Assembly: GCA_025362635.1 (NCBI GenBank)
Contig: JANYFO010000161.1
Coordinates: 1 to 57,722 of the forward strand
Reading direction: 5' to 3'
DNA: 57,722 nt
Origin: Gemmatimonadaceae bacterium
Lineage (GTDB): Bacteria; Gemmatimonadota; Gemmatimonadetes; Gemmatimonadales; Gemmatimonadaceae
The notes under the pieces were generated by a model that saw only the letters and a program-made list of their open reading frames with translations, did no database searches and was not told the DNA's origin. The position numbers and the translations under genes were made by a program. Every line of letters starts with the position of its first letter. Position 1 is the first letter of the stretch. Shown one piece after another: positions 1-57,722 of this stretch.

Positions 1-12
1 TGGAGTCAAGCG

Positions 13-867
13 TTAGTCTGCGAATTCGACTTTGACGGGTGTCGTGATAATGCCCGCTTCGACACCGCGACGAAGAAAAAGTCGTACGGCTTCTCGTCCG
101 CGGTCCCCGTAATCCAGCGTCCACGCGTTCACATACATTCCCACAAATTCATCGGCTTTGGCGGGGTCGAGCCCGCGCGCAAACTGCATGGCGTGAGCTA
201 ACGCGGGTTCCCGGTGATCGAGTGCGTAGGCGATGCTCGCTCGCAAATGTTTGGAGACGACGGGTACGAGCTCGGGGCCAAGATCTTTGCGGATGACGTT
301 GCCGCCGAGTGGGAGGGGCAGTCCGGTTTCTTCAAACCACCAAGCGCCCATGTCGACCACGAGATGGAGCCCGTTGTCGCCGAAGGTTAGTTGGCCTTCG
401 TGAATGAGCAGACCCAAATCCACCTCACCCGCGACGACGGCGTCTTCGATGGTGTCAAAGGCCATAAAGACCGCTTCGAAGTCTGGTTCGTACAGACGCA
501 TAGCCAGATACGCGCTGGTGAGGGGACCAGGAATGGCGATGCGCTTGCCTTTGACTTCGGCGCGCGAATATGGACGTGTGCCAACGAGGCGCGGTCCGTA
601 CTTGTCGCCCATGGATGCGCCATGTGGGAGCAACGCGTAGCGATCGCTGAGATATGCGTACGCGTGAATAGAGACGGCAGTGACTTCGAGTTCGGCGCGA
701 AGGGCGCGCTGGTTGAGCGACTCGATGTCTTGCAATTCGTGTACGTACGTGAGCCCCTCGGTATCGATCTTTCCTTCGGCGAGCGCATAAAACATAAATG
801 CGTCGTCGGAGTCGGGGCTGTGCGCAACGTGAATGGTGCGCGGCAAAAATGTGGAGACGGGGAACAT
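13..867 (-). CDS. mqnD: 1,4-dihydroxy-6-naphthoate synthase (futalosine menaquinone pathway, MqnA/MqnD family)
   Basis: N-terminal HSPDSDDAFMFYAL, GLLIHEGQL and LPLPLGG motifs typical of MqnD. Confidence 0.88.
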   Translation of the reverse strand: MFPVSTFLPRTIHVAHSPDSDDAFMFYALAEGKIDTEGLTYVHELQDIESLNQRALRAELEVTAVSIHAYAYLSDRYALLPHGASMGDKYGPRLVGTRPYSRAEVKGKRIAIPGPLTSAYLAMRLYEPDFEAVFMAFDTIEDAVVAGEVDLGLLIHEGQLTFGDNGLHLVVDMGAWWFEETGLPLPLGGNVIRKDLGPELVPVVSKHLRASIAYALDHREPALAHAMQFARGLDPAKADEFVGMYVNAWTLDYGDRGREAVRLFLRRGVEAGIITTPVKVEFAD

Positions 868-872
868 GGCAG

Positions 873-1682
873 TTATTTGAGTTTCCGCGCGTCGGCAACG
901 GCGCGATCGATTTCGATGCGATGCTGATCGTAATCGGTGAGTTTGGTGGCGAGTTCGGGCTCAAGCGCTTTGAGCAGCCGTTGATCGAACGCGCGGGCCG
1001 TGGCGTTGTCGCCGGTGAGGCGGGCGACGCGCGCGGACAAGAGTAAGCCGAGGAGCGAGGTTGAACGTTCCTTGAGAATGCTTTCGGCTTGTGCCTTGGC
1101 CACTGTTGGATTGCCCGTCACCTCGGCGATACGTCCGTAGTGATAGCGTTCGTCGATGGTGGGCGCGGTGAGCATTTCGTGCGAGGCCATGGCCATTGGA
1201 GCGAAAAATTGCACGGAGTCTGTTTTGCCGGCTTCGGCGTACGTCATGATGCGGACGTACAGGCGACTGGCCCGTTCGCCGGGCGACATGGTCGCGATAT
1301 TTGGCGGCTGTCCCCCACTGCTGCCGCTCGCGGCCACGGGTGCTCCGCCGCCGCCGCTGCCGTCAATCGCGGATGTGGGAAGGGCGTTTGATGAACCATC
1401 GACGGAAGAACCTTTGGCGCTGCCAAAGTTTTTTCCGGCGAAGTTGGCGACAAGGACGAGCAGGGCGACAAACGCGACGCCCCACGGCAGAATGCTGGCG
1501 ACGGAGCTGCCGGTCGAGGTGGACCCGGCTCGCGACTCTGGGCGCGCTTGGCCGAATGGTGTTCCGCAGCGATGGCAGAAGCGGGCGCCAGCGGCGAGGG
1601 CAGCGCCGCAGGAGGCGCAGAAGCCAGCGCCTTGGGCGCCAGTCGAAGGGGCGTTGGGCCCCGAATTGGACGGAGATGTCAT
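873..1682 (-). CDS. Zinc-ribbon membrane protein
   Basis: CASCG...FCHRCG zinc ribbon, one TM helix (WGVAFVALLVLVA), Gly/Ser linker, helical C-terminal domain; 5 nt upstream of mqnD. Confidence 0.7.
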   Translation of the reverse strand: MTSPSNSGPNAPSTGAQGAGFCASCGAALAAGARFCHRCGTPFGQARPESRAGSTSTGSSVASILPWGVAFVALLVLVANFAGKNFGSAKGSSVDGSSNALPTSAIDGSGGGGAPVAASGSSGGQPPNIATMSPGERASRLYVRIMTYAEAGKTDSVQFFAPMAMASHEMLTAPTIDERYHYGRIAEVTGNPTVAKAQAESILKERSTSLLGLLLSARVARLTGDNATARAFDQRLLKALEPELATKLTDYDQHRIEIDRAVADARKLK

Positions 1683-1739
1683 GGCGCGCGTAAGGTATCG
1701 GTTCGCGCTGTGTCGCGTGTACGGGTGCGGCGATTCTTG

Positions 1740-2723
1740 TTACGGTGCGCTGGTAGCGACGACGAACTCGGGAGTTGGTGTGGCCACCAGAACCGCGGTT
1801 ACTACGAGAATGACGAGCGCGGCCGCGAGTTCGAACTTTGCGGAACGTTGCAGCGTACGCGTTGCGCTTGGTTCGCCCAAACGCGGGAGGACGCGTCGCC
1901 AATTGATGGCACCCGCAACGGCAACGACGGCGACCAAACCGAGTTTGACGAGCAGGAGCTGCCCATACGTGCTTCCAACAAGTCCTTGCCATGATCCCAC
2001 ATTTCGCCAACCCGCGACGGCGCCAGTCACGCCCAAGGTGAAGGAGAACACCAATGCTGTCGGGCTGAACGCCGCAATTAATCGCGCGACTAACTGGTGC
2101 CGGTGGTCATTGGATGCGCGTAACACGGTTGGTACAGCGATCAGCATCAGCATCGTCAAACTGCCAATCCACCCACCCGCTGCAATTACATGCAGCGCGT
2201 CGAGCGTCATCGCGAGCAGGGGATTCTGCGCTGCTGCCGCATGACCGGACATGGCCAAACTCCACGAGAGTGCAAACGCCGGAACAGACAGCAAGAGCCA
2301 GCTGCCGCGTCGCTTGTGGTGTGCCAGTCGGTGCGCCAAAAATCCCAACAAAATGGCGGCCGCAGCAAGCAACCATGCGTGTCCCCATCCCGATAAGAGG
2401 AGTAGTGGTTGCATGGTGCTCATCGACCAGCTCGCGTCTTCAAAGTAGACGATGTGTTGCGCCGCAAGCCGTGCCAATGTTGCACCGGCGAGCACGACGA
2501 GTGCGATGCGCGTCCAGTGCAATGCCTGGGTAACGATGCTTTCAACCACGGTCGCATCGGCGCGCGCAACGCGTGCGAAGCGCGGAAGGACGATCTGCGC
2601 GAGCGCGAGAGAGCCGAACAAAATGGTGACGGCCGAGAATTGCACGAATCGGATGGCCGCGTATGTCGGTGATTCGACGCCAAATACGGCGACGGAATCG
2701 GCGACCATCGCGATAGACATCAT
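1740..2723 (-). CDS. copD: CopD-family copper resistance inner-membrane protein
   Basis: Multi-TM; SGHAAA, LHVIAAGGWIGSL and YGQLLLVKL motifs; start moved to ATG 2723 after GGAGAGG; adjacent to copC. Confidence 0.85.
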   Translation of the reverse strand: MMSIAMVADSVAVFGVESPTYAAIRFVQFSAVTILFGSLALAQIVLPRFARVARADATVVESIVTQALHWTRIALVVLAGATLARLAAQHIVYFEDASWSMSTMQPLLLLSGWGHAWLLAAAAILLGFLAHRLAHHKRRGSWLLLSVPAFALSWSLAMSGHAAAAQNPLLAMTLDALHVIAAGGWIGSLTMLMLIAVPTVLRASNDHRHQLVARLIAAFSPTALVFSFTLGVTGAVAGWRNVGSWQGLVGSTYGQLLLVKLGLVAVVAVAGAINWRRVLPRLGEPSATRTLQRSAKFELAAALVILVVTAVLVATPTPEFVVATSAP

Positions 2724-2768
2724 GTACCTCTCCAACGCATATGTTTGGCCAGCACAGCAACCGCATAA

Positions 2769-2850
2769 GACACGGATAAACTGAACGGACACCAGCGGAA
2801 CCGCATGGATACGACACCGGCAACGCCTTCTGTTGTTCGGTGTATCCGCG
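2769..2850. repeat. REP-like degenerate repeat/hairpin element, copy 1
   Basis: GACACGGATA...GAACGGA core shared with 38744-38770; imperfect stem GGATAC..ACACCG / CGGTGTATCC. Confidence 0.4.
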
Positions 2851-2904
2851 AGTCGTCAGCGTGTTTCTGATCTTACTTTAAGTGTGCTTCAGCTATCGTT
2901 GGGT

Positions 2905-3324
2905 CTATGGACGTTTTGTTGGCGTCGCGGTTTTGCGTATTGCAGTCGGTGCGTCGACAACGAACGAGAACTCGCCGCGCATCGGGTGACCGTCGCTTCC
3001 TGCCGCTTGCCATTTCACGGTATACCGGCCGGCCGTCAGTGGTGTGACAGTCTTTGCAACGAGCGTTTTTTCGTCGCTTGCATTTCTGCGCAGCGAGTCA
3101 AGTATCACGGGTTTCTGCGCGGCACCGAACAGCGTCAGTTTACTGAGCGCGAGTGTGATGTTCTCATTAAACATGACGGCAATCTCGACTGGTGCAGCGG
3201 CGAGATGACTGTTGGCGGTTGGCGTCGACTTCACCAAGCGCGGATGTGCCGACGCCTGTTGTAGTGGAAGGGCGAGCGCGACGGCCGTTACGAGCGCAGC
3301 AGTGTATCGAGACATCCGTAACAT
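2905..3324 (-). CDS. copC: CopC periplasmic copper-binding protein
   Basis: Signal peptide ending ASA, then mature N-terminal His (HPRLVKSTP) and DGH motif (SDGHPMRG); start could be ATG 3315. Confidence 0.92.
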   Translation of the reverse strand: MLRMSRYTAALVTAVALALPLQQASAHPRLVKSTPTANSHLAAAPVEIAVMFNENITLALSKLTLFGAAQKPVILDSLRRNASDEKTLVAKTVTPLTAGRYTVKWQAAGSDGHPMRGEFSFVVDAPTAIRKTATPTKRP

Positions 3325-3352
3325 CCTCGTTGGAAGTGGTAATGCGCGCGAC

Positions 3353-3371
3353 TTTACAGTATGTAAAATAC
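3353..3371. promoter_or_regulatory. Palindromic operator candidate TTTACAGTATGTAAA(ATAC) upstream of copC
   Basis: Perfect 6-3-6 inverted repeat, AT-rich in GC-rich DNA; related copies at 5038, 11965, 33381 and 36451. Confidence 0.6.
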
Positions 3372-3414
3372 ACGGACGCCGAACGAATGTGCCAGTGCGA
3401 CGTGTTGTGACCGT

Positions 3415-4431
3415 TTACGCATCGCGGTGGGGGCATGGTGCGTTGAAGCGATGGTTGCCGAGACAGAAGAGGTGACTGAACACGGACTCGCCGACATGCG
3501 AGCAATGATGCATCTCGCCGATCATGGCTTGGCCCTCAGGAAGCGGGTGGAGCACGATAACGCCAGAGGTCCAGACGGCAACCAGCGCCAACGCTGCTGC
3601 GGCAATGGCACGCCGAGAGACGTGTGAGCCGACCGTCGCATCTTCGCCGGCAAGGCGGCGGATTCGACGTTCGAGGAGATCGCTGCGTTGAAATCCCACC
3701 GCTGGTTCGAGCGGACCGAGATCGGCGCCGGCCATGCGCAAAATGGCGGAGGCAAGCGGAAGGGAGTAGCGCTGTGCCGCGTGATCGTCGGCGGCGATTT
3801 CCGCCTCGTCAGCGAGGTCATCGACGAGGCGCCGGATGGCGGGTAGCCAGAACAGCGTGGCGGCGAGCGTTCGCAGTGCGAAGAGTCGTAGCGGATCACG
3901 ACGCTCTACGTGCGCGATTTCGTGCGCGAGCACGGCTTCGAGTTCGCTCACACTCAACACATCCGGTAAGGACTTGGCCACATACACGCGAGGTCGCCAC
4001 CACCCTGCAGTGAATGCAGGATTCGGAAGACCGTCAACCACGCGGACGCGGTGCACGGAGAACCCGAGCTGACGTATTGCTGCAACAAGTCGCACGTCTG
4101 AATGCGCAGGCTCGATGTGCAACGCGCGCATCGTGGCTGCGTAGCGCCACGCCGCTCGCGCTCGTTCAACGACGGCGAAGGCAATGCCGACGAGCAGCAA
4201 TCCGTGAAACATTCCGTGCACGGGCGCCATCAGATGGTGCAAGGCGATCATGCAAAATGGACCTAAATGTTCGAGCGACGCCGGCAGCCAACGCACGGCA
4301 CCAATGAGATGATGTCCAAAGACTGGACTGATGCTAAGAACCAGCAGGGTCGCTAGTGCTAACAAAACGCGCTGACGGTGTTGCGCCTCTCGCCGCGCGA
4401 GCGCGGCAGGGACTACTGAGTCAACGCGCAT
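3415..4431 (-). CDS. M56 (BlaR1/MecR1-like) zinc metallopeptidase without a penicillin-binding domain
   Basis: HEIAH (HExxH), E-x-A-A-D, TM helices; directly downstream of a BlaI-family gene; start likely ATG 4431 or GTG 4440. Confidence 0.88.
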   Translation of the reverse strand: MRVDSVVPAALARREAQHRQRVLLALATLLVLSISPVFGHHLIGAVRWLPASLEHLGPFCMIALHHLMAPVHGMFHGLLLVGIAFAVVERARAAWRYAATMRALHIEPAHSDVRLVAAIRQLGFSVHRVRVVDGLPNPAFTAGWWRPRVYVAKSLPDVLSVSELEAVLAHEIAHVERRDPLRLFALRTLAATLFWLPAIRRLVDDLADEAEIAADDHAAQRYSLPLASAILRMAGADLGPLEPAVGFQRSDLLERRIRRLAGEDATVGSHVSRRAIAAAALALVAVWTSGVIVLHPLPEGQAMIGEMHHCSHVGESVFSHLFCLGNHRFNAPCPHRDA

Positions 4432-4444
4432 TTGTCGCACGCGA

Positions 4445-4909
4445 TCAGCCGTCCTTGCGCTCGCGCAGTTTGCGGCGAATGAGGAGCGCGAGCTCTTCAA
4501 GTTTCGCTGGGTCACGTTCGGCGAGCACGTCTACAAATGACGAAGCGACCGCATCAGGACCGAATGATAGAATGCCTTCAACGACGCGTCGCGATACGTG
4601 CGACATGAACGCCGATTCGTCGAGCAGCGCCGAAAAGTGAAATCGATCATCCTTGCGCACGCGCTTGAGCACCCGCTTGGCCACTAATCGGTTGAGCACG
4701 GTAATCGTGGTCAATGGAGAGACTTCGTGCTCAAGCACGATGTGCTCGTGCACTTCCCGCGCTGTCGCGGGTTGTCCGAGCGCCCACACCGCGCGCAGGA
4801 TACGGGCTTCGAGATCGCCGAGCACTTTCGACAGCCCTTCGGCCGAGAGCCGCACAGTGTCCTGCAACTTGGGGCGGGCTATGGTGTTGCGCTTCTGCTG
4901 ATTGATCAC
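4445..4909 (-). CDS. BlaI/MecI/CopY-family transcriptional repressor
   Basis: LGDLEARILRAVW...TAREV...TTITVLNRLVAK winged-helix pattern. Confidence 0.9.
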   Translation of the reverse strand: MINQQKRNTIARPKLQDTVRLSAEGLSKVLGDLEARILRAVWALGQPATAREVHEHIVLEHEVSPLTTITVLNRLVAKRVLKRVRKDDRFHFSALLDESAFMSHVSRRVVEGILSFGPDAVASSFVDVLAERDPAKLEELALLIRRKLRERKDG

Positions 4910-4936
4910 GGTGCGAAGGGCCAGAGAATGTTCGTT

Positions 4937-4955
4937 CTACACCGTAGGGTAGTAG
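4937..4955. promoter_or_regulatory. BlaI-type operator candidate CTACACC-GTAGG-GTAGTAG
   Basis: Imperfect inverted repeat in the blaI-like/tolC divergent gap; resembles my recollection of the actinobacterial BlaI box TAC[GT]AC-N5-GT[AC]GTA. Confidence 0.45.
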
Positions 4956-5035
4956 GTGATTAATCCTGTGTAAAGCGAACGCGCGGCGGTGCGCTGTGCA
5001 GTTGACATGGGTTCGTCGTATCCCTTTTATTCGTC

Positions 5036-6409
5036 ATGTATTTTATGCACCGTCAAAAGCGCGCGACTGTTGTGCTCGCGGCCATACTCGCTTCGTCCGT
5101 GTTCTTCGGGGCCTGTGTGCCTTCCGCGTCACGACAGGGGCTCACGCCTGTTGCCACGCTGCTCACCGAACGTGGGGCAGCGGCATCATCGCTACTGCTC
5201 GCCGATTCTGTGCTCGGACCTCACGCGATCCCTGCAGGTCCGCTGGTATTAGACACGGCAGTGCGGATTGCTTTGTTGCGCAGTCCGCACGTGCGCGTGG
5301 TGCTGGCGGACGTTGGTCTTGCGGCGGCCGATCTTTGGCAGGCCAGTCGAATTCCCAATCCTGTCGTCGATCTACTCCGTGGATTTCAAAGCGGTGGCGG
5401 CGTTGGCATCACCAATGTTGGAATTGGTTTTTCCATCGTCGCCGCATTGCAGACACCGATGCGACGTCGTATCGCGCAAACTGAACTTCATAGTGCCGAA
5501 CAACGCGTGGCCAACGCGGTTTACGACGCCATGATTGATGTGCAGCGCGCGTATGTGGACGTGCAGTACGCACAACAAAATTTGGAACTACAGCAATCGG
5601 TGGCCGTCGGCACCGCAGCATCGACCACAGTAGCGCAAGCGCTTCGTGCCGCAGGCAATGTGTCGGAACTGGCGCTGGCAAGCGAAGAGGCGGTATCGAC
5701 GCAGAGTGTGGCTGACGTGTCAGCGGCCGAGTCGGCACTGTTGATCGCGCGCGCAGAACTTGGTCGGCGTCTTGGCGCTGGCGTCGGCGATACGCTGTGG
5801 ACAATTGGGGAGCGACTTGCTGATCCGACGCTAGATCGTTTGGTGATCGCGCGCATCGATTCGCTGACAATTGCGCGTCGTCTTGACGTGGCAGCAGCGC
5901 GCGACCGTGCGCAGTCGGCCGCAGCGGCGCTCGGACTGAGTGCTCGGTTTCGTTTTTTGCAAGACGGCACGCTGGGCGCGTTTTGGGAGCGTGATCCAGA
6001 CGGACGTTTTGTCGGGCCATCGGCGTCGATTCCGTTGCCGTTGTTTAACGGCGGCGGAGCGGGCGTTGCCAAAGCCCGTGCATCGCTGCAACAACGGACG
6101 GCAGAATACGATGCGCTCGTGGTCGATGCGCACGCTGAGGTGCGCGCCGCGATTGCACGCGTCGACGGTGCGCGACGCCGCGCGGTGCAGATTCGTACGG
6201 CTGTGTTGCCAACACGGCGCCGTGTGCTGCAAGAGTCGCAGTTGCAAGTGAACGCGATGGCGTTGCCGGTCTTCGCGCTGTTGCAAGCGAAGCAAGCGGA
6301 GATCGAAGCTGGTCGCATGTATCTCGACGCGCTGCGCGACTATTGGGTTGCGCGCGCAGAGCTCGAACGCGCATCGGGTGGTTCGCTGCCCGCAGGGAGA
6401 GCGCCGTGA
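5036..6409 (+). CDS. TolC-family outer-membrane lipoprotein (copper-resistance type)
   Basis: Lipobox-like FFGAC, two OEP-like helical repeats, SIPLPLFN strand; overlaps the MCO start. Confidence 0.85.
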   Translation: MYFMHRQKRATVVLAAILASSVFFGACVPSASRQGLTPVATLLTERGAAASSLLLADSVLGPHAIPAGPLVLDTAVRIALLRSPHVRVVLADVGLAAADLWQASRIPNPVVDLLRGFQSGGGVGITNVGIGFSIVAALQTPMRRRIAQTELHSAEQRVANAVYDAMIDVQRAYVDVQYAQQNLELQQSVAVGTAASTTVAQALRAAGNVSELALASEEAVSTQSVADVSAAESALLIARAELGRRLGAGVGDTLWTIGERLADPTLDRLVIARIDSLTIARRLDVAAARDRAQSAAAALGLSARFRFLQDGTLGAFWERDPDGRFVGPSASIPLPLFNGGGAGVAKARASLQQRTAEYDALVVDAHAEVRAAIARVDGARRRAVQIRTAVLPTRRRVLQESQLQVNAMALPVFALLQAKQAEIEAGRMYLDALRDYWVARAELERASGGSLPAGRAP

Positions 6410-6426
6410 ACGACGAAGAAAGAACG

Positions 6427-7827
6427 ATGTCGCGTCGCGAGATGATGCGGCAGAGTGCCGCGACGATTGCGGGTGGCGCCGTCGCGCTCGGCGCTGCTCC
6501 AGTGTTTGCACAAGATCATTCGCAAATGTCGGGCATGCAGATGAAGGCGATGCCGAAGGTGCAGCCAACCAATCCGGCGCGCGGCAAAGTGCGGCTGGGG
6601 AAAGCCGCGAGTCCGGGTATGCCTGGACACGATTACACGCCGGTGATCGTGCCAAACGGTCGCACCCTGCCGTTTCGCGTGGTGAACGGTGTGAAGGTGT
6701 TTCATCTCGTCGCGGAAGTCGTCAAGCACGAATTTGCACCGGGCCTGGTGTCGGAGTGCTGGGGCTACAATGGCGACACGCCCGGTCCAGTGATTGAAGC
6801 CGTCCAAGGCGAGCGCGTGCGCATTTACGTGACGAATCATTTGCCGGAGCCCACGACGGTGCACTGGCATGGCATCATCTTGCCTTCCGGCATGGACGGT
6901 GTGTCGGGACTGAGCCAAGCACCGATTCCGGTGAACGCCACGTTCAAGTACGAATTTGTCTTGCCGGATCACGGCACGTTCATGTACCACACGCATCACG
7001 ATGAGATGGTACAGCAGGGACTCGGATTGATGGGCATGTTCGTTGTGCATCCCCGCGATCCCGTAAGGCGTCCGCAGCGCGACTTCGTGCTGTTGTCTGC
7101 CGAATGGTTGGTGCGCATCGGATCATCGCGTCCCGATCCGAACGAGATGGTGGACTTCAACGTTTTTACATTCAACGGCAAGGCGTATCCTGCGACGGAG
7201 CCGCTACAAATGCAGTTGGGTGAGCGCGTGCGCATTCGTTTCGGCAATCTCAGCGCGATGAGTCATCATCCAATTCATGTTCACGGATTGCGGTGGCGCG
7301 TCGTGGCGACGGACGGCGGCGACATTGCGGAAGCTGGCCAATGGCCGGAGTCGACTGTGCTCGTGCCTGTTGGCACAACGCGTACGGTTGAATTTATGGC
7401 GGACAATCCGGGCGACTGGGCCGTGCACTGTCACATGACGCATCACGTGATGAATCAGATGGGGCACAACGGAACGAACCTGATTGGCGTGGACGCGGAG
7501 AAAGTCGATGCGGCCGTCGGCACGTTGCTGCCGAGTTACATGACGATGGGCAGTGCAGGCATGAGCGGGATGAGCAGCATGGGCATGCCGTCGCCGAAAG
7601 GGTCGATCTCGATGTTGGGTGGTGCAGGTCCGCACGGCGCGATTGATATGGGCGGCATGTTTACCGTGCTCAAGGTTCGAGAGCACTTGCCGAAGGGCGG
7701 CGATCCTGAGTGGTATGTCAATCCGCCGGGCACGGTGGCTGATGAAGCCACGGCTGATGAACTCAAGCGTGATGGCGTGGTGGTTGGCGCGGCGGTGACG
7801 ACGCCGATGCACAAGCATTCGCCGTAG
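6427..7827 (+). CDS. Tat-exported two-domain multicopper oxidase with Met-rich tail
   Basis: SRR Tat signal; HWHG, YHTHH, HPIHVHG and HCHMTHH..M copper motifs; alternative start GTG 6406. Confidence 0.9.
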   Translation: MSRREMMRQSAATIAGGAVALGAAPVFAQDHSQMSGMQMKAMPKVQPTNPARGKVRLGKAASPGMPGHDYTPVIVPNGRTLPFRVVNGVKVFHLVAEVVKHEFAPGLVSECWGYNGDTPGPVIEAVQGERVRIYVTNHLPEPTTVHWHGIILPSGMDGVSGLSQAPIPVNATFKYEFVLPDHGTFMYHTHHDEMVQQGLGLMGMFVVHPRDPVRRPQRDFVLLSAEWLVRIGSSRPDPNEMVDFNVFTFNGKAYPATEPLQMQLGERVRIRFGNLSAMSHHPIHVHGLRWRVVATDGGDIAEAGQWPESTVLVPVGTTRTVEFMADNPGDWAVHCHMTHHVMNQMGHNGTNLIGVDAEKVDAAVGTLLPSYMTMGSAGMSGMSSMGMPSPKGSISMLGGAGPHGAIDMGGMFTVLKVREHLPKGGDPEWYVNPPGTVADEATADELKRDGVVVGAAVTTPMHKHSP

Positions 7828-7869
7828 TCCCGGCAGTCAAACGTTCTCCTCCGTTCATCCTATTTCGAC

Positions 7870-8352
7870 ATGCCTTCAGTAACGACAGCGAAACGATGTA
7901 GCACGGTATTCACGCGTGTGTTTGGCGCGGTTTGTTTTGCCGTCCCGATGGCGATGCACGCACAAAGTGCGCGCGGGGATTCGCTCGCGGTTGTCGACGT
8001 CGTTTCACAATTTCATATCGCGCTTGCTGCCGGTGATTCGACGCGGGCCGTTGCGCTTTTGTCGAATGACGTGATTGTGCTCGAGTCGGGTGCGTCGCAG
8101 ACGTATGCGGAGTACTTAGGCCATCACCTCGGCGCAGACATGGCCGCAGCGAAGAACGCCCGCGTGGAACGAACGGTGACACGAGTAATGGTGATCGGCA
8201 CGGCTGCCTATCTTGTGGCGCGCACAATGTCGAAAGGCACGACCACGAATGCGCCGGGATCAGAATCGGCGGAGATGATGGTGCTGTCGAAAATGCCAAG
8301 CGGATGGCGCATCCGCGCCATTCATTGGTCATCGAAACGGCGTCGCGCATAG
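7870..8352 (+). CDS. Exported NTF2-like (SnoaL/DUF4440) protein
   Basis: Signal peptide, FHIALAAGD, YLGHHLGAD, C-terminal WRIRAIHWS. Confidence 0.75.
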   Translation: MPSVTTAKRCSTVFTRVFGAVCFAVPMAMHAQSARGDSLAVVDVVSQFHIALAAGDSTRAVALLSNDVIVLESGASQTYAEYLGHHLGADMAAAKNARVERTVTRVMVIGTAAYLVARTMSKGTTTNAPGSESAEMMVLSKMPSGWRIRAIHWSSKRRRA

Positions 8353-8411
8353 TTCGTGCAGTAACGTCGCGACGATCGTTGGTCGCGGTGCCCCCTTCTT
8401 CGCGAGCGAGA

Positions 8412-9602
8412 ATGTCCGAGACGCCGTGCATCCTCGCGCTCAATGCTGGTTCGTCGAGTCTGAAGTTTGCGGTGTTCGAAATGAATACCGCGCTTGGGCG
8501 CGTGTTGTCTGGGTCGGTTGATCGCATTGGGTCGACCGCGTCCACATTCGTCTCGCGCACTCGAACGGGGCAGCCGACGGAGCAAGCGGTCGCATCGGCA
8601 CCGAATCACGAGGCCGCGCTGCAGTTTGTGCTCGAGCAACTTGGTGCAACATCGGCCGTTATTGGAGCAATTGGTCACCGCGTTGTTCACGGCGGACCGA
8701 CGTATACGATCTCGCAAAAAGTGGATAGTGCAATGATTTTGGAGCTGCGGCGTATCGGTGCCTTCGATCCTGCCCATCTCTCGTCCGAACTTGCCTTGAT
8801 GGACGTCGTCTCCAAGAAATTTCCGTTGATACCGCAGTTTGCGTGCTTCGATACTGCGTTCCACAGCACGCTGCCGCGTGTCGCGCGCATCTTAGCGATT
8901 CCACGTCGTTATGAAGCGAAAGGTGCGCGGCGTTACGGTTTTCATGGCATCTCGTACCAGTACATGATGCACGAGCTTGCACGTATCGATGCTCAGCGTG
9001 TAAACGGTCGTGTGATCCTCGCACACTTGGGGAATGGTGCAAGTATGGCCGCCGTGCACCATACGCAGAGCGTGGATACGACCATGGCATTAACGCCCGC
9101 CGCGGGGCTCGTGATGAGCACGCGCTCGGGCGATGTCGATCCGGGACTGAGTGGATTTCTGGCGCGTAGCGAGGGAATGACTCCTGAAGCGTTCGATCAC
9201 ATGGTTAACAGCGAGTCGGGACTGCTTGGCATTTCGGAAACCAGCGCGGATATGCGTGACTTGCTGGCGTTGGAGGATGAGGATATTCGCGCGGCGGAGG
9301 CGGTAGCACTGTTTTGCTATCAGGCAAAGAAGTGTGTCGGCGCATATGCGGTCGCGCTCGGCGGACTTGAGACGATTGTCTTTGCCGGGGGCATCGGAGA
9401 AAATGCGCCGCCAGTGCGTGCACGTATTTGCGAAGGCTTGCAGTTTTTGGGTGTTGAGATTGATGCGTTGCGAAACGCAGCGAACGCCACCGTGATCTCG
9501 TCGAACGAAAGCCGAGTGATGGTCCGCATTATGCACGCCGATGAGGAGATGATGATTGCCAGATCTGTACAACGCGAGTGTGCTACTGGGCGCGACGCAT
9601 GA
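8412..9602 (+). CDS. ackA: Acetate/propionate kinase
   Basis: [36 protein letters not shown] and GGIGEN motifs. Confidence 0.95.
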
Positions 9603-11962
9603 CGACGTTGTCGCCGATGCTGGCGCGCAACATGGACGCTTATTGGCGCGCCGCAAACTATCTCTCTGTTGGGCAGATATATCTGCTCGACAACCCGTTG
9701 CTGACGACACCGCTTACGCTGGCGCACATCAAACCGCGGTTGCTGGGTCATTGGGGGACAACGCCCGGACTCAACTTTATTTATGTGCATTTGAATCGCG
9801 TGATCAAAGAACGCGAGTTGCACATGATGTATATCGCGGGACCTGGTCACGGCGGACCGGGCATGGTGGCGAACGCGTACCTTGAGCGCACGTACTCGGA
9901 GGTGTATCCGCACATCTCACAGGATGCGATTGGCATGGCGCGCCTGTTCAAACAATTTTCATTTCCCGGTGGAATTCCCAGTCACGTTGCACCACAAACG
10001 CCCGGCTCGATTCACGAGGGTGGCGAATTGGGCTATTCGTTGTCGCACGCGTACGGCGCAGCGTTCGACAATCCCAATTTGATTGTCGCGTGTGTGGTGG
10101 GTGACGGCGAAGCCGAAACTGGGCCGCTCGCGACCAGTTGGCACTCCAACAAATTTTTAAATCCCGTCCATGACGGTGCGGTGCTGCCAATTTTGCATTT
10201 GAACGGATACAAGATTGCCGGGCCGACTGTATTAGCGCGCATTCCGCGCGAGGAATTGGCGGCGCTGTTTCGAGGGTACGGTTACGTGCCCTATTTCGTC
10301 GAAGGTGCTGACCCGATGCAAGTGCACGAGTCCATGGCCGCGGCGCTTGATACCGTGGTCATCGAGATCGGTCGTATTCAACACGATGCACGCGCCAACG
10401 GATTTTCGAAGCGAGCGCTTTGGCCGATGATCATTCTGCGTACGCCGAAGGGTTGGACGGGACCAAAACATGTGGACGGATTGCAAACTGAGGGCTCGTT
10501 TCGCTCGCATCAGGTTCCGGTCACCGAGATGACGCAACCGGGTCACCTCGACATATTGGACTCGTGGCTGCGGAGCTACCGGCCACAGGAGCTGTTTGAC
10601 GCAACGGGTCGGCTTATGCCCGAACTCGCAGCGCTGTCGCCGGTGGGCACAAATCGTATGAGCGCGAATCCGCATGCGAACGGCGGATTGTTGCTACGCG
10701 ATCTGCAGATGCCCAACTTTCAAGATTATGCAGTGCGTGTGCTGCAACCCGGTGCCGTAGATGCCGAAGCGACGCGCGTACAAGGAGAGTTTATACGCGA
10801 TGTCATCGCTCGGAACCCGGACAACTTTCGCGTATTCAGTCCTGACGAAACGAACTCGAATCGGTGGAATGCGGTGTTCGAGGTCACTGATCGATGCTCC
10901 ACTGCGGAGATCAGGCCCACGGATGATCACGTGGCGCCTGATGGCCGGGTGATGGGGATGTTGAGCGAACATCAATGCGAGGGCTGGCTAGAAGGCTATT
11001 TGCTTACCGGTCGACACGGTTTCTTTTCCTGCTACGAAGCGTTCATTCATATTGTTGATTCGATGTTTAACCAGCACGCGAAATGGTTGAAGGTGGCGAA
11101 CGAGATTCCGTGGCGTCGTCCGATAGCGTCGCTCAACTATTTACTCACGTCGCACGTGTGGCGTCAGGATCACAATGGATTCAGCCATCAGGATCCGGGT
11201 TTTATCGATCATGTTGTGAACAAAAAGGCGGAGGTGATTCGTGTGTATTTGCCTCCAGATGCGAACACACTGTTGTCGGTAACAGATCACTGTCTCCGCA
11301 GTCGCAACTATGTGAACGTGATTGTGGCAGGCAAACAACCGTCGTCGCAGTGGCTCTGCATGGAAGACGCGGTAACGCACTGTGCGGATGGTCTCGGTGT
11401 GTGGACTTGGGCCAGCAACGACAACGACGGTGAGCCTGATGTCGTCATGGCGTGCTGCGGGGATGTGCCGACGCTTGAGACGCTCGCCGCCGTGGAATTC
11501 CTACTTGCACATATTCCCGACTTGAAAATTCGTGTAGTGAATGTCGTGGATTTGATGAAGCTTCAACCGAGCAGCGAGCATCCGCATGGCTTAAGCGATT
11601 TGCAATTCGACGCGCTCTTCACCGTGGACAAGCCAATCATCTTTGCGTATCACGGATACCCGTTGCTCATCCACAGACTGACGTATCGGCGGACGAATCA
11701 CCCGAACCTGCATGTGCGCGGATTTAAAGAGGAAGGTACGACAACCACTCCGTTCGACATGGTGGTGTTAAATGACATGGACCGATTCCATCTGGCCGAG
11801 GCCGTGATTGAACGTCTGCCTGACCTTGCGACGCGTGCCGGTCCAGCTCTCGCCGCCATTCATGCTGCACTCGCCAGACATAAACAATTCATTGCTGAGC
11901 ACGGCGAAGATATGCCGGAAATTCGGAACTGGCGGTGGGCGCGGAATCCAGCAACGCATTGA
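9599..11962 (+). CDS. xfp: Xylulose-5-P/fructose-6-P phosphoketolase
   Basis: [24 protein letters not shown] ThDP motif, [12 protein letters not shown]; ATGA overlap with ackA. Confidence 0.96.
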
Positions 11963-12082
11963 ACTTTACGCGACATAAAATGTGCGCTATATTTATTGTA
12001 TGCTACATTCGCAAGTAACTCAACAGTGATGCAGACTCTGCCGTTCCGTCGCCTCTGGCACCCACGGCCGAGCATACGCGTA

Positions 12083-12715
12083 ATGGCCACTGCTCCGACG
12101 GTGTTTGTCGTCGAGAGCGATTCGTGCGAACGGGAAGCGTTTCAACGTTTTCTGGAAGGGGACGGCTTGATCGTGGAGAGCTATGCCTGCGCACAAGATT
12201 TTTTGAACGCGTTTCGGCCAAATCGTGAAGCGTGTTTGTTGACGGATGCCGATTTGCCCGGCATGCAGGGCGTTGAGCTCATGCAGCATCTGCGTCGTAC
12301 TGGACACGCCGTACCCACGATCATTGTGACTGGATTTAACAATGTGCCATTGGCTGTGGTCGCAATGAAGGCTGGCGCCTCCGACGTTATCGTAAAGCCG
12401 ATCGGCAGAAACGAACTTCTCGCAACTATCACGCGTGCACTGGCGGAGTCGCATGACGTCAGTACTCGCGTTGCGGGGCAGAAGGTGGCGAGCGAGCACA
12501 TTGCCTGCCTAACTCCACGACAGCACGAGATCATGGTGCTTGTCCTCGCCGGTCAGCCAAGTAAGTGCATCGCGGCAAGTCTGCATATTAGCCAACGCAC
12601 GGTTGAGAATCATCGAGCATCGATCATGAAGAAAACCGGCGCGCTGTCACTGCCAGCGCTCGCGAGGATGGCGTTTGCAGCAGACAGCAGCGCGAGACTT
12701 TCCGCAATTCGTTGA
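12083..12715 (+). CDS. FixJ/LuxR-family response regulator
   Basis: Receiver (LLTD..LPG, IIVTG, AMKAGA..KP) plus LuxR HTH (LTPRQHE..ISQRTVENHRASIMKK); start uncertain (11996-12083). Confidence 0.88.
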   Translation: MATAPTVFVVESDSCEREAFQRFLEGDGLIVESYACAQDFLNAFRPNREACLLTDADLPGMQGVELMQHLRRTGHAVPTIIVTGFNNVPLAVVAMKAGASDVIVKPIGRNELLATITRALAESHDVSTRVAGQKVASEHIACLTPRQHEIMVLVLAGQPSKCIAASLHISQRTVENHRASIMKKTGALSLPALARMAFAADSSARLSAIR

Positions 12716-12725
12716 GAAGCATTTT

Positions 12726-14786
12726 TTATGTGGGCGTCAGTTTCGTACGCTTGAGCAACAGCGCATTGATTGCCACGACAAGCGTGCTTCCGGACATAGA
12801 GAGCGCGGCGACTTCGGGGCTGAGTACGAAGGGATATAGAACGCCGGCTGCGAGTGGAAATGCAATGGTGTTGTAGCCCACCGCCCACCACAGGTTCTGC
12901 CGCATTTTGCGGAGCGTCGCACGCGAGAGTTCAATGGCGGCAACGATGTCGTACGGATCACTTTTCATCAGCACGACATCGGCACTTTCCATTGCGACAT
13001 CAGTGCCAGCACCAATAGCAAATCCAACATCAGCCTGTGTGAGTGCCGGTGCATCGTTCACACCGTCGCCCACCATCCCGACTTTTTTGCCGTTGCTCTG
13101 CAACGCTTTCACCTTCTCCGCTTTCTGTGCGGGCAATACATCAGCCAGCACGATGTCGATGCCGAGATCCGCGGCGATGCGTTTCGCGGTGGCTGCGTTA
13201 TCACCAGTCAACATCACGACTTCGATTTTCTGTTCGCGCAGTCGTGCGACGGTCGCTGTCGCTGTGGGTCGAATCGCATCAGCGATGGCGATGAGGCCGA
13301 TCACTCGGCCCGCTTGTGCAACGTGCACGACGGTGCGACCATCTCCTTGCAATCGTGTCGCATCGGCCTCGAGCGCACCGAGCGAGAATTTCTGCGTGTC
13401 CATCAACAATCGATTGCCGAGAAATACCGTGCCGCCAATTGTCTCGGCGCGTGCGCCCATGCCATCGAGGCTTTGAAATCCCGTTGGTGCCGTCACGGAA
13501 AGTTTTGCTGCGCGGCGTACAATCGCTTGCGCCAGTGGGTGATCAGATCCTTGCTCGACCGCGGCAGCAGCGATGAGCAGCGCATCCTCCGAAACGTTAT
13601 CCGCCAGCACGAGGTCAACGACTTCGGGCTGCCCGACGGTGAGTGTACCGGTCTTGTCGAAGACAATCACGTTGAGTTTCGTCGCGTCTTCCAACGCCGC
13701 AGCATTCTTGAATAGAATGCCGTGCGTTGCGCCGAGCCCCGTTCCGACCATCACGGCCATTGGTGTGGCTAGTCCCAACGCGTCCGGACACGCAATCACA
13801 AAGACGGTGATGGTCATTGTCACGGCAAAGAGTAGTGGTTGTCCGATCCACCAGAACCAGACGGCAAAGGTGGCGAGGCCAATCACGATTGCCGCAATAA
13901 CGAGCCACTGCGCCGCTTTGTCGGCAAGGAGTTGGGCTGGCGCTTTTGAGCTTTGCGCTTGTTGTACAAGCTTGACGATTTGCGCGAGCGCTGAGTCAGC
14001 GCCGACTTTGGTTGCTTTATAGCGAAAGCTGCCGCTCTTGTTGATGGTGGCGCCAATGACAGTGGATCCCGGATTCTTTTGGACTGGCATGGACTCGCCA
14101 GTCAGCATGGATTCGTCAACGAGTGAGTCGCCAGACTCAATCGTTCCGTCAACGGGAATCTTGTTGCCGGGCCTGATGACGACAATTTCGCCTGCCACAA
14201 CTTCCGCTGTTGGGACCTGAACTTCGACGCCGTTGCGCAGCACCGCCGCCATGGTGGGCGTGAGATTCATCAACGCCTTAATCGCGGACGATGCGCCGGC
14301 GCGTGCGCGCATTTCGAGCCAGTGGCCAAGCAGGATGAAGACTAATAACACAGAGACTGCTTCGAAAAATTGACCTCCCGCTTCGAAGAAGAACGTGCTT
14401 CCGACGCTAAAGAGATATCCGGTGCCAACGCTGAGAACGATCAGCGCGGACATTCCCAATACGCCCTTTCGAAGCTGGCGCCACGCCGAAACGAAAAACG
14501 GCCAGCTGGGATAGAGCACCGCGGCGCTTGCGAGAAAAAAGAGCCAGAGACCGAGTCTGACTCCGAACGGTGGAGTCGGTGGTGTGAAGACGCCGCCCAT
14601 AGGGGCGTAGATGAAAATTGGTATCGTAAAGAACAAGCAGATCCAGAAGCGATTGCGCATGTCGCGAACCATGGCGGACATGTCCTCACCACTGTGGCCC
14701 ATGTCATGCGCCATGTCGGCGGCCATCGCGGGGGGCGCGTTTGGTGGCGCGTCATGCCCTTCGTGGACTTCGTGACCGGTGTTCAT
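12726..14786 (-). CDS. Copper-type P1B ATPase (CPD motif, His/Met-rich N-terminus)
   Basis: [30 protein letters not shown] and MxxS(T) motifs. Confidence 0.92.
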
Positions 14787-14808
14787 GTTCGGACCTCGAG
14801 TGACGGTT

Positions 14809-15642
14809 TCAACGCGCTAATCGCCCCGTTTCGAGGTCTTCTGGTTTGAACTCGAAGACGACGCTGTGATCGGGCCGGACGAGCTTCTTCTTTTTCCCAG
14901 CGTAATGCAGCCGCGAGAGTATGTCGCGCATCAGGTTTAGGCGGGCTGCTCGCTTGTTATCGGCGCGCACGACATGCCAAGGAGCAATCGCGGTGTGTGT
15001 TTGTAAAAGCATCGCATCTCGTGCCTCAGAATACGCGTTCCACTGTTCGATGGCTACGTCGTCAACCGGACTCGTCTTCCACTGCTTGAGCGGGTCATGT
15101 TTTCGGTCGGCCAGCCTTCGTCGCTGTTCGTCTTTGCAAATATCGAGATAGTACTTGAAGAGCGTGGTTCCGGAGTTCACGAGCATTTCTTCAAACTTTG
15201 GAACCGATTGCATAAACTCTTTGTGTTCTTCGTTCGAACAGAATCCCAGCACGTGCTCAACACCGGCGCGATTGTACCAACTGCGGTTAAAGAGGACGAA
15301 CTCGCCCAAGGACGGCAGGTGAGCGACGTAGCGCTGAAAGTACCACGCACCGCGTTCGCGATCTGATGGTCTGCCGAGCGCGACGACGCGGGTTTCTCGC
15401 GGACTTAAGTATTCAACAATGCGCTTCACGCTGCCGTCTTTTCCGGCGGCATCGCGACCTTCGAGGAGGATGAGAATTTTGTCGCCGCGATCAATGGCGG
15501 ACCGTTGCAGCTTGACGAGCTCGACTTGCAACGCGCGCAACTGCGATTTGTAGCGCTTCTTCTCGGAGCCGTCAACGACGACTTTTTCGTCTGCGAGTGC
15601 TGCGGCTTCAGGGTCATCAGCAACGTCCGTCTGGTGCGCCAT
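14809..15642 (-). CDS. ppk2: Polyphosphate kinase 2
   Basis: [10 protein letters not shown] Walker [20 protein letters not shown]; start set at ATG 15642. Confidence 0.93.
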
Positions 15643-15854
15643 AGTATGTCGATGTGAATGCGTGGTTGTGGGCGGCCTTTGATGACGCACGTATGACAGC
15701 AACGTCTGCAAGAAGCATGACGCGCATACGAGGTGAGACTGAAGTTGCTCTAGGTAATTCCCGAGGCTGACGATTGTGCTTGGCCGAGATAGTGTCACAT
15801 ATGACCTTCCCGGAGCACACGCCGTTTTTCGCACGCAGATCACGGAGACTTCAT

Positions 15855-15998
15855 ATGTCATGGTTGATCACGAACTGGTTCTGGCTGCTGATCTTTTTCG
15901 CATTCATCGCGATGCATCTCTTCGGCCATGGAGACCATGCGGGTCACGGCACGCACGACCAATCGTCGAAGCAACAGGGTAAGGACGCCGATGCTTAA
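15855..15998 (+). CDS. Small His-rich membrane protein (DUF2933-like)
   Basis: MSWL..NW..L.F..F.AMHLFGHG.H.GH; GGAG RBS upstream. Confidence 0.75.
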   Translation: MSWLITNWFWLLIFFAFIAMHLFGHGDHAGHGTHDQSSKQQGKDADA

Positions 15999-16260
15999 TC
16001 TCAAAGTGGTGAGTTGGTCTCTCGGGCTCTTGTCCGCGATCAGCTTTGTTCTCTGTGTGATTTACGGACTTGTTGTACCGGAAAGCATGCATGCATCGCA
16101 ATTTTTAGAGATAATACTGCCGGCGTTTAAATGGCTCTCCTTTTGGGGGTTTTGCTTAGGATTGCTGGAAAGCTTTCTGTATGGTGTGTACATCGGATTC
16201 GTCTTCGTGCCGATCTATAACGCGCTCAGTCGCCGCTGGGGTACGTCAACGAAACGGTAG
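15991..16260 (+). CDS. Small membrane protein (DUF5676-like)
   Basis: FVLCVIYGL, LPAFKWLS, LGLLESFLYG..Y, IYN pattern; overlaps the upstream stop. Confidence 0.7.
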   Translation: MLNLKVVSWSLGLLSAISFVLCVIYGLVVPESMHASQFLEIILPAFKWLSFWGFCLGLLESFLYGVYIGFVFVPIYNALSRRWGTSTKR

Positions 16261-16263
16261 CAA

Positions 16264-17484
16264 ATGCGCCAACACTTGCTGGTGCTCCTCGCCTGTGTCT
16301 TTGTCGCGATGACTGGCGTGGGCATCACGATCCCCGTGCTTCCTTTCTACGTCGAACGTCTCGCGCTGCGAGCTGGCACGTCGAAGCAATCCGTCATCAT
16401 GCACGTGACATTGCTCACCGCTGTCTATGCATTCATGCAACTGTTTTTCGCGCCAGTGTGGGGACGATTGTCGGATCGGTTCGGCAGACGACCGCTCATT
16501 CTCATGGGGATTGCGGGCTATGTCATCGCTCAGATCTTGTTCGGCCTAGCAACCTCGCTGTGGCTTCTCTATACCGCACGCATATTGGGTGGTGTACTCT
16601 CATCGGCAACGTTACCGGTGTCCGCGGCATACGTCGCGGACCTCACCGACGATACCGAGCGTGCGCGCGGCATGGCGTGGCTCGGCACTGCCGTCAGCTT
16701 GGGATTTGTGGTGGGTCCGGCACTGGGTGGCGTGGTATCACGAGCTCCGTGGCACATGACCGCGCGCTACGGGCACCTGATGATGGATAGCTTTTCCATT
16801 CCATTTTTTGCAGCTGCAGCTCTGGGCGTGCTGACCCTTGGTGCCGCGATGCGTTGGCTGCCAGAGTCGCTTGCGGTCAAGACACGGGTTGTCGGCGTCG
16901 TCCATCCACCTGCGGACGTTGGAATGTTCGCGAACGGCCTCCTTTCGTTGCTTTGCTTAGCGGCCATTGCGCCGCTCGGCTTGGCGCTTTTCGAAGCAAC
17001 GTTTGCTCTCTATGCACGCGAAACACTAAACTATGGTCTTGGCGCTATCAGCGCCGTCTTCGTAGTCTGTGGCATAGTCATGACCATTTTTCAGATTGGC
17101 GCAGTGAGCATGTTGTCAGGCCGCGTTCGCGAGATGTATCAGATCAGCCTTGGCTTCGCATTCATGGGTACAGGCTTCGGCTTTTTACTCTTGGCTCGTG
17201 GTACGGTGACCGTGTTGATAATGGTTGGCCTGCTAGCGTTGGGCACATCACTGATCGCGCCGAATCTCGCGTCAGCGATCTCGAAGCGTAGCGGCACGCA
17301 CCGCGTTGGCTCCGTGCTCGGTGTGCAGAACGCGGCGAGTAGTCTCGGCCAAGCCAGCGGACCACTGCTCGGCGGCGCGCTGTTTGTGTGGAACATCAAC
17401 GCGCCGTATGTGGTAGCTGGCGCGTTGTTGCTTATTGTCGCGATCGTGCTTGCGTGGACTTCGATCACGGCACGAGACACGTAA
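16264..17484 (+). CDS. MFS transporter (TetA/DHA1-like)
   Basis: Motif A GRLSDRFGRRP, GFVVGPALGG antiporter motif, about 12 TM. Confidence 0.9.
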   Translation: MRQHLLVLLACVFVAMTGVGITIPVLPFYVERLALRAGTSKQSVIMHVTLLTAVYAFMQLFFAPVWGRLSDRFGRRPLILMGIAGYVIAQILFGLATSLWLLYTARILGGVLSSATLPVSAAYVADLTDDTERARGMAWLGTAVSLGFVVGPALGGVVSRAPWHMTARYGHLMMDSFSIPFFAAAALGVLTLGAAMRWLPESLAVKTRVVGVVHPPADVGMFANGLLSLLCLAAIAPLGLALFEATFALYARETLNYGLGAISAVFVVCGIVMTIFQIGAVSMLSGRVREMYQISLGFAFMGTGFGFLLLARGTVTVLIMVGLLALGTSLIAPNLASAISKRSGTHRVGSVLGVQNAASSLGQASGPLLGGALFVWNINAPYVVAGALLLIVAIVLAWTSITARDT

Positions 17485-17515
17485 CACAAAATCGTTGTGA
17501 TGACGCGTTTCGATC

Positions 17516-17884
17516 TTAGCTCTTCTTTGCGAGCGTGTGAATGTATTTCACCGTTGCTTCGATCTCGGCGGCTGTCAGCTTGTCCTTGAACGGCAACATA
17601 TCGCCTTTGCCATTGGTGATAGCCGAGATAAACTCTTTGTGCTGGTGCGTTGCAAAGAATGTAGAATCGACAAACGTTGCAATGTTTTTGTACTGCTGGC
17701 GTGCCGCTTTGGTCGGAGCGCCCAAAACGCCGTGACACTGCTTGCAGTTTTTCGCATACAACGCTTTGCCGTCGACCTCTTGCGGCACCAGTATGGCTTG
17801 TTTCAAGCGGCTGCCGTGCAAAGGTGCGCGTAAACTGAACACGGCCGCTGCTGCGACAACCATTGAAAGCGAGAATACGTTCAT
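17516..17884 (-). CDS. Periplasmic monoheme class I cytochrome c
   Basis: Signal peptide, GKALYAKNCKQCHG, distal Met in GKGDMLPF. Confidence 0.9.
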   Translation of the reverse strand: MNVFSLSMVVAAAAVFSLRAPLHGSRLKQAILVPQEVDGKALYAKNCKQCHGVLGAPTKAARQQYKNIATFVDSTFFATHQHKEFISAITNGKGDMLPFKDKLTAAEIEATVKYIHTLAKKS

Positions 17885-17944
17885 GGGGATGTACCTGAGT
17901 TGAAATGGATAGGGATCACGTCGTTGTATCGCGGCGACGGTATG

Positions 17945-19138
17945 CTAGAACGCTACGAAGAGTTGGAATGAAATACCGTTTCTTCGCGGAGCGCGCGTAA
18001 GCTGCGGTAAGTCGCGAAAATACTCTACGCCGAGACGTAGATATTCAGGTAAGGTTGCCGGTATCACGCTGCCCACGACGACGCGACGCAATCCGTCGTC
18101 GGATTCGTTACGGTTGGGGTCGAGAAATTCGTAGCGCCCAAATACGGTCCAGTGAGTCTTCGGCATGGAATATCCGCCGTATACCCAGTACCCAGAGCCA
18201 GTCGCGGTGACGCTTGTAATTGCTGTCGTCAGCGGTAGGCGTGAATCATTGCTGTAGACATATCCACCCAGCACTTCAAAAGGGCCGAGAAATTTGTTCG
18301 CCGTCGCGGCAAGCCTGTAATAGCGCGAAGACAAATCAGCAGCGGTTGCATCGAGCCCTGCGATGCGCCCGAAGTATCCGATTGCAGTAACGCCAGAACC
18401 AGCGTCATCCCACATAAACTGATTTGAAATCAGCACATCGTTTTTTGTGCTTGCTCCACCTTCTGAGCCATCAGACGTCGGAGCGCTCAAGCCATTGAGT
18501 ATCTGAACGGACGTTCGGTTTTTTCCACCAATGACATAAAAGGCTTCAACTCCTGCTTGATCGCCAGCAAAACGAAACGGAATACCAGCAGTCGTTGGCT
18601 CGGCGAGCGGTAACGGCACAAGAATACCGGTCGGACGGTCGAAGCCCGCGAGCGCACCACCAACAAGCAAGTGTCCCGTTCCAGCACGAACGCCGCCGTA
18701 CCCGCCTTCTTTACCCCACACGCCGCTCACAATCGCTACGAGATCCACGTTGCCTGCTTCTTGACGTTCAAGTTCGAAGTATGCCCCGTAGTTTTTGCCG
18801 AGACCGCCCGCTGCGAAGACGCTTACGGCGGGTGATGAAAGTCCATTTACATCCGCGGGTTCGCGTTGCGTTTTGGAAAGGCTGTACTGAAGAATGCCGC
18901 GCGTGGAGAAATACTCTTCCATCTTTTTGACTTCCATATTTTCACCGATCTCGTTCGGCATTCGGTAGCCAGCCCATTTAAACGAAAATCCGGTTGCGTT
19001 CAGTCGCGGGACCGCTGGGTAATGGCAACTAGCACACTTCATGTTGTATTTTCTCGCCCACGCCGGAAGCGCTGCGCTTGTTTCGGGTGCAAGCGCGATC
19101 AGAGTTAGAGCAGTGAGCACGAGGGTGCTTTGGCGCAT
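17945..19138 (-). CDS. Cyc2-like fused monoheme cytochrome c / outer-membrane beta-barrel
   Basis: Signal peptide, LPAWARKYNMKCASCHYPAVPRL..G..FK..GY, amphipathic beta strands, C-terminal Phe; GGAGA RBS before ATG 19138. Confidence 0.75.
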   Translation of the reverse strand: MRQSTLVLTALTLIALAPETSAALPAWARKYNMKCASCHYPAVPRLNATGFSFKWAGYRMPNEIGENMEVKKMEEYFSTRGILQYSLSKTQREPADVNGLSSPAVSVFAAGGLGKNYGAYFELERQEAGNVDLVAIVSGVWGKEGGYGGVRAGTGHLLVGGALAGFDRPTGILVPLPLAEPTTAGIPFRFAGDQAGVEAFYVIGGKNRTSVQILNGLSAPTSDGSEGGASTKNDVLISNQFMWDDAGSGVTAIGYFGRIAGLDATAADLSSRYYRLAATANKFLGPFEVLGGYVYSNDSRLPLTTAITSVTATGSGYWVYGGYSMPKTHWTVFGRYEFLDPNRNESDDGLRRVVVGSVIPATLPEYLRLGVEYFRDLPQLTRAPRRNGISFQLFVAF

Positions 19139-19199
19139 GCGACGATCTCCACGGTGAATCGAGACACAAACAACAAACAGAGCAGGCGCGTTGCCTGCG

Positions 19200-20774
19200 C
19201 TACTGAGTGGGTTGCTTACGTGCATTTGTTGACGCACTTTTTTCGTTCTTCGTTGCACCCGCAGCACCGTCGGATTTTTGCAGATCTGGAAAGGTGTCGT
19301 GTATTTGCGGTGTAATTTCTGCGCCTGGTGATCCTCTGAGCGTCGCGAGATAACGAGAGACCTCTTCAATTTCTTGGTGACTAAGTACGGGTGACCCGAA
19401 CGCGGCCATTCGAGAATTCGGATGGAAGCGACGGGGTTCTTCGATGAAGCTGTGTAGCCACGCCGTGGTGTGGTGCGCCCCGATTTGCATGAGTGCTGGA
19501 CCTTCATCGCCTCCCTTGTTCATTACGACGTGGCATCCCAAACATTGGCGTTGAAACAGTGCACGTCCCGCGCGTTCGGCTGAGCTCAGCTGCCGCCCTG
19601 TTTCTGGCGCAATCGTGGGTTGTACGTCTCGTACGGCCGCTCCAACAAGAAGCGCGGAGCCGCCGAGCAAAACGGAGAGCGCAGCGAGACTGCCGGGCCG
19701 ATGGAGAAGATTTCGACGGCTGCCGCGATCAAAAAACGGCAGACCGAGTAGCGCGATTACGAGTAGTAGCGGGACACCGACTGCAATAGTGCTTTCCATC
19801 GAGCCCGGAAACAGCTTTAGCAACTGATAAAAGGGGAGAAAGTACCATTCAGGATGCGGGATGTACGAAGAGTCACTCGGATCGGCTGGAGGCTCGAGCG
19901 GCGCGCCAACGGTCACCGCCAAGATCAGTACAGCGAGCGCCACGACGAGCGACGTGATGACGTCCTTGGCAATGATGTCGGGCCAAAATCGTACGCCCGT
20001 ATGTTTTGACGCTGCGTACGCGGTGCCGTAGTACGCTGGATATACCGGGTCGCTTGTCCGCTTCGGCGCCTTGTCCTCGAGCACGTCAGTACGAGGCGCA
20101 ATGCCTTGCCGTACTACAAGCATGAGGTGGAGCAGTAAGAGCGCGGCGAACAACACCGGCAGCCACAGCACATGGAACGCGTAAAACCGCGTAAGCGTCG
20201 CTGCGCCGAGTTGTGAGCCACCTTTCAGCATTTTGGCCATCGCGCCGCCTATCCATGGCGTTGTGCCCGCGATGCTCGTACCGACCTGTGTCGCCCAATA
20301 CGCCTTCTGATCCCACGGCAAAAGTGAGCCGGTAAATCCGAAACCAAGTACGAGAAAGAACAGTCCTACGCCAAAGAGCCAGTTGGCTTCGCGCGGATAT
20401 TTGTACGCACCCATGCTGAAGACGCGGATCATATGCGCCAGCACAAACACGACCATCAAACTCGCGCCCCAGCGATGCATTGCACGCAGCAATACGCCGG
20501 CGTTTACCTCGCGCTGCACATACTGAATGCTTTCGTATGCATGGTCTGGCGTAGGTGCGTAGAACGTGGCAAGCACGAGGCCCGTGACCACTTGAATAAG
20601 AAAAGCAGTCATGGCGGCACTTCCCAGCGTGTGCCACCACGTCAACCGATCTGGAACTTCGCGGTCTAAGAGCGTGCGCCGAATGCCGACCACGTCAATG
20701 CGTTGGTCAAGCCAGCCGCGTTTCACCGATGACGTCGCGGAGTCGTTCGATAAAGGTGGAACTACATCGCTCAT
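19200..20774 (-). CDS. Cytochrome b (b6 + subunit IV-like) fused to a C-terminal cytochrome c
   Basis: Four heme-b His (MHRWGAS..AHM; FH..LH), LPWDQKAYWA, PEWY, CLGCH with downstream Met. Confidence 0.92.
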   Translation of the reverse strand: MSDVVPPLSNDSATSSVKRGWLDQRIDVVGIRRTLLDREVPDRLTWWHTLGSAAMTAFLIQVVTGLVLATFYAPTPDHAYESIQYVQREVNAGVLLRAMHRWGASLMVVFVLAHMIRVFSMGAYKYPREANWLFGVGLFFLVLGFGFTGSLLPWDQKAYWATQVGTSIAGTTPWIGGAMAKMLKGGSQLGAATLTRFYAFHVLWLPVLFAALLLLHLMLVVRQGIAPRTDVLEDKAPKRTSDPVYPAYYGTAYAASKHTGVRFWPDIIAKDVITSLVVALAVLILAVTVGAPLEPPADPSDSSYIPHPEWYFLPFYQLLKLFPGSMESTIAVGVPLLLVIALLGLPFFDRGSRRNLLHRPGSLAALSVLLGGSALLVGAAVRDVQPTIAPETGRQLSSAERAGRALFQRQCLGCHVVMNKGGDEGPALMQIGAHHTTAWLHSFIEEPRRFHPNSRMAAFGSPVLSHQEIEEVSRYLATLRGSPGAEITPQIHDTFPDLQKSDGAAGATKNEKSASTNARKQPTQ

Positions 20775-21304
20775 GTCTCGACCTTTTCAGGAACGCCACT
20801 GCGAAACGTCTGGTAAATGACGTGCAGTTCTCCGTTCTCTACTTTGACCGGGAGCGTGTCGAGTGCGCGGGGTGGTGGGCCGCCGATCACGGCTCCTGTT
20901 TTCATGTCGAACAGTCCGTGGTGACACGGACAGTGATAGCGCGATTTGTCGGCGTCGAAGTTGTAGCCGCATCCGAGATGCGTGCAAATGCCGCTATAGG
21001 CGGTGAATTTTGCGCCGTCTTCGGTATACAACCACACTGATCGTAAAGCGCGACTTTCCACCCACGCATCATTCGCAACTTCAACAAAGTCGACTTTGAT
21101 GGGAACGCCTACGTCGAGCGTGCTGATATCATCAGCGACCTTCACCCAACTTTTCGGTGACACCTTGCGTAACGCTGGGGCTAAAAATGCCGCGAGCGCT
21201 GGAGTTCCAATCACCGTGGCAGCGATTGCGGCACCGATCCCACTCGCCCACGTAAGAAACCGGCGTCTGCGCATCACATCGTGGTCGGGTAGTGCATCAG
21301 ACAT
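20771..21304 (-). CDS. Rieske 2Fe-2S subunit
   Basis: RRRFL Tat anchor, CTHLGC and CPCHHG boxes, GPPPRAL; ATGA overlap with cytochrome b. Confidence 0.93.
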   Translation of the reverse strand: MSDALPDHDVMRRRRFLTWASGIGAAIAATVIGTPALAAFLAPALRKVSPKSWVKVADDISTLDVGVPIKVDFVEVANDAWVESRALRSVWLYTEDGAKFTAYSGICTHLGCGYNFDADKSRYHCPCHHGLFDMKTGAVIGGPPPRALDTLPVKVENGELHVIYQTFRSGVPEKVET

Positions 21305-21356
21305 TGCGCATAGTCTCGAGAAAGGTGAGTACAACAAGGGAGCGCGACCGGTTGCA

Positions 21357-24300
21357 TCATGGCGTTGATGCTGCGACCACTTTGAGTGATGGGGCCGATG
21401 CAAGCACACCAACGGCCGAGCGTTTTCGCACATCGTTCGCAAGCGCCCACTGCTTCCAGAGTGAGTAAATCGCGGGGATGACTAAGAGCGTGAGTGCGGA
21501 GCTTGAGATCATTCCACCAACCATTGGTGCAGCGATGCGCTTCATGACACTGGCACCCGCTCCGTTCCCCCAAAGAATCGGAAGCAGCCCAGCCATAATC
21601 GCCGTAACGGTCATCATTTTCGGTCGTACGCGTTCAACGGCGCCTTCCATTACCGCGGCGTACAGATCGTTAACGTCAGCGTTTTCTCGGGCTGCCTGTT
21701 TGGCCTTCCACGCTTGGTCGAGATAAATCAGCATCACGACGCCCGTCTCGGCCGCCACACCATTAAGTGCGATGAAGCCAATCGCCACCGCGACAGACCA
21801 GTTGTAACCAAGCAACCAGACGAACCAAATGCCGCCAACTAACGCGAATGGGAGCGAGAGCATGACGATGAGCGTCTCGCCAATACTCTTGAAGTTGAAA
21901 TAGAGCAGTAGAAAAATGATGGCCAACGTTGCCGGGATCACGAGCATCATCTTAGCCTGCGCGCGCTGCATGTACTCGTACTGACCACTCCATACCATGC
22001 TGTATCCCGCGGGCATCGTGACCGCGCGCGCAACTTCGCGCTGGGCCTCCGCGACATAGCCGCCGATGTCGCGTCCGACGACATCGACATACACCCACGC
22101 CGTTGGCACTGCGCCTTCCGTGCGAACCACCATCGGACCAGAAACTTGTTTGATGGTGGCAACTTGCCCGAGCGGCACTTGAGCAACATTGCCCGCCATG
22201 GCAGAACCACCCATCGCACCGCTCGCTGGCCGCGCGGGCATCGCGCCACGTCCGACATCGGCACCTCCAGCACCATGGCTGACGGGCACGAGTACCGCAG
22301 CGAGTCGCTCTGGCGTGTCACGCAACTCCAAGGGATAGCGGACACGCACGCCATAGCGTTCGCGTCCTTCCACTGTTTGCGTAATCGTCATTCCACCAAT
22401 CGCGGTAGCGATCACGGCCTGTACATCACCGACGTTCAATCCATGTCGCGCTGCGGCGACGCGATCAATATCGATGTCGAGGTAATATCCGCTGGCCGCT
22501 CGTTCGGCGAACGCACTTCGCGTTCCCGGCACCGTTTGTACCGATTTTTCGACCTCTTTCCCGATGCGTTCCAACTCAGTGAGATCCGGACCGAAGATCT
22601 TGATGCCAACGGGTGTTCGAATGCCAGTGGCCAGCATGTCGATGCGACCTTTGATTGGCATGGTCCAGGCATTCGTGACACCGGGCATTCGTGTTGCCGA
22701 GTCCATTGCGCCCAGCAAGCGATCGTAGGTCATGCCACGCCGCCATGTGTCGACCGGACGGAGCGTGATGGTGGTCTCGAACATGTCGAGACCTGCGGGA
22801 TCGGTCGCGGTGTTTGCGCGACCCGCTTTGCCCCAGACGTGATCCACCTCGGGGAACGACTTTAAAATGGAGTCTTGTATCCGAAGGATTTCGCGGTCGC
22901 GCGCAACACTCGCACCAGGCAGTGTCGTTGGCATAAACAGAATGGTGCCTTCTTCGAGCGGCGGCATGAATTCGCTTCCGACCGAGGCCCACGGAATCCA
23001 CGTGAGCACCAATACCACACCCGCTATTCCGATTACGGGCCAGCGGTGTCGCAGCACGAACGTGATCAACGGTCGATAAGCGCGAATCAACCAGCGGTTG
23101 ACTGGGTTGGCCTGCTCACGCCAAATGCGGCCGCGAATAAAGACACCCATCGTCACCGGCACTAACGTCACGCTGAGCAGACTCGCCGCCGCCATGGCGA
23201 ATGTTTTCGTGTATGCGAGCGGCTTGAATAGTCGCCCTTCCTGGCCTTCCAACGCGAAGACGGGAAGGAAGCTCACCGTGATAATGAGCAACGAGAAAAA
23301 AAGTGCGGGGCCGACTTCCTGCGCGCTTTCCACGACCACACGCCAGCGCTCGATCGTTGTGAGCACACTCGCATCGAGCGTGCGCGCGTTCGATGTAAGC
23401 CCGCTTGCGCGCTCCTTCGCCGTGATTGCGCGCTCAAGGTGCTTGTGCATGTTCTCAATCATGACGATTGCCGCGTCGATCATCGCACCGATCGCGATCG
23501 CGATGCCACCTAACGACATGATGTCGGCGCCAACTCCTACCCACCGCATGGCGATGAACGCGATGAGGATACCGATCGGCAGCGTGAGAATTGCCACGAG
23601 TGCAGAACGTGCATGCAGTAAAAAAATCACACACACAAACGCGACGATGAGGCTTTCTTCGAGCAACTTGCCGCGCAGCGTTTCAATGGCGCGTTCGATC
23701 AGATCGGAGCGATCATATACGGGGCGCACAACGACGCCGGGTGGTAGCCCCTGTTGCACCAGTGCGAGTTTGGCCTTCACGTTCTTGATGGTTTCAAGCG
23801 CGTTTTGTCCAAAGCGCATGACGACGATTGCGCCAACCGCATCTCCGCGCCCATCGAGCTCCGCAACGCCCCGCCGAACGCCCGGACCGATCGTCACTCG
23901 GCCCAGTTCTGCGATGCGGACTGGCGTGCCGTTCGGTGTTGCACCGACAACGACGTTTTCAATGTCGCTCAAGTTTTTCAGATAGCCCAGACCACGCACC
24001 ATGTACTCACGTTCGGACAATTCCATGACCATAGCGCCGATGTCGCTATTCGCACTTTGCAGCGCACTCATCACGCGCGTTACAGGAATGCGAAACGCCA
24101 ACAACTTTGCTGGATCGAGATCGATCTGATACTGCTTCTCAAATCCGCCGATGGTTGCAACTTCAGAAACACCCGGCACCGCAGTCAACGCGTAGCGGAG
24201 ATACCAATCCTGCAAGCTCCGCAATTGCGCCAAATTGAGACGGCCTGTCGTGTCTTCGAGTGCGTACTGATACACCCATCCCAGTCCAGTCGCGTCAGGA

Positions 24301-24689
24301 CCCAGCGTGGGCGTCACCACCGTTGGAAGTTTTCCTTTCAGGCCGTTCAAATACTCCAGCACGCGCGAGCGCGCCCAATACAAGTCTGTGCCGTCTTCAA
24401 AGATCACGTAGACGAACGACACACCGAAGAACGAATAGCCGCGGACGGTGCGAGCGCCGGGCACTTTCAGCATCTCTGCCGCCACGGGATACGTGACTTG
24501 ATCCTCAACGATGCGTGGCGCTTGCTCGCTGTATTCGGTTTGCACAATGACTTGCACGTCGGACAGATCTGGCAGCGCTTCAAGTGGTGTGCGTCGTATC
24601 GCCCACGTGCCGCCGACAATTGCTGCGAACGTGAAGAGAAACACCAGCAACTTGTTGTCGACGGACCACGCGATGATGCGCTTCAGCAT
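21357..24689 (-). CDS. cusA: CusA-type HME-RND Cu(I)/Ag(I) efflux permease
   Basis: ALPDLSDVQVI, GPDATGLGWVYQY, EFMPPL.EG..LFMP, AVERVRPKMMT. Confidence 0.95.
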   Translation of the reverse strand: MLKRIIAWSVDNKLLVFLFTFAAIVGGTWAIRRTPLEALPDLSDVQVIVQTEYSEQAPRIVEDQVTYPVAAEMLKVPGARTVRGYSFFGVSFVYVIFEDGTDLYWARSRVLEYLNGLKGKLPTVVTPTLGPDATGLGWVYQYALEDTTGRLNLAQLRSLQDWYLRYALTAVPGVSEVATIGGFEKQYQIDLDPAKLLAFRIPVTRVMSALQSANSDIGAMVMELSEREYMVRGLGYLKNLSDIENVVVGATPNGTPVRIAELGRVTIGPGVRRGVAELDGRGDAVGAIVVMRFGQNALETIKNVKAKLALVQQGLPPGVVVRPVYDRSDLIERAIETLRGKLLEESLIVAFVCVIFLLHARSALVAILTLPIGILIAFIAMRWVGVGADIMSLGGIAIAIGAMIDAAIVMIENMHKHLERAITAKERASGLTSNARTLDASVLTTIERWRVVVESAQEVGPALFFSLLIITVSFLPVFALEGQEGRLFKPLAYTKTFAMAAASLLSVTLVPVTMGVFIRGRIWREQANPVNRWLIRAYRPLITFVLRHRWPVIGIAGVVLVLTWIPWASVGSEFMPPLEEGTILFMPTTLPGASVARDREILRIQDSILKSFPEVDHVWGKAGRANTATDPAGLDMFETTITLRPVDTWRRGMTYDRLLGAMDSATRMPGVTNAWTMPIKGRIDMLATGIRTPVGIKIFGPDLTELERIGKEVEKSVQTVPGTRSAFAERAASGYYLDIDIDRVAAARHGLNVGDVQAVIATAIGGMTITQTVEGRERYGVRVRYPLELRDTPERLAAVLVPVSHGAGGADVGRGAMPARPASGAMGGSAMAGNVAQVPLGQVATIKQVSGPMVVRTEGAVPTAWVYVDVVGRDIGGYVAEAQREVARAVTMPAGYSMVWSGQYEYMQRAQAKMMLVIPATLAIIFLLLYFNFKSIGETLIVMLSLPFALVGGIWFVWLLGYNWSVAVAIGFIALNGVAAETGVVMLIYLDQAWKAKQAARENADVNDLYAAVMEGAVERVRPKMMTVTAIMAGLLPILWGNGAGASVMKRIAAPMVGGMISSSALTLLVIPAIYSLWKQWALANDVRKRSAVGVLASAPSLKVVAASTP

Positions 24690-24700
24690 GTCGTTCGCTC

Positions 24701-25975
24701 CTACCGCGCAGGCGGAGCGGGCGTGTTGCCCTTCGGCGTGTTGCCCTTCGGCGCGACCAACTTCGGCGGAGCGGGGGCGGCGATCTGCATGCCCGGCATG
24801 TTGCCCATGCCGCCAATTGCCGAACCGAGATTCGATTCTGCATCGACGAGGAATGTCGCCGAGGCGACCACGGATTCTCCCGCACGTAGCCCGCGAAGAA
24901 TTTGGATCCGCGTTTCGTTCGCTGTGCCAACAACAACTTCTCGCGGCGTCAGCGCTCCCTCTGCGCCATGCACGAAAACCAAATCGCGCGTGCCCGTTGA
25001 TAGCAGCGCGGCACGCGGGAGATTAAGCACGTTCGCACCGTTCGCGCTTTCGACACGAATAGTGGCGTACATTCCCGGTTTGAGCGCAAAGTCCCGATTG
25101 GCCATTGCCACTCGAATGCGCGCTGTTCGCGTATCAGCGTTAATGGTCGGATAGATGTAGGTGATGCGGCCGGTCCGCGTTGCACCAGGAATTGCTTGAA
25201 ACTCAGCGTGTACTACTTGGCGGGCATGAACCGTGGCGAGATCACGTTCAAACACTTCGCCTTCAATCCAGACAACACTGAGATCTGCCACTTTATAGAG
25301 CGCGTCTCCGGCCATGACTTTTTGCCCAGACAGCACATTTTTTTCGACGACCACTCCACTCACCGGCGCACGCAGCACTACGGACTTTTGAATTTGTCCC
25401 GTCTGCTCAATCCGCTCTATATCAGTCGCCGAGATATCCCAGTATTGCAGACGTTTGCGGGCGGCGTCACGAAGCGCGGTCGCGTTGCGTTGCGCCTCGG
25501 TTGTTGCACCGGCAACATCCTTCTGCAGCTGAGCCGCCAGCAGCAACTCCTGTTGCGCGGCGACGAGCATCGGCGAGTAAATAGACAGCAGCGGATCGCC
25601 CGCGCGAACCGATTGACCCGTGTAGTTCACGAAGAGTTCGTCGATCCATCCGTCGAGTTTTGGTGCAATCACGCGGACACGCGTTTCGTCGTAATTGACC
25701 TGCGCGACTGTGCGTACCTCGGTCACGAGCGCGCTCATGACGGCCGTGGTGTATGTCACGCCGATGCGCTGGGCCTGGTCGCGCGTAAGCATCACCGGTT
25801 GCGCTCCCTTGGTTGGCGCTGCTGCGTCGCCGTCCAGAGTGGCAGCGGTAACGATGGGACGCCTTGTCGCGAACCAGGCAAAAAGCGCGGCGGCGGCCAA
25901 CGCGAGTACGATTACGATGGCGATTGTCGCGCGTGAAACACGCGATGACTGTGCGCTGCCAAATGGATCAGTCAT
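24701..25975 (-). CDS. cusB: CusB-type periplasmic adaptor (MFP)
   Basis: GWIDEL, YSPMLVAAQQE, LKPGMY, FLVDAES; between cusC and cusA. Confidence 0.9.
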   Translation of the reverse strand: MTDPFGSAQSSRVSRATIAIVIVLALAAAALFAWFATRRPIVTAATLDGDAAAPTKGAQPVMLTRDQAQRIGVTYTTAVMSALVTEVRTVAQVNYDETRVRVIAPKLDGWIDELFVNYTGQSVRAGDPLLSIYSPMLVAAQQELLLAAQLQKDVAGATTEAQRNATALRDAARKRLQYWDISATDIERIEQTGQIQKSVVLRAPVSGVVVEKNVLSGQKVMAGDALYKVADLSVVWIEGEVFERDLATVHARQVVHAEFQAIPGATRTGRITYIYPTINADTRTARIRVAMANRDFALKPGMYATIRVESANGANVLNLPRAALLSTGTRDLVFVHGAEGALTPREVVVGTANETRIQILRGLRAGESVVASATFLVDAESNLGSAIGGMGNMPGMQIAAPAPPKLVAPKGNTPKGNTPAPPAR

Positions 25976-27378
25976 TACTCGCGACCCGGTAGCAGAATGG
26001 GCGCTGCGTGCGCGTCGAATAATTGGCGTCCAATAAGCATTTCTAGGTCCGCAAATGTTTTCCCTTGCTCGGCGTCGAGAACGAAGAGCTCTTGCTGATA
26101 CCGATTCACCGTCATTTGGTTGTCCAGCAGTGTCATTAAATTCACCTGCCCCACGCGGTACGCGGCGAGTGATGAGCCAACCGCCGCCTGTGCTTGCGGA
26201 ATGATCGTACTGCGATAGAGTCGGCCAAGGTTTCGTGCACGCACAACGGTTGCATACCGTTCGGCCACGAGAGCGCGTGTCTGCGCGCGCATCGACTGCA
26301 GTTCCGCGCGCACCATGGCGTTCATTGCTTGGGACTCTTCGCGCATTTTGAGCTGCCGACTTCTCGCGAAGACGGGTAGCGTTGCACCAAGCATCAGACT
26401 TCCCATACGCTCGCGCTGCATCACGCCGGCGCGTTCGCCGTATTGAATACCGACCTGCAGATCGGGCCAGATCTCTTTCGCCGCCAGTTTCGTCGCGGCA
26501 TCAGCGGCGCGGACGTCTGCAAGACCAGCACGAATCATCGGACGATTCTGATCAGCGAGCGCCATCAGAGAATCGAGTGTCGGCAGCGTCGCGGGAAAAT
26601 TTGGCAACTGGGGAGACGCGAGCGTGGAGTCGGGCACGCGATCCAACAGTCCGGCAATCATGGCGGTGGCGGCGACACGCATCGTACGCATGCGCACGAT
26701 GTCCTCTGACATTTTTGCAGATTCCACATGCGCCTTGAGTACATCAGATTGGCGCCCATCGCCGACTGCATACATGGTCTGTGCGGTCGAGGCGATGTTT
26801 TCAAGCAACCGCTGCGTTGTAATGGCGACCACCAGCGAGCGGTCCGCTTGAAAGAGGTCATAAAATGCCATGGCGACACGGCTGCGGACCTCCCACCGCA
26901 CGTCAGCTACGCGCTCACCTGCGGCATCCGCCTGCGCGGACGACACGCGTCCGGCCAGCGTTAGTTTGCCCGCGACCGGCACCATTTGCATGAATTGCAA
27001 TTGCGTCATGCCCAGCGGATCCATCGGCGCCAGTGACGGAAGCGAACGATTCATCAAGCCGAGCTGTAGCTGTGGGTCTGGTGGCCGCTTCGTGCCCGGC
27101 ACACGAGCCGCCGCTGCTCGCGCAATCGCTCGGGCCGCCGTGATCTGCGGATTTCGTTGCTCGACAATATCGTATAGCGTTCCAAGTCGGAGCGCCGTTG
27201 TGTCATCCTGTGCGGAGGGCACACGAATAAAGGTTGTGTCGATCTGCGCAGGTGCGGCTTGCGCAACAGAAACCGTGCAAAATGTCGTACAGATTGCCAC
27301 AAAAATGATTCGACTTCCACGTGACTCCCATTCACGGAGACAAGTGACGGAGGAACAGTTGCTCGCGCGTCGAATCAT
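25975..27378 (-). CDS. cusC: CusC/TolC-type outer-membrane factor
   Basis: PDPQLQLG..N, OEP helical repeats, Met-rich loops; stop overlaps the cusB start. Confidence 0.85.
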   Translation of the reverse strand: MIRRASNCSSVTCLREWESRGSRIIFVAICTTFCTVSVAQAAPAQIDTTFIRVPSAQDDTTALRLGTLYDIVEQRNPQITAARAIARAAAARVPGTKRPPDPQLQLGLMNRSLPSLAPMDPLGMTQLQFMQMVPVAGKLTLAGRVSSAQADAAGERVADVRWEVRSRVAMAFYDLFQADRSLVVAITTQRLLENIASTAQTMYAVGDGRQSDVLKAHVESAKMSEDIVRMRTMRVAATAMIAGLLDRVPDSTLASPQLPNFPATLPTLDSLMALADQNRPMIRAGLADVRAADAATKLAAKEIWPDLQVGIQYGERAGVMQRERMGSLMLGATLPVFARSRQLKMREESQAMNAMVRAELQSMRAQTRALVAERYATVVRARNLGRLYRSTIIPQAQAAVGSSLAAYRVGQVNLMTLLDNQMTVNRYQQELFVLDAEQGKTFADLEMLIGRQLFDAHAAPILLPGRE

Positions 27379-27667
27379 ATAATCTGCTTAGCCCGCGTTG
27401 TGTGCGTACAATGGCGAGCGTCACCATCCCATCGAATGCGGAAGATTGCGGACGCTGACCGGGCACAGGCAGACTCGGAAAGTACCTAGTCTAGGCTGTG
27501 CTGGAAAACGGTGCTCTCCCAGTGAATGTGCGTGTCGCTTCGCTCTGGTGGAGTCGGTGAAAGGCTGAACTGCTGTGCGGGATTTCCTGACGTGACGCGC
27601 GTTTGGTACGCACGAGCGAGCACGCAGAGCGCCTTCCTGTCCGCTAGGTATCGGTATCTCGAACACA

Positions 27668-29083
27668 ATGGGGAAACGCATCGCGCCATTCACAGCGACA
27701 GGAAAATCCGTCGCATTCTCCCTCGTGCATTTAGTGCGTCTGCTCTGGATTCGTCGCCAATTATCCAAGCGTGACCGCTGGACGCGGGATGCCTTGCGTA
27801 CTCATCAAGGAGATGCGCTGCGCGAGATGCGTGCGCACGCGTACGCGCACTCACCGTTCTATCAGCGGTTTCATGCGGGATTGACGGATGTACCGTTGCA
27901 CAAATTGCCGGTACTCACCAAAAAGAAGTTGATGGAGCATTGGAATGATGTGGTGACAGATCGATCTCTGACGCTCGAAGAACTTCGGACGTTTATCGAG
28001 GGTCTCGATGTCCCTCGACTCTTTCGCAATGAATACGTGGCGGCCACGACGTCAGGGAGCACCGGTCTGAAAGGCGTCTTCGCATTCAATCGCGAGGAGT
28101 GGTTGTGGGGTGTTGCGTCGCATGCACGCGCGACCACGTGGGCTGGCGCACGAGTTGGACCGCTGCATCGGTTACGGATGGCGATCGTGAGCTCCACGAA
28201 AGCGTGGTGCAAATCGTTGCTCGTCGGCGCATCGGTGGACACGTCCATTCTACCGACCTTGCGATTGGATTCAACGGAATCGCTTCACGTCATCGTGGAG
28301 CGGCTGAATGTGTTTCAACCGGATATTCTCGTCGCGTACGCCGAAACAGCGAATGCGCTGGCGCTCAAGCAACTCAGCCACGACTTACATATTTCGCCGC
28401 GTATGGTGTTCGCGTCGTCCGAAGTCTTCACCGCGAGCGCACGGAAACGTATTACCGCCGCGTGGGGCAGTCAGCCGTTCAACGCCTATGCCGCGACCGA
28501 AACGGCGCTTATTGCTGCGGATTGTGCGCACCACCGGATGCATCTCGCCGAAGATCTGATCATCGCAGAGATCGTCGACGGCGAGAATAATCCGGTGCCG
28601 ATCGGCACCTATGGAGAAAAGGTGCTCGTGACTGTGTTATTCAGTCGAACAGTGCCGCTGATCCGATATGAGCTCAGTGATCGTGTGGCATTGGCAGACC
28701 TACCGACCCCATGTGAATGCGGCAAACCGTTCGCCGTGTTGGCGGGCATTCAGGGAAGAGTGGAGGACACAATGTTCTTACAAGGTGATGGCGGCGATCC
28801 GGTGGCAATCACCCCCGACATCTTTCATGATGTGCTTGAACCCGCACCGGTGGACGGATGGCAAGTGGTGCAGGAAAACGCGACCAGCATCGTCGCCTTG
28901 ATCGTGGGACCACAGCGCGGGTATGACGAACGTACGTTGAAGGAACAGGTCAGACTGCGCTTACGCGAACAAGGCGCGCACGATCCGGGCGTGCAGGTTC
29001 GCATCCTAGAAAAGCTGCGACAATCACTGACTGGCAAGACGCCGTTGGTTCAAGCGTTGCCACATCACACGGAGCAACATTGA
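27668..29083 (+). CDS. Phenylacetate-CoA ligase-like adenylate-forming enzyme
   Basis: TTSGSTG P-loop, YAATET, PLIRYELSD, GRVED. Confidence 0.85.
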   Translation: MGKRIAPFTATGKSVAFSLVHLVRLLWIRRQLSKRDRWTRDALRTHQGDALREMRAHAYAHSPFYQRFHAGLTDVPLHKLPVLTKKKLMEHWNDVVTDRSLTLEELRTFIEGLDVPRLFRNEYVAATTSGSTGLKGVFAFNREEWLWGVASHARATTWAGARVGPLHRLRMAIVSSTKAWCKSLLVGASVDTSILPTLRLDSTESLHVIVERLNVFQPDILVAYAETANALALKQLSHDLHISPRMVFASSEVFTASARKRITAAWGSQPFNAYAATETALIAADCAHHRMHLAEDLIIAEIVDGENNPVPIGTYGEKVLVTVLFSRTVPLIRYELSDRVALADLPTPCECGKPFAVLAGIQGRVEDTMFLQGDGGDPVAITPDIFHDVLEPAPVDGWQVVQENATSIVALIVGPQRGYDERTLKEQVRLRLREQGAHDPGVQVRILEKLRQSLTGKTPLVQALPHHTEQH

Positions 29084-29103
29084 ACGATTTTTTTCGTCCG
29101 ACG

Positions 29104-29556
29104 ATGAGGGCGACTCAAAGTGCACGCGTCGCTTCGTGGTTAATGAGCGCCTGCGGGATTTGGTTGATTGCACTGGGCGTCTACTTCATATTTGTGCGGC
29201 CGCCGCTCTTGCCGGAAGACGCGCGCTTCATGGGCGGCACGGACGCGCAAATTCACGCAGTTGTGCCCGGTTTAACGAAGTGGCTCACGCGCGTGTTCAC
29301 CGTCATGGGCGGCTTTATAACCAGCGCAGGCGTGCTCACCGTGTTCGTGGCGAGAGTGGCAATGCCGTTGCGATTGCGATACACGTCATGGACCATTGCA
29401 CTCGCTGGCGTAGTCAGTGTCGCACTGATGGCGGCCACAAACTTTGCGATCCATTCTGATTTCAGATGGATCCTGTTGATTCCATTCCTGATCTGGCTCG
29501 TGGGTTTCGGGATATACGTAGGTTTTGCGCAACCTCATGCGACGGCGGAACGATAA
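29104..29556 (+). CDS. Hypothetical 4-TM membrane protein
   Basis: Four hydrophobic segments, RPPLLPED; operonic position; start 29080 or 29104. Confidence 0.65.
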   Translation: MRATQSARVASWLMSACGIWLIALGVYFIFVRPPLLPEDARFMGGTDAQIHAVVPGLTKWLTRVFTVMGGFITSAGVLTVFVARVAMPLRLRYTSWTIALAGVVSVALMAATNFAIHSDFRWILLIPFLIWLVGFGIYVGFAQPHATAER

Positions 29557-30851
29557 TGCACCGAGCACCGGCGACTCCTGCCGACATGGAAAAGTTGCAA
29601 CACGACTCATTCATGTATTTCGTGCATGAGGCGAATCCTATCAATGGGCTGGTGATCGATAAAACCGCTCCGAATTGGCCTGCCAGCATTGCCGCGACTG
29701 GTCTCGCGCTTGCGGCGTACCCGGTTGGCGTCGAGCGCGGCTACATATCGCGTACGGCGGCAACGCTGCGCACCCTGCGGACATTGCGGTTTTTCTGGAA
29801 TAGCGCGCAAGGTCCAGAAGCAGATGCCACCGGGTACAAGGGGTTTTATTATCACTTTCTCGATATGCAGACAGGCAAACGCGCATGGCAGTGCGAGCTG
29901 TCGACGGTCGACAGCACGTTTCTCTTGGCTGGTGCGCTGACGGCAGGGCTGTACTTCGATGCCGAGACCGCTGATGAGCGCGAGATTCGCGCCTTGGCCG
30001 ACGCGCTGTATCGTCGTGCTGATTGGCAATGGGCGCAAAATGACGGATTGACTGTTACGCACGGCTGGAGGCCGGAAGACGGATTTCTTCCATACCGATG
30101 GGAAGGGTACGATGAGGCGCTACTGCTCTACACGTTGGGACTTGGCTCTCCCACATTTCCGTTACCGGAGACGAGCTACACCGCGTGGACGTCGACCTAC
30201 GATTGGCGGCGCTTATATGATCAGGAATTTCTGTATGCCGGGCCATTGTTCATCCACCAACTTTCGCATATTTGGATCGATTTTCGCGGCATTCAGGATG
30301 CATACATGCGCGCAAAAGGCATCGACTATTTCGAGAACAGCCGTCGAGCGACGTATGTGCAACAACAGTATGCCATTGAAAATCCCCGGCAATTCGAGGG
30401 CTACGGAGCAACTTGCTGGGGAATTAGTGCCAGTGAAGGTCCGGGACCGACCATCGCGTCACTGGCCGGTCGGGAGCAAGAGTTTTTCGACTACGTCGGA
30501 CGTGGCGTACCGTTTGGACCGGATGATGGGACGATTGCACCGTGGGCGGTTGTCGCCTCGCTACCCTTCGCGCCAGAAATCGTGTTGCCGATGCTGGGCT
30601 ATTGCATACACGAAGCGAAGTTGACTGAGTCAAATCCCTACGGGTTTAAAGCGTCGTTTAATGCCAGCTTTCCTTTGCCAGCGGGCGATGATCACGTCTG
30701 GGTCTCGCCGTGGCATTTCGGTCTCAACCAAGGACCAATCATTCTCATGATTGAGAACTATCGCAGCGGCCTGCCGTGGCGCTTGATGCGACGATCTCCC
30801 TACATCATGTGCGGACTGCGTCGGGCAGGGTTTGCGGGCGGATGGTTGTAA
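29556..30851 (+). CDS. Glycoamylase-domain (GH144-like, beta-1,2-glucanase) glycoside hydrolase
   Basis: SIAATGL, GFYYHFLD, GYDEALLLY, LFIHQLSH, DDGTIAP, NQGPI..MIEN; TAATG overlap. Confidence 0.85.
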   Translation: MHRAPATPADMEKLQHDSFMYFVHEANPINGLVIDKTAPNWPASIAATGLALAAYPVGVERGYISRTAATLRTLRTLRFFWNSAQGPEADATGYKGFYYHFLDMQTGKRAWQCELSTVDSTFLLAGALTAGLYFDAETADEREIRALADALYRRADWQWAQNDGLTVTHGWRPEDGFLPYRWEGYDEALLLYTLGLGSPTFPLPETSYTAWTSTYDWRRLYDQEFLYAGPLFIHQLSHIWIDFRGIQDAYMRAKGIDYFENSRRATYVQQQYAIENPRQFEGYGATCWGISASEGPGPTIASLAGREQEFFDYVGRGVPFGPDDGTIAPWAVVASLPFAPEIVLPMLGYCIHEAKLTESNPYGFKASFNASFPLPAGDDHVWVSPWHFGLNQGPIILMIENYRSGLPWRLMRRSPYIMCGLRRAGFAGGWL

Positions 30852-31044
30852 TCGTACCTCACACCGGGCCGTCGTTGGTGCGAATGTGAACGCGCAGACT
30901 TCATCGGTAACTTTCACGCGTCGCGCGTGCATATTTTGGACGGTGACATGGAAGGAGATCTATCACGCGATCTTCGGTCCAAAAGTTGCACTCGCGATCC
31001 TAAAACCTCGACGGGGTAATCGTGAACATTCTCAAGATGGCGGC

Positions 31045-31797
31045 GTGACATACCACTACGTCTGGCTCGCGTGGTCGGGCGCGTTTCTCGTGTTGTGGGT
31101 CGTGCTGTACGTCGCATATCCGTTGCTGCGGACGGCGATGCGCCAGACCAGTGCGATCACCGCGCTCTTTGGGCTCACCGAGCCGATTTTCATTCCCAAC
31201 TATTGGAATCCACCGAGTCTGTTTGACCTCGCGCAGCGGACGGGATTTGATCTCGAAAGCATCGTGTTCTCATTTGCGATTGGTGGTATTGGTATCGTGC
31301 TTTATCACGCGGAGAGCGCGACACACATTGAGCGCGTTCCGGCAAATCGTCGCGTTGGCGCATTACATCGATTCCACACCATTGGGCTGCTCGGCGCGCC
31401 GATCGCCTTTGTGCCGCTCGCGCTGTTACCGTGGAACGTTATCTACGCCGTGATCACGTCGCTGCTGCTTGGCAGCATGCTGTCGGTGATCTGTCGACCA
31501 GCACTCGCTCGAGCGACGATCATTGGCGGCGGACTGTTCTTTGTGTTGTATGCGGCGTTCATGCTGGGGCTCACTTGGTTTACTCCATCGTTTATCCCGC
31601 AGGTCTGGAACCTGCGGGCGTTGAGCGGCGTGCTCGTTGTTGGAATTCCACTAGAAGAATTGCTCTTCGGTGCCGTATTCGGCATGTATTGGAGCAGCGT
31701 CTATGAGCACTTCACGTGGAGCGAGAGCGTATCCCATGCGCACCGCCATGCGCGGGGAAGCCGCCGAGATCACGATAGTGCAGGTGCAGATAAATAA
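31045..31797 (+). CDS. Lycopene-cyclase-domain (CrtYc/d-like) membrane protein
   Basis: Multi-TM, YWNP..LF, FDLES and GIPLEELLF motifs; GTG start. Confidence 0.65.
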   Translation: MTYHYVWLAWSGAFLVLWVVLYVAYPLLRTAMRQTSAITALFGLTEPIFIPNYWNPPSLFDLAQRTGFDLESIVFSFAIGGIGIVLYHAESATHIERVPANRRVGALHRFHTIGLLGAPIAFVPLALLPWNVIYAVITSLLLGSMLSVICRPALARATIIGGGLFFVLYAAFMLGLTWFTPSFIPQVWNLRALSGVLVVGIPLEELLFGAVFGMYWSSVYEHFTWSESVSHAHRHARGSRRDHDSAGADK

Positions 31798-32410
31798 TCA
31801 GGCTCAATACGGCCGCAAAGAAACACCACACGGAGACAAGCGCTCGCACGTAGAACAGGTACGTGCCGACGAACGACAGAAAGGCCAGTACGCCGAACAG
31901 TCGCACGAATGGATGACTTGAGAAGAAACAGCTCACGCATGTCGCCGCCACGTACAACACCATGACGGGAATGATGTAAAAGTGCGGTGAATCATAGACT
32001 AAGTGTCGCACGATGTGCATGCCGTCGATCTCCGCGACGACAGGCCGCGTGACGATGAAAAACAATAGATACATACCGACAATGATGCCGATGGTTTGAA
32101 AAATGAGCAGCGTGTGTTTGCGCCACAGCACGAACTCGAGTGACCGCATGGCAAACGGGATATACATCGGCCACAGCACGTGCGAGAACACTGAATAACT
32201 GTATGTAGAGACCTGCTTCAGCGTGGGCGCGTCGTGCTGGAAGGTGAGCCAGACCACGCCCTCGATCAGTTGTTGAACACCAAAGAGCAGCGGAATCATC
32301 GCCAGCGGAAGTTCGGAACGATCACGGGAATTTCTGACCGTTGCCACGCCAATGCCCGAAAGCGCGGTACCGGCGACGAAGCTCGCGGTAGCGGAAAAGC
32401 ACATCATCAC
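31712..32410 (-). CDS. Membrane protein (DUF6629-like)
   Basis: MCFSATASF N-terminus, QQLIEG, SVWCFFAA; GGAG-like RBS. Confidence 0.7.
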   Translation of the reverse strand: MMMCFSATASFVAGTALSGIGVATVRNSRDRSELPLAMIPLLFGVQQLIEGVVWLTFQHDAPTLKQVSTYSYSVFSHVLWPMYIPFAMRSLEFVLWRKHTLLIFQTIGIIVGMYLLFFIVTRPVVAEIDGMHIVRHLVYDSPHFYIIPVMVLYVAATCVSCFFSSHPFVRLFGVLAFLSFVGTYLFYVRALVSVWCFFAAVLSLIIYLHLHYRDLGGFPAHGGAHGIRSRST

Positions 32411-32449
32411 ATCCGGAGAGAGGAGCGAGCGTCGTCGATACCGAACCTC

Positions 32450-33328
32450 TTAGTGCTTCGCGCCTACCTGGATCACGTACGACGTGCGCGAAACATCCCA
32501 CTCGTTCGCCGCGCCGCCGTTTTTATGACTCGCGTACGCGGATCGCAACATCCACGGCCCTGCTTTTGTGAGCGGTAAATGTACGATGCCTTTTGCGTCC
32601 GCATTGACCGTTACAATCAACTTCGCTGCGGTTGCATCTGCTCCCGCTGTGGTATCCGCCGCCGGCAAAGCGTCGATACCAATGTTTGGCACTGGCTTGC
32701 CACCGCCCAGTACGGCGATGTGTAGCGTATCACCGACATGGAGATGTGCTGGGTCATTCACAGGCACGAACTCCAATGGAAACCCGGCCGTTTTTGAGAA
32801 AGCGCGCGGGCCGTCGGCGCCGACTTGGACGACGGTCGCAGCGTATGATGTGGCGGTATAGATGACGGTATCGAGCCCGGCGAGCGGTTTCTCACGCTCT
32901 AGACGTGCCGCTTCCGACACGCCGCTCTCGGTACGCAGAAAGCGAATCACGCCCTCTGGCGGAGTGCGCAACGTACGCGGCGTAAGGCGTATAGCGACTA
33001 GGTACTGACCCGCTGTCGTGGGTTTGTGATGCATCCGCAGCGATGTCCCTTCGACGGACATATCAGTGATCTTCATGTCAGACGACGCGCCGATGATCCG
33101 GGCGTCGATAATGCGTGCTGCCTCGATGGCGCGTCCTTCCGGGAATCGCGTTCCCTGTCGGCCGCCGACGTGTATGGATGTATTTGCGGGGAACGCGAAC
33201 ATATCGGGCAGCAGCCAGTAATCGTGTCCCGCCGCCTTCGAGGCCAAGAATACACTGGCGCCGATCGCGAATGCGCGCGCGGCAGTCCGTGCGCGAGCGG
33301 AGAAGGAGGAGGAGGCGTAGAGCGACAT
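32450..33328 (-). CDS. DUF4198-family periplasmic protein (putative Ni/Co binding)
   Basis: Signal peptide then HDYWLLP; GFPLEFVPVNDP, AGPWML. Confidence 0.75.
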   Translation of the reverse strand: MSLYASSSFSARARTAARAFAIGASVFLASKAAGHDYWLLPDMFAFPANTSIHVGGRQGTRFPEGRAIEAARIIDARIIGASSDMKITDMSVEGTSLRMHHKPTTAGQYLVAIRLTPRTLRTPPEGVIRFLRTESGVSEAARLEREKPLAGLDTVIYTATSYAATVVQVGADGPRAFSKTAGFPLEFVPVNDPAHLHVGDTLHIAVLGGGKPVPNIGIDALPAADTTAGADATAAKLIVTVNADAKGIVHLPLTKAGPWMLRSAYASHKNGGAANEWDVSRTSYVIQVGAKH

Positions 33329-33380
33329 GAGATTTGCGGGTGCAAAGAGGTGAGACAGCGGGTTCAGTCTTGCGATGATA

Positions 33381-33399
33381 TTTACGCACGGTAAAATAC
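33381..33399. promoter_or_regulatory. Operator candidate TTTAC-GCACG-GTAAAATAC in a divergent gap
   Basis: Same arms and ATAC tail as the 3353 site. Confidence 0.55.
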
Positions 33400-33443
33400 G
33401 ATACGTCCTCCCACGCCGCTCGACCACCGTTTCAGCAAACTTT

Positions 33444-34676
33444 ATGATCAAGCCTGCACTCGTGCTTTTGGCCGTGGTCTCCAGCTTCGTAGCCGTTACA
33501 ACACGGAACAGCGCACAAGCTCCCTCGCTTGCACCATTTACAATCGACAGTATCGCGAGTCCGACCGGCCCAGGCAGCGCGGAACCGAATCTGACAGTCG
33601 CGGCCGATGGTCGCGTGTACATGAGTTGGCTGCAATCGTCCGATTCGGGCTCTGCACTTCGATTCGCCGTGCACGATGGCGCGCGGTGGTCCGCCGCCCG
33701 CACGATTGCCGCGAGTCGCGACTTCTTTGTTAACTGGGCCGATTTTCCGTCGATCGAAGTGCTCGACAGCACGCATCTCGCAGCGCATTGGTTGCAACGC
33801 AATGGTCGCAGCACGTACGCGTACGGCGTTCGTATCGCGCAATCGAACGACGGTGGTGTGACGTGGCGTGCCCCGCTCACGCCGCATCGTGATTCAACGC
33901 AAACAGAACATGGGTTTGTGGCGATGTGGCACGAAGGCACAACGCTGAGCGCGGCGTGGCTTGATGGTCGCAAGTTCAGCAAAGAGGGGCACGATCCGTC
34001 GAACGAAATGTCATTGGTCACTGCAACCGTGTCACCCAACGGCACGCGCGGACCGGAGGTGCGTTTGGACGAGCGCACCTGCGATTGTTGCCAGAACGCG
34101 GCGGCCGTGACAAGCACCGGTCCAATTGTTGCCTATCGTAATCGATCGACTGACGAGATACGCGACGTTTACTTGACGCGTCGCGTTGCCGGCACATGGA
34201 TCGCCGGCGTTCCGGTGAACAATGATCGCTGGAAGATTGCCGCGTGTCCCGTGAATGGTCCGGCCATTGCAGCACGCGGACATCGGGTTGCACTCGCGTG
34301 GTTTACTGCACCGAACGACAGCGCCCGTGTCAACGTCGCATTCTCTGACAACGATGGCGCAACGTTTGGCAAACCAACGCGCGTGGACGGCGGCGATCCC
34401 GCCGGACGAGTGGATGTGTCATTACTCGCGGACGGGGGTGCGTTGGTGACGTGGGTTGAGCGTACCGGGGGCGATGTTGCACAGGTTCGTGCGCGTCGCG
34501 TGAATCGTGATGGTAAGGGGGGCGCGGTGGTCACCATTGCCTCTTCTTCCGCAGCGCGCGCCAGTGGATTTCCGAAATCCGTTGTGACCGGAACGAACGT
34601 GGTGTTCGCGTGGACGTTGGCCGGGAAACCATCGGTCGTGCGCGTGGCCCGTGCGTCGCTCTCGGAGTTCAAGTGA
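33444..34676 (+). CDS. Exported BNR/sialidase-like beta-propeller protein
   Basis: Asp-boxes SNDGGVTW and SDNDGATF; TCDCCQ and ACPVNGP cysteine motifs. Confidence 0.8.
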   Translation: MIKPALVLLAVVSSFVAVTTRNSAQAPSLAPFTIDSIASPTGPGSAEPNLTVAADGRVYMSWLQSSDSGSALRFAVHDGARWSAARTIAASRDFFVNWADFPSIEVLDSTHLAAHWLQRNGRSTYAYGVRIAQSNDGGVTWRAPLTPHRDSTQTEHGFVAMWHEGTTLSAAWLDGRKFSKEGHDPSNEMSLVTATVSPNGTRGPEVRLDERTCDCCQNAAAVTSTGPIVAYRNRSTDEIRDVYLTRRVAGTWIAGVPVNNDRWKIAACPVNGPAIAARGHRVALAWFTAPNDSARVNVAFSDNDGATFGKPTRVDGGDPAGRVDVSLLADGGALVTWVERTGGDVAQVRARRVNRDGKGGAVVTIASSSAARASGFPKSVVTGTNVVFAWTLAGKPSVVRVARASLSEFK

Positions 34677-35212
34677 TGTCGGCTTTGCGCTGGAGTGCGG
34701 TTGCGATGCTCGTCGTGAGCGTGACGACGATCGGCTGCACGAAAGCAGACGGTATTGCTCGGCGAGCGAACACGCGTGTTGAGATCGGCGAGCCCGCACC
34801 CGCCTACGCGACACTCTCACTCGCGGGTGATTCGGTCTCGCTCGCGGGACAACGCGGTAAAGTCGTGCTGATGAACATTTGGGCAACGTGGTGCCATCCG
34901 TGTCGTGCAGAAATTCCTGAACTGCGCACCTTGCACGCGCGCTATCGCGACAAAGGTTTCGAGCTCATCGGCGTCAGTGTGGATACTGATGGCACCGACG
35001 AAACCATTCGAGGCTTCATGAAAGAGTTTCAGATGACGTTTCCGATCTGGCGCGATCCGGATGAACGCACGTCGGCGCTGTTTCACACCGTTGGGGTTCC
35101 TGCAACTTTCTTGATTGATCGACAGGGTATTCTTCGCTGGCGCAAAATCGGACCGATTGCGCCGAATGACACGTCGCTGTCGAATGCGATCGAACGAGCG
35201 TTGGGTTCCTGA
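34676..35212 (+). CDS. TlpA/ResA-like thiol-disulfide reductase (lipoprotein)
   Basis: NIWATWCHPCRAEIP, GVPATFLID; TGATG coupling to the upstream gene. Confidence 0.92.
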   Translation: MSALRWSAVAMLVVSVTTIGCTKADGIARRANTRVEIGEPAPAYATLSLAGDSVSLAGQRGKVVLMNIWATWCHPCRAEIPELRTLHARYRDKGFELIGVSVDTDGTDETIRGFMKEFQMTFPIWRDPDERTSALFHTVGVPATFLIDRQGILRWRKIGPIAPNDTSLSNAIERALGS

Positions 35213-35232
35213 CGGATGCTGAACATGTCAGC

Positions 35233-36135
35233 GTGAGTGGCCGGTTGTCGCGTCGAGTATTGCTCCGACGTACTGGCCTAGCGCTTGGCATCGTTGCAGT
35301 TGGAGCAACCGGTGTCGCGTTCGGCGAGGGTGATCGTGGTGCAGACGCGGATCGCCCGTTATACAGCACGATGCTTGGCGCGACGGGCCCGGCGGTGGTG
35401 TTTCTTCCGGGCATTGGAGCGACAACTCGTTACTGGAACAGTCGAGTCAGTGCGCTCACGGATCGCGCACGACTGATCCTGATTGATCTCTTGGGGTTTG
35501 GTCGTTCACCGAAACCGTGGACGACCTATACGGTGGACCGACACGTGACCGCCTTGCATGATGTTATTGGCCCACTAGCAAAGACGTACGGCCCGCTTGT
35601 ACTCGTGGGCCATTCCCTCGGCGCGCGCTTAGCGGCGGTGTACGCGGCGCGATTTCCGTCTGAAATTCGACAGTTGGTGCTGGTAAGCTTGCCGTATTAC
35701 GGGAGCACTGAGCGTGCGAAAGGTTTCTTCCGTCGTAAAGGCGCGCAAGGATGGGTGACGACGCACACGATTCCGCTGGCCATCGCGTGTTTGATCACTC
35801 GACGTGTATTTGGTCCGTGGTTGCCAAAGATGATCACGAGCGTTCCGCCGGACGTTGCCGAAGACTTGTTGCAAATGACGTGGCGTTCGTCAACGTCGAC
35901 AACCAACGAGGTCATTTATAATTACGATGTGCGTGGCGACTTACAGAATCTTGCGGGACGCATTCCCTTGCTGTGCTTACACGGCGACCTCGACGAAACC
36001 GCCCCGGTCGCTACGGTGCGCGCGCTTGCAGCTACACACAGCGGCTGCACGTTGCGCGTGTTTACGGGCGGTGATCATCATTTGGTGTTACGACATCCCG
36101 AATGGGTACGCGAACAAATTGCCTCTGTGCTGTAG
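35233..36135 (+). CDS. Tat-exported alpha/beta hydrolase
   Basis: SRRVLL Tat signal, DLLGFGRS, GHSLG nucleophile, GDHH. Confidence 0.88.
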   Translation: MSGRLSRRVLLRRTGLALGIVAVGATGVAFGEGDRGADADRPLYSTMLGATGPAVVFLPGIGATTRYWNSRVSALTDRARLILIDLLGFGRSPKPWTTYTVDRHVTALHDVIGPLAKTYGPLVLVGHSLGARLAAVYAARFPSEIRQLVLVSLPYYGSTERAKGFFRRKGAQGWVTTHTIPLAIACLITRRVFGPWLPKMITSVPPDVAEDLLQMTWRSSTSTTNEVIYNYDVRGDLQNLAGRIPLLCLHGDLDETAPVATVRALAATHSGCTLRVFTGGDHHLVLRHPEWVREQIASVL

Positions 36136-36186
36136 TTCAACGGAAAGCCGCGAATTGAGACGAGGTGGAGGGGAGTGTCGTCGCGC

Positions 36187-36429
36187 CTAGGCCGTCTTTG
36201 GCTTTGTTTCGCAACACGACGTTTGAATTCCCGCAGCCCGCGCTGCTTGAATCGGCGGACACGGCACGCTTCCGAATGAGCAGAACACGCAGCAATCGCC
36301 CGCATTCGGGCGCAACAACACCCGACACGCCGCGCATTCGTGAAAGAATTGGCAGGCATTGGTGGGCATTACCAATGGTTCAGCATGTCCGCAGAAGGGG
36401 CACTGCAGCATGGAGGTAAGCTCGGTCAT
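36187..36429 (-). CDS. GDCCVxC-domain small Cys-rich protein
   Basis: CPFCG..MP..AC..F.EC..C...GDCCVFCSFG..PCPPIQ. Confidence 0.85.
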   Translation of the reverse strand: MTELTSMLQCPFCGHAEPLVMPTNACQFFHECAACRVLLRPNAGDCCVFCSFGSVPCPPIQAARAAGIQTSCCETKPKTA

Positions 36430-36471
36430 CAGCGGCTCCGGTGCACGAGATATTTTATGGCGGCTAAAACG

Positions 36472-36487
36472 AGGCACGTATTATGCA
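36472..36487 (+). promoter_or_regulatory. Possible sigma54 promoter AGGCACG-TATT-ATGCA
   Basis: GG(-24)/GC(-12) spacing correct; two mismatches to TGGCACG-N4-TTGCA. Confidence 0.35.
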
Positions 36488-36602
36488 CTTCAGGCGTTTT
36501 GCTCACGTACCACCGGAAGCAAACTTCCCGCTGGAGATCAGAATGTTACAGGATACAAAGGGCGCCTGCCGACGTCCACGTGCCTACGCCCTCGTCTTCC
36601 CA

Positions 36603-37280
36603 ATGCAGATGCTGTTGTTTGGCGCTCTCCTCACATCCTGTTCGTCAAAAGAAAAGGCGGTCATGACAGACTCGAGCAATGGCATGATGGGCAAGACCGG
36701 CATGTCGGGAATGGATAGCTCGAACATGTCTGGCATGTCCGGCATGGACAAAGGAAAAATGACCGGCATGTCCGGCATGGATAGCTCGAAGATGTCGGGC
36801 ATGTCCGGTATGTCAGATATGGAGGACGCAAAGATGTCTGGCATGTCCGGGAATCCTGATCAGAATTTTCTGCGCATGATGAGCGATCACCACACGGGGA
36901 TGATTGCCATGGCGCACCCGACGAAGAACGGGAAAGGATCGACCGACGCCGTGCGCGATGACGCGAAGAAGATTGACGCCGCCCAGGATGCCGAAATTGA
37001 AACGATGCTGGGGATACTGAAAAAAGACTTCAAGGATCCGTACAAGCCGATGATCCGACGGCACAGTCAGATGATGACGGATTCGCTCTTACAGCAAACG
37101 GGGAGCAACTATGACCACATGTTCTACATGAACACCATCATGCATCACCGCGAAGCGCTCGCCATGATCGATCAGTTTCTGCCAAAGTTGACCCGTCCCG
37201 ACCTCAAGGCTATGGCGCAGAAGATGAAAGTTGATCAGACGCGAGAAATCGCAGAGTTTGAACGCAAGCTGGGCAAGTAG
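36603..37280 (+). CDS. DUF305 (CopM-like) Met-rich copper-binding lipoprotein
   Basis: Lipobox LTSC, two M..HH..A..M motifs, GMSGM repeats; start uncertain (36483-36603). Confidence 0.85.
   Translation: MQMLLFGALLTSCSSKEKAVMTDSSNGMMGKTGMSGMDSSNMSGMSGMDKGKMTGMSGMDSSKMSGMSGMSDMEDAKMSGMSGNPDQNFLRMMSDHHTGMIAMAHPTKNGKGSTDAVRDDAKKIDAAQDAEIETMLGILKKDFKDPYKPMIRRHSQMMTDSLLQQTGSNYDHMFYMNTIMHHREALAMIDQFLPKLTRPDLKAMAQKMKVDQTREIAEFERKLGK
36699..36851 (+). repeat. Coding tandem repeat, unit about 33 nt (GMSGMDxxxMx)
   Basis: GGCATGTC(C/G)GG recurs five times, mostly at 33-nt period. Confidence 0.85.
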
Positions 37281-37341
37281 TTCGCAGTGTTGGATCGATA
37301 ACTGGACTCGACTCTCAGCGATGCAGTGTGCATCGTTCAGT

Positions 37342-38709
37342 ATGCCGAGCCCAAGCCGTTCTATCGTGCCCGCCGATTTAAGCGGCGCCACCGCCACCGA
37401 CATTCTTGAGTTGGCGGAGGCGCAGCAGGTGCGTTTTCTCCGCTTGCAGTTCACGGATATTCTGGGTGTCATCAAAAATGTTGAAATTCCGTCGTCGCAA
37501 TTCAGGAAAGCATTGCACGGTGACATCATGTTTGACGGATCGAGCATTGAAGGGTTTGTGCGGGTTGAGGAGTCGGATATGCTGCTGGTGCCCGACCTGT
37601 CAACATTTCAGATCTTTCCGTGGGGCGATCCATCGGCACGCGTTGGTCGTGTGATTTGCGACGTGTCGATGCCTGACGGCACGCCGTTCGCAGGCGATCC
37701 GCGTGGTGTGCTCAAGCGTCAATTAGCGCGCGCAACGGAACTGGGATTCGTTATGAACGCGGGTATGGAAGCGGAATTCTTTTTGTTCAAGCCCGCGGCG
37801 GATGGTCGCGCGGCAACAGACACGCACGATGTGGGCGGCTACTTTGATTTGGCGCCGATGGACTTAGGCGAAGATGCGCGTCGTGCCATTGTCGACGTGT
37901 TAGAGCAGATGGGATTCGAAGTGGAAGCGGCACATCATGAGGTCGCGCACGGCCAGCACGAAATTGATTTCCGCTACGCGGACGCATTACACACGGCGGA
38001 CAACATCGCGACGTTTCGGTTTGTGGTGAAGCAGGTGGCGCGGCAATTCGGATTGATTGCGTCATTCATGCCAAAACCGGTGTTTGGCCAGAACGGCAGT
38101 GGCATGCACACGCATCAGTCGCTGTTTAAGCAGGGTCAAAATGCATTTTGGGATCCACAACGCGAGTGGGAGCTGTCGAAGACGGCACTACACTACATCG
38201 GTGGTTTGCTCAAGCATGCGCGCGCGCTGTGCGCGGTCACGAACCCATTGGTGAATTCGTACAAGCGTTTGGTGCCCGGTTTCGAAGCGCCGGTGAACGT
38301 CGCGTGGAGCATGCGCAACCGCTCGCCGATGATTCGCGTACCAGAACGACGTGGTGCGGGTACTCGCCTAGAGCTGCGCACCCCCGATCCGAGCGCAAAC
38401 CCATATCTCGCGCTGACGGTCATGTTGGCCGCGGGGTTGGATGGCGTGACGACGGAGGCCGATTGGCGTGAGCCTGTGAACACGAACATCTGGGAGATGT
38501 CGTTTCGTGAGCGACGTCGATTGCGGGTGGATGATTTGCCGCATGATCTCAACGAAGCGTGTGACGAGCTCGAGAAAAGCGACGTCTTAACTGGTGCGCT
38601 TGGTGAAGACGTGACCCAACAATTTCTTGCAGCCAAACGTTCCGAATGGCGCGAGTACAATAGTCAGGTGAGCGCGTGGGAATTGGATCGGTATCTCGCG
38701 CGGTACTAG
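37342..38709 (+). CDS. glnA: Glutamine synthetase type I
   Basis: FDGSSIEGF, HHEVAHGQHEIDF, FMPKP..G.NGSGMH, SYKRLVPGFEAP, DPSANPY. Confidence 0.96.
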   Translation: MPSPSRSIVPADLSGATATDILELAEAQQVRFLRLQFTDILGVIKNVEIPSSQFRKALHGDIMFDGSSIEGFVRVEESDMLLVPDLSTFQIFPWGDPSARVGRVICDVSMPDGTPFAGDPRGVLKRQLARATELGFVMNAGMEAEFFLFKPAADGRAATDTHDVGGYFDLAPMDLGEDARRAIVDVLEQMGFEVEAAHHEVAHGQHEIDFRYADALHTADNIATFRFVVKQVARQFGLIASFMPKPVFGQNGSGMHTHQSLFKQGQNAFWDPQREWELSKTALHYIGGLLKHARALCAVTNPLVNSYKRLVPGFEAPVNVAWSMRNRSPMIRVPERRGAGTRLELRTPDPSANPYLALTVMLAAGLDGVTTEADWREPVNTNIWEMSFRERRRLRVDDLPHDLNEACDELEKSDVLTGALGEDVTQQFLAAKRSEWREYNSQVSAWELDRYLARY

Positions 38710-38743
38710 TTGGCGTTTCTTTTCACAATCAGCCACAACAGCG

Positions 38744-38900
38744 GACACGGATACGAACGGAGAGAACGGAGACGTCGCGGATACGGCGAACCACCAAAAC
38801 CCAGTTGCTACTGTGGTATTCGTGCGTTTCTGCATCCTTCGTAGTTATTCAGATCTTTGCTGCGCTTCAAGTCCGTTAACGTGCTCAATCCAGGTTCCGC
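38744..38900. repeat. REP-like degenerate repeat element, copy 2
   Basis: GACACGGATA then GAACGGA x2, with complementary TCCGTT/TCCG downstream. Confidence 0.4.
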
Positions 38901-38933
38901 AGGTTCATCGCAGCTTGTCCCGGAGTGTTTGTT

Positions 38934-39677
38934 ATGCACCGTCGCACGTTTTTGCGCACCACCGTCGGCGCTGCCGCAAGTTTGGCGGTCGCGTCCTCGC
39001 TTACCGAACGCGCGCGTGCAGCAACTGCGCCGTTCGCACGTCCTCGGGTCTCCGAAGACGTCTTATCGCAACACTATCCGTTCGTGCTTCCGCCACTCGG
39101 CTACGCCAATGACGCAGTTGAACCCGCCGTCGATGCGCAAACCATGAGCATTCATCACGACAAGCACCACGCGACATACGTGACGAACTTGAACAAAGCG
39201 CTTGAAACGCAGACGGCGTTGCAAGGCAAAACACTCCGTGAGTTGTTGACCGGACTGGCGACGCTGCCCGACGGCGTGCGAACAACAGTGCGCAACAACG
39301 GTGGTGGTCACGCGAACCACGCGATGTTCTGGATGTTGTTAGCACCAGGCGGTGCGAAGACGCCGAGTGGTGCGCTTGCGTCAGCGATAGTGCGGGACTT
39401 TGGTTCGGTGACCGCATGTCTGGCGGCGATGAAGACGGCCGGGTTGGGCCAGTTTGGTTCAGGATGGTCGTGGCTGATGCGTGACGGCGGCGGAAAGCTC
39501 ACTGTGCGAGGCCTACCCAATCAAGATTCGCCGCTCACCGACGGAATGCGTCCGGTGGTTGGCATCGACGTGTGGGAGCATGCGTACTATCTCAAATATC
39601 AAAATCGTCGCACTGAGTATCTCGACGCCGTCCTCGCGACGGTGAATTGGGATGCGGCTGCGATTGCGTACGCGTGA
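38934..39677 (+). CDS. sodA: Tat-exported Fe/Mn superoxide dismutase (Mn-type signature)
   Basis: RRTFL Tat signal, HHDKHH, NGGGH, FGSGW, NQD, DVWEHAYY. Confidence 0.9.
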   Translation: MHRRTFLRTTVGAAASLAVASSLTERARAATAPFARPRVSEDVLSQHYPFVLPPLGYANDAVEPAVDAQTMSIHHDKHHATYVTNLNKALETQTALQGKTLRELLTGLATLPDGVRTTVRNNGGGHANHAMFWMLLAPGGAKTPSGALASAIVRDFGSVTACLAAMKTAGLGQFGSGWSWLMRDGGGKLTVRGLPNQDSPLTDGMRPVVGIDVWEHAYYLKYQNRRTEYLDAVLATVNWDAAAIAYA

Positions 39678-40306
39678 CAGAAAACGTGGAACCACGTCGG
39701 CCGTTCACACCGGTACCAGTGACGATCACCGGACAGCACGTGCGCCTCGAACCATTAGGCGTGGAGCATCACGCCGGACTCCTGGCGGCCGGAAATTTTG
39801 CAGAACTCTGGCTGACGACGGTACAACCAGCGCTCGATTCCGCTCGCGCGGTCGCCGCGTACCTCGACGCAGCGGCGCGCTCGACCGCCGACGGCTCCGA
39901 AGTGCCGTTTGCCATTATCGAAACGCGTTCGAATACATTGGTGGGGTGTACGCGCTGGATGGACATCGCCCGCGCGCACGGTCGCTTAGAAATTGGCGGC
40001 ACGTGGATTACCCCATCGCATCAACGCACTGTGGTAAACACCGAAGCCAAGTACTTACAACTCTCGCATCTCTTCGACACACTGGGCGCGCTTCGGGTGC
40101 AGCTGAAGACCGATGCACGCAACACACAGTCGCAGCGCGCGATGGAGCGCATCGGTGCGGTGCGTGAGGGCGTATTGCGCCGACACATGATCGTGCGAGA
40201 CGGCTACGTGCGAGATTCGGTATACTACGGCATTACCGACGAGGATTGGCCGTACGTGCGACGAGTGTTGGAAATGAAAATGTTGAACGTTGTCCTGTCC
40301 CGGTAG
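39674..40306 (+). CDS. GNAT (RimJ/RimL-like) acetyltransferase
   Basis: LEIGGTW, NTEAKYL, N..SQRAMERIGA..EG.LR; GTGA overlap. Confidence 0.9.
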   Translation: MTENVEPRRPFTPVPVTITGQHVRLEPLGVEHHAGLLAAGNFAELWLTTVQPALDSARAVAAYLDAAARSTADGSEVPFAIIETRSNTLVGCTRWMDIARAHGRLEIGGTWITPSHQRTVVNTEAKYLQLSHLFDTLGALRVQLKTDARNTQSQRAMERIGAVREGVLRRHMIVRDGYVRDSVYYGITDEDWPYVRRVLEMKMLNVVLSR

Positions 40307-40339
40307 ATTGTCCAATTTCAGTTTGGACGCCAAGCGGTG

Positions 40340-40355
40340 TGGCACGACATGTGCA
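40340..40355 (+). promoter_or_regulatory. Possible sigma54 promoter TGGCACG-ACAT-GTGCA
   Basis: One mismatch to the -24/-12 consensus, about 90 nt upstream of the 40448 gene. Confidence 0.5.
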
Positions 40356-40447
40356 CCGAATTCAGACCAGCTTGTCTTTGAGCCGATGCCCATTGTCATT
40401 TGGGTATCCACCGTTGATTCACAACCTGTTCTTACCATAGAGGCGTT

Positions 40448-40666
40448 ATGCGCGGCATGTTGATCGCAGGAATCGTGATTCTGTTGGCCGGGGCCTTTGT
40501 GCTGTTTCGTGGGTTCTCGTTTACAAAGGACAAGACGGTGCTCGACATGGGTCCGCTCAAGGCGTCGGTCACTGAAGAGCGCGCGGTACCGACGTGGGTT
40601 GGCGGTGCTGGTGTCGCCATTGGCTTGGTCCTCATCGGTGTGGGCGCGACCAAATCTCGCGGCTAA
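40448..40666 (+). CDS. Small 2-TM membrane protein
   Basis: Two hydrophobic helices around KTVLDMGPLKAS; GAGG RBS. Confidence 0.7.
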   Translation: MRGMLIAGIVILLAGAFVLFRGFSFTKDKTVLDMGPLKASVTEERAVPTWVGGAGVAIGLVLIGVGATKSRG

Positions 40667-40694
40667 TCTCGGTCCACGGGTAGCGGATGCGTAA

Positions 40695-41330
40695 ATGAAA
40701 CGATTACCAGAGAAGACGAACTTGAGTCTGAGATCGCTCGTGTGGCGGTCAAGGATTTTATTTTTCACTGCGGCGCCATTCTTACTACTTGGCGTATCAC
40801 GCGCGGTGTCTGCACAGGGTGGACCATCGTTGGTCGTGTTGGTGCGGCACGCGGAGAAGGCGGCGCAACCAGCGGCAGATCCACCGCTGACCGACGCCGG
40901 TACTGCGCGCGCGCTCGCGCTGGCGGATGCGGTCGCGCACTCCGCGCCAACGGCGATTATTGTCACCGCAACGAAACGCACTGCAGACACGGCAATCCCG
41001 AGCGCGACAAAATTTGGTGTGACGCCACTTGTAATTTCACTCGCGGGCGGTGGTGCCACGCACATCACGGCTGTCGCGGAGGCCGTCCGCCAACAGCGCG
41101 GCGTTGTACTGGTGATCGGACACAGCAACACGATACCAGCCGTGATAAAGGCGTTGGGAGGACCAACGTTGCCGGACATTTGCGACAATACTTACAATCT
41201 GCTTTTTATCTTGCAGCCAGCGAGAGATGGACATCCTGCGGCGTTGATCGTAAGTCAGTATGGGGCGGAGCACACTGTACCAAGTAGCAATACACCCATG
41301 AACGCTTGCACGTCGGCTATCGCCAAGTGA
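40695..41330 (+). CDS. Exported histidine phosphatase (SixA/PGM-like)
   Basis: VRHAEK, LT..G..RA, IGHSNTIP. Confidence 0.85.
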   Translation: MKRLPEKTNLSLRSLVWRSRILFFTAAPFLLLGVSRAVSAQGGPSLVVLVRHAEKAAQPAADPPLTDAGTARALALADAVAHSAPTAIIVTATKRTADTAIPSATKFGVTPLVISLAGGGATHITAVAEAVRQQRGVVLVIGHSNTIPAVIKALGGPTLPDICDNTYNLLFILQPARDGHPAALIVSQYGAEHTVPSSNTPMNACTSAIAK

Positions 41331-43213
41331 CGACAACTCGGCCGTCGACGGAGACTACGCCATTGATGACGGCCGAGCGTTGGGTGGAGGTCGCTCGGAT
41401 CGTTGGTGTTGGTGTTGTTGTGGGACTGTATCGCTTTGACGTAGTACCGTTGCCTGTGCTGCTCGCGGGTGTGGCCGTCGGTCTGTATCCGCTTGCCAAA
41501 ATTGGCCTGCTGGATCTCATTCGCGAGCGCAAAATCGGCACGGAAGTTTTTGTGACCATCGCGACGTTGATTGCTATGCTTGGACGTGAGTACATCGCCG
41601 GCGCGGTGTTGATGGTCATCATTCTCATTGCGGAGTTTATCGCCGCGCTGAACACGGATCGTGCGCGCGCGTCTATCAAGGCACTCATCGGCAGCGTGCC
41701 ACAAACCGCGCTTGTTCGTCGCGACGGTGCCGACGTGATGTTGCCACTCGCTGACGTTCGTGTTGCCGACATCGTCATCGTTCGCGCCGGCGAAAAGATT
41801 CCCGTTGACGGCATCGTGCGGGCGGGGGAAGCGTCAGTCAACCAAGCGCCGATCACCGGCGAGAGCATTCCGCAAGAAAAAGGCGCGGGCGCGACGGTCT
41901 TTGCGGGAACGGTCGTCGAGTTAGGCGCGCTGGACATTGAAACGCAGAAGGTAGGCGGCGACACGATGTTCGCGCGCATCGTTGCGCTTGTCGAGACGGC
42001 GGAAGATTCCCAAGCGCCAGTGCAAAAACTTGCCGATCGTGTCGCTGCGTGGCTCATTCCTGTCGTCTTGGTATTCTTGTTGGGCGTTTGGTATTTCACG
42101 CGTGATCTTCGTATGGTGATCACGCTTTTGATTTTTACGTCGCCGGCCGAACTTGGACTCGCAACACCGTTGGTGATGATTGCGGCGATTGCGCGCGCTG
42201 CTCGCGCGGGTATTCTGGTGAAAGGCGGCATTTATCTCGAGCAACTGGCGAAAGTCCGCATACTCGCCTTCGACAAGACCGGCACGCTCACGATGGGCAG
42301 ACCGGCCGTTGTGCGCATTGAACGTTTCGGCGATACCAGCGAGAATGAGCTGCTGCGTTTTGCGGCGGCGGCGGAGCGACGGTCGAGTCATCCGCTGGCA
42401 AAAGCGGTGGTGGAGCGAGCGACAGCGGCCAATGTTGACGTGCCTGAGCCATCCACGTTTGAAGTCATTCGTGGTCGCGGCATACGTGCCGTCGTGGACG
42501 GTCACGTTATTCTGGCTGGTAACGCCGCGTATCTCACGGAGAGTGGAATTGCGCTTGCGTCGCGAGACGGCACAGATGATTTGACGGTGGTGTATATCGC
42601 CGCCGATCAGCGCGCGATTGGTGTGCTGCACTTGGCCGACCCCGTGCGCCCTGATGCGAAAGCGGCACTCGCGCGACTCAAGGCGAGTGGCATTCATCGC
42701 ATCGTCATGCTGACGGGCGACAATGCAGCGACGGCGCGACGCGTTGGTGCAGAGTTAGGTGTCGACGAGATTATGGCGGACCTCCTTCCTGATGCGAAGG
42801 TCGACGCCATCAAGCGATTGCAAGCAGGAGGACACCTAGTGGCGATGATTGGCGACGGCATCAACGATGCGCCGGCGTTGGCGCAGGCGGACGTTGGTAT
42901 CGCGATGGGAGTGGCCGGTACACAGGCAGCGATCGAAGCTGCGGATGTTGCGCTGATGACGGATGATATCAGCAAAATTGCGGATGCTCGCGAAATTGCG
43001 CGACGCGCCTATCGCACCATTCAACAAAATCTGTACGTGGGTGTTGGCGTTGTGCACGTGCTTGGGATTGTTGCTGCGTTGCTCCGATTTATCGGCCCAG
43101 TACAGGCAGCGATGATTCATCTCGGGCCCGACGTCTTGGTTTTTCTAAACTCGGTACGACTCATTCGGATGCGCTTGAAGAGCGAAGGCGCGAGCGGGGT
43201 GAGTATGCCGTGA
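41327..43213 (+). CDS. P1B heavy-metal ATPase with atypical SPAE transmembrane motif
   Basis: TGES, FTSPAELGLATP, DKTGT, SHP, GDGIND; no N-terminal metal-binding domain. Confidence 0.9.
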   Translation: MTTTRPSTETTPLMTAERWVEVARIVGVGVVVGLYRFDVVPLPVLLAGVAVGLYPLAKIGLLDLIRERKIGTEVFVTIATLIAMLGREYIAGAVLMVIILIAEFIAALNTDRARASIKALIGSVPQTALVRRDGADVMLPLADVRVADIVIVRAGEKIPVDGIVRAGEASVNQAPITGESIPQEKGAGATVFAGTVVELGALDIETQKVGGDTMFARIVALVETAEDSQAPVQKLADRVAAWLIPVVLVFLLGVWYFTRDLRMVITLLIFTSPAELGLATPLVMIAAIARAARAGILVKGGIYLEQLAKVRILAFDKTGTLTMGRPAVVRIERFGDTSENELLRFAAAAERRSSHPLAKAVVERATAANVDVPEPSTFEVIRGRGIRAVVDGHVILAGNAAYLTESGIALASRDGTDDLTVVYIAADQRAIGVLHLADPVRPDAKAALARLKASGIHRIVMLTGDNAATARRVGAELGVDEIMADLLPDAKVDAIKRLQAGGHLVAMIGDGINDAPALAQADVGIAMGVAGTQAAIEAADVALMTDDISKIADAREIARRAYRTIQQNLYVGVGVVHVLGIVAALLRFIGPVQAAMIHLGPDVLVFLNSVRLIRMRLKSEGASGVSMP

Positions 43214-43974
43214 GCGAACCAAAGTTTTCTGATCACTTTTCTGCAGTAGCGACGGGATACTCGACATTTCGACCGTCGTATCCGTCGGCCTTATTTGCTG
43301 CGCTGGCGGACGCCGCGCCGTCGCGCGCACTCGCGTGGGATTGCGGCTGTGGCACCGGCCAAGCCAGTGTTGCGCTGGGTTCATATTTCGAGCAGGTCGT
43401 CGCAACCGACGCAAGCGCTGCGCAGATTGCGCACGCGACACCGGATGCCCGTGTGACCTACGGTGTTGCGCCGGCCGAGCAGAGTGATCTCGCGAATGCG
43501 AGCGTGGCGCTTATTACGGTGGCGCAAGCGCTGCACTGGTTTGACGTGGATGCATTTCACGTGGAAGCGTCGCGTGTGCTTATGCCGAATGGTGTTATCG
43601 CCGAATGGAGTTATGCGTTACTCGAATTTCCGTTGGTGCCGGTGCTGACGCAGTTGATGAACGACTTCGATCGCACGATGGGCGAGTGGTGGCCCAAAGA
43701 GCGCGCGTTTGTTGATCGGCACTATCGTGATCTTGCCTTTCCGTTTGCGGTAATTGATATCGGCACGTTCGCGATGAACGCAGCGTGGTCGGTCGAACAA
43801 CTGCTTGGGTATGTTGAGACGTGGTCGGCCGTGTCGCGCTGTCGTGCATCGACGGGGCACGATCCGTTGGTCGCATTGACGGCGGCGCTGCGCGAGACGT
43901 GGGGAGAGCAAACAACGCAGCAGCTGGTGTGGCCGCTGACATTGCGTGTGGGGCGCCTGATAACGACTGTGTAA
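43210..43974 (+). CDS. Class I SAM-dependent methyltransferase
   Basis: RPSYP, WDCGCGTGQ, AQALHWF. Confidence 0.9.
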   Translation: MSEPKFSDHFSAVATGYSTFRPSYPSALFAALADAAPSRALAWDCGCGTGQASVALGSYFEQVVATDASAAQIAHATPDARVTYGVAPAEQSDLANASVALITVAQALHWFDVDAFHVEASRVLMPNGVIAEWSYALLEFPLVPVLTQLMNDFDRTMGEWWPKERAFVDRHYRDLAFPFAVIDIGTFAMNAAWSVEQLLGYVETWSAVSRCRASTGHDPLVALTAALRETWGEQTTQQLVWPLTLRVGRLITTV

Positions 43975-44201
43975 CGCCTTGGTATACGCGGTTCATAGAG
44001 CGATGGAGATACGCTGATGCCGAGTTGCAACCCACAGCGGAGCGCGTGAAAGCGTCACTGGCGAATCCGGGCACATCCTGACGCGTGGTGTCTCACGTTT
44101 CAAATCCTTGCGCGTTGCCAAGGATGGTCGTATGATTTCAAATCACCCGAACAAAAGCCAAAGCTGTTGCTGCACTAACTTTCCCCACCCTCGAGACCTC
44201 G

Positions 44202-44684
44202 ATGTCCACCACAGAAGCGCCCACACTTGTCATTTCGCCGTCGCAGTTCCTCGCGCACTGGCAGGCCCACCGTCGGTTAACGCGTCGCGCGATCGTCGCC
44301 TTTCCTGACGATCAGCTCTTCACCTTTTCGGTGAGTGGGATGCGCACGTTTGGCGCACTCGCGAATGAAATGTTAGGCATGGCCGTGTCCACCGTGAACG
44401 GTGTGATCACCAACAAATGGGATAGCTATGTGCCGTCGGCTGCTACAACCAAGGACGAGGTCCTCACGCAATGGGATGAAAGTACGCGACAACTCGACAT
44501 ACTCTTTCCGCAAATTCCCGCCGCTCGTTTTCAGGAAACGATGACCGCGTTTGGTCAGTGGACGATGCCGGGCTACGACCTACTGCTCTATATCGTGGAT
44601 AACGAAATCCATCATCGTGGGCAGGGATATGTGTATTTGCGTGCGCTCGGCATCGAGCCGCCGCCGTTCTACGACCGGAGCTGA
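44202..44684 (+). CDS. DinB/YfiT-family protein
   Basis: NEIHHRGQGYVYLRALG.EPP. Confidence 0.9.
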   Translation: MSTTEAPTLVISPSQFLAHWQAHRRLTRRAIVAFPDDQLFTFSVSGMRTFGALANEMLGMAVSTVNGVITNKWDSYVPSAATTKDEVLTQWDESTRQLDILFPQIPAARFQETMTAFGQWTMPGYDLLLYIVDNEIHHRGQGYVYLRALGIEPPPFYDRS

Positions 44685-44796
44685 CACGGTCGCTAGAACG
44701 GGTAGTTCGCCTTCGAATTGACAGAGGCGTCTAACGCAGCATTCGCGTGTTCTCAAATCCAGTAACGGCAGCTGGCGTCATGCGCTTGGAAACACA

Positions 44797-47700
44797 CTAC
44801 CGCATCCCCGCCCCCGCCACCGGCACCGCGTACGACCACGGCTGTTTCGGTAACGCACGTTTTCGCGGATACACTTCATCCAACGTATTCGCGTCGTACA
44901 AACGGCCGTTCACCATCACCATGCTCACCGTGTTGGTGTTGCGAATGTTGTCGAGCGGGTTTTTGTCGAGCACAATGATGTCCGCAAACTTACCCGCTTC
45001 GAGCGACCCAACTTCGGTGCCAAGTCCGATGGCTTCGGCGCCAACGATGGTGGCGGAACGCAACACGTCGTGCTGTGAGAGCCCGCCGGATTGCAGCAAC
45101 CACATCTCCCAGTGCATGCCGAGTCCTTGCAACTGGCCGTGACTGCCGACGCCGATTTTCCCGCCGGCTTCGACAGTGTTTTTTACGTCGATCGCGTGTT
45201 GCCACATCGCATACTCTTCCTTCACGGCGAAACCGGCCGGGCCAGGTGCGTTGCCAGCGCCGCGCCGCCGAATTTTGGTGTCGAAGTCAACGGGGTGTGT
45301 GAAGTGACGCAGTTTTGCATCGTCCATGAGATTTTCTGATTGGTAGAACCAGCCTTCACCAAAAGGTCCACCATACTCCACGATGAGCGTGGGTGAATTT
45401 GTCACCCCTGTTTCTTTGTACCACTGAAACACATCGTTGTACTTCGGTGTGATCGGCAACGTGTGCTCGATGCCCGGATATCCATCGATGCCGTGCGTGA
45501 GATTGAGTTTCATATCCAAGCCACCTTCCGTGGTTGGCATGATGCTCAGCTCCTTCGCCGCCATGATGATCCACTGCCGCTGCTGACGATTGCCACTCAT
45601 GTACATCTTGAGTGTTTTCGTGTCGTAGTAGGTTGCGTAGCGTTGTAAGATTTCACGCGCATGCGCTAAGTCCCGCACGGGCTCCGACGAGAAGACGCCT
45701 GGGCCCGTCGTGTAAATGCGCGGACCAATCATGTCACCCATTTCGACATGATCGGTATACGAGAGAAAGTCGGTGGTCGACGTTTGCGGGTCACGCGTGG
45801 TTGTGGTGCCATACGCGAGCGTCGCGAGATACTGCCACGTTTGTGTGTTGTGGATCTGTGGCGTGAGCCACTGTGGGTGATAGTGTGTGTCGACAAAGCC
45901 CGGCATAATGGTCTTGCCGGTGATGTCAAAAATTTGAGCACCTTCAGGAATGGTTACGGTGCCGCGCGCCCCAACAGCGACGATGCGACTATCGCGCACC
46001 ACGACGTCGGCGTTCTCAATAATTTCCTTGCCCTTCATCGTCAGTGCACGTCCACCACGAAACACCGCGACGCCCTTTGGCAAATCGCGTGCGGCGTTCA
46101 ACGCAATACGCACTTCAGCGGGTGTATATCCAGGCGTCTTCTTAGTGGTGTCCGCTTTGGCAATTGAATCCGAGCGCGTGATGCTGTCCTTTACCGACTT
46201 CGTGGTGTCGGCGCGTAGCAACGCTTTGGCTTTGCCATCGACCTTCAACGAATCGTCGACGAGCTTCGCTTTGTTGAGATCGTACGTCCACATCGCGTTC
46301 CCCAATGCCCACATAATTTTGCGACCGTCATTCGTCCACGTGGGAAATTCACCGCCGATGGTGTTGAGCTTCTTCACGGGCACGGACGCTGCAGCAGGTG
46401 CGGCGACGTTTACCGTTGGTGCCGTGCTCCCAATTTGCGCGACGGTAATGGTGTATAAATCCATGCCCACCATTGCCAGCGCTTGATCACCCTTCGGTGC
46501 CATCAGCACGAGTCCTGCGGGTGGAGCTTGCGGCGCGGGCTCAAGATTGTGGCCCAAGTGCGTACCAAATCCGAGTCCGCCGAAGCTATTGCCACTCCCA
46601 ATGTCCGCACCAACCGGACGCGCGCCGCGACCACCGATGTATTGCAGTGCACCACGCGCAATGAGCGCCGCATCGAGACCAATCGGCGCATCGCTGTCGC
46701 CGTCTGATCCATTCGCGCCCGGCGGTAAAGGACCGGTGACGCGCAGATGTGTTTTCAAATCGGTCCCATCCCAACGAAATGACTGCAACCCCGCGCCGCC
46801 GTACGCGAAAATGCGCGTTGTGTCCTGCGTGAAGTGGGGCGAGCCCATGCCACCGGTTGGCATGATCGCGGTGACGTTACCACCGTTCGCATTTACCCAC
46901 ACAAACTCTGCAGCCGCGGGACCGAAGAACGCCGCGCCTGCCTCTTGCATTTCGCGGGCGGCTGCACGTAACGCCACAATGCGATTGGTGGCCGACCATG
47001 CAAGATCGGTATACAGTCCGCCGCTCGCGAGCGAACGTGTGCTCCAATTGCCCTTCGCATCTTGCGTCGCGCGCACGATGCCACCACCGCGCGCATCGTG
47101 CCACGTCACATAGGCGAGCGACTTTCCATCAGGCGACCAGACTGGATTAAACTCGCCGATGTCCGTCGTGGACACGCGCGTCGGCGTGCCATTCGGCAGG
47201 GTCATCACGTGAATGCGACCGAGCGACGAGAACGCTACGAGTTTACCGTCTGGCGACGGAGCAATGTCGCGAATCTGTCGTGCCTTGAACGTGGACGCCG
47301 TATCAACCTTGTATGCGAACTTCACTTCGGGACCCATCTCCAACTTTACTTCCGCTTCGAAGGGAATTTTTACAGGAGCTGTTTTGTCGACCGGCACGCG
47401 CCAAATCTCACCGCCATACGTCACCACAATGGCTTTCGAATCGGGCGTAAACGAATAGCCCGGATACGCATCCATTGACGCGCGCGATTCCATGTCGTCG
47501 CGCTGTACGGGGAACGCAAGCCAGTCTTCTTGTTGTGTGTTGAGATCGCGAATACGCAAACCAGTTTTCGTCTCGAAGCGCGTGCCGTACACGAGATACT
47601 TTCCGTCCGGTGACAACGCCGGACGAAATCCCGATCCGAAGCGCGTGGACATCTGCGACGCACGACCCGATTCCTTATCCCACACATAGAGCTGATACTG

Positions 47701-48351
47701 CGCGCCGATGCTGTTGTACTGCCAATCGCCGTTGCGCGCGGCAAACCACAAAAAGCGTGGATCTTTGCCAAACGCCGCACCAACCATTTTGAGTGACGCG
47801 GGCACTGCGGGTGTGGTGGTGAGTGGCAATCCGTTACCACCGTCCACGTGGTATTGCCATAATTTCGCCGTCCCACCTAAACCGCCGGAGCGTGAGGCCA
47901 CCACATACTGTCCGTCGGGCGTCCATTCGGGCGACACATACATGTTGTTGTTGCCCTTCGTGAGCTGCGTGGTGTCCTTCTTGTCGACGGACATGATCCA
48001 CACGTTTTCGCCGCCTGAGCGATCCGAAATGAACGCGATTTTCCGACCGTCCGGTGAAAACCTTGGCTGCGCGTCGTACGCCATGCCGCTGGTGAGGCGC
48101 GCGGCCTTTCCGCCGGTGATGGGCATCGTATAGAGGTCACCCAAGAGGTCGAACACGATGGTTTGGCCATCGGGCGAGACGTCGAGTGACATCCACGTGC
48201 CTTTTGTCGTGGTAAACGTCGCGGTCCTCGCGGTTTTGAGCGGCAAGGTCACGGCTGGCGTCGCGGCCGGTGTTTGTGCGGTCGCCACGTTTGGCCACAG
48301 GGCGCCGACGCACGCCGAGATAACCGTGAAGACGGACAGTAAAGATTTCAT
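44797..48351 (-). CDS. Exported PD40 beta-propeller / amidohydrolase fusion
   Basis: Signal peptide, repeated SPDG, PGFVDTHYH, GSLEAGKFAD. Confidence 0.9.
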   Translation of the reverse strand: MKSLLSVFTVISACVGALWPNVATAQTPAATPAVTLPLKTARTATFTTTKGTWMSLDVSPDGQTIVFDLLGDLYTMPITGGKAARLTSGMAYDAQPRFSPDGRKIAFISDRSGGENVWIMSVDKKDTTQLTKGNNNMYVSPEWTPDGQYVVASRSGGLGGTAKLWQYHVDGGNGLPLTTTPAVPASLKMVGAAFGKDPRFLWFAARNGDWQYNSIGAQYQLYVWDKESGRASQMSTRFGSGFRPALSPDGKYLVYGTRFETKTGLRIRDLNTQQEDWLAFPVQRDDMESRASMDAYPGYSFTPDSKAIVVTYGGEIWRVPVDKTAPVKIPFEAEVKLEMGPEVKFAYKVDTASTFKARQIRDIAPSPDGKLVAFSSLGRIHVMTLPNGTPTRVSTTDIGEFNPVWSPDGKSLAYVTWHDARGGGIVRATQDAKGNWSTRSLASGGLYTDLAWSATNRIVALRAAAREMQEAGAAFFGPAAAEFVWVNANGGNVTAIMPTGGMGSPHFTQDTTRIFAYGGAGLQSFRWDGTDLKTHLRVTGPLPPGANGSDGDSDAPIGLDAALIARGALQYIGGRGARPVGADIGSGNSFGGLGFGTHLGHNLEPAPQAPPAGLVLMAPKGDQALAMVGMDLYTITVAQIGSTAPTVNVAAPAAASVPVKKLNTIGGEFPTWTNDGRKIMWALGNAMWTYDLNKAKLVDDSLKVDGKAKALLRADTTKSVKDSITRSDSIAKADTTKKTPGYTPAEVRIALNAARDLPKGVAVFRGGRALTMKGKEIIENADVVVRDSRIVAVGARGTVTIPEGAQIFDITGKTIMPGFVDTHYHPQWLTPQIHNTQTWQYLATLAYGTTTTRDPQTSTTDFLSYTDHVEMGDMIGPRIYTTGPGVFSSEPVRDLAHAREILQRYATYYDTKTLKMYMSGNRQQRQWIIMAAKELSIMPTTEGGLDMKLNLTHGIDGYPGIEHTLPITPKYNDVFQWYKETGVTNSPTLIVEYGGPFGEGWFYQSENLMDDAKLRHFTHPVDFDTKIRRRGAGNAPGPAGFAVKEEYAMWQHAIDVKNTVEAGGKIGVGSHGQLQGLGMHWEMWLLQSGGLSQHDVLRSATIVGAEAIGLGTEVGSLEAGKFADIIVLDKNPLDNIRNTNTVSMVMVNGRLYDANTLDEVYPRKRALPKQPWSYAVPVAGAGMR

Positions 48352-48480
48352 TCGAGAGCCAGCTGGATGTGAGCGGTGAGGCGCGAGAGAATAATGATGT
48401 TTTCACGCGCGAACACAATGCAGAAAAGCTCGGCGCACAAAATATCGTCAAGCGCCAAGTCGGCTGGTACATTCGTTGGC

Positions 48481-49047
48481 ATGACTGCGATCGAGCTCAC
48501 CACGGCAATTCCCATCGGCATTGTCACCATTTCGGATCGCGCGAGCGCTGGCGTGTACGAGGATCGATCCGGGCGCGCGATTGAAGAGGTCTTGGGCCGG
48601 TGGATCGCCTCGACTTGGCGTTCCGAGTACCGTTTAGTGCCGGACGAGCAACCGCACATTGAAGCTGCGTTGCGTGCGTTGGCGGATGACATACGCTGCC
48701 CGTTGATTGTGACGACCGGCGGTACAGGACCGGCGCCGCGCGACGTGACGCCCGAGGCGACACGCGCTGTGATTGAACGCGAGCTGCCTGGATTTGGCGA
48801 GCAAATGCGCGCGGTCTCGCAACGGTCGGTACCGACGGCGATTTTGTCGCGTCAGCTAGCCGGCACGCGCGGCACGTCGCTGATTATCAACTTGCCAGGC
48901 AAACCGGCGGCGATTGAAGAGTGCCTCGCCGCGGTGTTCGCCGCGATTCCATATTGCATTGCGTTGATCGGCGGACCGCGCCTCGTTACTACCGCGGCGG
49001 CGCCAACCGGTAGTTCGCCTGCCCCCGTTCGTCCCCTTGGAGTCTGA
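48481..49047 (+). CDS. mog: Molybdopterin adenylyltransferase
   Basis: ISDRAS.GVYEDRSG, TTGGTGPAPRDVTPEAT, NLPGKP. Confidence 0.93.
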   Translation: MTAIELTTAIPIGIVTISDRASAGVYEDRSGRAIEEVLGRWIASTWRSEYRLVPDEQPHIEAALRALADDIRCPLIVTTGGTGPAPRDVTPEATRAVIERELPGFGEQMRAVSQRSVPTAILSRQLAGTRGTSLIINLPGKPAAIEECLAAVFAAIPYCIALIGGPRLVTTAAAPTGSSPAPVRPLGV

Positions 49048-49050
49048 CCG

Positions 49051-49245
49051 ATGCCCTTGTCGCCCGAGTTGCTGAAGATCCTAGTGTGTCCCAAGTGTCG
49101 GGGGCCGCTCGAATATCACGTTGACCCGGTAGAAGTTTTACTCTGCCGAGCGTGTGCGTTGGTGTATGCAGTGCAAGATGGTATTCCGGTCATGCTCATT
49201 GACCAAGCGCGCCTGCTCGACGACGTGGAATTCCCAGTCGCGTGA
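49051..49245 (+). CDS. Trm112-like (YcaR) protein
   Basis: ILVCPKCRGPL..C..C...Y...DGIPVML.D.A. Confidence 0.88.
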   Translation: MPLSPELLKILVCPKCRGPLEYHVDPVEVLLCRACALVYAVQDGIPVMLIDQARLLDDVEFPVA

Positions 49246-50231
49246 CGCCACGTGAATGGATCAGCGACGTCGCGCTCGACGGTTTCGAAATGACGACGCT
49301 GCCATTAACGCCTGACGACGATGGCGTGCTGGTCGCGACATTGGTGCGACACGTGCGAACGCGCTCAACGCGTCGCGCGGTGTTGTATGTGCACGGATTT
49401 GTCGACTACTTCTTTCAATCGCATGTGGCGGCGGCGTTTGCCGCGCGCGGATGGGATTTCTACGCGTTGGATTTGCGTCGGTATGGTCGCTCGTTGCGCG
49501 CAGACAATCGACCAAACTACTGCACCAATCTCGCGCAGTACGATACCGAACTCGCACAAGCGCTTGACATTATTCGACGCGAAGATGGGCATGACACGGT
49601 TGCGTTGTTCGGACATTCGACGGGCGGCTTGATCGCCTCGTGGTACGTGCATCGCCACGGCGAAAAGAGCGGCGTAAACGCATTGTTGTTGAATAGTCCA
49701 TTCTTTGAATTTGCTGTGCCGACGCCTCGCCGTTACCTCCTGCCGCTGGTGACGGCGCTTGGAGCGGTGTTTCCGACGATTGCTGACCCGCAGGCTGTTT
49801 CCGCGCGCTACGGTGAGACGTTGCTCGCGCAGTATCACGGGGAGTGGACCTACGATGTGCGATGGAAGCCACTGAACGGATTTCCCGCATACTTCGGATG
49901 GATGCGCGCGATTCGACGTGTGCAAGCCCAGGTGGCGCGCGGGCTCCGCGTCTCGTGTCCGGTGCTGCTGCAACACGCTGGGCGATCGATGTATTCGGGC
50001 GCCGCATGGGAAGAGACATACCAGAGCGCGGACATCGTGCTGAACATCGATCACATGACATCGCGCGGCCCGCGCCTTGGAAAGGACGTGACACTGCAGG
50101 CATTTGCGGATGGCATACACGATCTCTTTTTGTCCCGTGAACCGGTACGCACGCGCGCGATCGATGCGGCGATTGCGTGGTTAGAGAGTCGGATCGCGTC
50201 AACCACTACTGCGGTGGGGCCGTTGCGATGA
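49242..50231 (+). CDS. Alpha/beta hydrolase (lysophospholipase-like)
   Basis: HGFVDYFF, DLRRYGRS, GHSTG, HDLFLS. Confidence 0.88.
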   Translation: MTPREWISDVALDGFEMTTLPLTPDDDGVLVATLVRHVRTRSTRRAVLYVHGFVDYFFQSHVAAAFAARGWDFYALDLRRYGRSLRADNRPNYCTNLAQYDTELAQALDIIRREDGHDTVALFGHSTGGLIASWYVHRHGEKSGVNALLLNSPFFEFAVPTPRRYLLPLVTALGAVFPTIADPQAVSARYGETLLAQYHGEWTYDVRWKPLNGFPAYFGWMRAIRRVQAQVARGLRVSCPVLLQHAGRSMYSGAAWEETYQSADIVLNIDHMTSRGPRLGKDVTLQAFADGIHDLFLSREPVRTRAIDAAIAWLESRIASTTTAVGPLR

Positions 50232-50773
50232 GCGACGCACTGCTGGAGGTGCGTGATACCATCCATCGGCTACTCCTGCGAGATTTACGCGCCATGCAAC
50301 GTGAGATTGACGCATATGTCGATGACGAGACGTTGTGGCGCGTCGTTCCCGGTATCAGCAATCCGGGTGGCACGCACGCGCTGCACATCGCGGGCAACCT
50401 CCGGTATTTCTTAGGTACTGTGTTGACCGACGGCGGCTACGTGCGCGATCGTGAGCATGAATTTTCAACGCGCGGCCAATCGCGCGCCGATGTGTCAACG
50501 GAAATCTTGCGAACAATGCAGCAAGTGACGCAAACGCTTTCTACAATAAATGCAGCGCAGCTTGAAGCACCATATCCCATCAAAATATTGGACGTGCAGC
50601 TTCGTACGGACGCGTTCCTGATGCATCTCGCGGTGCATCTTGGTTATCATCTCGGGCAACTCGACTATCACCGACGCATCGTATCTGGAGATCCGACCAC
50701 TGTGAATACCATGGGCACGATGGCACTCATTGCGCACTTGCCGAGTGCGTCGGCGTTGAGCGTGACACCATGA
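50228..50773 (+). CDS. DinB-like protein
   Basis: LHIAGNL, RDREHEF, HL.YHLGQLDYHRR. Confidence 0.82.
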   Translation: MSDALLEVRDTIHRLLLRDLRAMQREIDAYVDDETLWRVVPGISNPGGTHALHIAGNLRYFLGTVLTDGGYVRDREHEFSTRGQSRADVSTEILRTMQQVTQTLSTINAAQLEAPYPIKILDVQLRTDAFLMHLAVHLGYHLGQLDYHRRIVSGDPTTVNTMGTMALIAHLPSASALSVTP

Positions 50774-51885
50774 GTGACGAACTGCGGGATGCAACGCGTG
50801 TGGTGCGAGCCGGGTTGCCGCATGCCACGCCGGGTACGCCGTACCTACCCGGACCCACGTTTGCAGCGCCGTTTCACGCGGCGGGTGATGTAGTGGATTC
50901 GCCGTACACGTACGGTCGTTTTCATAATCCGACGTGGACCAACTACGAACGTGCGTTAGAAGAGTTGGAAGGCGGACCAACGGTGCTCTTTCCGTCTGGT
51001 ATGGCGGCAACCGCGGCGTTACTCGGTACCGTGCTCAAGGCGGGTCAGAAAATTGTCATGCCCGATGACTGTTACTACACCACACGCCTGATCACGACAC
51101 AGTATTTCGCGACACATGGTATTGAAGTGGTGATGGCACCGACCGCGAACGACGCGCAACGCGCCCTGCTTGATGGTGCCGCTTTGTTGTGGCTCGAATC
51201 GCCAACCAATCCCGGACTTGATGTCTGCGACATTGCCGCACTTTCCGCCGCCGCACATGATGTGGGCGCATTAGTCGCGGTAGATAACACGACCGCCACC
51301 GTACTCGGGCAGCGACCGCTTGCACTCGGCGCTGACTTTGCCGTTGTGTCGGACACCAAAGCGATGACCGGTCACGCCGATGTCGTTCTCGGCCACGTTG
51401 CGGCGAAGGATGCGATGTGGGCGGACGCACTCCGCACTTGGCGTACGCGCATGGGTTCGATTCCTGGGCCGATGGAAGTGTGGCTCGCGCATCGTTCGTT
51501 GGGCACGCTTGACGTCCGTCTCTCGCGCCAGTGCGACAGTGCCATGCAGATGGCGACGTTTCTTTTGTCGCACGCGAAGGTGCGCAGTGTGCGTTATCCC
51601 GGACTACCAACCGACGCGTCGCACGCGACTGCCGCGAAGCAGATGACGCGCTTTGGGCCCGTGATCAGTTTCGAGCTTGACGGTCGCGCCGAAGTGGAAC
51701 GGTTTTTTGCAGCGGCAACGTTGGTGCACGAAGCGACAAGTTTTGGTGGTATTCACACGAGCGCGGAACGTCGTGCGCGTTGGAGTGCCGACGCGGTATC
51801 CGAAGGATTCGTGCGCCTCAGCATTGGGCTTGAGGATGTGCGTGATTTGCTCAACGATTTTGCAACGGCGCTCGCCGCCGTATGA
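50770..51885 (+). CDS. Cystathionine gamma-lyase/synthase family PLP enzyme
   Basis: YGR..NPT, SGMAA, ESPTNP, DNT, SDTK (PLP Lys), RLSIGLED. Confidence 0.9.
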   Translation: MSDELRDATRVVRAGLPHATPGTPYLPGPTFAAPFHAAGDVVDSPYTYGRFHNPTWTNYERALEELEGGPTVLFPSGMAATAALLGTVLKAGQKIVMPDDCYYTTRLITTQYFATHGIEVVMAPTANDAQRALLDGAALLWLESPTNPGLDVCDIAALSAAAHDVGALVAVDNTTATVLGQRPLALGADFAVVSDTKAMTGHADVVLGHVAAKDAMWADALRTWRTRMGSIPGPMEVWLAHRSLGTLDVRLSRQCDSAMQMATFLLSHAKVRSVRYPGLPTDASHATAAKQMTRFGPVISFELDGRAEVERFFAAATLVHEATSFGGIHTSAERRARWSADAVSEGFVRLSIGLEDVRDLLNDFATALAAV

Positions 51886-51897
51886 GGATAACGTCCG

Positions 51898-53541
51898 ATG
51901 AATGACGGGATGGATCGTCGTAATTTTGTTGGGACATCGTTGGCGGCAGGGGCCGCAATGTTGATCACGCCCACTGCTGCTGCACGTGCCGACGGTGCGT
52001 TACGGACGGAAGATGACGTTGTGCCAACGAAGTTTGCTTTCGCCGAAGTGTCGGTGTCGGAGTTACAGGCGCGTATGACGAAGGGTACGCTCACGTCACA
52101 TGCACTCACCGCGGCGTATCTTGCGCGCATTGCGGCTATTGATGCGAGTGGTCCGTCCTTGCATGCGGTGATTGAGCGCAATCCAGACGCGCTGGCCATT
52201 GCGGACGCAATGGATGCCGAACGCAAGCAAGGCAAAGTGCGTGGACCGCTCCATGGCATTCCGGTATTGATCAAGGACAACATCGATAGTGCCGACAAGA
52301 TGGCGACGTCTGCGGGTTCGATGGCGTTGGCCGGTTCATCGGCGCCGCGTGACGCGTTTATTTTGGAGAAGTTGCGCGCGGCTGGCGCGGTGTTGCTGGG
52401 AAAAACCAATTTGAGTGAGTGGGCGAATTTTCGTTCGACGCGTTCCACGAGTGGCTGGAGTGGTCGCGGCGGTCAGACGCGCAATCCCTACGTGCTGGAT
52501 CGCAACCCGTGTGGATCGAGTTCCGGCACCGGGTCGGCGATCTCCGCCAATCTTGCAGCGGTTGGCATTGGTACGGAGACGGATGGTTCGATCATTTGCC
52601 CGTCGTCAATTTGCGGGTTGGTGGGAATCAAGCCCACCGTTGGGTTATTGAGTCGGAGCGGCATTATTCCGATCTCCGTGTCGCAGGATACTGCTGGGCC
52701 GATGGCACGTACGGTTGCCGATGCGGCGGTGTTGCTGGGTGTGCTGACTGGTGTTGATTCGCGTGATGCAGCGACGACGGCAAGCAATGGCAAGTCGAAG
52801 ACCGACTATACGCAATTTCTTGATGCGAAGGCGTTGAAGGGCGCGCGCATTGGTGTCGCGCGCAACATGGCCGGATTTCATCCGCAGGTAGATGCCACGT
52901 TTGAGGCGGCCATTGCGGCGCTGCGTACTGCTGGCGCCATTATTGTCGACCCGGCAAACGTGCCAACCGTGGGCAAGTACGACGAAGCCGAGGCCGAAGT
53001 GTTGCAGTATGAGTTTAAGGATGGGGTGAACAAGTATCTCGCATCGCGTGGTGCGACATCGCGCATGAAAACGTTGGAAGACCTCATAGCGTTCAACAAA
53101 AGCAACGTCGCGCGTGAGATGCCATGGTTTGGGCAAGAGCAGTTTGTAAAGTCCCAAGCGAAGGGTCCGCTGAGTGATCAGAAGTACCTCGACGCGCTCG
53201 CGCTCTGTCGCAAACTGTCGCGCGCAGATGGCATCGATGCGGTGATGGCCAAGCATCAACTCGATGCGATTGTCGCGCCGTCCAACGGACCATCATGGCC
53301 TACCGATTTGGTCAACGGCGATCACTACGGCGGTGGAAACAGCAGTGTGGCCGCTGTTGCTGGATATCCCAGCATTACGGTGCCCATGGGCTTTACGGCC
53401 GAATTGCCGCTTGGGCTTTCGTTCATTGGCAGCGCGTGGAGCGAGCCAAAACTTATTGCTTTGGCATATGCGTACGAGCAAGCCACGCACGCGCGTCGCG
53501 AACCAAAGTTTTTGCCATCGGCGTCGTACGTGCGCGCATGA
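51898..53541 (+). CDS. Tat-exported amidase (amidase signature family)
   Basis: RRNF Tat signal, IKDNI, GSSSG, GTETDGSI. Confidence 0.92.
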   Translation: MNDGMDRRNFVGTSLAAGAAMLITPTAAARADGALRTEDDVVPTKFAFAEVSVSELQARMTKGTLTSHALTAAYLARIAAIDASGPSLHAVIERNPDALAIADAMDAERKQGKVRGPLHGIPVLIKDNIDSADKMATSAGSMALAGSSAPRDAFILEKLRAAGAVLLGKTNLSEWANFRSTRSTSGWSGRGGQTRNPYVLDRNPCGSSSGTGSAISANLAAVGIGTETDGSIICPSSICGLVGIKPTVGLLSRSGIIPISVSQDTAGPMARTVADAAVLLGVLTGVDSRDAATTASNGKSKTDYTQFLDAKALKGARIGVARNMAGFHPQVDATFEAAIAALRTAGAIIVDPANVPTVGKYDEAEAEVLQYEFKDGVNKYLASRGATSRMKTLEDLIAFNKSNVAREMPWFGQEQFVKSQAKGPLSDQKYLDALALCRKLSRADGIDAVMAKHQLDAIVAPSNGPSWPTDLVNGDHYGGGNSSVAAVAGYPSITVPMGFTAELPLGLSFIGSAWSEPKLIALAYAYEQATHARREPKFLPSASYVRA

Positions 53542-53891
53542 GTGACAATGCGGGACCGACAAACCCACGCCGTGGCGCACTGATCGCGCTGGCGGTCGCT
53601 GTTGTGCTTGGCGTAGGCACATGGTTTGGATTGTCGCTTGCAGCGGACAAAGGACTGGATCGCCTCGCACGCATCGATCGGCTGCGTGCGGGGTGCGACA
53701 GTGCGTGGAGTAGCAGTCGTACGCGCGCGGATTCACTGCGCGTGAATACGCGAGCGCTCTCCGACACGATTGACCCGCGATCAAATGCCGCGCTGAAAGT
53801 GTGCGGCAGTTTGCGGTTAAACACTGAAGCGAAGCGGCTGCCCAACCCGCGGGAAATGTCGGGCGAACCCATGCCACGAGGGCTGCGCTAA
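53538..53891 (+). CDS. Hypothetical membrane-anchored protein
   Basis: Overlaps both neighbours (ATGA, TAATG); one TM and two Cys. Confidence 0.6.
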   Translation: MSDNAGPTNPRRGALIALAVAVVLGVGTWFGLSLAADKGLDRLARIDRLRAGCDSAWSSSRTRADSLRVNTRALSDTIDPRSNAALKVCGSLRLNTEAKRLPNPREMSGEPMPRGLR

Positions 53892-55054
53892 TGCGACGAG
53901 CTTCGCTCATTGTTGTTGGACTCGTCGTGGTTGCGGCGTATTTTCTCGCTCCCATTGTAGTGGATGGGCGTATGAACACGGTAAGTGCGACGCCGTTGCC
54001 GACTGTTTCTCCAGAAGCGAAATTGTTGCACAAAAGTTTATTCGTCGCTGACCTGCACGCTGACGAATTGTTGTGGGGGCGCGACCCACTCGTGCATGCG
54101 AATCGTGGACACGTTGATATTCCGCGTTTGCAAGAGGGCAATGTGGCATTGCAAGTGTTTTCCGTAGTGACGAAAACACCACGCGGCATGAACTACGATC
54201 ACAATACGGGGGAGACGGACAACATTCTTTTGCTCGCGCTCCTGCAACGTTGGCCCGTTGCCACATGGCGCAGCTTACGTGCGCGCGCCGTGTATCAAGC
54301 GCAGCAATTGTATGACGCCGCCGCGCGATCCAATGGTTCGTTCACGGTCATCACTACGCAAAAGCAATTCACCGACTTTGTCACGCGTCGAGCGACTAAC
54401 CCTTCACTTGTTGGTGGTGTACTGGCCATTGAAGGTTTGCACGCATTGGATGGTAAACTTGAAAGCGTCGACACGCTGTTCGCGGCCGGTTTCCGGATGA
54501 TGGGGCTCACGCACTTTTTTGACAACGAAGTCGCGGCAAGTGCCCACGGTGTCACGCACGCGGGCATCACGCCATTTGGTCGCACGGTGTTGCAGCGCAT
54601 GAATGCTCTGGGCATGATTGTTGACTTGGCGCACGCATCTCCGCAAACAGTGGAAGAAGCCCTCACGCTCTATCCCGGACCAATTGTTGTTTCGCATACC
54701 GGTGTGGTCGGAACGTGTCCCGGTCCACGCAACTTGACCGACGAACAGCTGCAGAAAATCGCCGCGCACGGTGGCGTGATTGGTATCGGCTATTGGGATG
54801 CAGCGACCTGCACGGTGGGTGTCGATGCGGTGGTGCGCGCCATCATGTACGCCGCAAAAATTGCAGGCGCCGACCACGTGGCGCTTGGGTCTGATTTTGA
54901 TGGTGCTACGCATGAACCGTTTGACACCAGTCATCTCGATGTCATCACCGATGGCCTATTGAAGGCGGGTATGTCCGCCGATGACGTGCGAAAAGTCATG
55001 GGAGGCAACGTCGGCGCGTTCTTGGCCGCATCGCTGCCGATCGGCGGGACATGA
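53891..55054 (+). CDS. Membrane dipeptidase (M19)
   Basis: DLHAD, IEG, DLAH, SHTG, LGSDFDG, GGN. Confidence 0.92.
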   Translation: MRRASLIVVGLVVVAAYFLAPIVVDGRMNTVSATPLPTVSPEAKLLHKSLFVADLHADELLWGRDPLVHANRGHVDIPRLQEGNVALQVFSVVTKTPRGMNYDHNTGETDNILLLALLQRWPVATWRSLRARAVYQAQQLYDAAARSNGSFTVITTQKQFTDFVTRRATNPSLVGGVLAIEGLHALDGKLESVDTLFAAGFRMMGLTHFFDNEVAASAHGVTHAGITPFGRTVLQRMNALGMIVDLAHASPQTVEEALTLYPGPIVVSHTGVVGTCPGPRNLTDEQLQKIAAHGGVIGIGYWDAATCTVGVDAVVRAIMYAAKIAGADHVALGSDFDGATHEPFDTSHLDVITDGLLKAGMSADDVRKVMGGNVGAFLAASLPIGGT

Positions 55055-57722
55055 CATCAGTCACCACGCCATCTCCCTCGCAGCAAAGTGCCATCGAAGC
55101 GAACCCGCATGCGCTGCTCGTGCTCGCGGGTCCGGGCGCTGGTAAAACATATTGTCTTACAGAACGCATTCGCTTTCTCATTGAGCACCATCAATTTGAT
55201 CCCGCACGTATTTGCGCATTCACATTCACCAACAAGGCCGCTGGTGAGATAGCGCACCGACTCACCGCCCGCTTAGGGACGGCCGCCGCGCACATCACAC
55301 GCGGCACACTCCACGCATTTTGCGCGGAATTATTGCGCGAGTTTGGCACGTATGTCGGGCTCGATCCTGGTTTTGGCATTGCCGACGAAGAGTATCAGCT
55401 GAGCGCGCTGCGTCGTATTGAAGGTCCGCGCAAATGGCATCGTAGCACGCTCACGCGCTTTTCGGCGTATCGATTTCGCGGCGACTCCATGTTCGCCAAT
55501 GACATGAAGCTATTTGCGGAGTACGAGCGTTTTTTAGGCGATCGTAACATCGTCGACTTCGACACACTGGTGATCAAGGCAGTTGAACTGCTGGAGACGT
55601 CAAACGCTGCGGCTACTATCCGCGCTCGTTTTGATGTAGTGCTCGTCGACGAGTTTCAGGACTTGAATCCGTTGCAGTATCGCGTCGTGCGGGCCCTCGC
55701 TCACGAACATCGTCACGTGTTTGCCGTGGGAGACGATGATCAGTCCATCTACTCATGGGCGGGTGCCGACCCTACGGTGTTTATAACGTTCGTGAATGAT
55801 TTTGGTGTCTCCGCCAAAATCGAACTTGAGGAGAATCGACGTTGTCCGCAGGATGTGTTTGCTGTTGCACGACAGTTGGTGATGGTCAACACGCCACTTT
55901 TCGCCAACCGCATACCAGCTCGCGCCGATCGCGCCTCCGCGTTTCCAGTACAGGCGCTACGCTTCGCGACGGACGATGACGAGGCCACGTGGATCATTGA
56001 GGACATTCGCCGAGACCGTGCGCAATATGGGCATGCGTGGGGTGACGTCGCGTTGTTGTACCGCGCGCATGCGATCGGCTATCGTCTTGAAGCTGCGTGC
56101 CTGAACGCCGGTGTACCATGTCTGCTTGCAAAAGGGCGTGCGCTTGCAGACGACAAAGTTGTGCGGTATGTGATTGCCGCCGCGCGCGTCATCGCATCAC
56201 CGCAGGACGATCTCTTTCGCAACGCATTTTTCCGTGAACTATTGCCACGTGCACTCTTTGACGAAGCGATGGCGAAGGCGGAGGAGAGCGGAACAGTACT
56301 TGGCAAGCAACTCGGTCGCATGGCTGCGCAGCTTCCGCGCGCCGACGAAAGCGGTCGACAAATTCGTCGCGCGCTCGCTGATTCGCGTAACCTTGAGGCG
56401 ATTGGTCAGCAGCAGGATTCGTTAACGACACTCGTGCAGGATTTGTTGTCGCGTAAAGTGGGCGCGACTCGTTTGGTCTTGGACGATCACCACGACGAGA
56501 TCACCGATCCGGCTACGCTTCCCGATGTCGTGGCGCTGGCTGCTGTCCTGCGAGACGCACGTACGCGTCGCGCCGAGTTTTGGATTCCACCGCTGGGCGG
56601 TGTGGAAATTCCGTTGGCGGCTATGTTGGCCGAAGTTGGCATTAACGTGGTGCGGGGGGTCGAGCCGCCTCACGTGAATGCGCTGCGACTAGTGCCGGAG
56701 TCAATCACCTCTGTTGACTTGCCACTCGGCGTGTTTAAAGCGGCGCAACTTCTTGAAATGAGTGCGTCCGCCGAAGCGTTTACCAACTTTACGGCCGTTG
56801 ACCTCGAAACCACTGACAACGACACAAGTCTTGCGGAAATAGTCGAAATTGCAGCAGTACGCGTGCGCGATGGAAAAGTCGTCGCGGAGTTCGCGCGCTT
56901 GGTGAAGCCGCGGACCGCGATCGCGCCTGGTGCGACGGCAACGCACGGTATTGATGCCGCGGAGTTGGCGGACAAGCCGTACTTCGAAGATGTGTGGACC
57001 GAGTTCCGCGATTTTCTCGGCGACGACATCGTGGTGGCGCATAATGGCTACGATTTCGATTTTCAGATTTTGAGCCGGATGGCCAAAGAGCACGGACAAT
57101 TGTTTGACGTCACCACGTTTGACACGTTGCCGTTAGCCCGAGACCTGTTTCCGACCAGTCGCAAACTCGTTGATCTGGCACGACGTTTTGGTGTGTCAAC
57201 AGGGCAATCGCATCGTGCGCTCGATGACACACGTGCCTTGGCGCATGTGACGTTGGCGCTTGGACGCGCGAAAGTAGAACGCGCACGCAAAACCGCGCTC
57301 AGTGACCAGCTTGGACATGTGGGTGTCGCGCTCGCACTCTCCGACGCGGAGTCGCTCAACACCGAGGGCGTGTTATTTCAAAAATTGACCCGCGTGTCTG
57401 CTTTAGGTCGATACAGTGGCGCAATTGACTGGTACCAGAAAACGCGCGGAGACGATGACGCATTGCCAACGGTCGAGGCCTTGATTGAACGACTTGGCGG
57501 TGTCGCACTCATGGAAAAGATTCGGACTGCAAAATCGGCCGATGATCGTTATCCCGAAGCCATGCTGCGATTGCGCAGACTGATCGCAGAGTTGCCGGAT
57601 GCGTCATTTCACGACCAGCTTTCTGTATTTCTTGAGCGCGTTGTTCTTTCGAAATTTGACGGAGAGAAAAGTGCGAATGATCGCGTGAATCTGTTAACGC
57701 TGCATTCAACAAAGGGATTGGA
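55051..57722 (+). CDS. UvrD/PcrA-like SF1 helicase with inserted DEDDh 3'-5' exonuclease; 3'-truncated by the window
   Basis: Motif regions translated by hand (absent from the ORF track): AGPGAGKT, FTNKAA, VDEFQD, GDDDQSIY, then DLETT/AHNGYDFD/HRALDD, then TLHSTKGL, all in one frame. Confidence 0.9.
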   Translation, partial: MTSVTTPSPSQQSAIEANPHALLVLAGPGAGKTYCLTERIRFLIEHHQFDPARICAFTFTNKAAGEIAHRLTARLGTAAAHITRGTLHAFCAELLREFGTYVGLDPGFGIADEEYQLSALRRIEGPRKWHRSTLTRFSAYRFRGDSMFANDMKLFAEYERFLGDRNIVDFDTLVIKAVELLETSNAAATIRARFDVVLVDEFQDLNPLQYRVVRALAHEHRHVFAVGDDDQSIYSWAGADPTVFITFVNDFGVSAKIELEENRRCPQDVFAVARQLVMVNTPLFANRIPARADRASAFPVQALRFATDDDEATWIIEDIRRDRAQYGHAWGDVALLYRAHAIGYRLEAACLNAGVPCLLAKGRALADDKVVRYVIAAARVIASPQDDLFRNAFFRELLPRALFDEAMAKAEESGTVLGKQLGRMAAQLPRADESGRQIRRALADSRNLEAIGQQQDSLTTLVQDLLSRKVGATRLVLDDHHDEITDPATLPDVVALAAVLRDARTRRAEFWIPPLGGVEIPLAAMLAEVGINVVRGVEPPHVNALRLVPESITSVDLPLGVFKAAQLLEMSASAEAFTNFTAVDLETTDNDTSLAEIVEIAAVRVRDGKVVAEFARLVKPRTAIAPGATATHGIDAAELADKPYFEDVWTEFRDFLGDDIVVAHNGYDFDFQILSRMAKEHGQLFDVTTFDTLPLARDLFPTSRKLVDLARRFGVSTGQSHRALDDTRALAHVTLALGRAKVERARKTALSDQLGHVGVALALSDAESLNTEGVLFQKLTRVSALGRYSGAIDWYQKTRGDDDALPTVEALIERLGGVALMEKIRTAKSADDRYPEAMLRLRRLIAELPDASFHDQLSVFLERVVLSKFDGEKSANDRVNLLTLHSTKGL

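Follow-up and report, generated by a model that had tools for sequence, protein, structure and literature searches.

Cyc2-like genes are commonly taken as markers of iron oxidation. The reference proteins for this family are Cyc2 of Acidithiobacillus ferrooxidans, Cyc2PV-1 of Mariprofundus, Cyt572 of Leptospirillum and Cyc2TAG1_1 of Ghiorsea, as given in the available text of the sources (10.1101/228056, PMC13741234, PMC13692758). In A. ferrooxidans, a Rieske/cytochrome b complex, a periplasmic carrier and a Cyc2-type porin are split over the rus and pet operons, together with rusticyanin and an aa3 oxidase. Flow in both directions has been proposed for these parts, and Fe(III) reduction would follow a route from the quinone pool via bc1, CycA1 and rusticyanin to Cyc2, according to the accessible sections of PMC8790237 and PMC10654088. 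Rus-like oxidase clusters are described in Gemmatimonadetes in the available part of one preprint (10.1101/2020.03.01.968255). The extHIJKLMNOPQS genes of Geobacter sulfurreducens, implicated in selenite/tellurite reduction, combine a porin-like protein, c-type cytochromes and Rieske/cytochrome b components; in the portion of the source at hand, the ExtI porin is presented without a fused haem domain, alongside rhodanese, 10-12-haem cytochromes and the short split cytochrome b ExtP (PMC5877670). On the inner-membrane side, the available text of a 2018 survey names CymA, CbcL/MtrH/MtoC as well as ImcH, quinone-reacting membrane proteins found beside mtrAB/mtoAB-type conduits, as the only three known partner families (PMC6295460). 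Finally, the Cu(I) efflux pump CusCBA may be adjoined by an envelope redox protein, CopG or CueO, both of which are cuproproteins in the accessible part of PMC7558416. A description of the cassette reported here was not found by title and abstract start in a literature search that left subscription papers and supplements largely outside its scope.

The cassette lies in a contig of 57,722 nt (the window) from a Gemmatimonadaceae bacterium (JANYFO010000161.1, assembly GCA_025362635.1) and comprises four genes, all on the minus strand and downstream of cusA, which ends at position 21357. Separated from cusA by 52 nt, the first gene (20771..21304) encodes a Tat-exported Rieske [2Fe-2S] protein of 177 aa with the motif RRRRFL and the boxes CTHLGC and CPCHHGLF (PF00355). 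It overlaps by 4 nt the gene for a 524 aa cytochrome b (19200..20774) with fused subunit IV and monohaem cytochrome c (PF00033, PF00032 and a C-terminal PF00034 domain). After a gap of 61 nt follows the gene for a Cyc2-like fused cytochrome-porin (17945..19138; 397 aa, one CxxCH, predicted 16-strand barrel) and, after another 60 nt, that for a class I monohaem cytochrome c of 122 aa with a hydrophobic N-terminus (17516..17884), which is likely a periplasmic shuttle. Coordinates and Pfam domains bear out the first-pass annotation, which had reported four co-oriented, closely spaced genes behind cusA, and motif and Pfam matches agree with its assignment of a Tat-Rieske protein and a cytochrome b with PEWY and a fused CxxCH domain. 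Compared to A. ferrooxidans, the window holds a single four-gene cassette without rusticyanin or oxidase, and its cytochrome b carries the acceptor cytochrome as a fused domain. Promoter and terminator scans of the window did not exceed shuffled sequences (promoters 2 vs 4.3, terminators 12 vs 12.7), a tRNA gene was not found and no boundary repeat was convincing. Rhodanese, multihaem and transposase/integrase families were all lacking among the 54 window ORFs scanned. Membership in the Geobacter Ext system was rejected, the cytochrome b scoring 219 bits against an ExtP cut-off of 290.

In cytochrome b, we identified the PEWY Qo motif, one CxxCH and His100/114/201/216, assigned as haem-b ligands from their established spacing. 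Since it contains no Cys beyond the CxxCH, it has no haem ci; the c-type acceptor subunit is present as the fused PF00034 domain. The Rieske protein carries both cluster-binding boxes in addition to the Tat motif, and its top PDB match is 3FOU/1NYK, a Rieske subunit of quinol-cytochrome c reductase. Its box II has Gly and Phe at the positions that are Ser and Tyr in high-potential Rieske proteins, a rule to which an exception at the Tyr position has been published according to the available part of PMC12954380. Gly and Phe occupy both potential-raising positions in 69 of 70 distinct Rieske sequences of this module, while the paralogue encoded on contig C222 of the same genome retains Ser.

The Cyc2-like protein matched no Pfam or NCBIfam family. 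An alternative start giving 520 aa was rejected, as it implies an overlap of ~300 nt with the cytochrome b gene and homologues measure about 390-430 aa. The N-terminus is signal-peptide-like, with a hydrophobic helix at residues 2-15 in the structure model, and is followed by the haem motif C35-C38-H39, kept in 118 of 120 aligned sequences. An AlphaFold2 model built from this 120-sequence alignment (mean pLDDT 89.4, pTM 0.85) consists of a small helical N-terminal domain and then 16 strands, and the top Foldseek matches are general porins, among them PorB, OmpT, OmpC and OprP, at TM about 0.5-0.57. The protein is predicted from this model to be a haem-bearing 16-strand porin of the outer membrane, in keeping with the beta-barrel that the first-pass annotation had assumed and for which it had suggested structure prediction as a check. 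Met60 and His156 are conserved in the family, and either is a candidate for the sixth haem ligand. His and Met are scarce in the mature porin (3 and 6 residues, beside the two haem Cys), and it has no Met/His-rich copper site.

Similar to Cyc2, the protein has a single N-terminal CxxCH, a PxL motif four residues on (P44-R45-L46), a length beyond the 365 aa expected as a minimum and the predicted 16-strand barrel. The motif AXPXFAR[Q/K][T/Y] upstream of CxxCH, termed unique to Cyc2 in the accessible text of 10.1101/228056, is matched at all positions except that Trp27 stands for Phe (PxWARKY). Within the close family this Trp hardly varies, and Phe is common among more distant profile matches. 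Because Trp27 breaks the motif, we label the protein Cyc2-like rather than a formal Cyc2 member; a literal PXFAR filter, as used for the 1,593-sequence Cyc2 tree, would therefore miss it. It further differs from known Cyc2 in being accompanied by its own Rieske/cytochrome b complex instead of an oxidase, in its likely heterotrophic host and in its frequent location in copper islands. The closest relatives outside Gemmatimonadota are Nitrospirota proteins with about 30-39% identity.

Judged from its neighbourhoods, the four-gene grouping exceeds chance and the cassette is conserved. Of the 63 loci in related genomes for which 1 kb or more of upstream sequence is available, 50 have a cytochrome b of the same type within 2 kb of Cyc2 and 13 do not; the same holds for 25 of 31 loci of an independent metagenome set, counts that are non-independent in that the genomes are related by kinship and some loci are identical. 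At three loci (L012, L015, L082) an NrfD-cytochrome fusion replaces Rieske/cytochrome b directly 5' of Cyc2. COX1 matches were absent from all 80 genome loci around this Cyc2, and a rus-like Cyc2-oxidase operon was rejected on these grounds; two weak matches (26%) were seen among 78 metagenome loci.

The host genome encodes a second Rieske/cytochrome b complex on contig C222 (37% identity to the cassette version), ACIII gene matches on contigs C71 and C168 and one haem-copper oxidase. This Cyc2 is absent from all 14 same-genus genomes, of which 11 match the cytochrome b at a distant level only and none has the module type. By this distribution the cassette is accessory; among the genomes sampled from the phylum, a few percent have it. 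A sole, housekeeping bc complex, the finding that the first-pass annotation had named as speaking against its view, was consequently rejected. Carbon fixation was checked via RuBisCO only, which was not found in the 90%-complete genome, and the available part of PMC11316326 describes marine Gemmatimonadota as likely heterotrophic.

Cytochrome b of the module type (at least 59% identity) was detected in 29 of 301 genomes. In a quick tree, with long-branch joins flagged outside the module clade, it forms a clade of 68 rows (SH-aLRT 99), and the other cytochrome b of the host genome falls into a separate clade of 8 rows. Within about 10 kb of 25 of the 29 module-type genes we located an outer-membrane conduit: this Cyc2 in 6 cases, a decahaem cytochrome with MtrB in 10, a weaker MtrAB-like pair in 1, another Cyc2 in 1, and a ~500-aa barrel-like protein, mostly together with multihaem cytochromes, in 7. 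Three of the 4 remaining genes are on contigs shorter than 6 kb. Conduits were found at none of 8 loci of the other cytochrome b clade, and 3 of 19 control loci with other cytochrome b types also adjoin barrels of the ~500-aa sort. The porin identity of this ~500-aa protein is putative (single-sequence fold with pLDDT 31); its family scores z 3.4-4.9 for strand alternation, which is weak evidence because the same score missed Cyc2 itself (z -0.7). Searches of PDB sequences with the Cyc2 alignment and the ~500-aa barrel alignment gave no meaningful match and no solved relative. Given the conduits at 25 of 29 loci, the Rieske/cytochrome b complex looks like an inner-membrane partner that is dedicated to surface electron transfer and interchangeable among conduits. 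Apparently serving three unrelated conduits, its clade is a candidate for a further inner-membrane EET partner. Unlike CymA, CbcL and ImcH, this partner is a complete Rieske/cytochrome b complex, combined with Cyc2 at some loci and with MtrAB or multihaem/barrel conduits at others.

The cassette's neighbours comprise a CusA-type heavy-metal RND pump (21357..24689, minus strand; TIGR00914 with 1147.6 bits, cut-off 701.45), a CusB-type membrane fusion protein (24701..25975, minus strand) and a CusC/TolC-type outer-membrane channel (25975..27378, minus strand), i.e. the pump, adaptor and channel of a CusCBA system. The pump has Met586/636/685, whose spacing we take to match the Met triad positions of E. 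coli CusA. Also within the surrounding copper region are a copper-type P1B ATPase (12726..14786, minus strand; TIGR01511 with 596 bits, cut-off 397) and a second copper cluster (1740..7827) with copD, copC, a BlaR/BlaI-like pair, a TolC-like channel and a multicopper oxidase. Such islands also hold unrelated cargo (ppk2, lycopene-cyclase-domain genes). DUF411 genes, which we equate with CopG, occur at 7 of 80 Cyc2 loci.

The tie to copper islands proposed in the first-pass annotation held in part. Enrichment is well above background: a core copper gene is present at 20 of 28 loci of the window's Cyc2 subclade, and a Cu-type cusA lies within 12 kb of 4 of 12 close Cyc2 genes compared to 2 of 125 distant ones and none of 120 other cytochrome b matches. 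Cu-type cusA is present in 11 of 12 genomes with a close Cyc2 vs 154 of 301 overall. On the other hand, a core copper gene is missing from about half of the long loci with Cyc2 in genomes (24 of 49) and from 14 of 19 metagenome loci, and the survey of Rieske, cytochrome b and Cyc2-like genes next to cusA, which that annotation had suggested, placed the cassette near only 5 of 150 cusA genes. At the thresholds used, core copper genes were found at none of 19 loci with MtrAB or multihaem versions of the module. Altogether, by neighbourhood the copper link is real, partial and confined to the Cyc2 version, and these counts reject it as a trait of the whole Rieske/cytochrome b clade or of all Cyc2. 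The cassette as a required Cus component was likewise rejected, since four of four same-genus cusCBA loci examined lack it. The 11 copper-state changes on the Cyc2 tree have no shuffle baseline and were given no evidential weight. Shared carriage in metal-stress islands is the probable origin of the link; a functional link through copper or silver redox chemistry appears possible and rather doubtful.

We propose, with a probability of about one in two, that the cassette forms an envelope-spanning path that would carry menaquinol electrons outward to dissolved oxidised metal. Quinol oxidation is the native direction of a Rieske/cytochrome b complex, and the catalytic core is intact here and belongs to a different clade than the second complex of the genome. 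By established Q-cycle chemistry, quinol would be oxidised, proton-motive force conserved and the fused haem c reduced; the small cytochrome c would then ferry the electron over the periplasm to the porin haem, predicted to sit at the periplasmic mouth of the 16-strand barrel. In the last and weakest step, a soluble metal entering the pore, such as an Fe(III) chelate, Cu(II) or Ag(I), would be reduced. The quinone-to-surface wire suggested on first inspection of the sequence is supported in part, namely by the predicted barrel and by the other conduits that the clade adjoins. What strengthens this reading is that, at loci without this Cyc2, the same Rieske/cytochrome b clade adjoins MtrAB or multihaem/barrel clusters instead. 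The lack of a nearby COX1, the NrfD-cytochrome replacement, the Gly/Phe Rieske protein and the Fe(III) route proposed for Acidithiobacillus are consistent with outward flow; a low-potential Rieske protein would ease uphill flow as well. The cassette offers a compact four-gene test of outward Cyc2-type flow or of action on other metals, and its confirmation would mean that a common soil and sediment phylum does more surface redox chemistry than credited.

For the window's subclade, outward flow could extend to an outer-membrane cupric or silver reductase fed by the respiratory chain and coupled to Cus, which we consider unlikely. At the porin haem, Cu(II) on its way in would be reduced so as to supply Cu(I) to the Cu(I)-specific CusCBA encoded alongside; alternatively, Cu or Ag would be deposited at the surface, with the Q-cycle conserving energy. 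Different from the cuproproteins CopG and CueO, the helper would here be a haem-porin that receives its electrons from a complex reacting with quinol, a type absent from the accessible part of PMC7558416. If true, a Cyc2-type protein would here act in the outward direction and on a metal other than iron, and copper-resistance helpers would gain a new class.

The same parts could run inward, with Fe(II) or Mn(II) oxidised by the porin haem, electrons passed downhill by the small cytochrome to the genome's oxidase, Rieske/cytochrome b reversed to reduce menaquinone, and the copper genes mere neighbours. The host has a haem-copper oxidase, and the 10 of 29 genomes in which the module cytochrome b accompanies decahaem cytochrome and MtrB fit this direction in that MtrAB without an obvious MtrC resembles the inward conduits MtoAB and PioAB. 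Moreover, the Cyc2 proteins assayed biochemically all take electrons from Fe(II) rather than donate them in the available text of PMC13741234 and PMC13692758, and bc1 is the uphill branch in the models for the iron oxidisers Acidithiobacillus and Mariprofundus, as far as covered by the accessible parts of the sources (PMC8790237 among them). However, the missing RuBisCO and the likely heterotrophy of marine Gemmatimonadota make uphill electron flow of little use, all 80 genome loci are without an oxidase gene, and the copper enrichment would be left unexplained. The nearest outside relatives are moreover from Nitrospirota, and the published Nitrospira Cyc2 belongs to cluster 3, whose function the available text calls most uncertain. 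We regard inward Fe(II) oxidation as rather improbable, though by no means negligible.

Still less probable is a chain-linked cuprous oxidase, which would convert Cu(I), including that exported by CusCBA, to the less toxic Cu(II) with no local need for O2. The copper genes at the subclade loci and the recurring DUF411 genes fit this role, and it has been proposed for periplasmic CopG, linked to copA and cusCBA, in the accessible part of PMC7558416. Nevertheless, downhill flow to an oxidase needs no dedicated Rieske/cytochrome b complex, a copper site is not apparent in the mature porin, and few cusA genes have the cassette beside them. We would likewise give little credence to a cassette without a surface wire, i.e. 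Rieske/cytochrome b and the small cytochrome as a spare respiratory branch to the oxidase or a periplasmic stress enzyme, with the haem-porin as co-transferred cargo or redox-gated pore. Cyc2 loci devoid of a nearby cytochrome b and the unrelated island cargo are compatible with it, but conduits of three unrelated kinds adjoin the module cytochrome b, and another Rieske/cytochrome b complex and ACIII genes are already present in the genome. The Cyc2 tree files of 10.1101/228056 may hold sequences related to this porin.

The four co-oriented genes that the first-pass annotation placed after cusA were confirmed as open reading frames on the minus strand, encoding a Rieske protein (21304-20771), a cytochrome b (20774-19200), a Cyc2-like porin-cytochrome (19138-17945) and a cytochrome c (17884-17516). 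The gap between cusA and the Rieske gene is 52 nt, the Rieske and cytochrome b genes overlap by 4 nt, and gaps of 61 nt and 60 nt follow. Pfam bore out the proposed identities of the Rieske protein, the cytochrome b, to which subunit IV and cytochrome c domains are fused, and the soluble, class I cytochrome c. Neither a flavoprotein nor a cupredoxin is part of the cassette. The cytochrome b retains PEWY and four His at haem-b spacing, and contains no additional Cys for haem ci. Directly after its stop codon, a hairpin with a T-rich stretch behind it (19182-19198, minus strand) could attenuate the porin gene; sites of this type are no commoner in the window than in shuffled sequences.

The 397-aa Cyc2-like protein matched no family in Pfam or NCBIfam. 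Structure prediction from a 120-homologue alignment yielded the expected beta-barrel, with a small helical haem domain preceding 16 strands (pLDDT 89.4) and general porins as best structural matches. The protein shares the features of Cyc2 set out in 10.1101/228056, apart from one residue of the upstream motif, where it has Trp instead of Phe. Since this residue differs, we name it Cyc2-like. Two Cyc2-like genes occur per locus in L040, L058, L065, L015, L044, L063 and L082 (loci around relatives of the window protein), in several of them one Trp-type and one more distant type.

Of 80 such genome loci, 72 were analysed after removal of seven from Nitrospirota and one partial match. A cytochrome b of the cassette's clade (module-type) lies within 2 kb of the Cyc2-like gene in 50 of the 63 loci having at least 1 kb upstream, and in 25/31 loci of an independent metagenome set. 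In L012 (787-3741), L015 (7005-9947) and L082 (10917 onward), a ~985-aa protein that joins NrfD to two cytochrome c domains is encoded directly 5' of the porin gene in place of Rieske/cytochrome b. In L017, L056/L085 and L080, two reading frames together make up the cytochrome b gene, a split that may reflect assembly error or decay. The complete cassette of L028, labelled Bacillota, nests among Gemmatimonadota sequences and is possibly misbinned. Among the Nitrospirota loci, cusCBA-copA-like genes stand directly 5' of a 39%-identity Cyc2 relative in L072, and a different Rieske/cytochrome b follows the Cyc2 relative in L077; the Rieske/cytochrome b and copper associations may extend beyond Gemmatimonadota.

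Named homologues and most related loci belong to Gemmatimonadota, which makes this the probable phylum of the host. The close Cyc2 family was found in 12/301 genomes of the phylum (host included, unpublished genome G155 counted) and in 0/14 genomes of the host genus. The host genome, 90% complete, carries a second Rieske/cytochrome b on contig C222 (37% identity). ACIII subunits, ccm genes and a single haem-copper oxidase are also matched there; no match to RuBisCO or bd oxidase was detected in it. The second complex and the ACIII matches dispose of the objection that the cassette is the sole housekeeping bc complex and, together with this distribution, indicate that it is accessory. An ORF scan of the host genome found a single frame with more than five CxxCH motifs, in a gene pair for a dihaem and an octahaem cytochrome at C423:8020-11087. 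Altogether, the cassette is real, conserved and accessory, with a predicted role in surface electron transfer.

A neighbourhood survey anchored on cytochrome b, and hence free of selection on Cyc2, detected the module-type protein (at least 59% identity; next matches at about 40-46%) in 29/301 genomes. Its neighbours are this Cyc2 in 6, a decahaem cytochrome with MtrB in 10, a weaker MtrAB-like pair in 1, a different Cyc2 in 1, and a barrel-like protein of ~500 aa in 7, in most cases accompanied by multihaem cytochromes with as many as 21 haems; no outer-membrane conduit was found nearby in 4, three of these on contigs below 6 kb. The decahaem protein scores above the TIGR03508 cut-off, and MtrB above its Pfam but below the TIGR03509 cut-off. 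In a quick tree, module-type cytochromes b form one clade (68 rows, SH-aLRT 99), while the host's other complex falls into a separate 8-row clade with no conduit at any locus. Among 19 controls (18 hand-picked from about 120 other matches, plus the host's own), the ~500-aa barrel adjoins cytochrome b in 3, these of another split type; conduit-neighbouring Rieske/cytochrome b is therefore not unique to the module clade. By its gene neighbourhoods, module-type Rieske/cytochrome b is a predicted partner of outer-membrane conduits. The ~500-aa exported family (e.g. L096:10860-12353, L015:14636-16114), whose tested members matched nothing in Pfam, NCBIfam or the PDB, is likely an unnamed candidate porin of a porin-cytochrome conduit.

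Around the cassette, the window encodes cusCBA, a copper-type P1B ATPase, copC, copD and a multicopper oxidase. Among the matches listed for the phylum sample (16 cusA and 8 cytochrome b matches lie outside them), a Cu-type cusA lies within 12 kb of 4/12 close Cyc2 genes versus 2/125 distant Cyc2 genes and 0/120 other cytochromes b, with distances from rounded coordinates, two barrel-only rows left out, and just 69/125 and 69/120 of the latter two groups in genomes with a listed cusA. Cu-type cusA is present in 11/12 genomes with close Cyc2 versus 154/301 overall. A core copper gene occurs, variably upstream, downstream or divergent, in 32/72 Cyc2 loci (25/49 among those of at least 10 kb). 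The window's Cyc2 clade (28 rows, two row pairs identical; SH-aLRT 99) has 20 copper-positive rows, with 6 of its 8 negatives on contigs below 9 kb; outside it, 12/43 rows are positive. Kinship among genomes inflates all these counts. Against a functional link we count the lower rate in the metagenome set (5/19 long loci, 10/52 overall; redundant, all at most 55% identical to the window protein), no core copper gene by the thresholds used at 19 loci where cytochrome b has another conduit (at one of them, L106, Pfam does identify a multicopper oxidase), the cassette's proximity to only 5/150 listed cusA genes, and its absence from four same-genus cus loci. The association with the copper island appears specific to the window's Cyc2 subclade and is not necessarily functional.

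As to direction, we favour outward flow from quinol to the surface, with a probability of roughly 0.5. Counted for it are the complex's native direction, the host lacking RuBisCO, the absence of oxidase genes from 80/80 genome loci around the Cyc2-like gene, the NrfD substitution, and a model of Acidithiobacillus Fe(III) reduction running from the quinone pool through bc1 to Cyc2, as described in PMC8790237. Inward flow from Fe or Mn oxidation is unlikely, and both inward flow from Cu(I) oxidation and a cassette forming no wire are more doubtful still. Speaking for the inward direction, MtrAB without a further partner resembles inward conduits. Moreover, assayed Cyc2 proteins oxidise Fe(II), with potentials of -130 to +560 mV (PMC13741234, PMC13692758). 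In 69/70 distinct sequences of the module Rieske protein, Gly takes the place of Ser and Phe that of Tyr; according to PMC12954380, mutating these positions in the yeast protein lowers the potential by 130 and 65 mV, but a natural Tyr-to-Phe protein is not lower in potential. A low Rieske potential suits either direction.

In the literature, rus/pet chains, the Geobacter Ext cluster and CymA/CbcL/ImcH provide precedent for the parts and for both directions. No description of the four-gene cassette was found in the literature searched, which includes few subscription papers.

Several other genes accompany the copper clusters. The P1B ATPase (12726-14786, minus strand) passes TIGR01511 and keeps YN and MxxS, with CPD as its transmembrane metal motif; copper-type enzymes usually have CPC or CPH. 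A BlaR1/M56 peptidase and a BlaI-like repressor (3415-4909, minus strand) adjoin copC/copD, recur in 4/80 Cyc2 loci and may constitute a copper-island regulator. Acetate kinase, phosphoketolase and ppk2 genes lie between the copper clusters (8304-11962, plus strand; 14809-15861, minus strand), with ppk2 in 3/80 and xfp in 2/80 Cyc2 loci. A DUF305 protein (36483-37280, plus strand) includes five degenerate, Met/Ser/Gly codon-rich repeats, mostly 33 nt apart (36695-36854), possibly a copper-binding linker.
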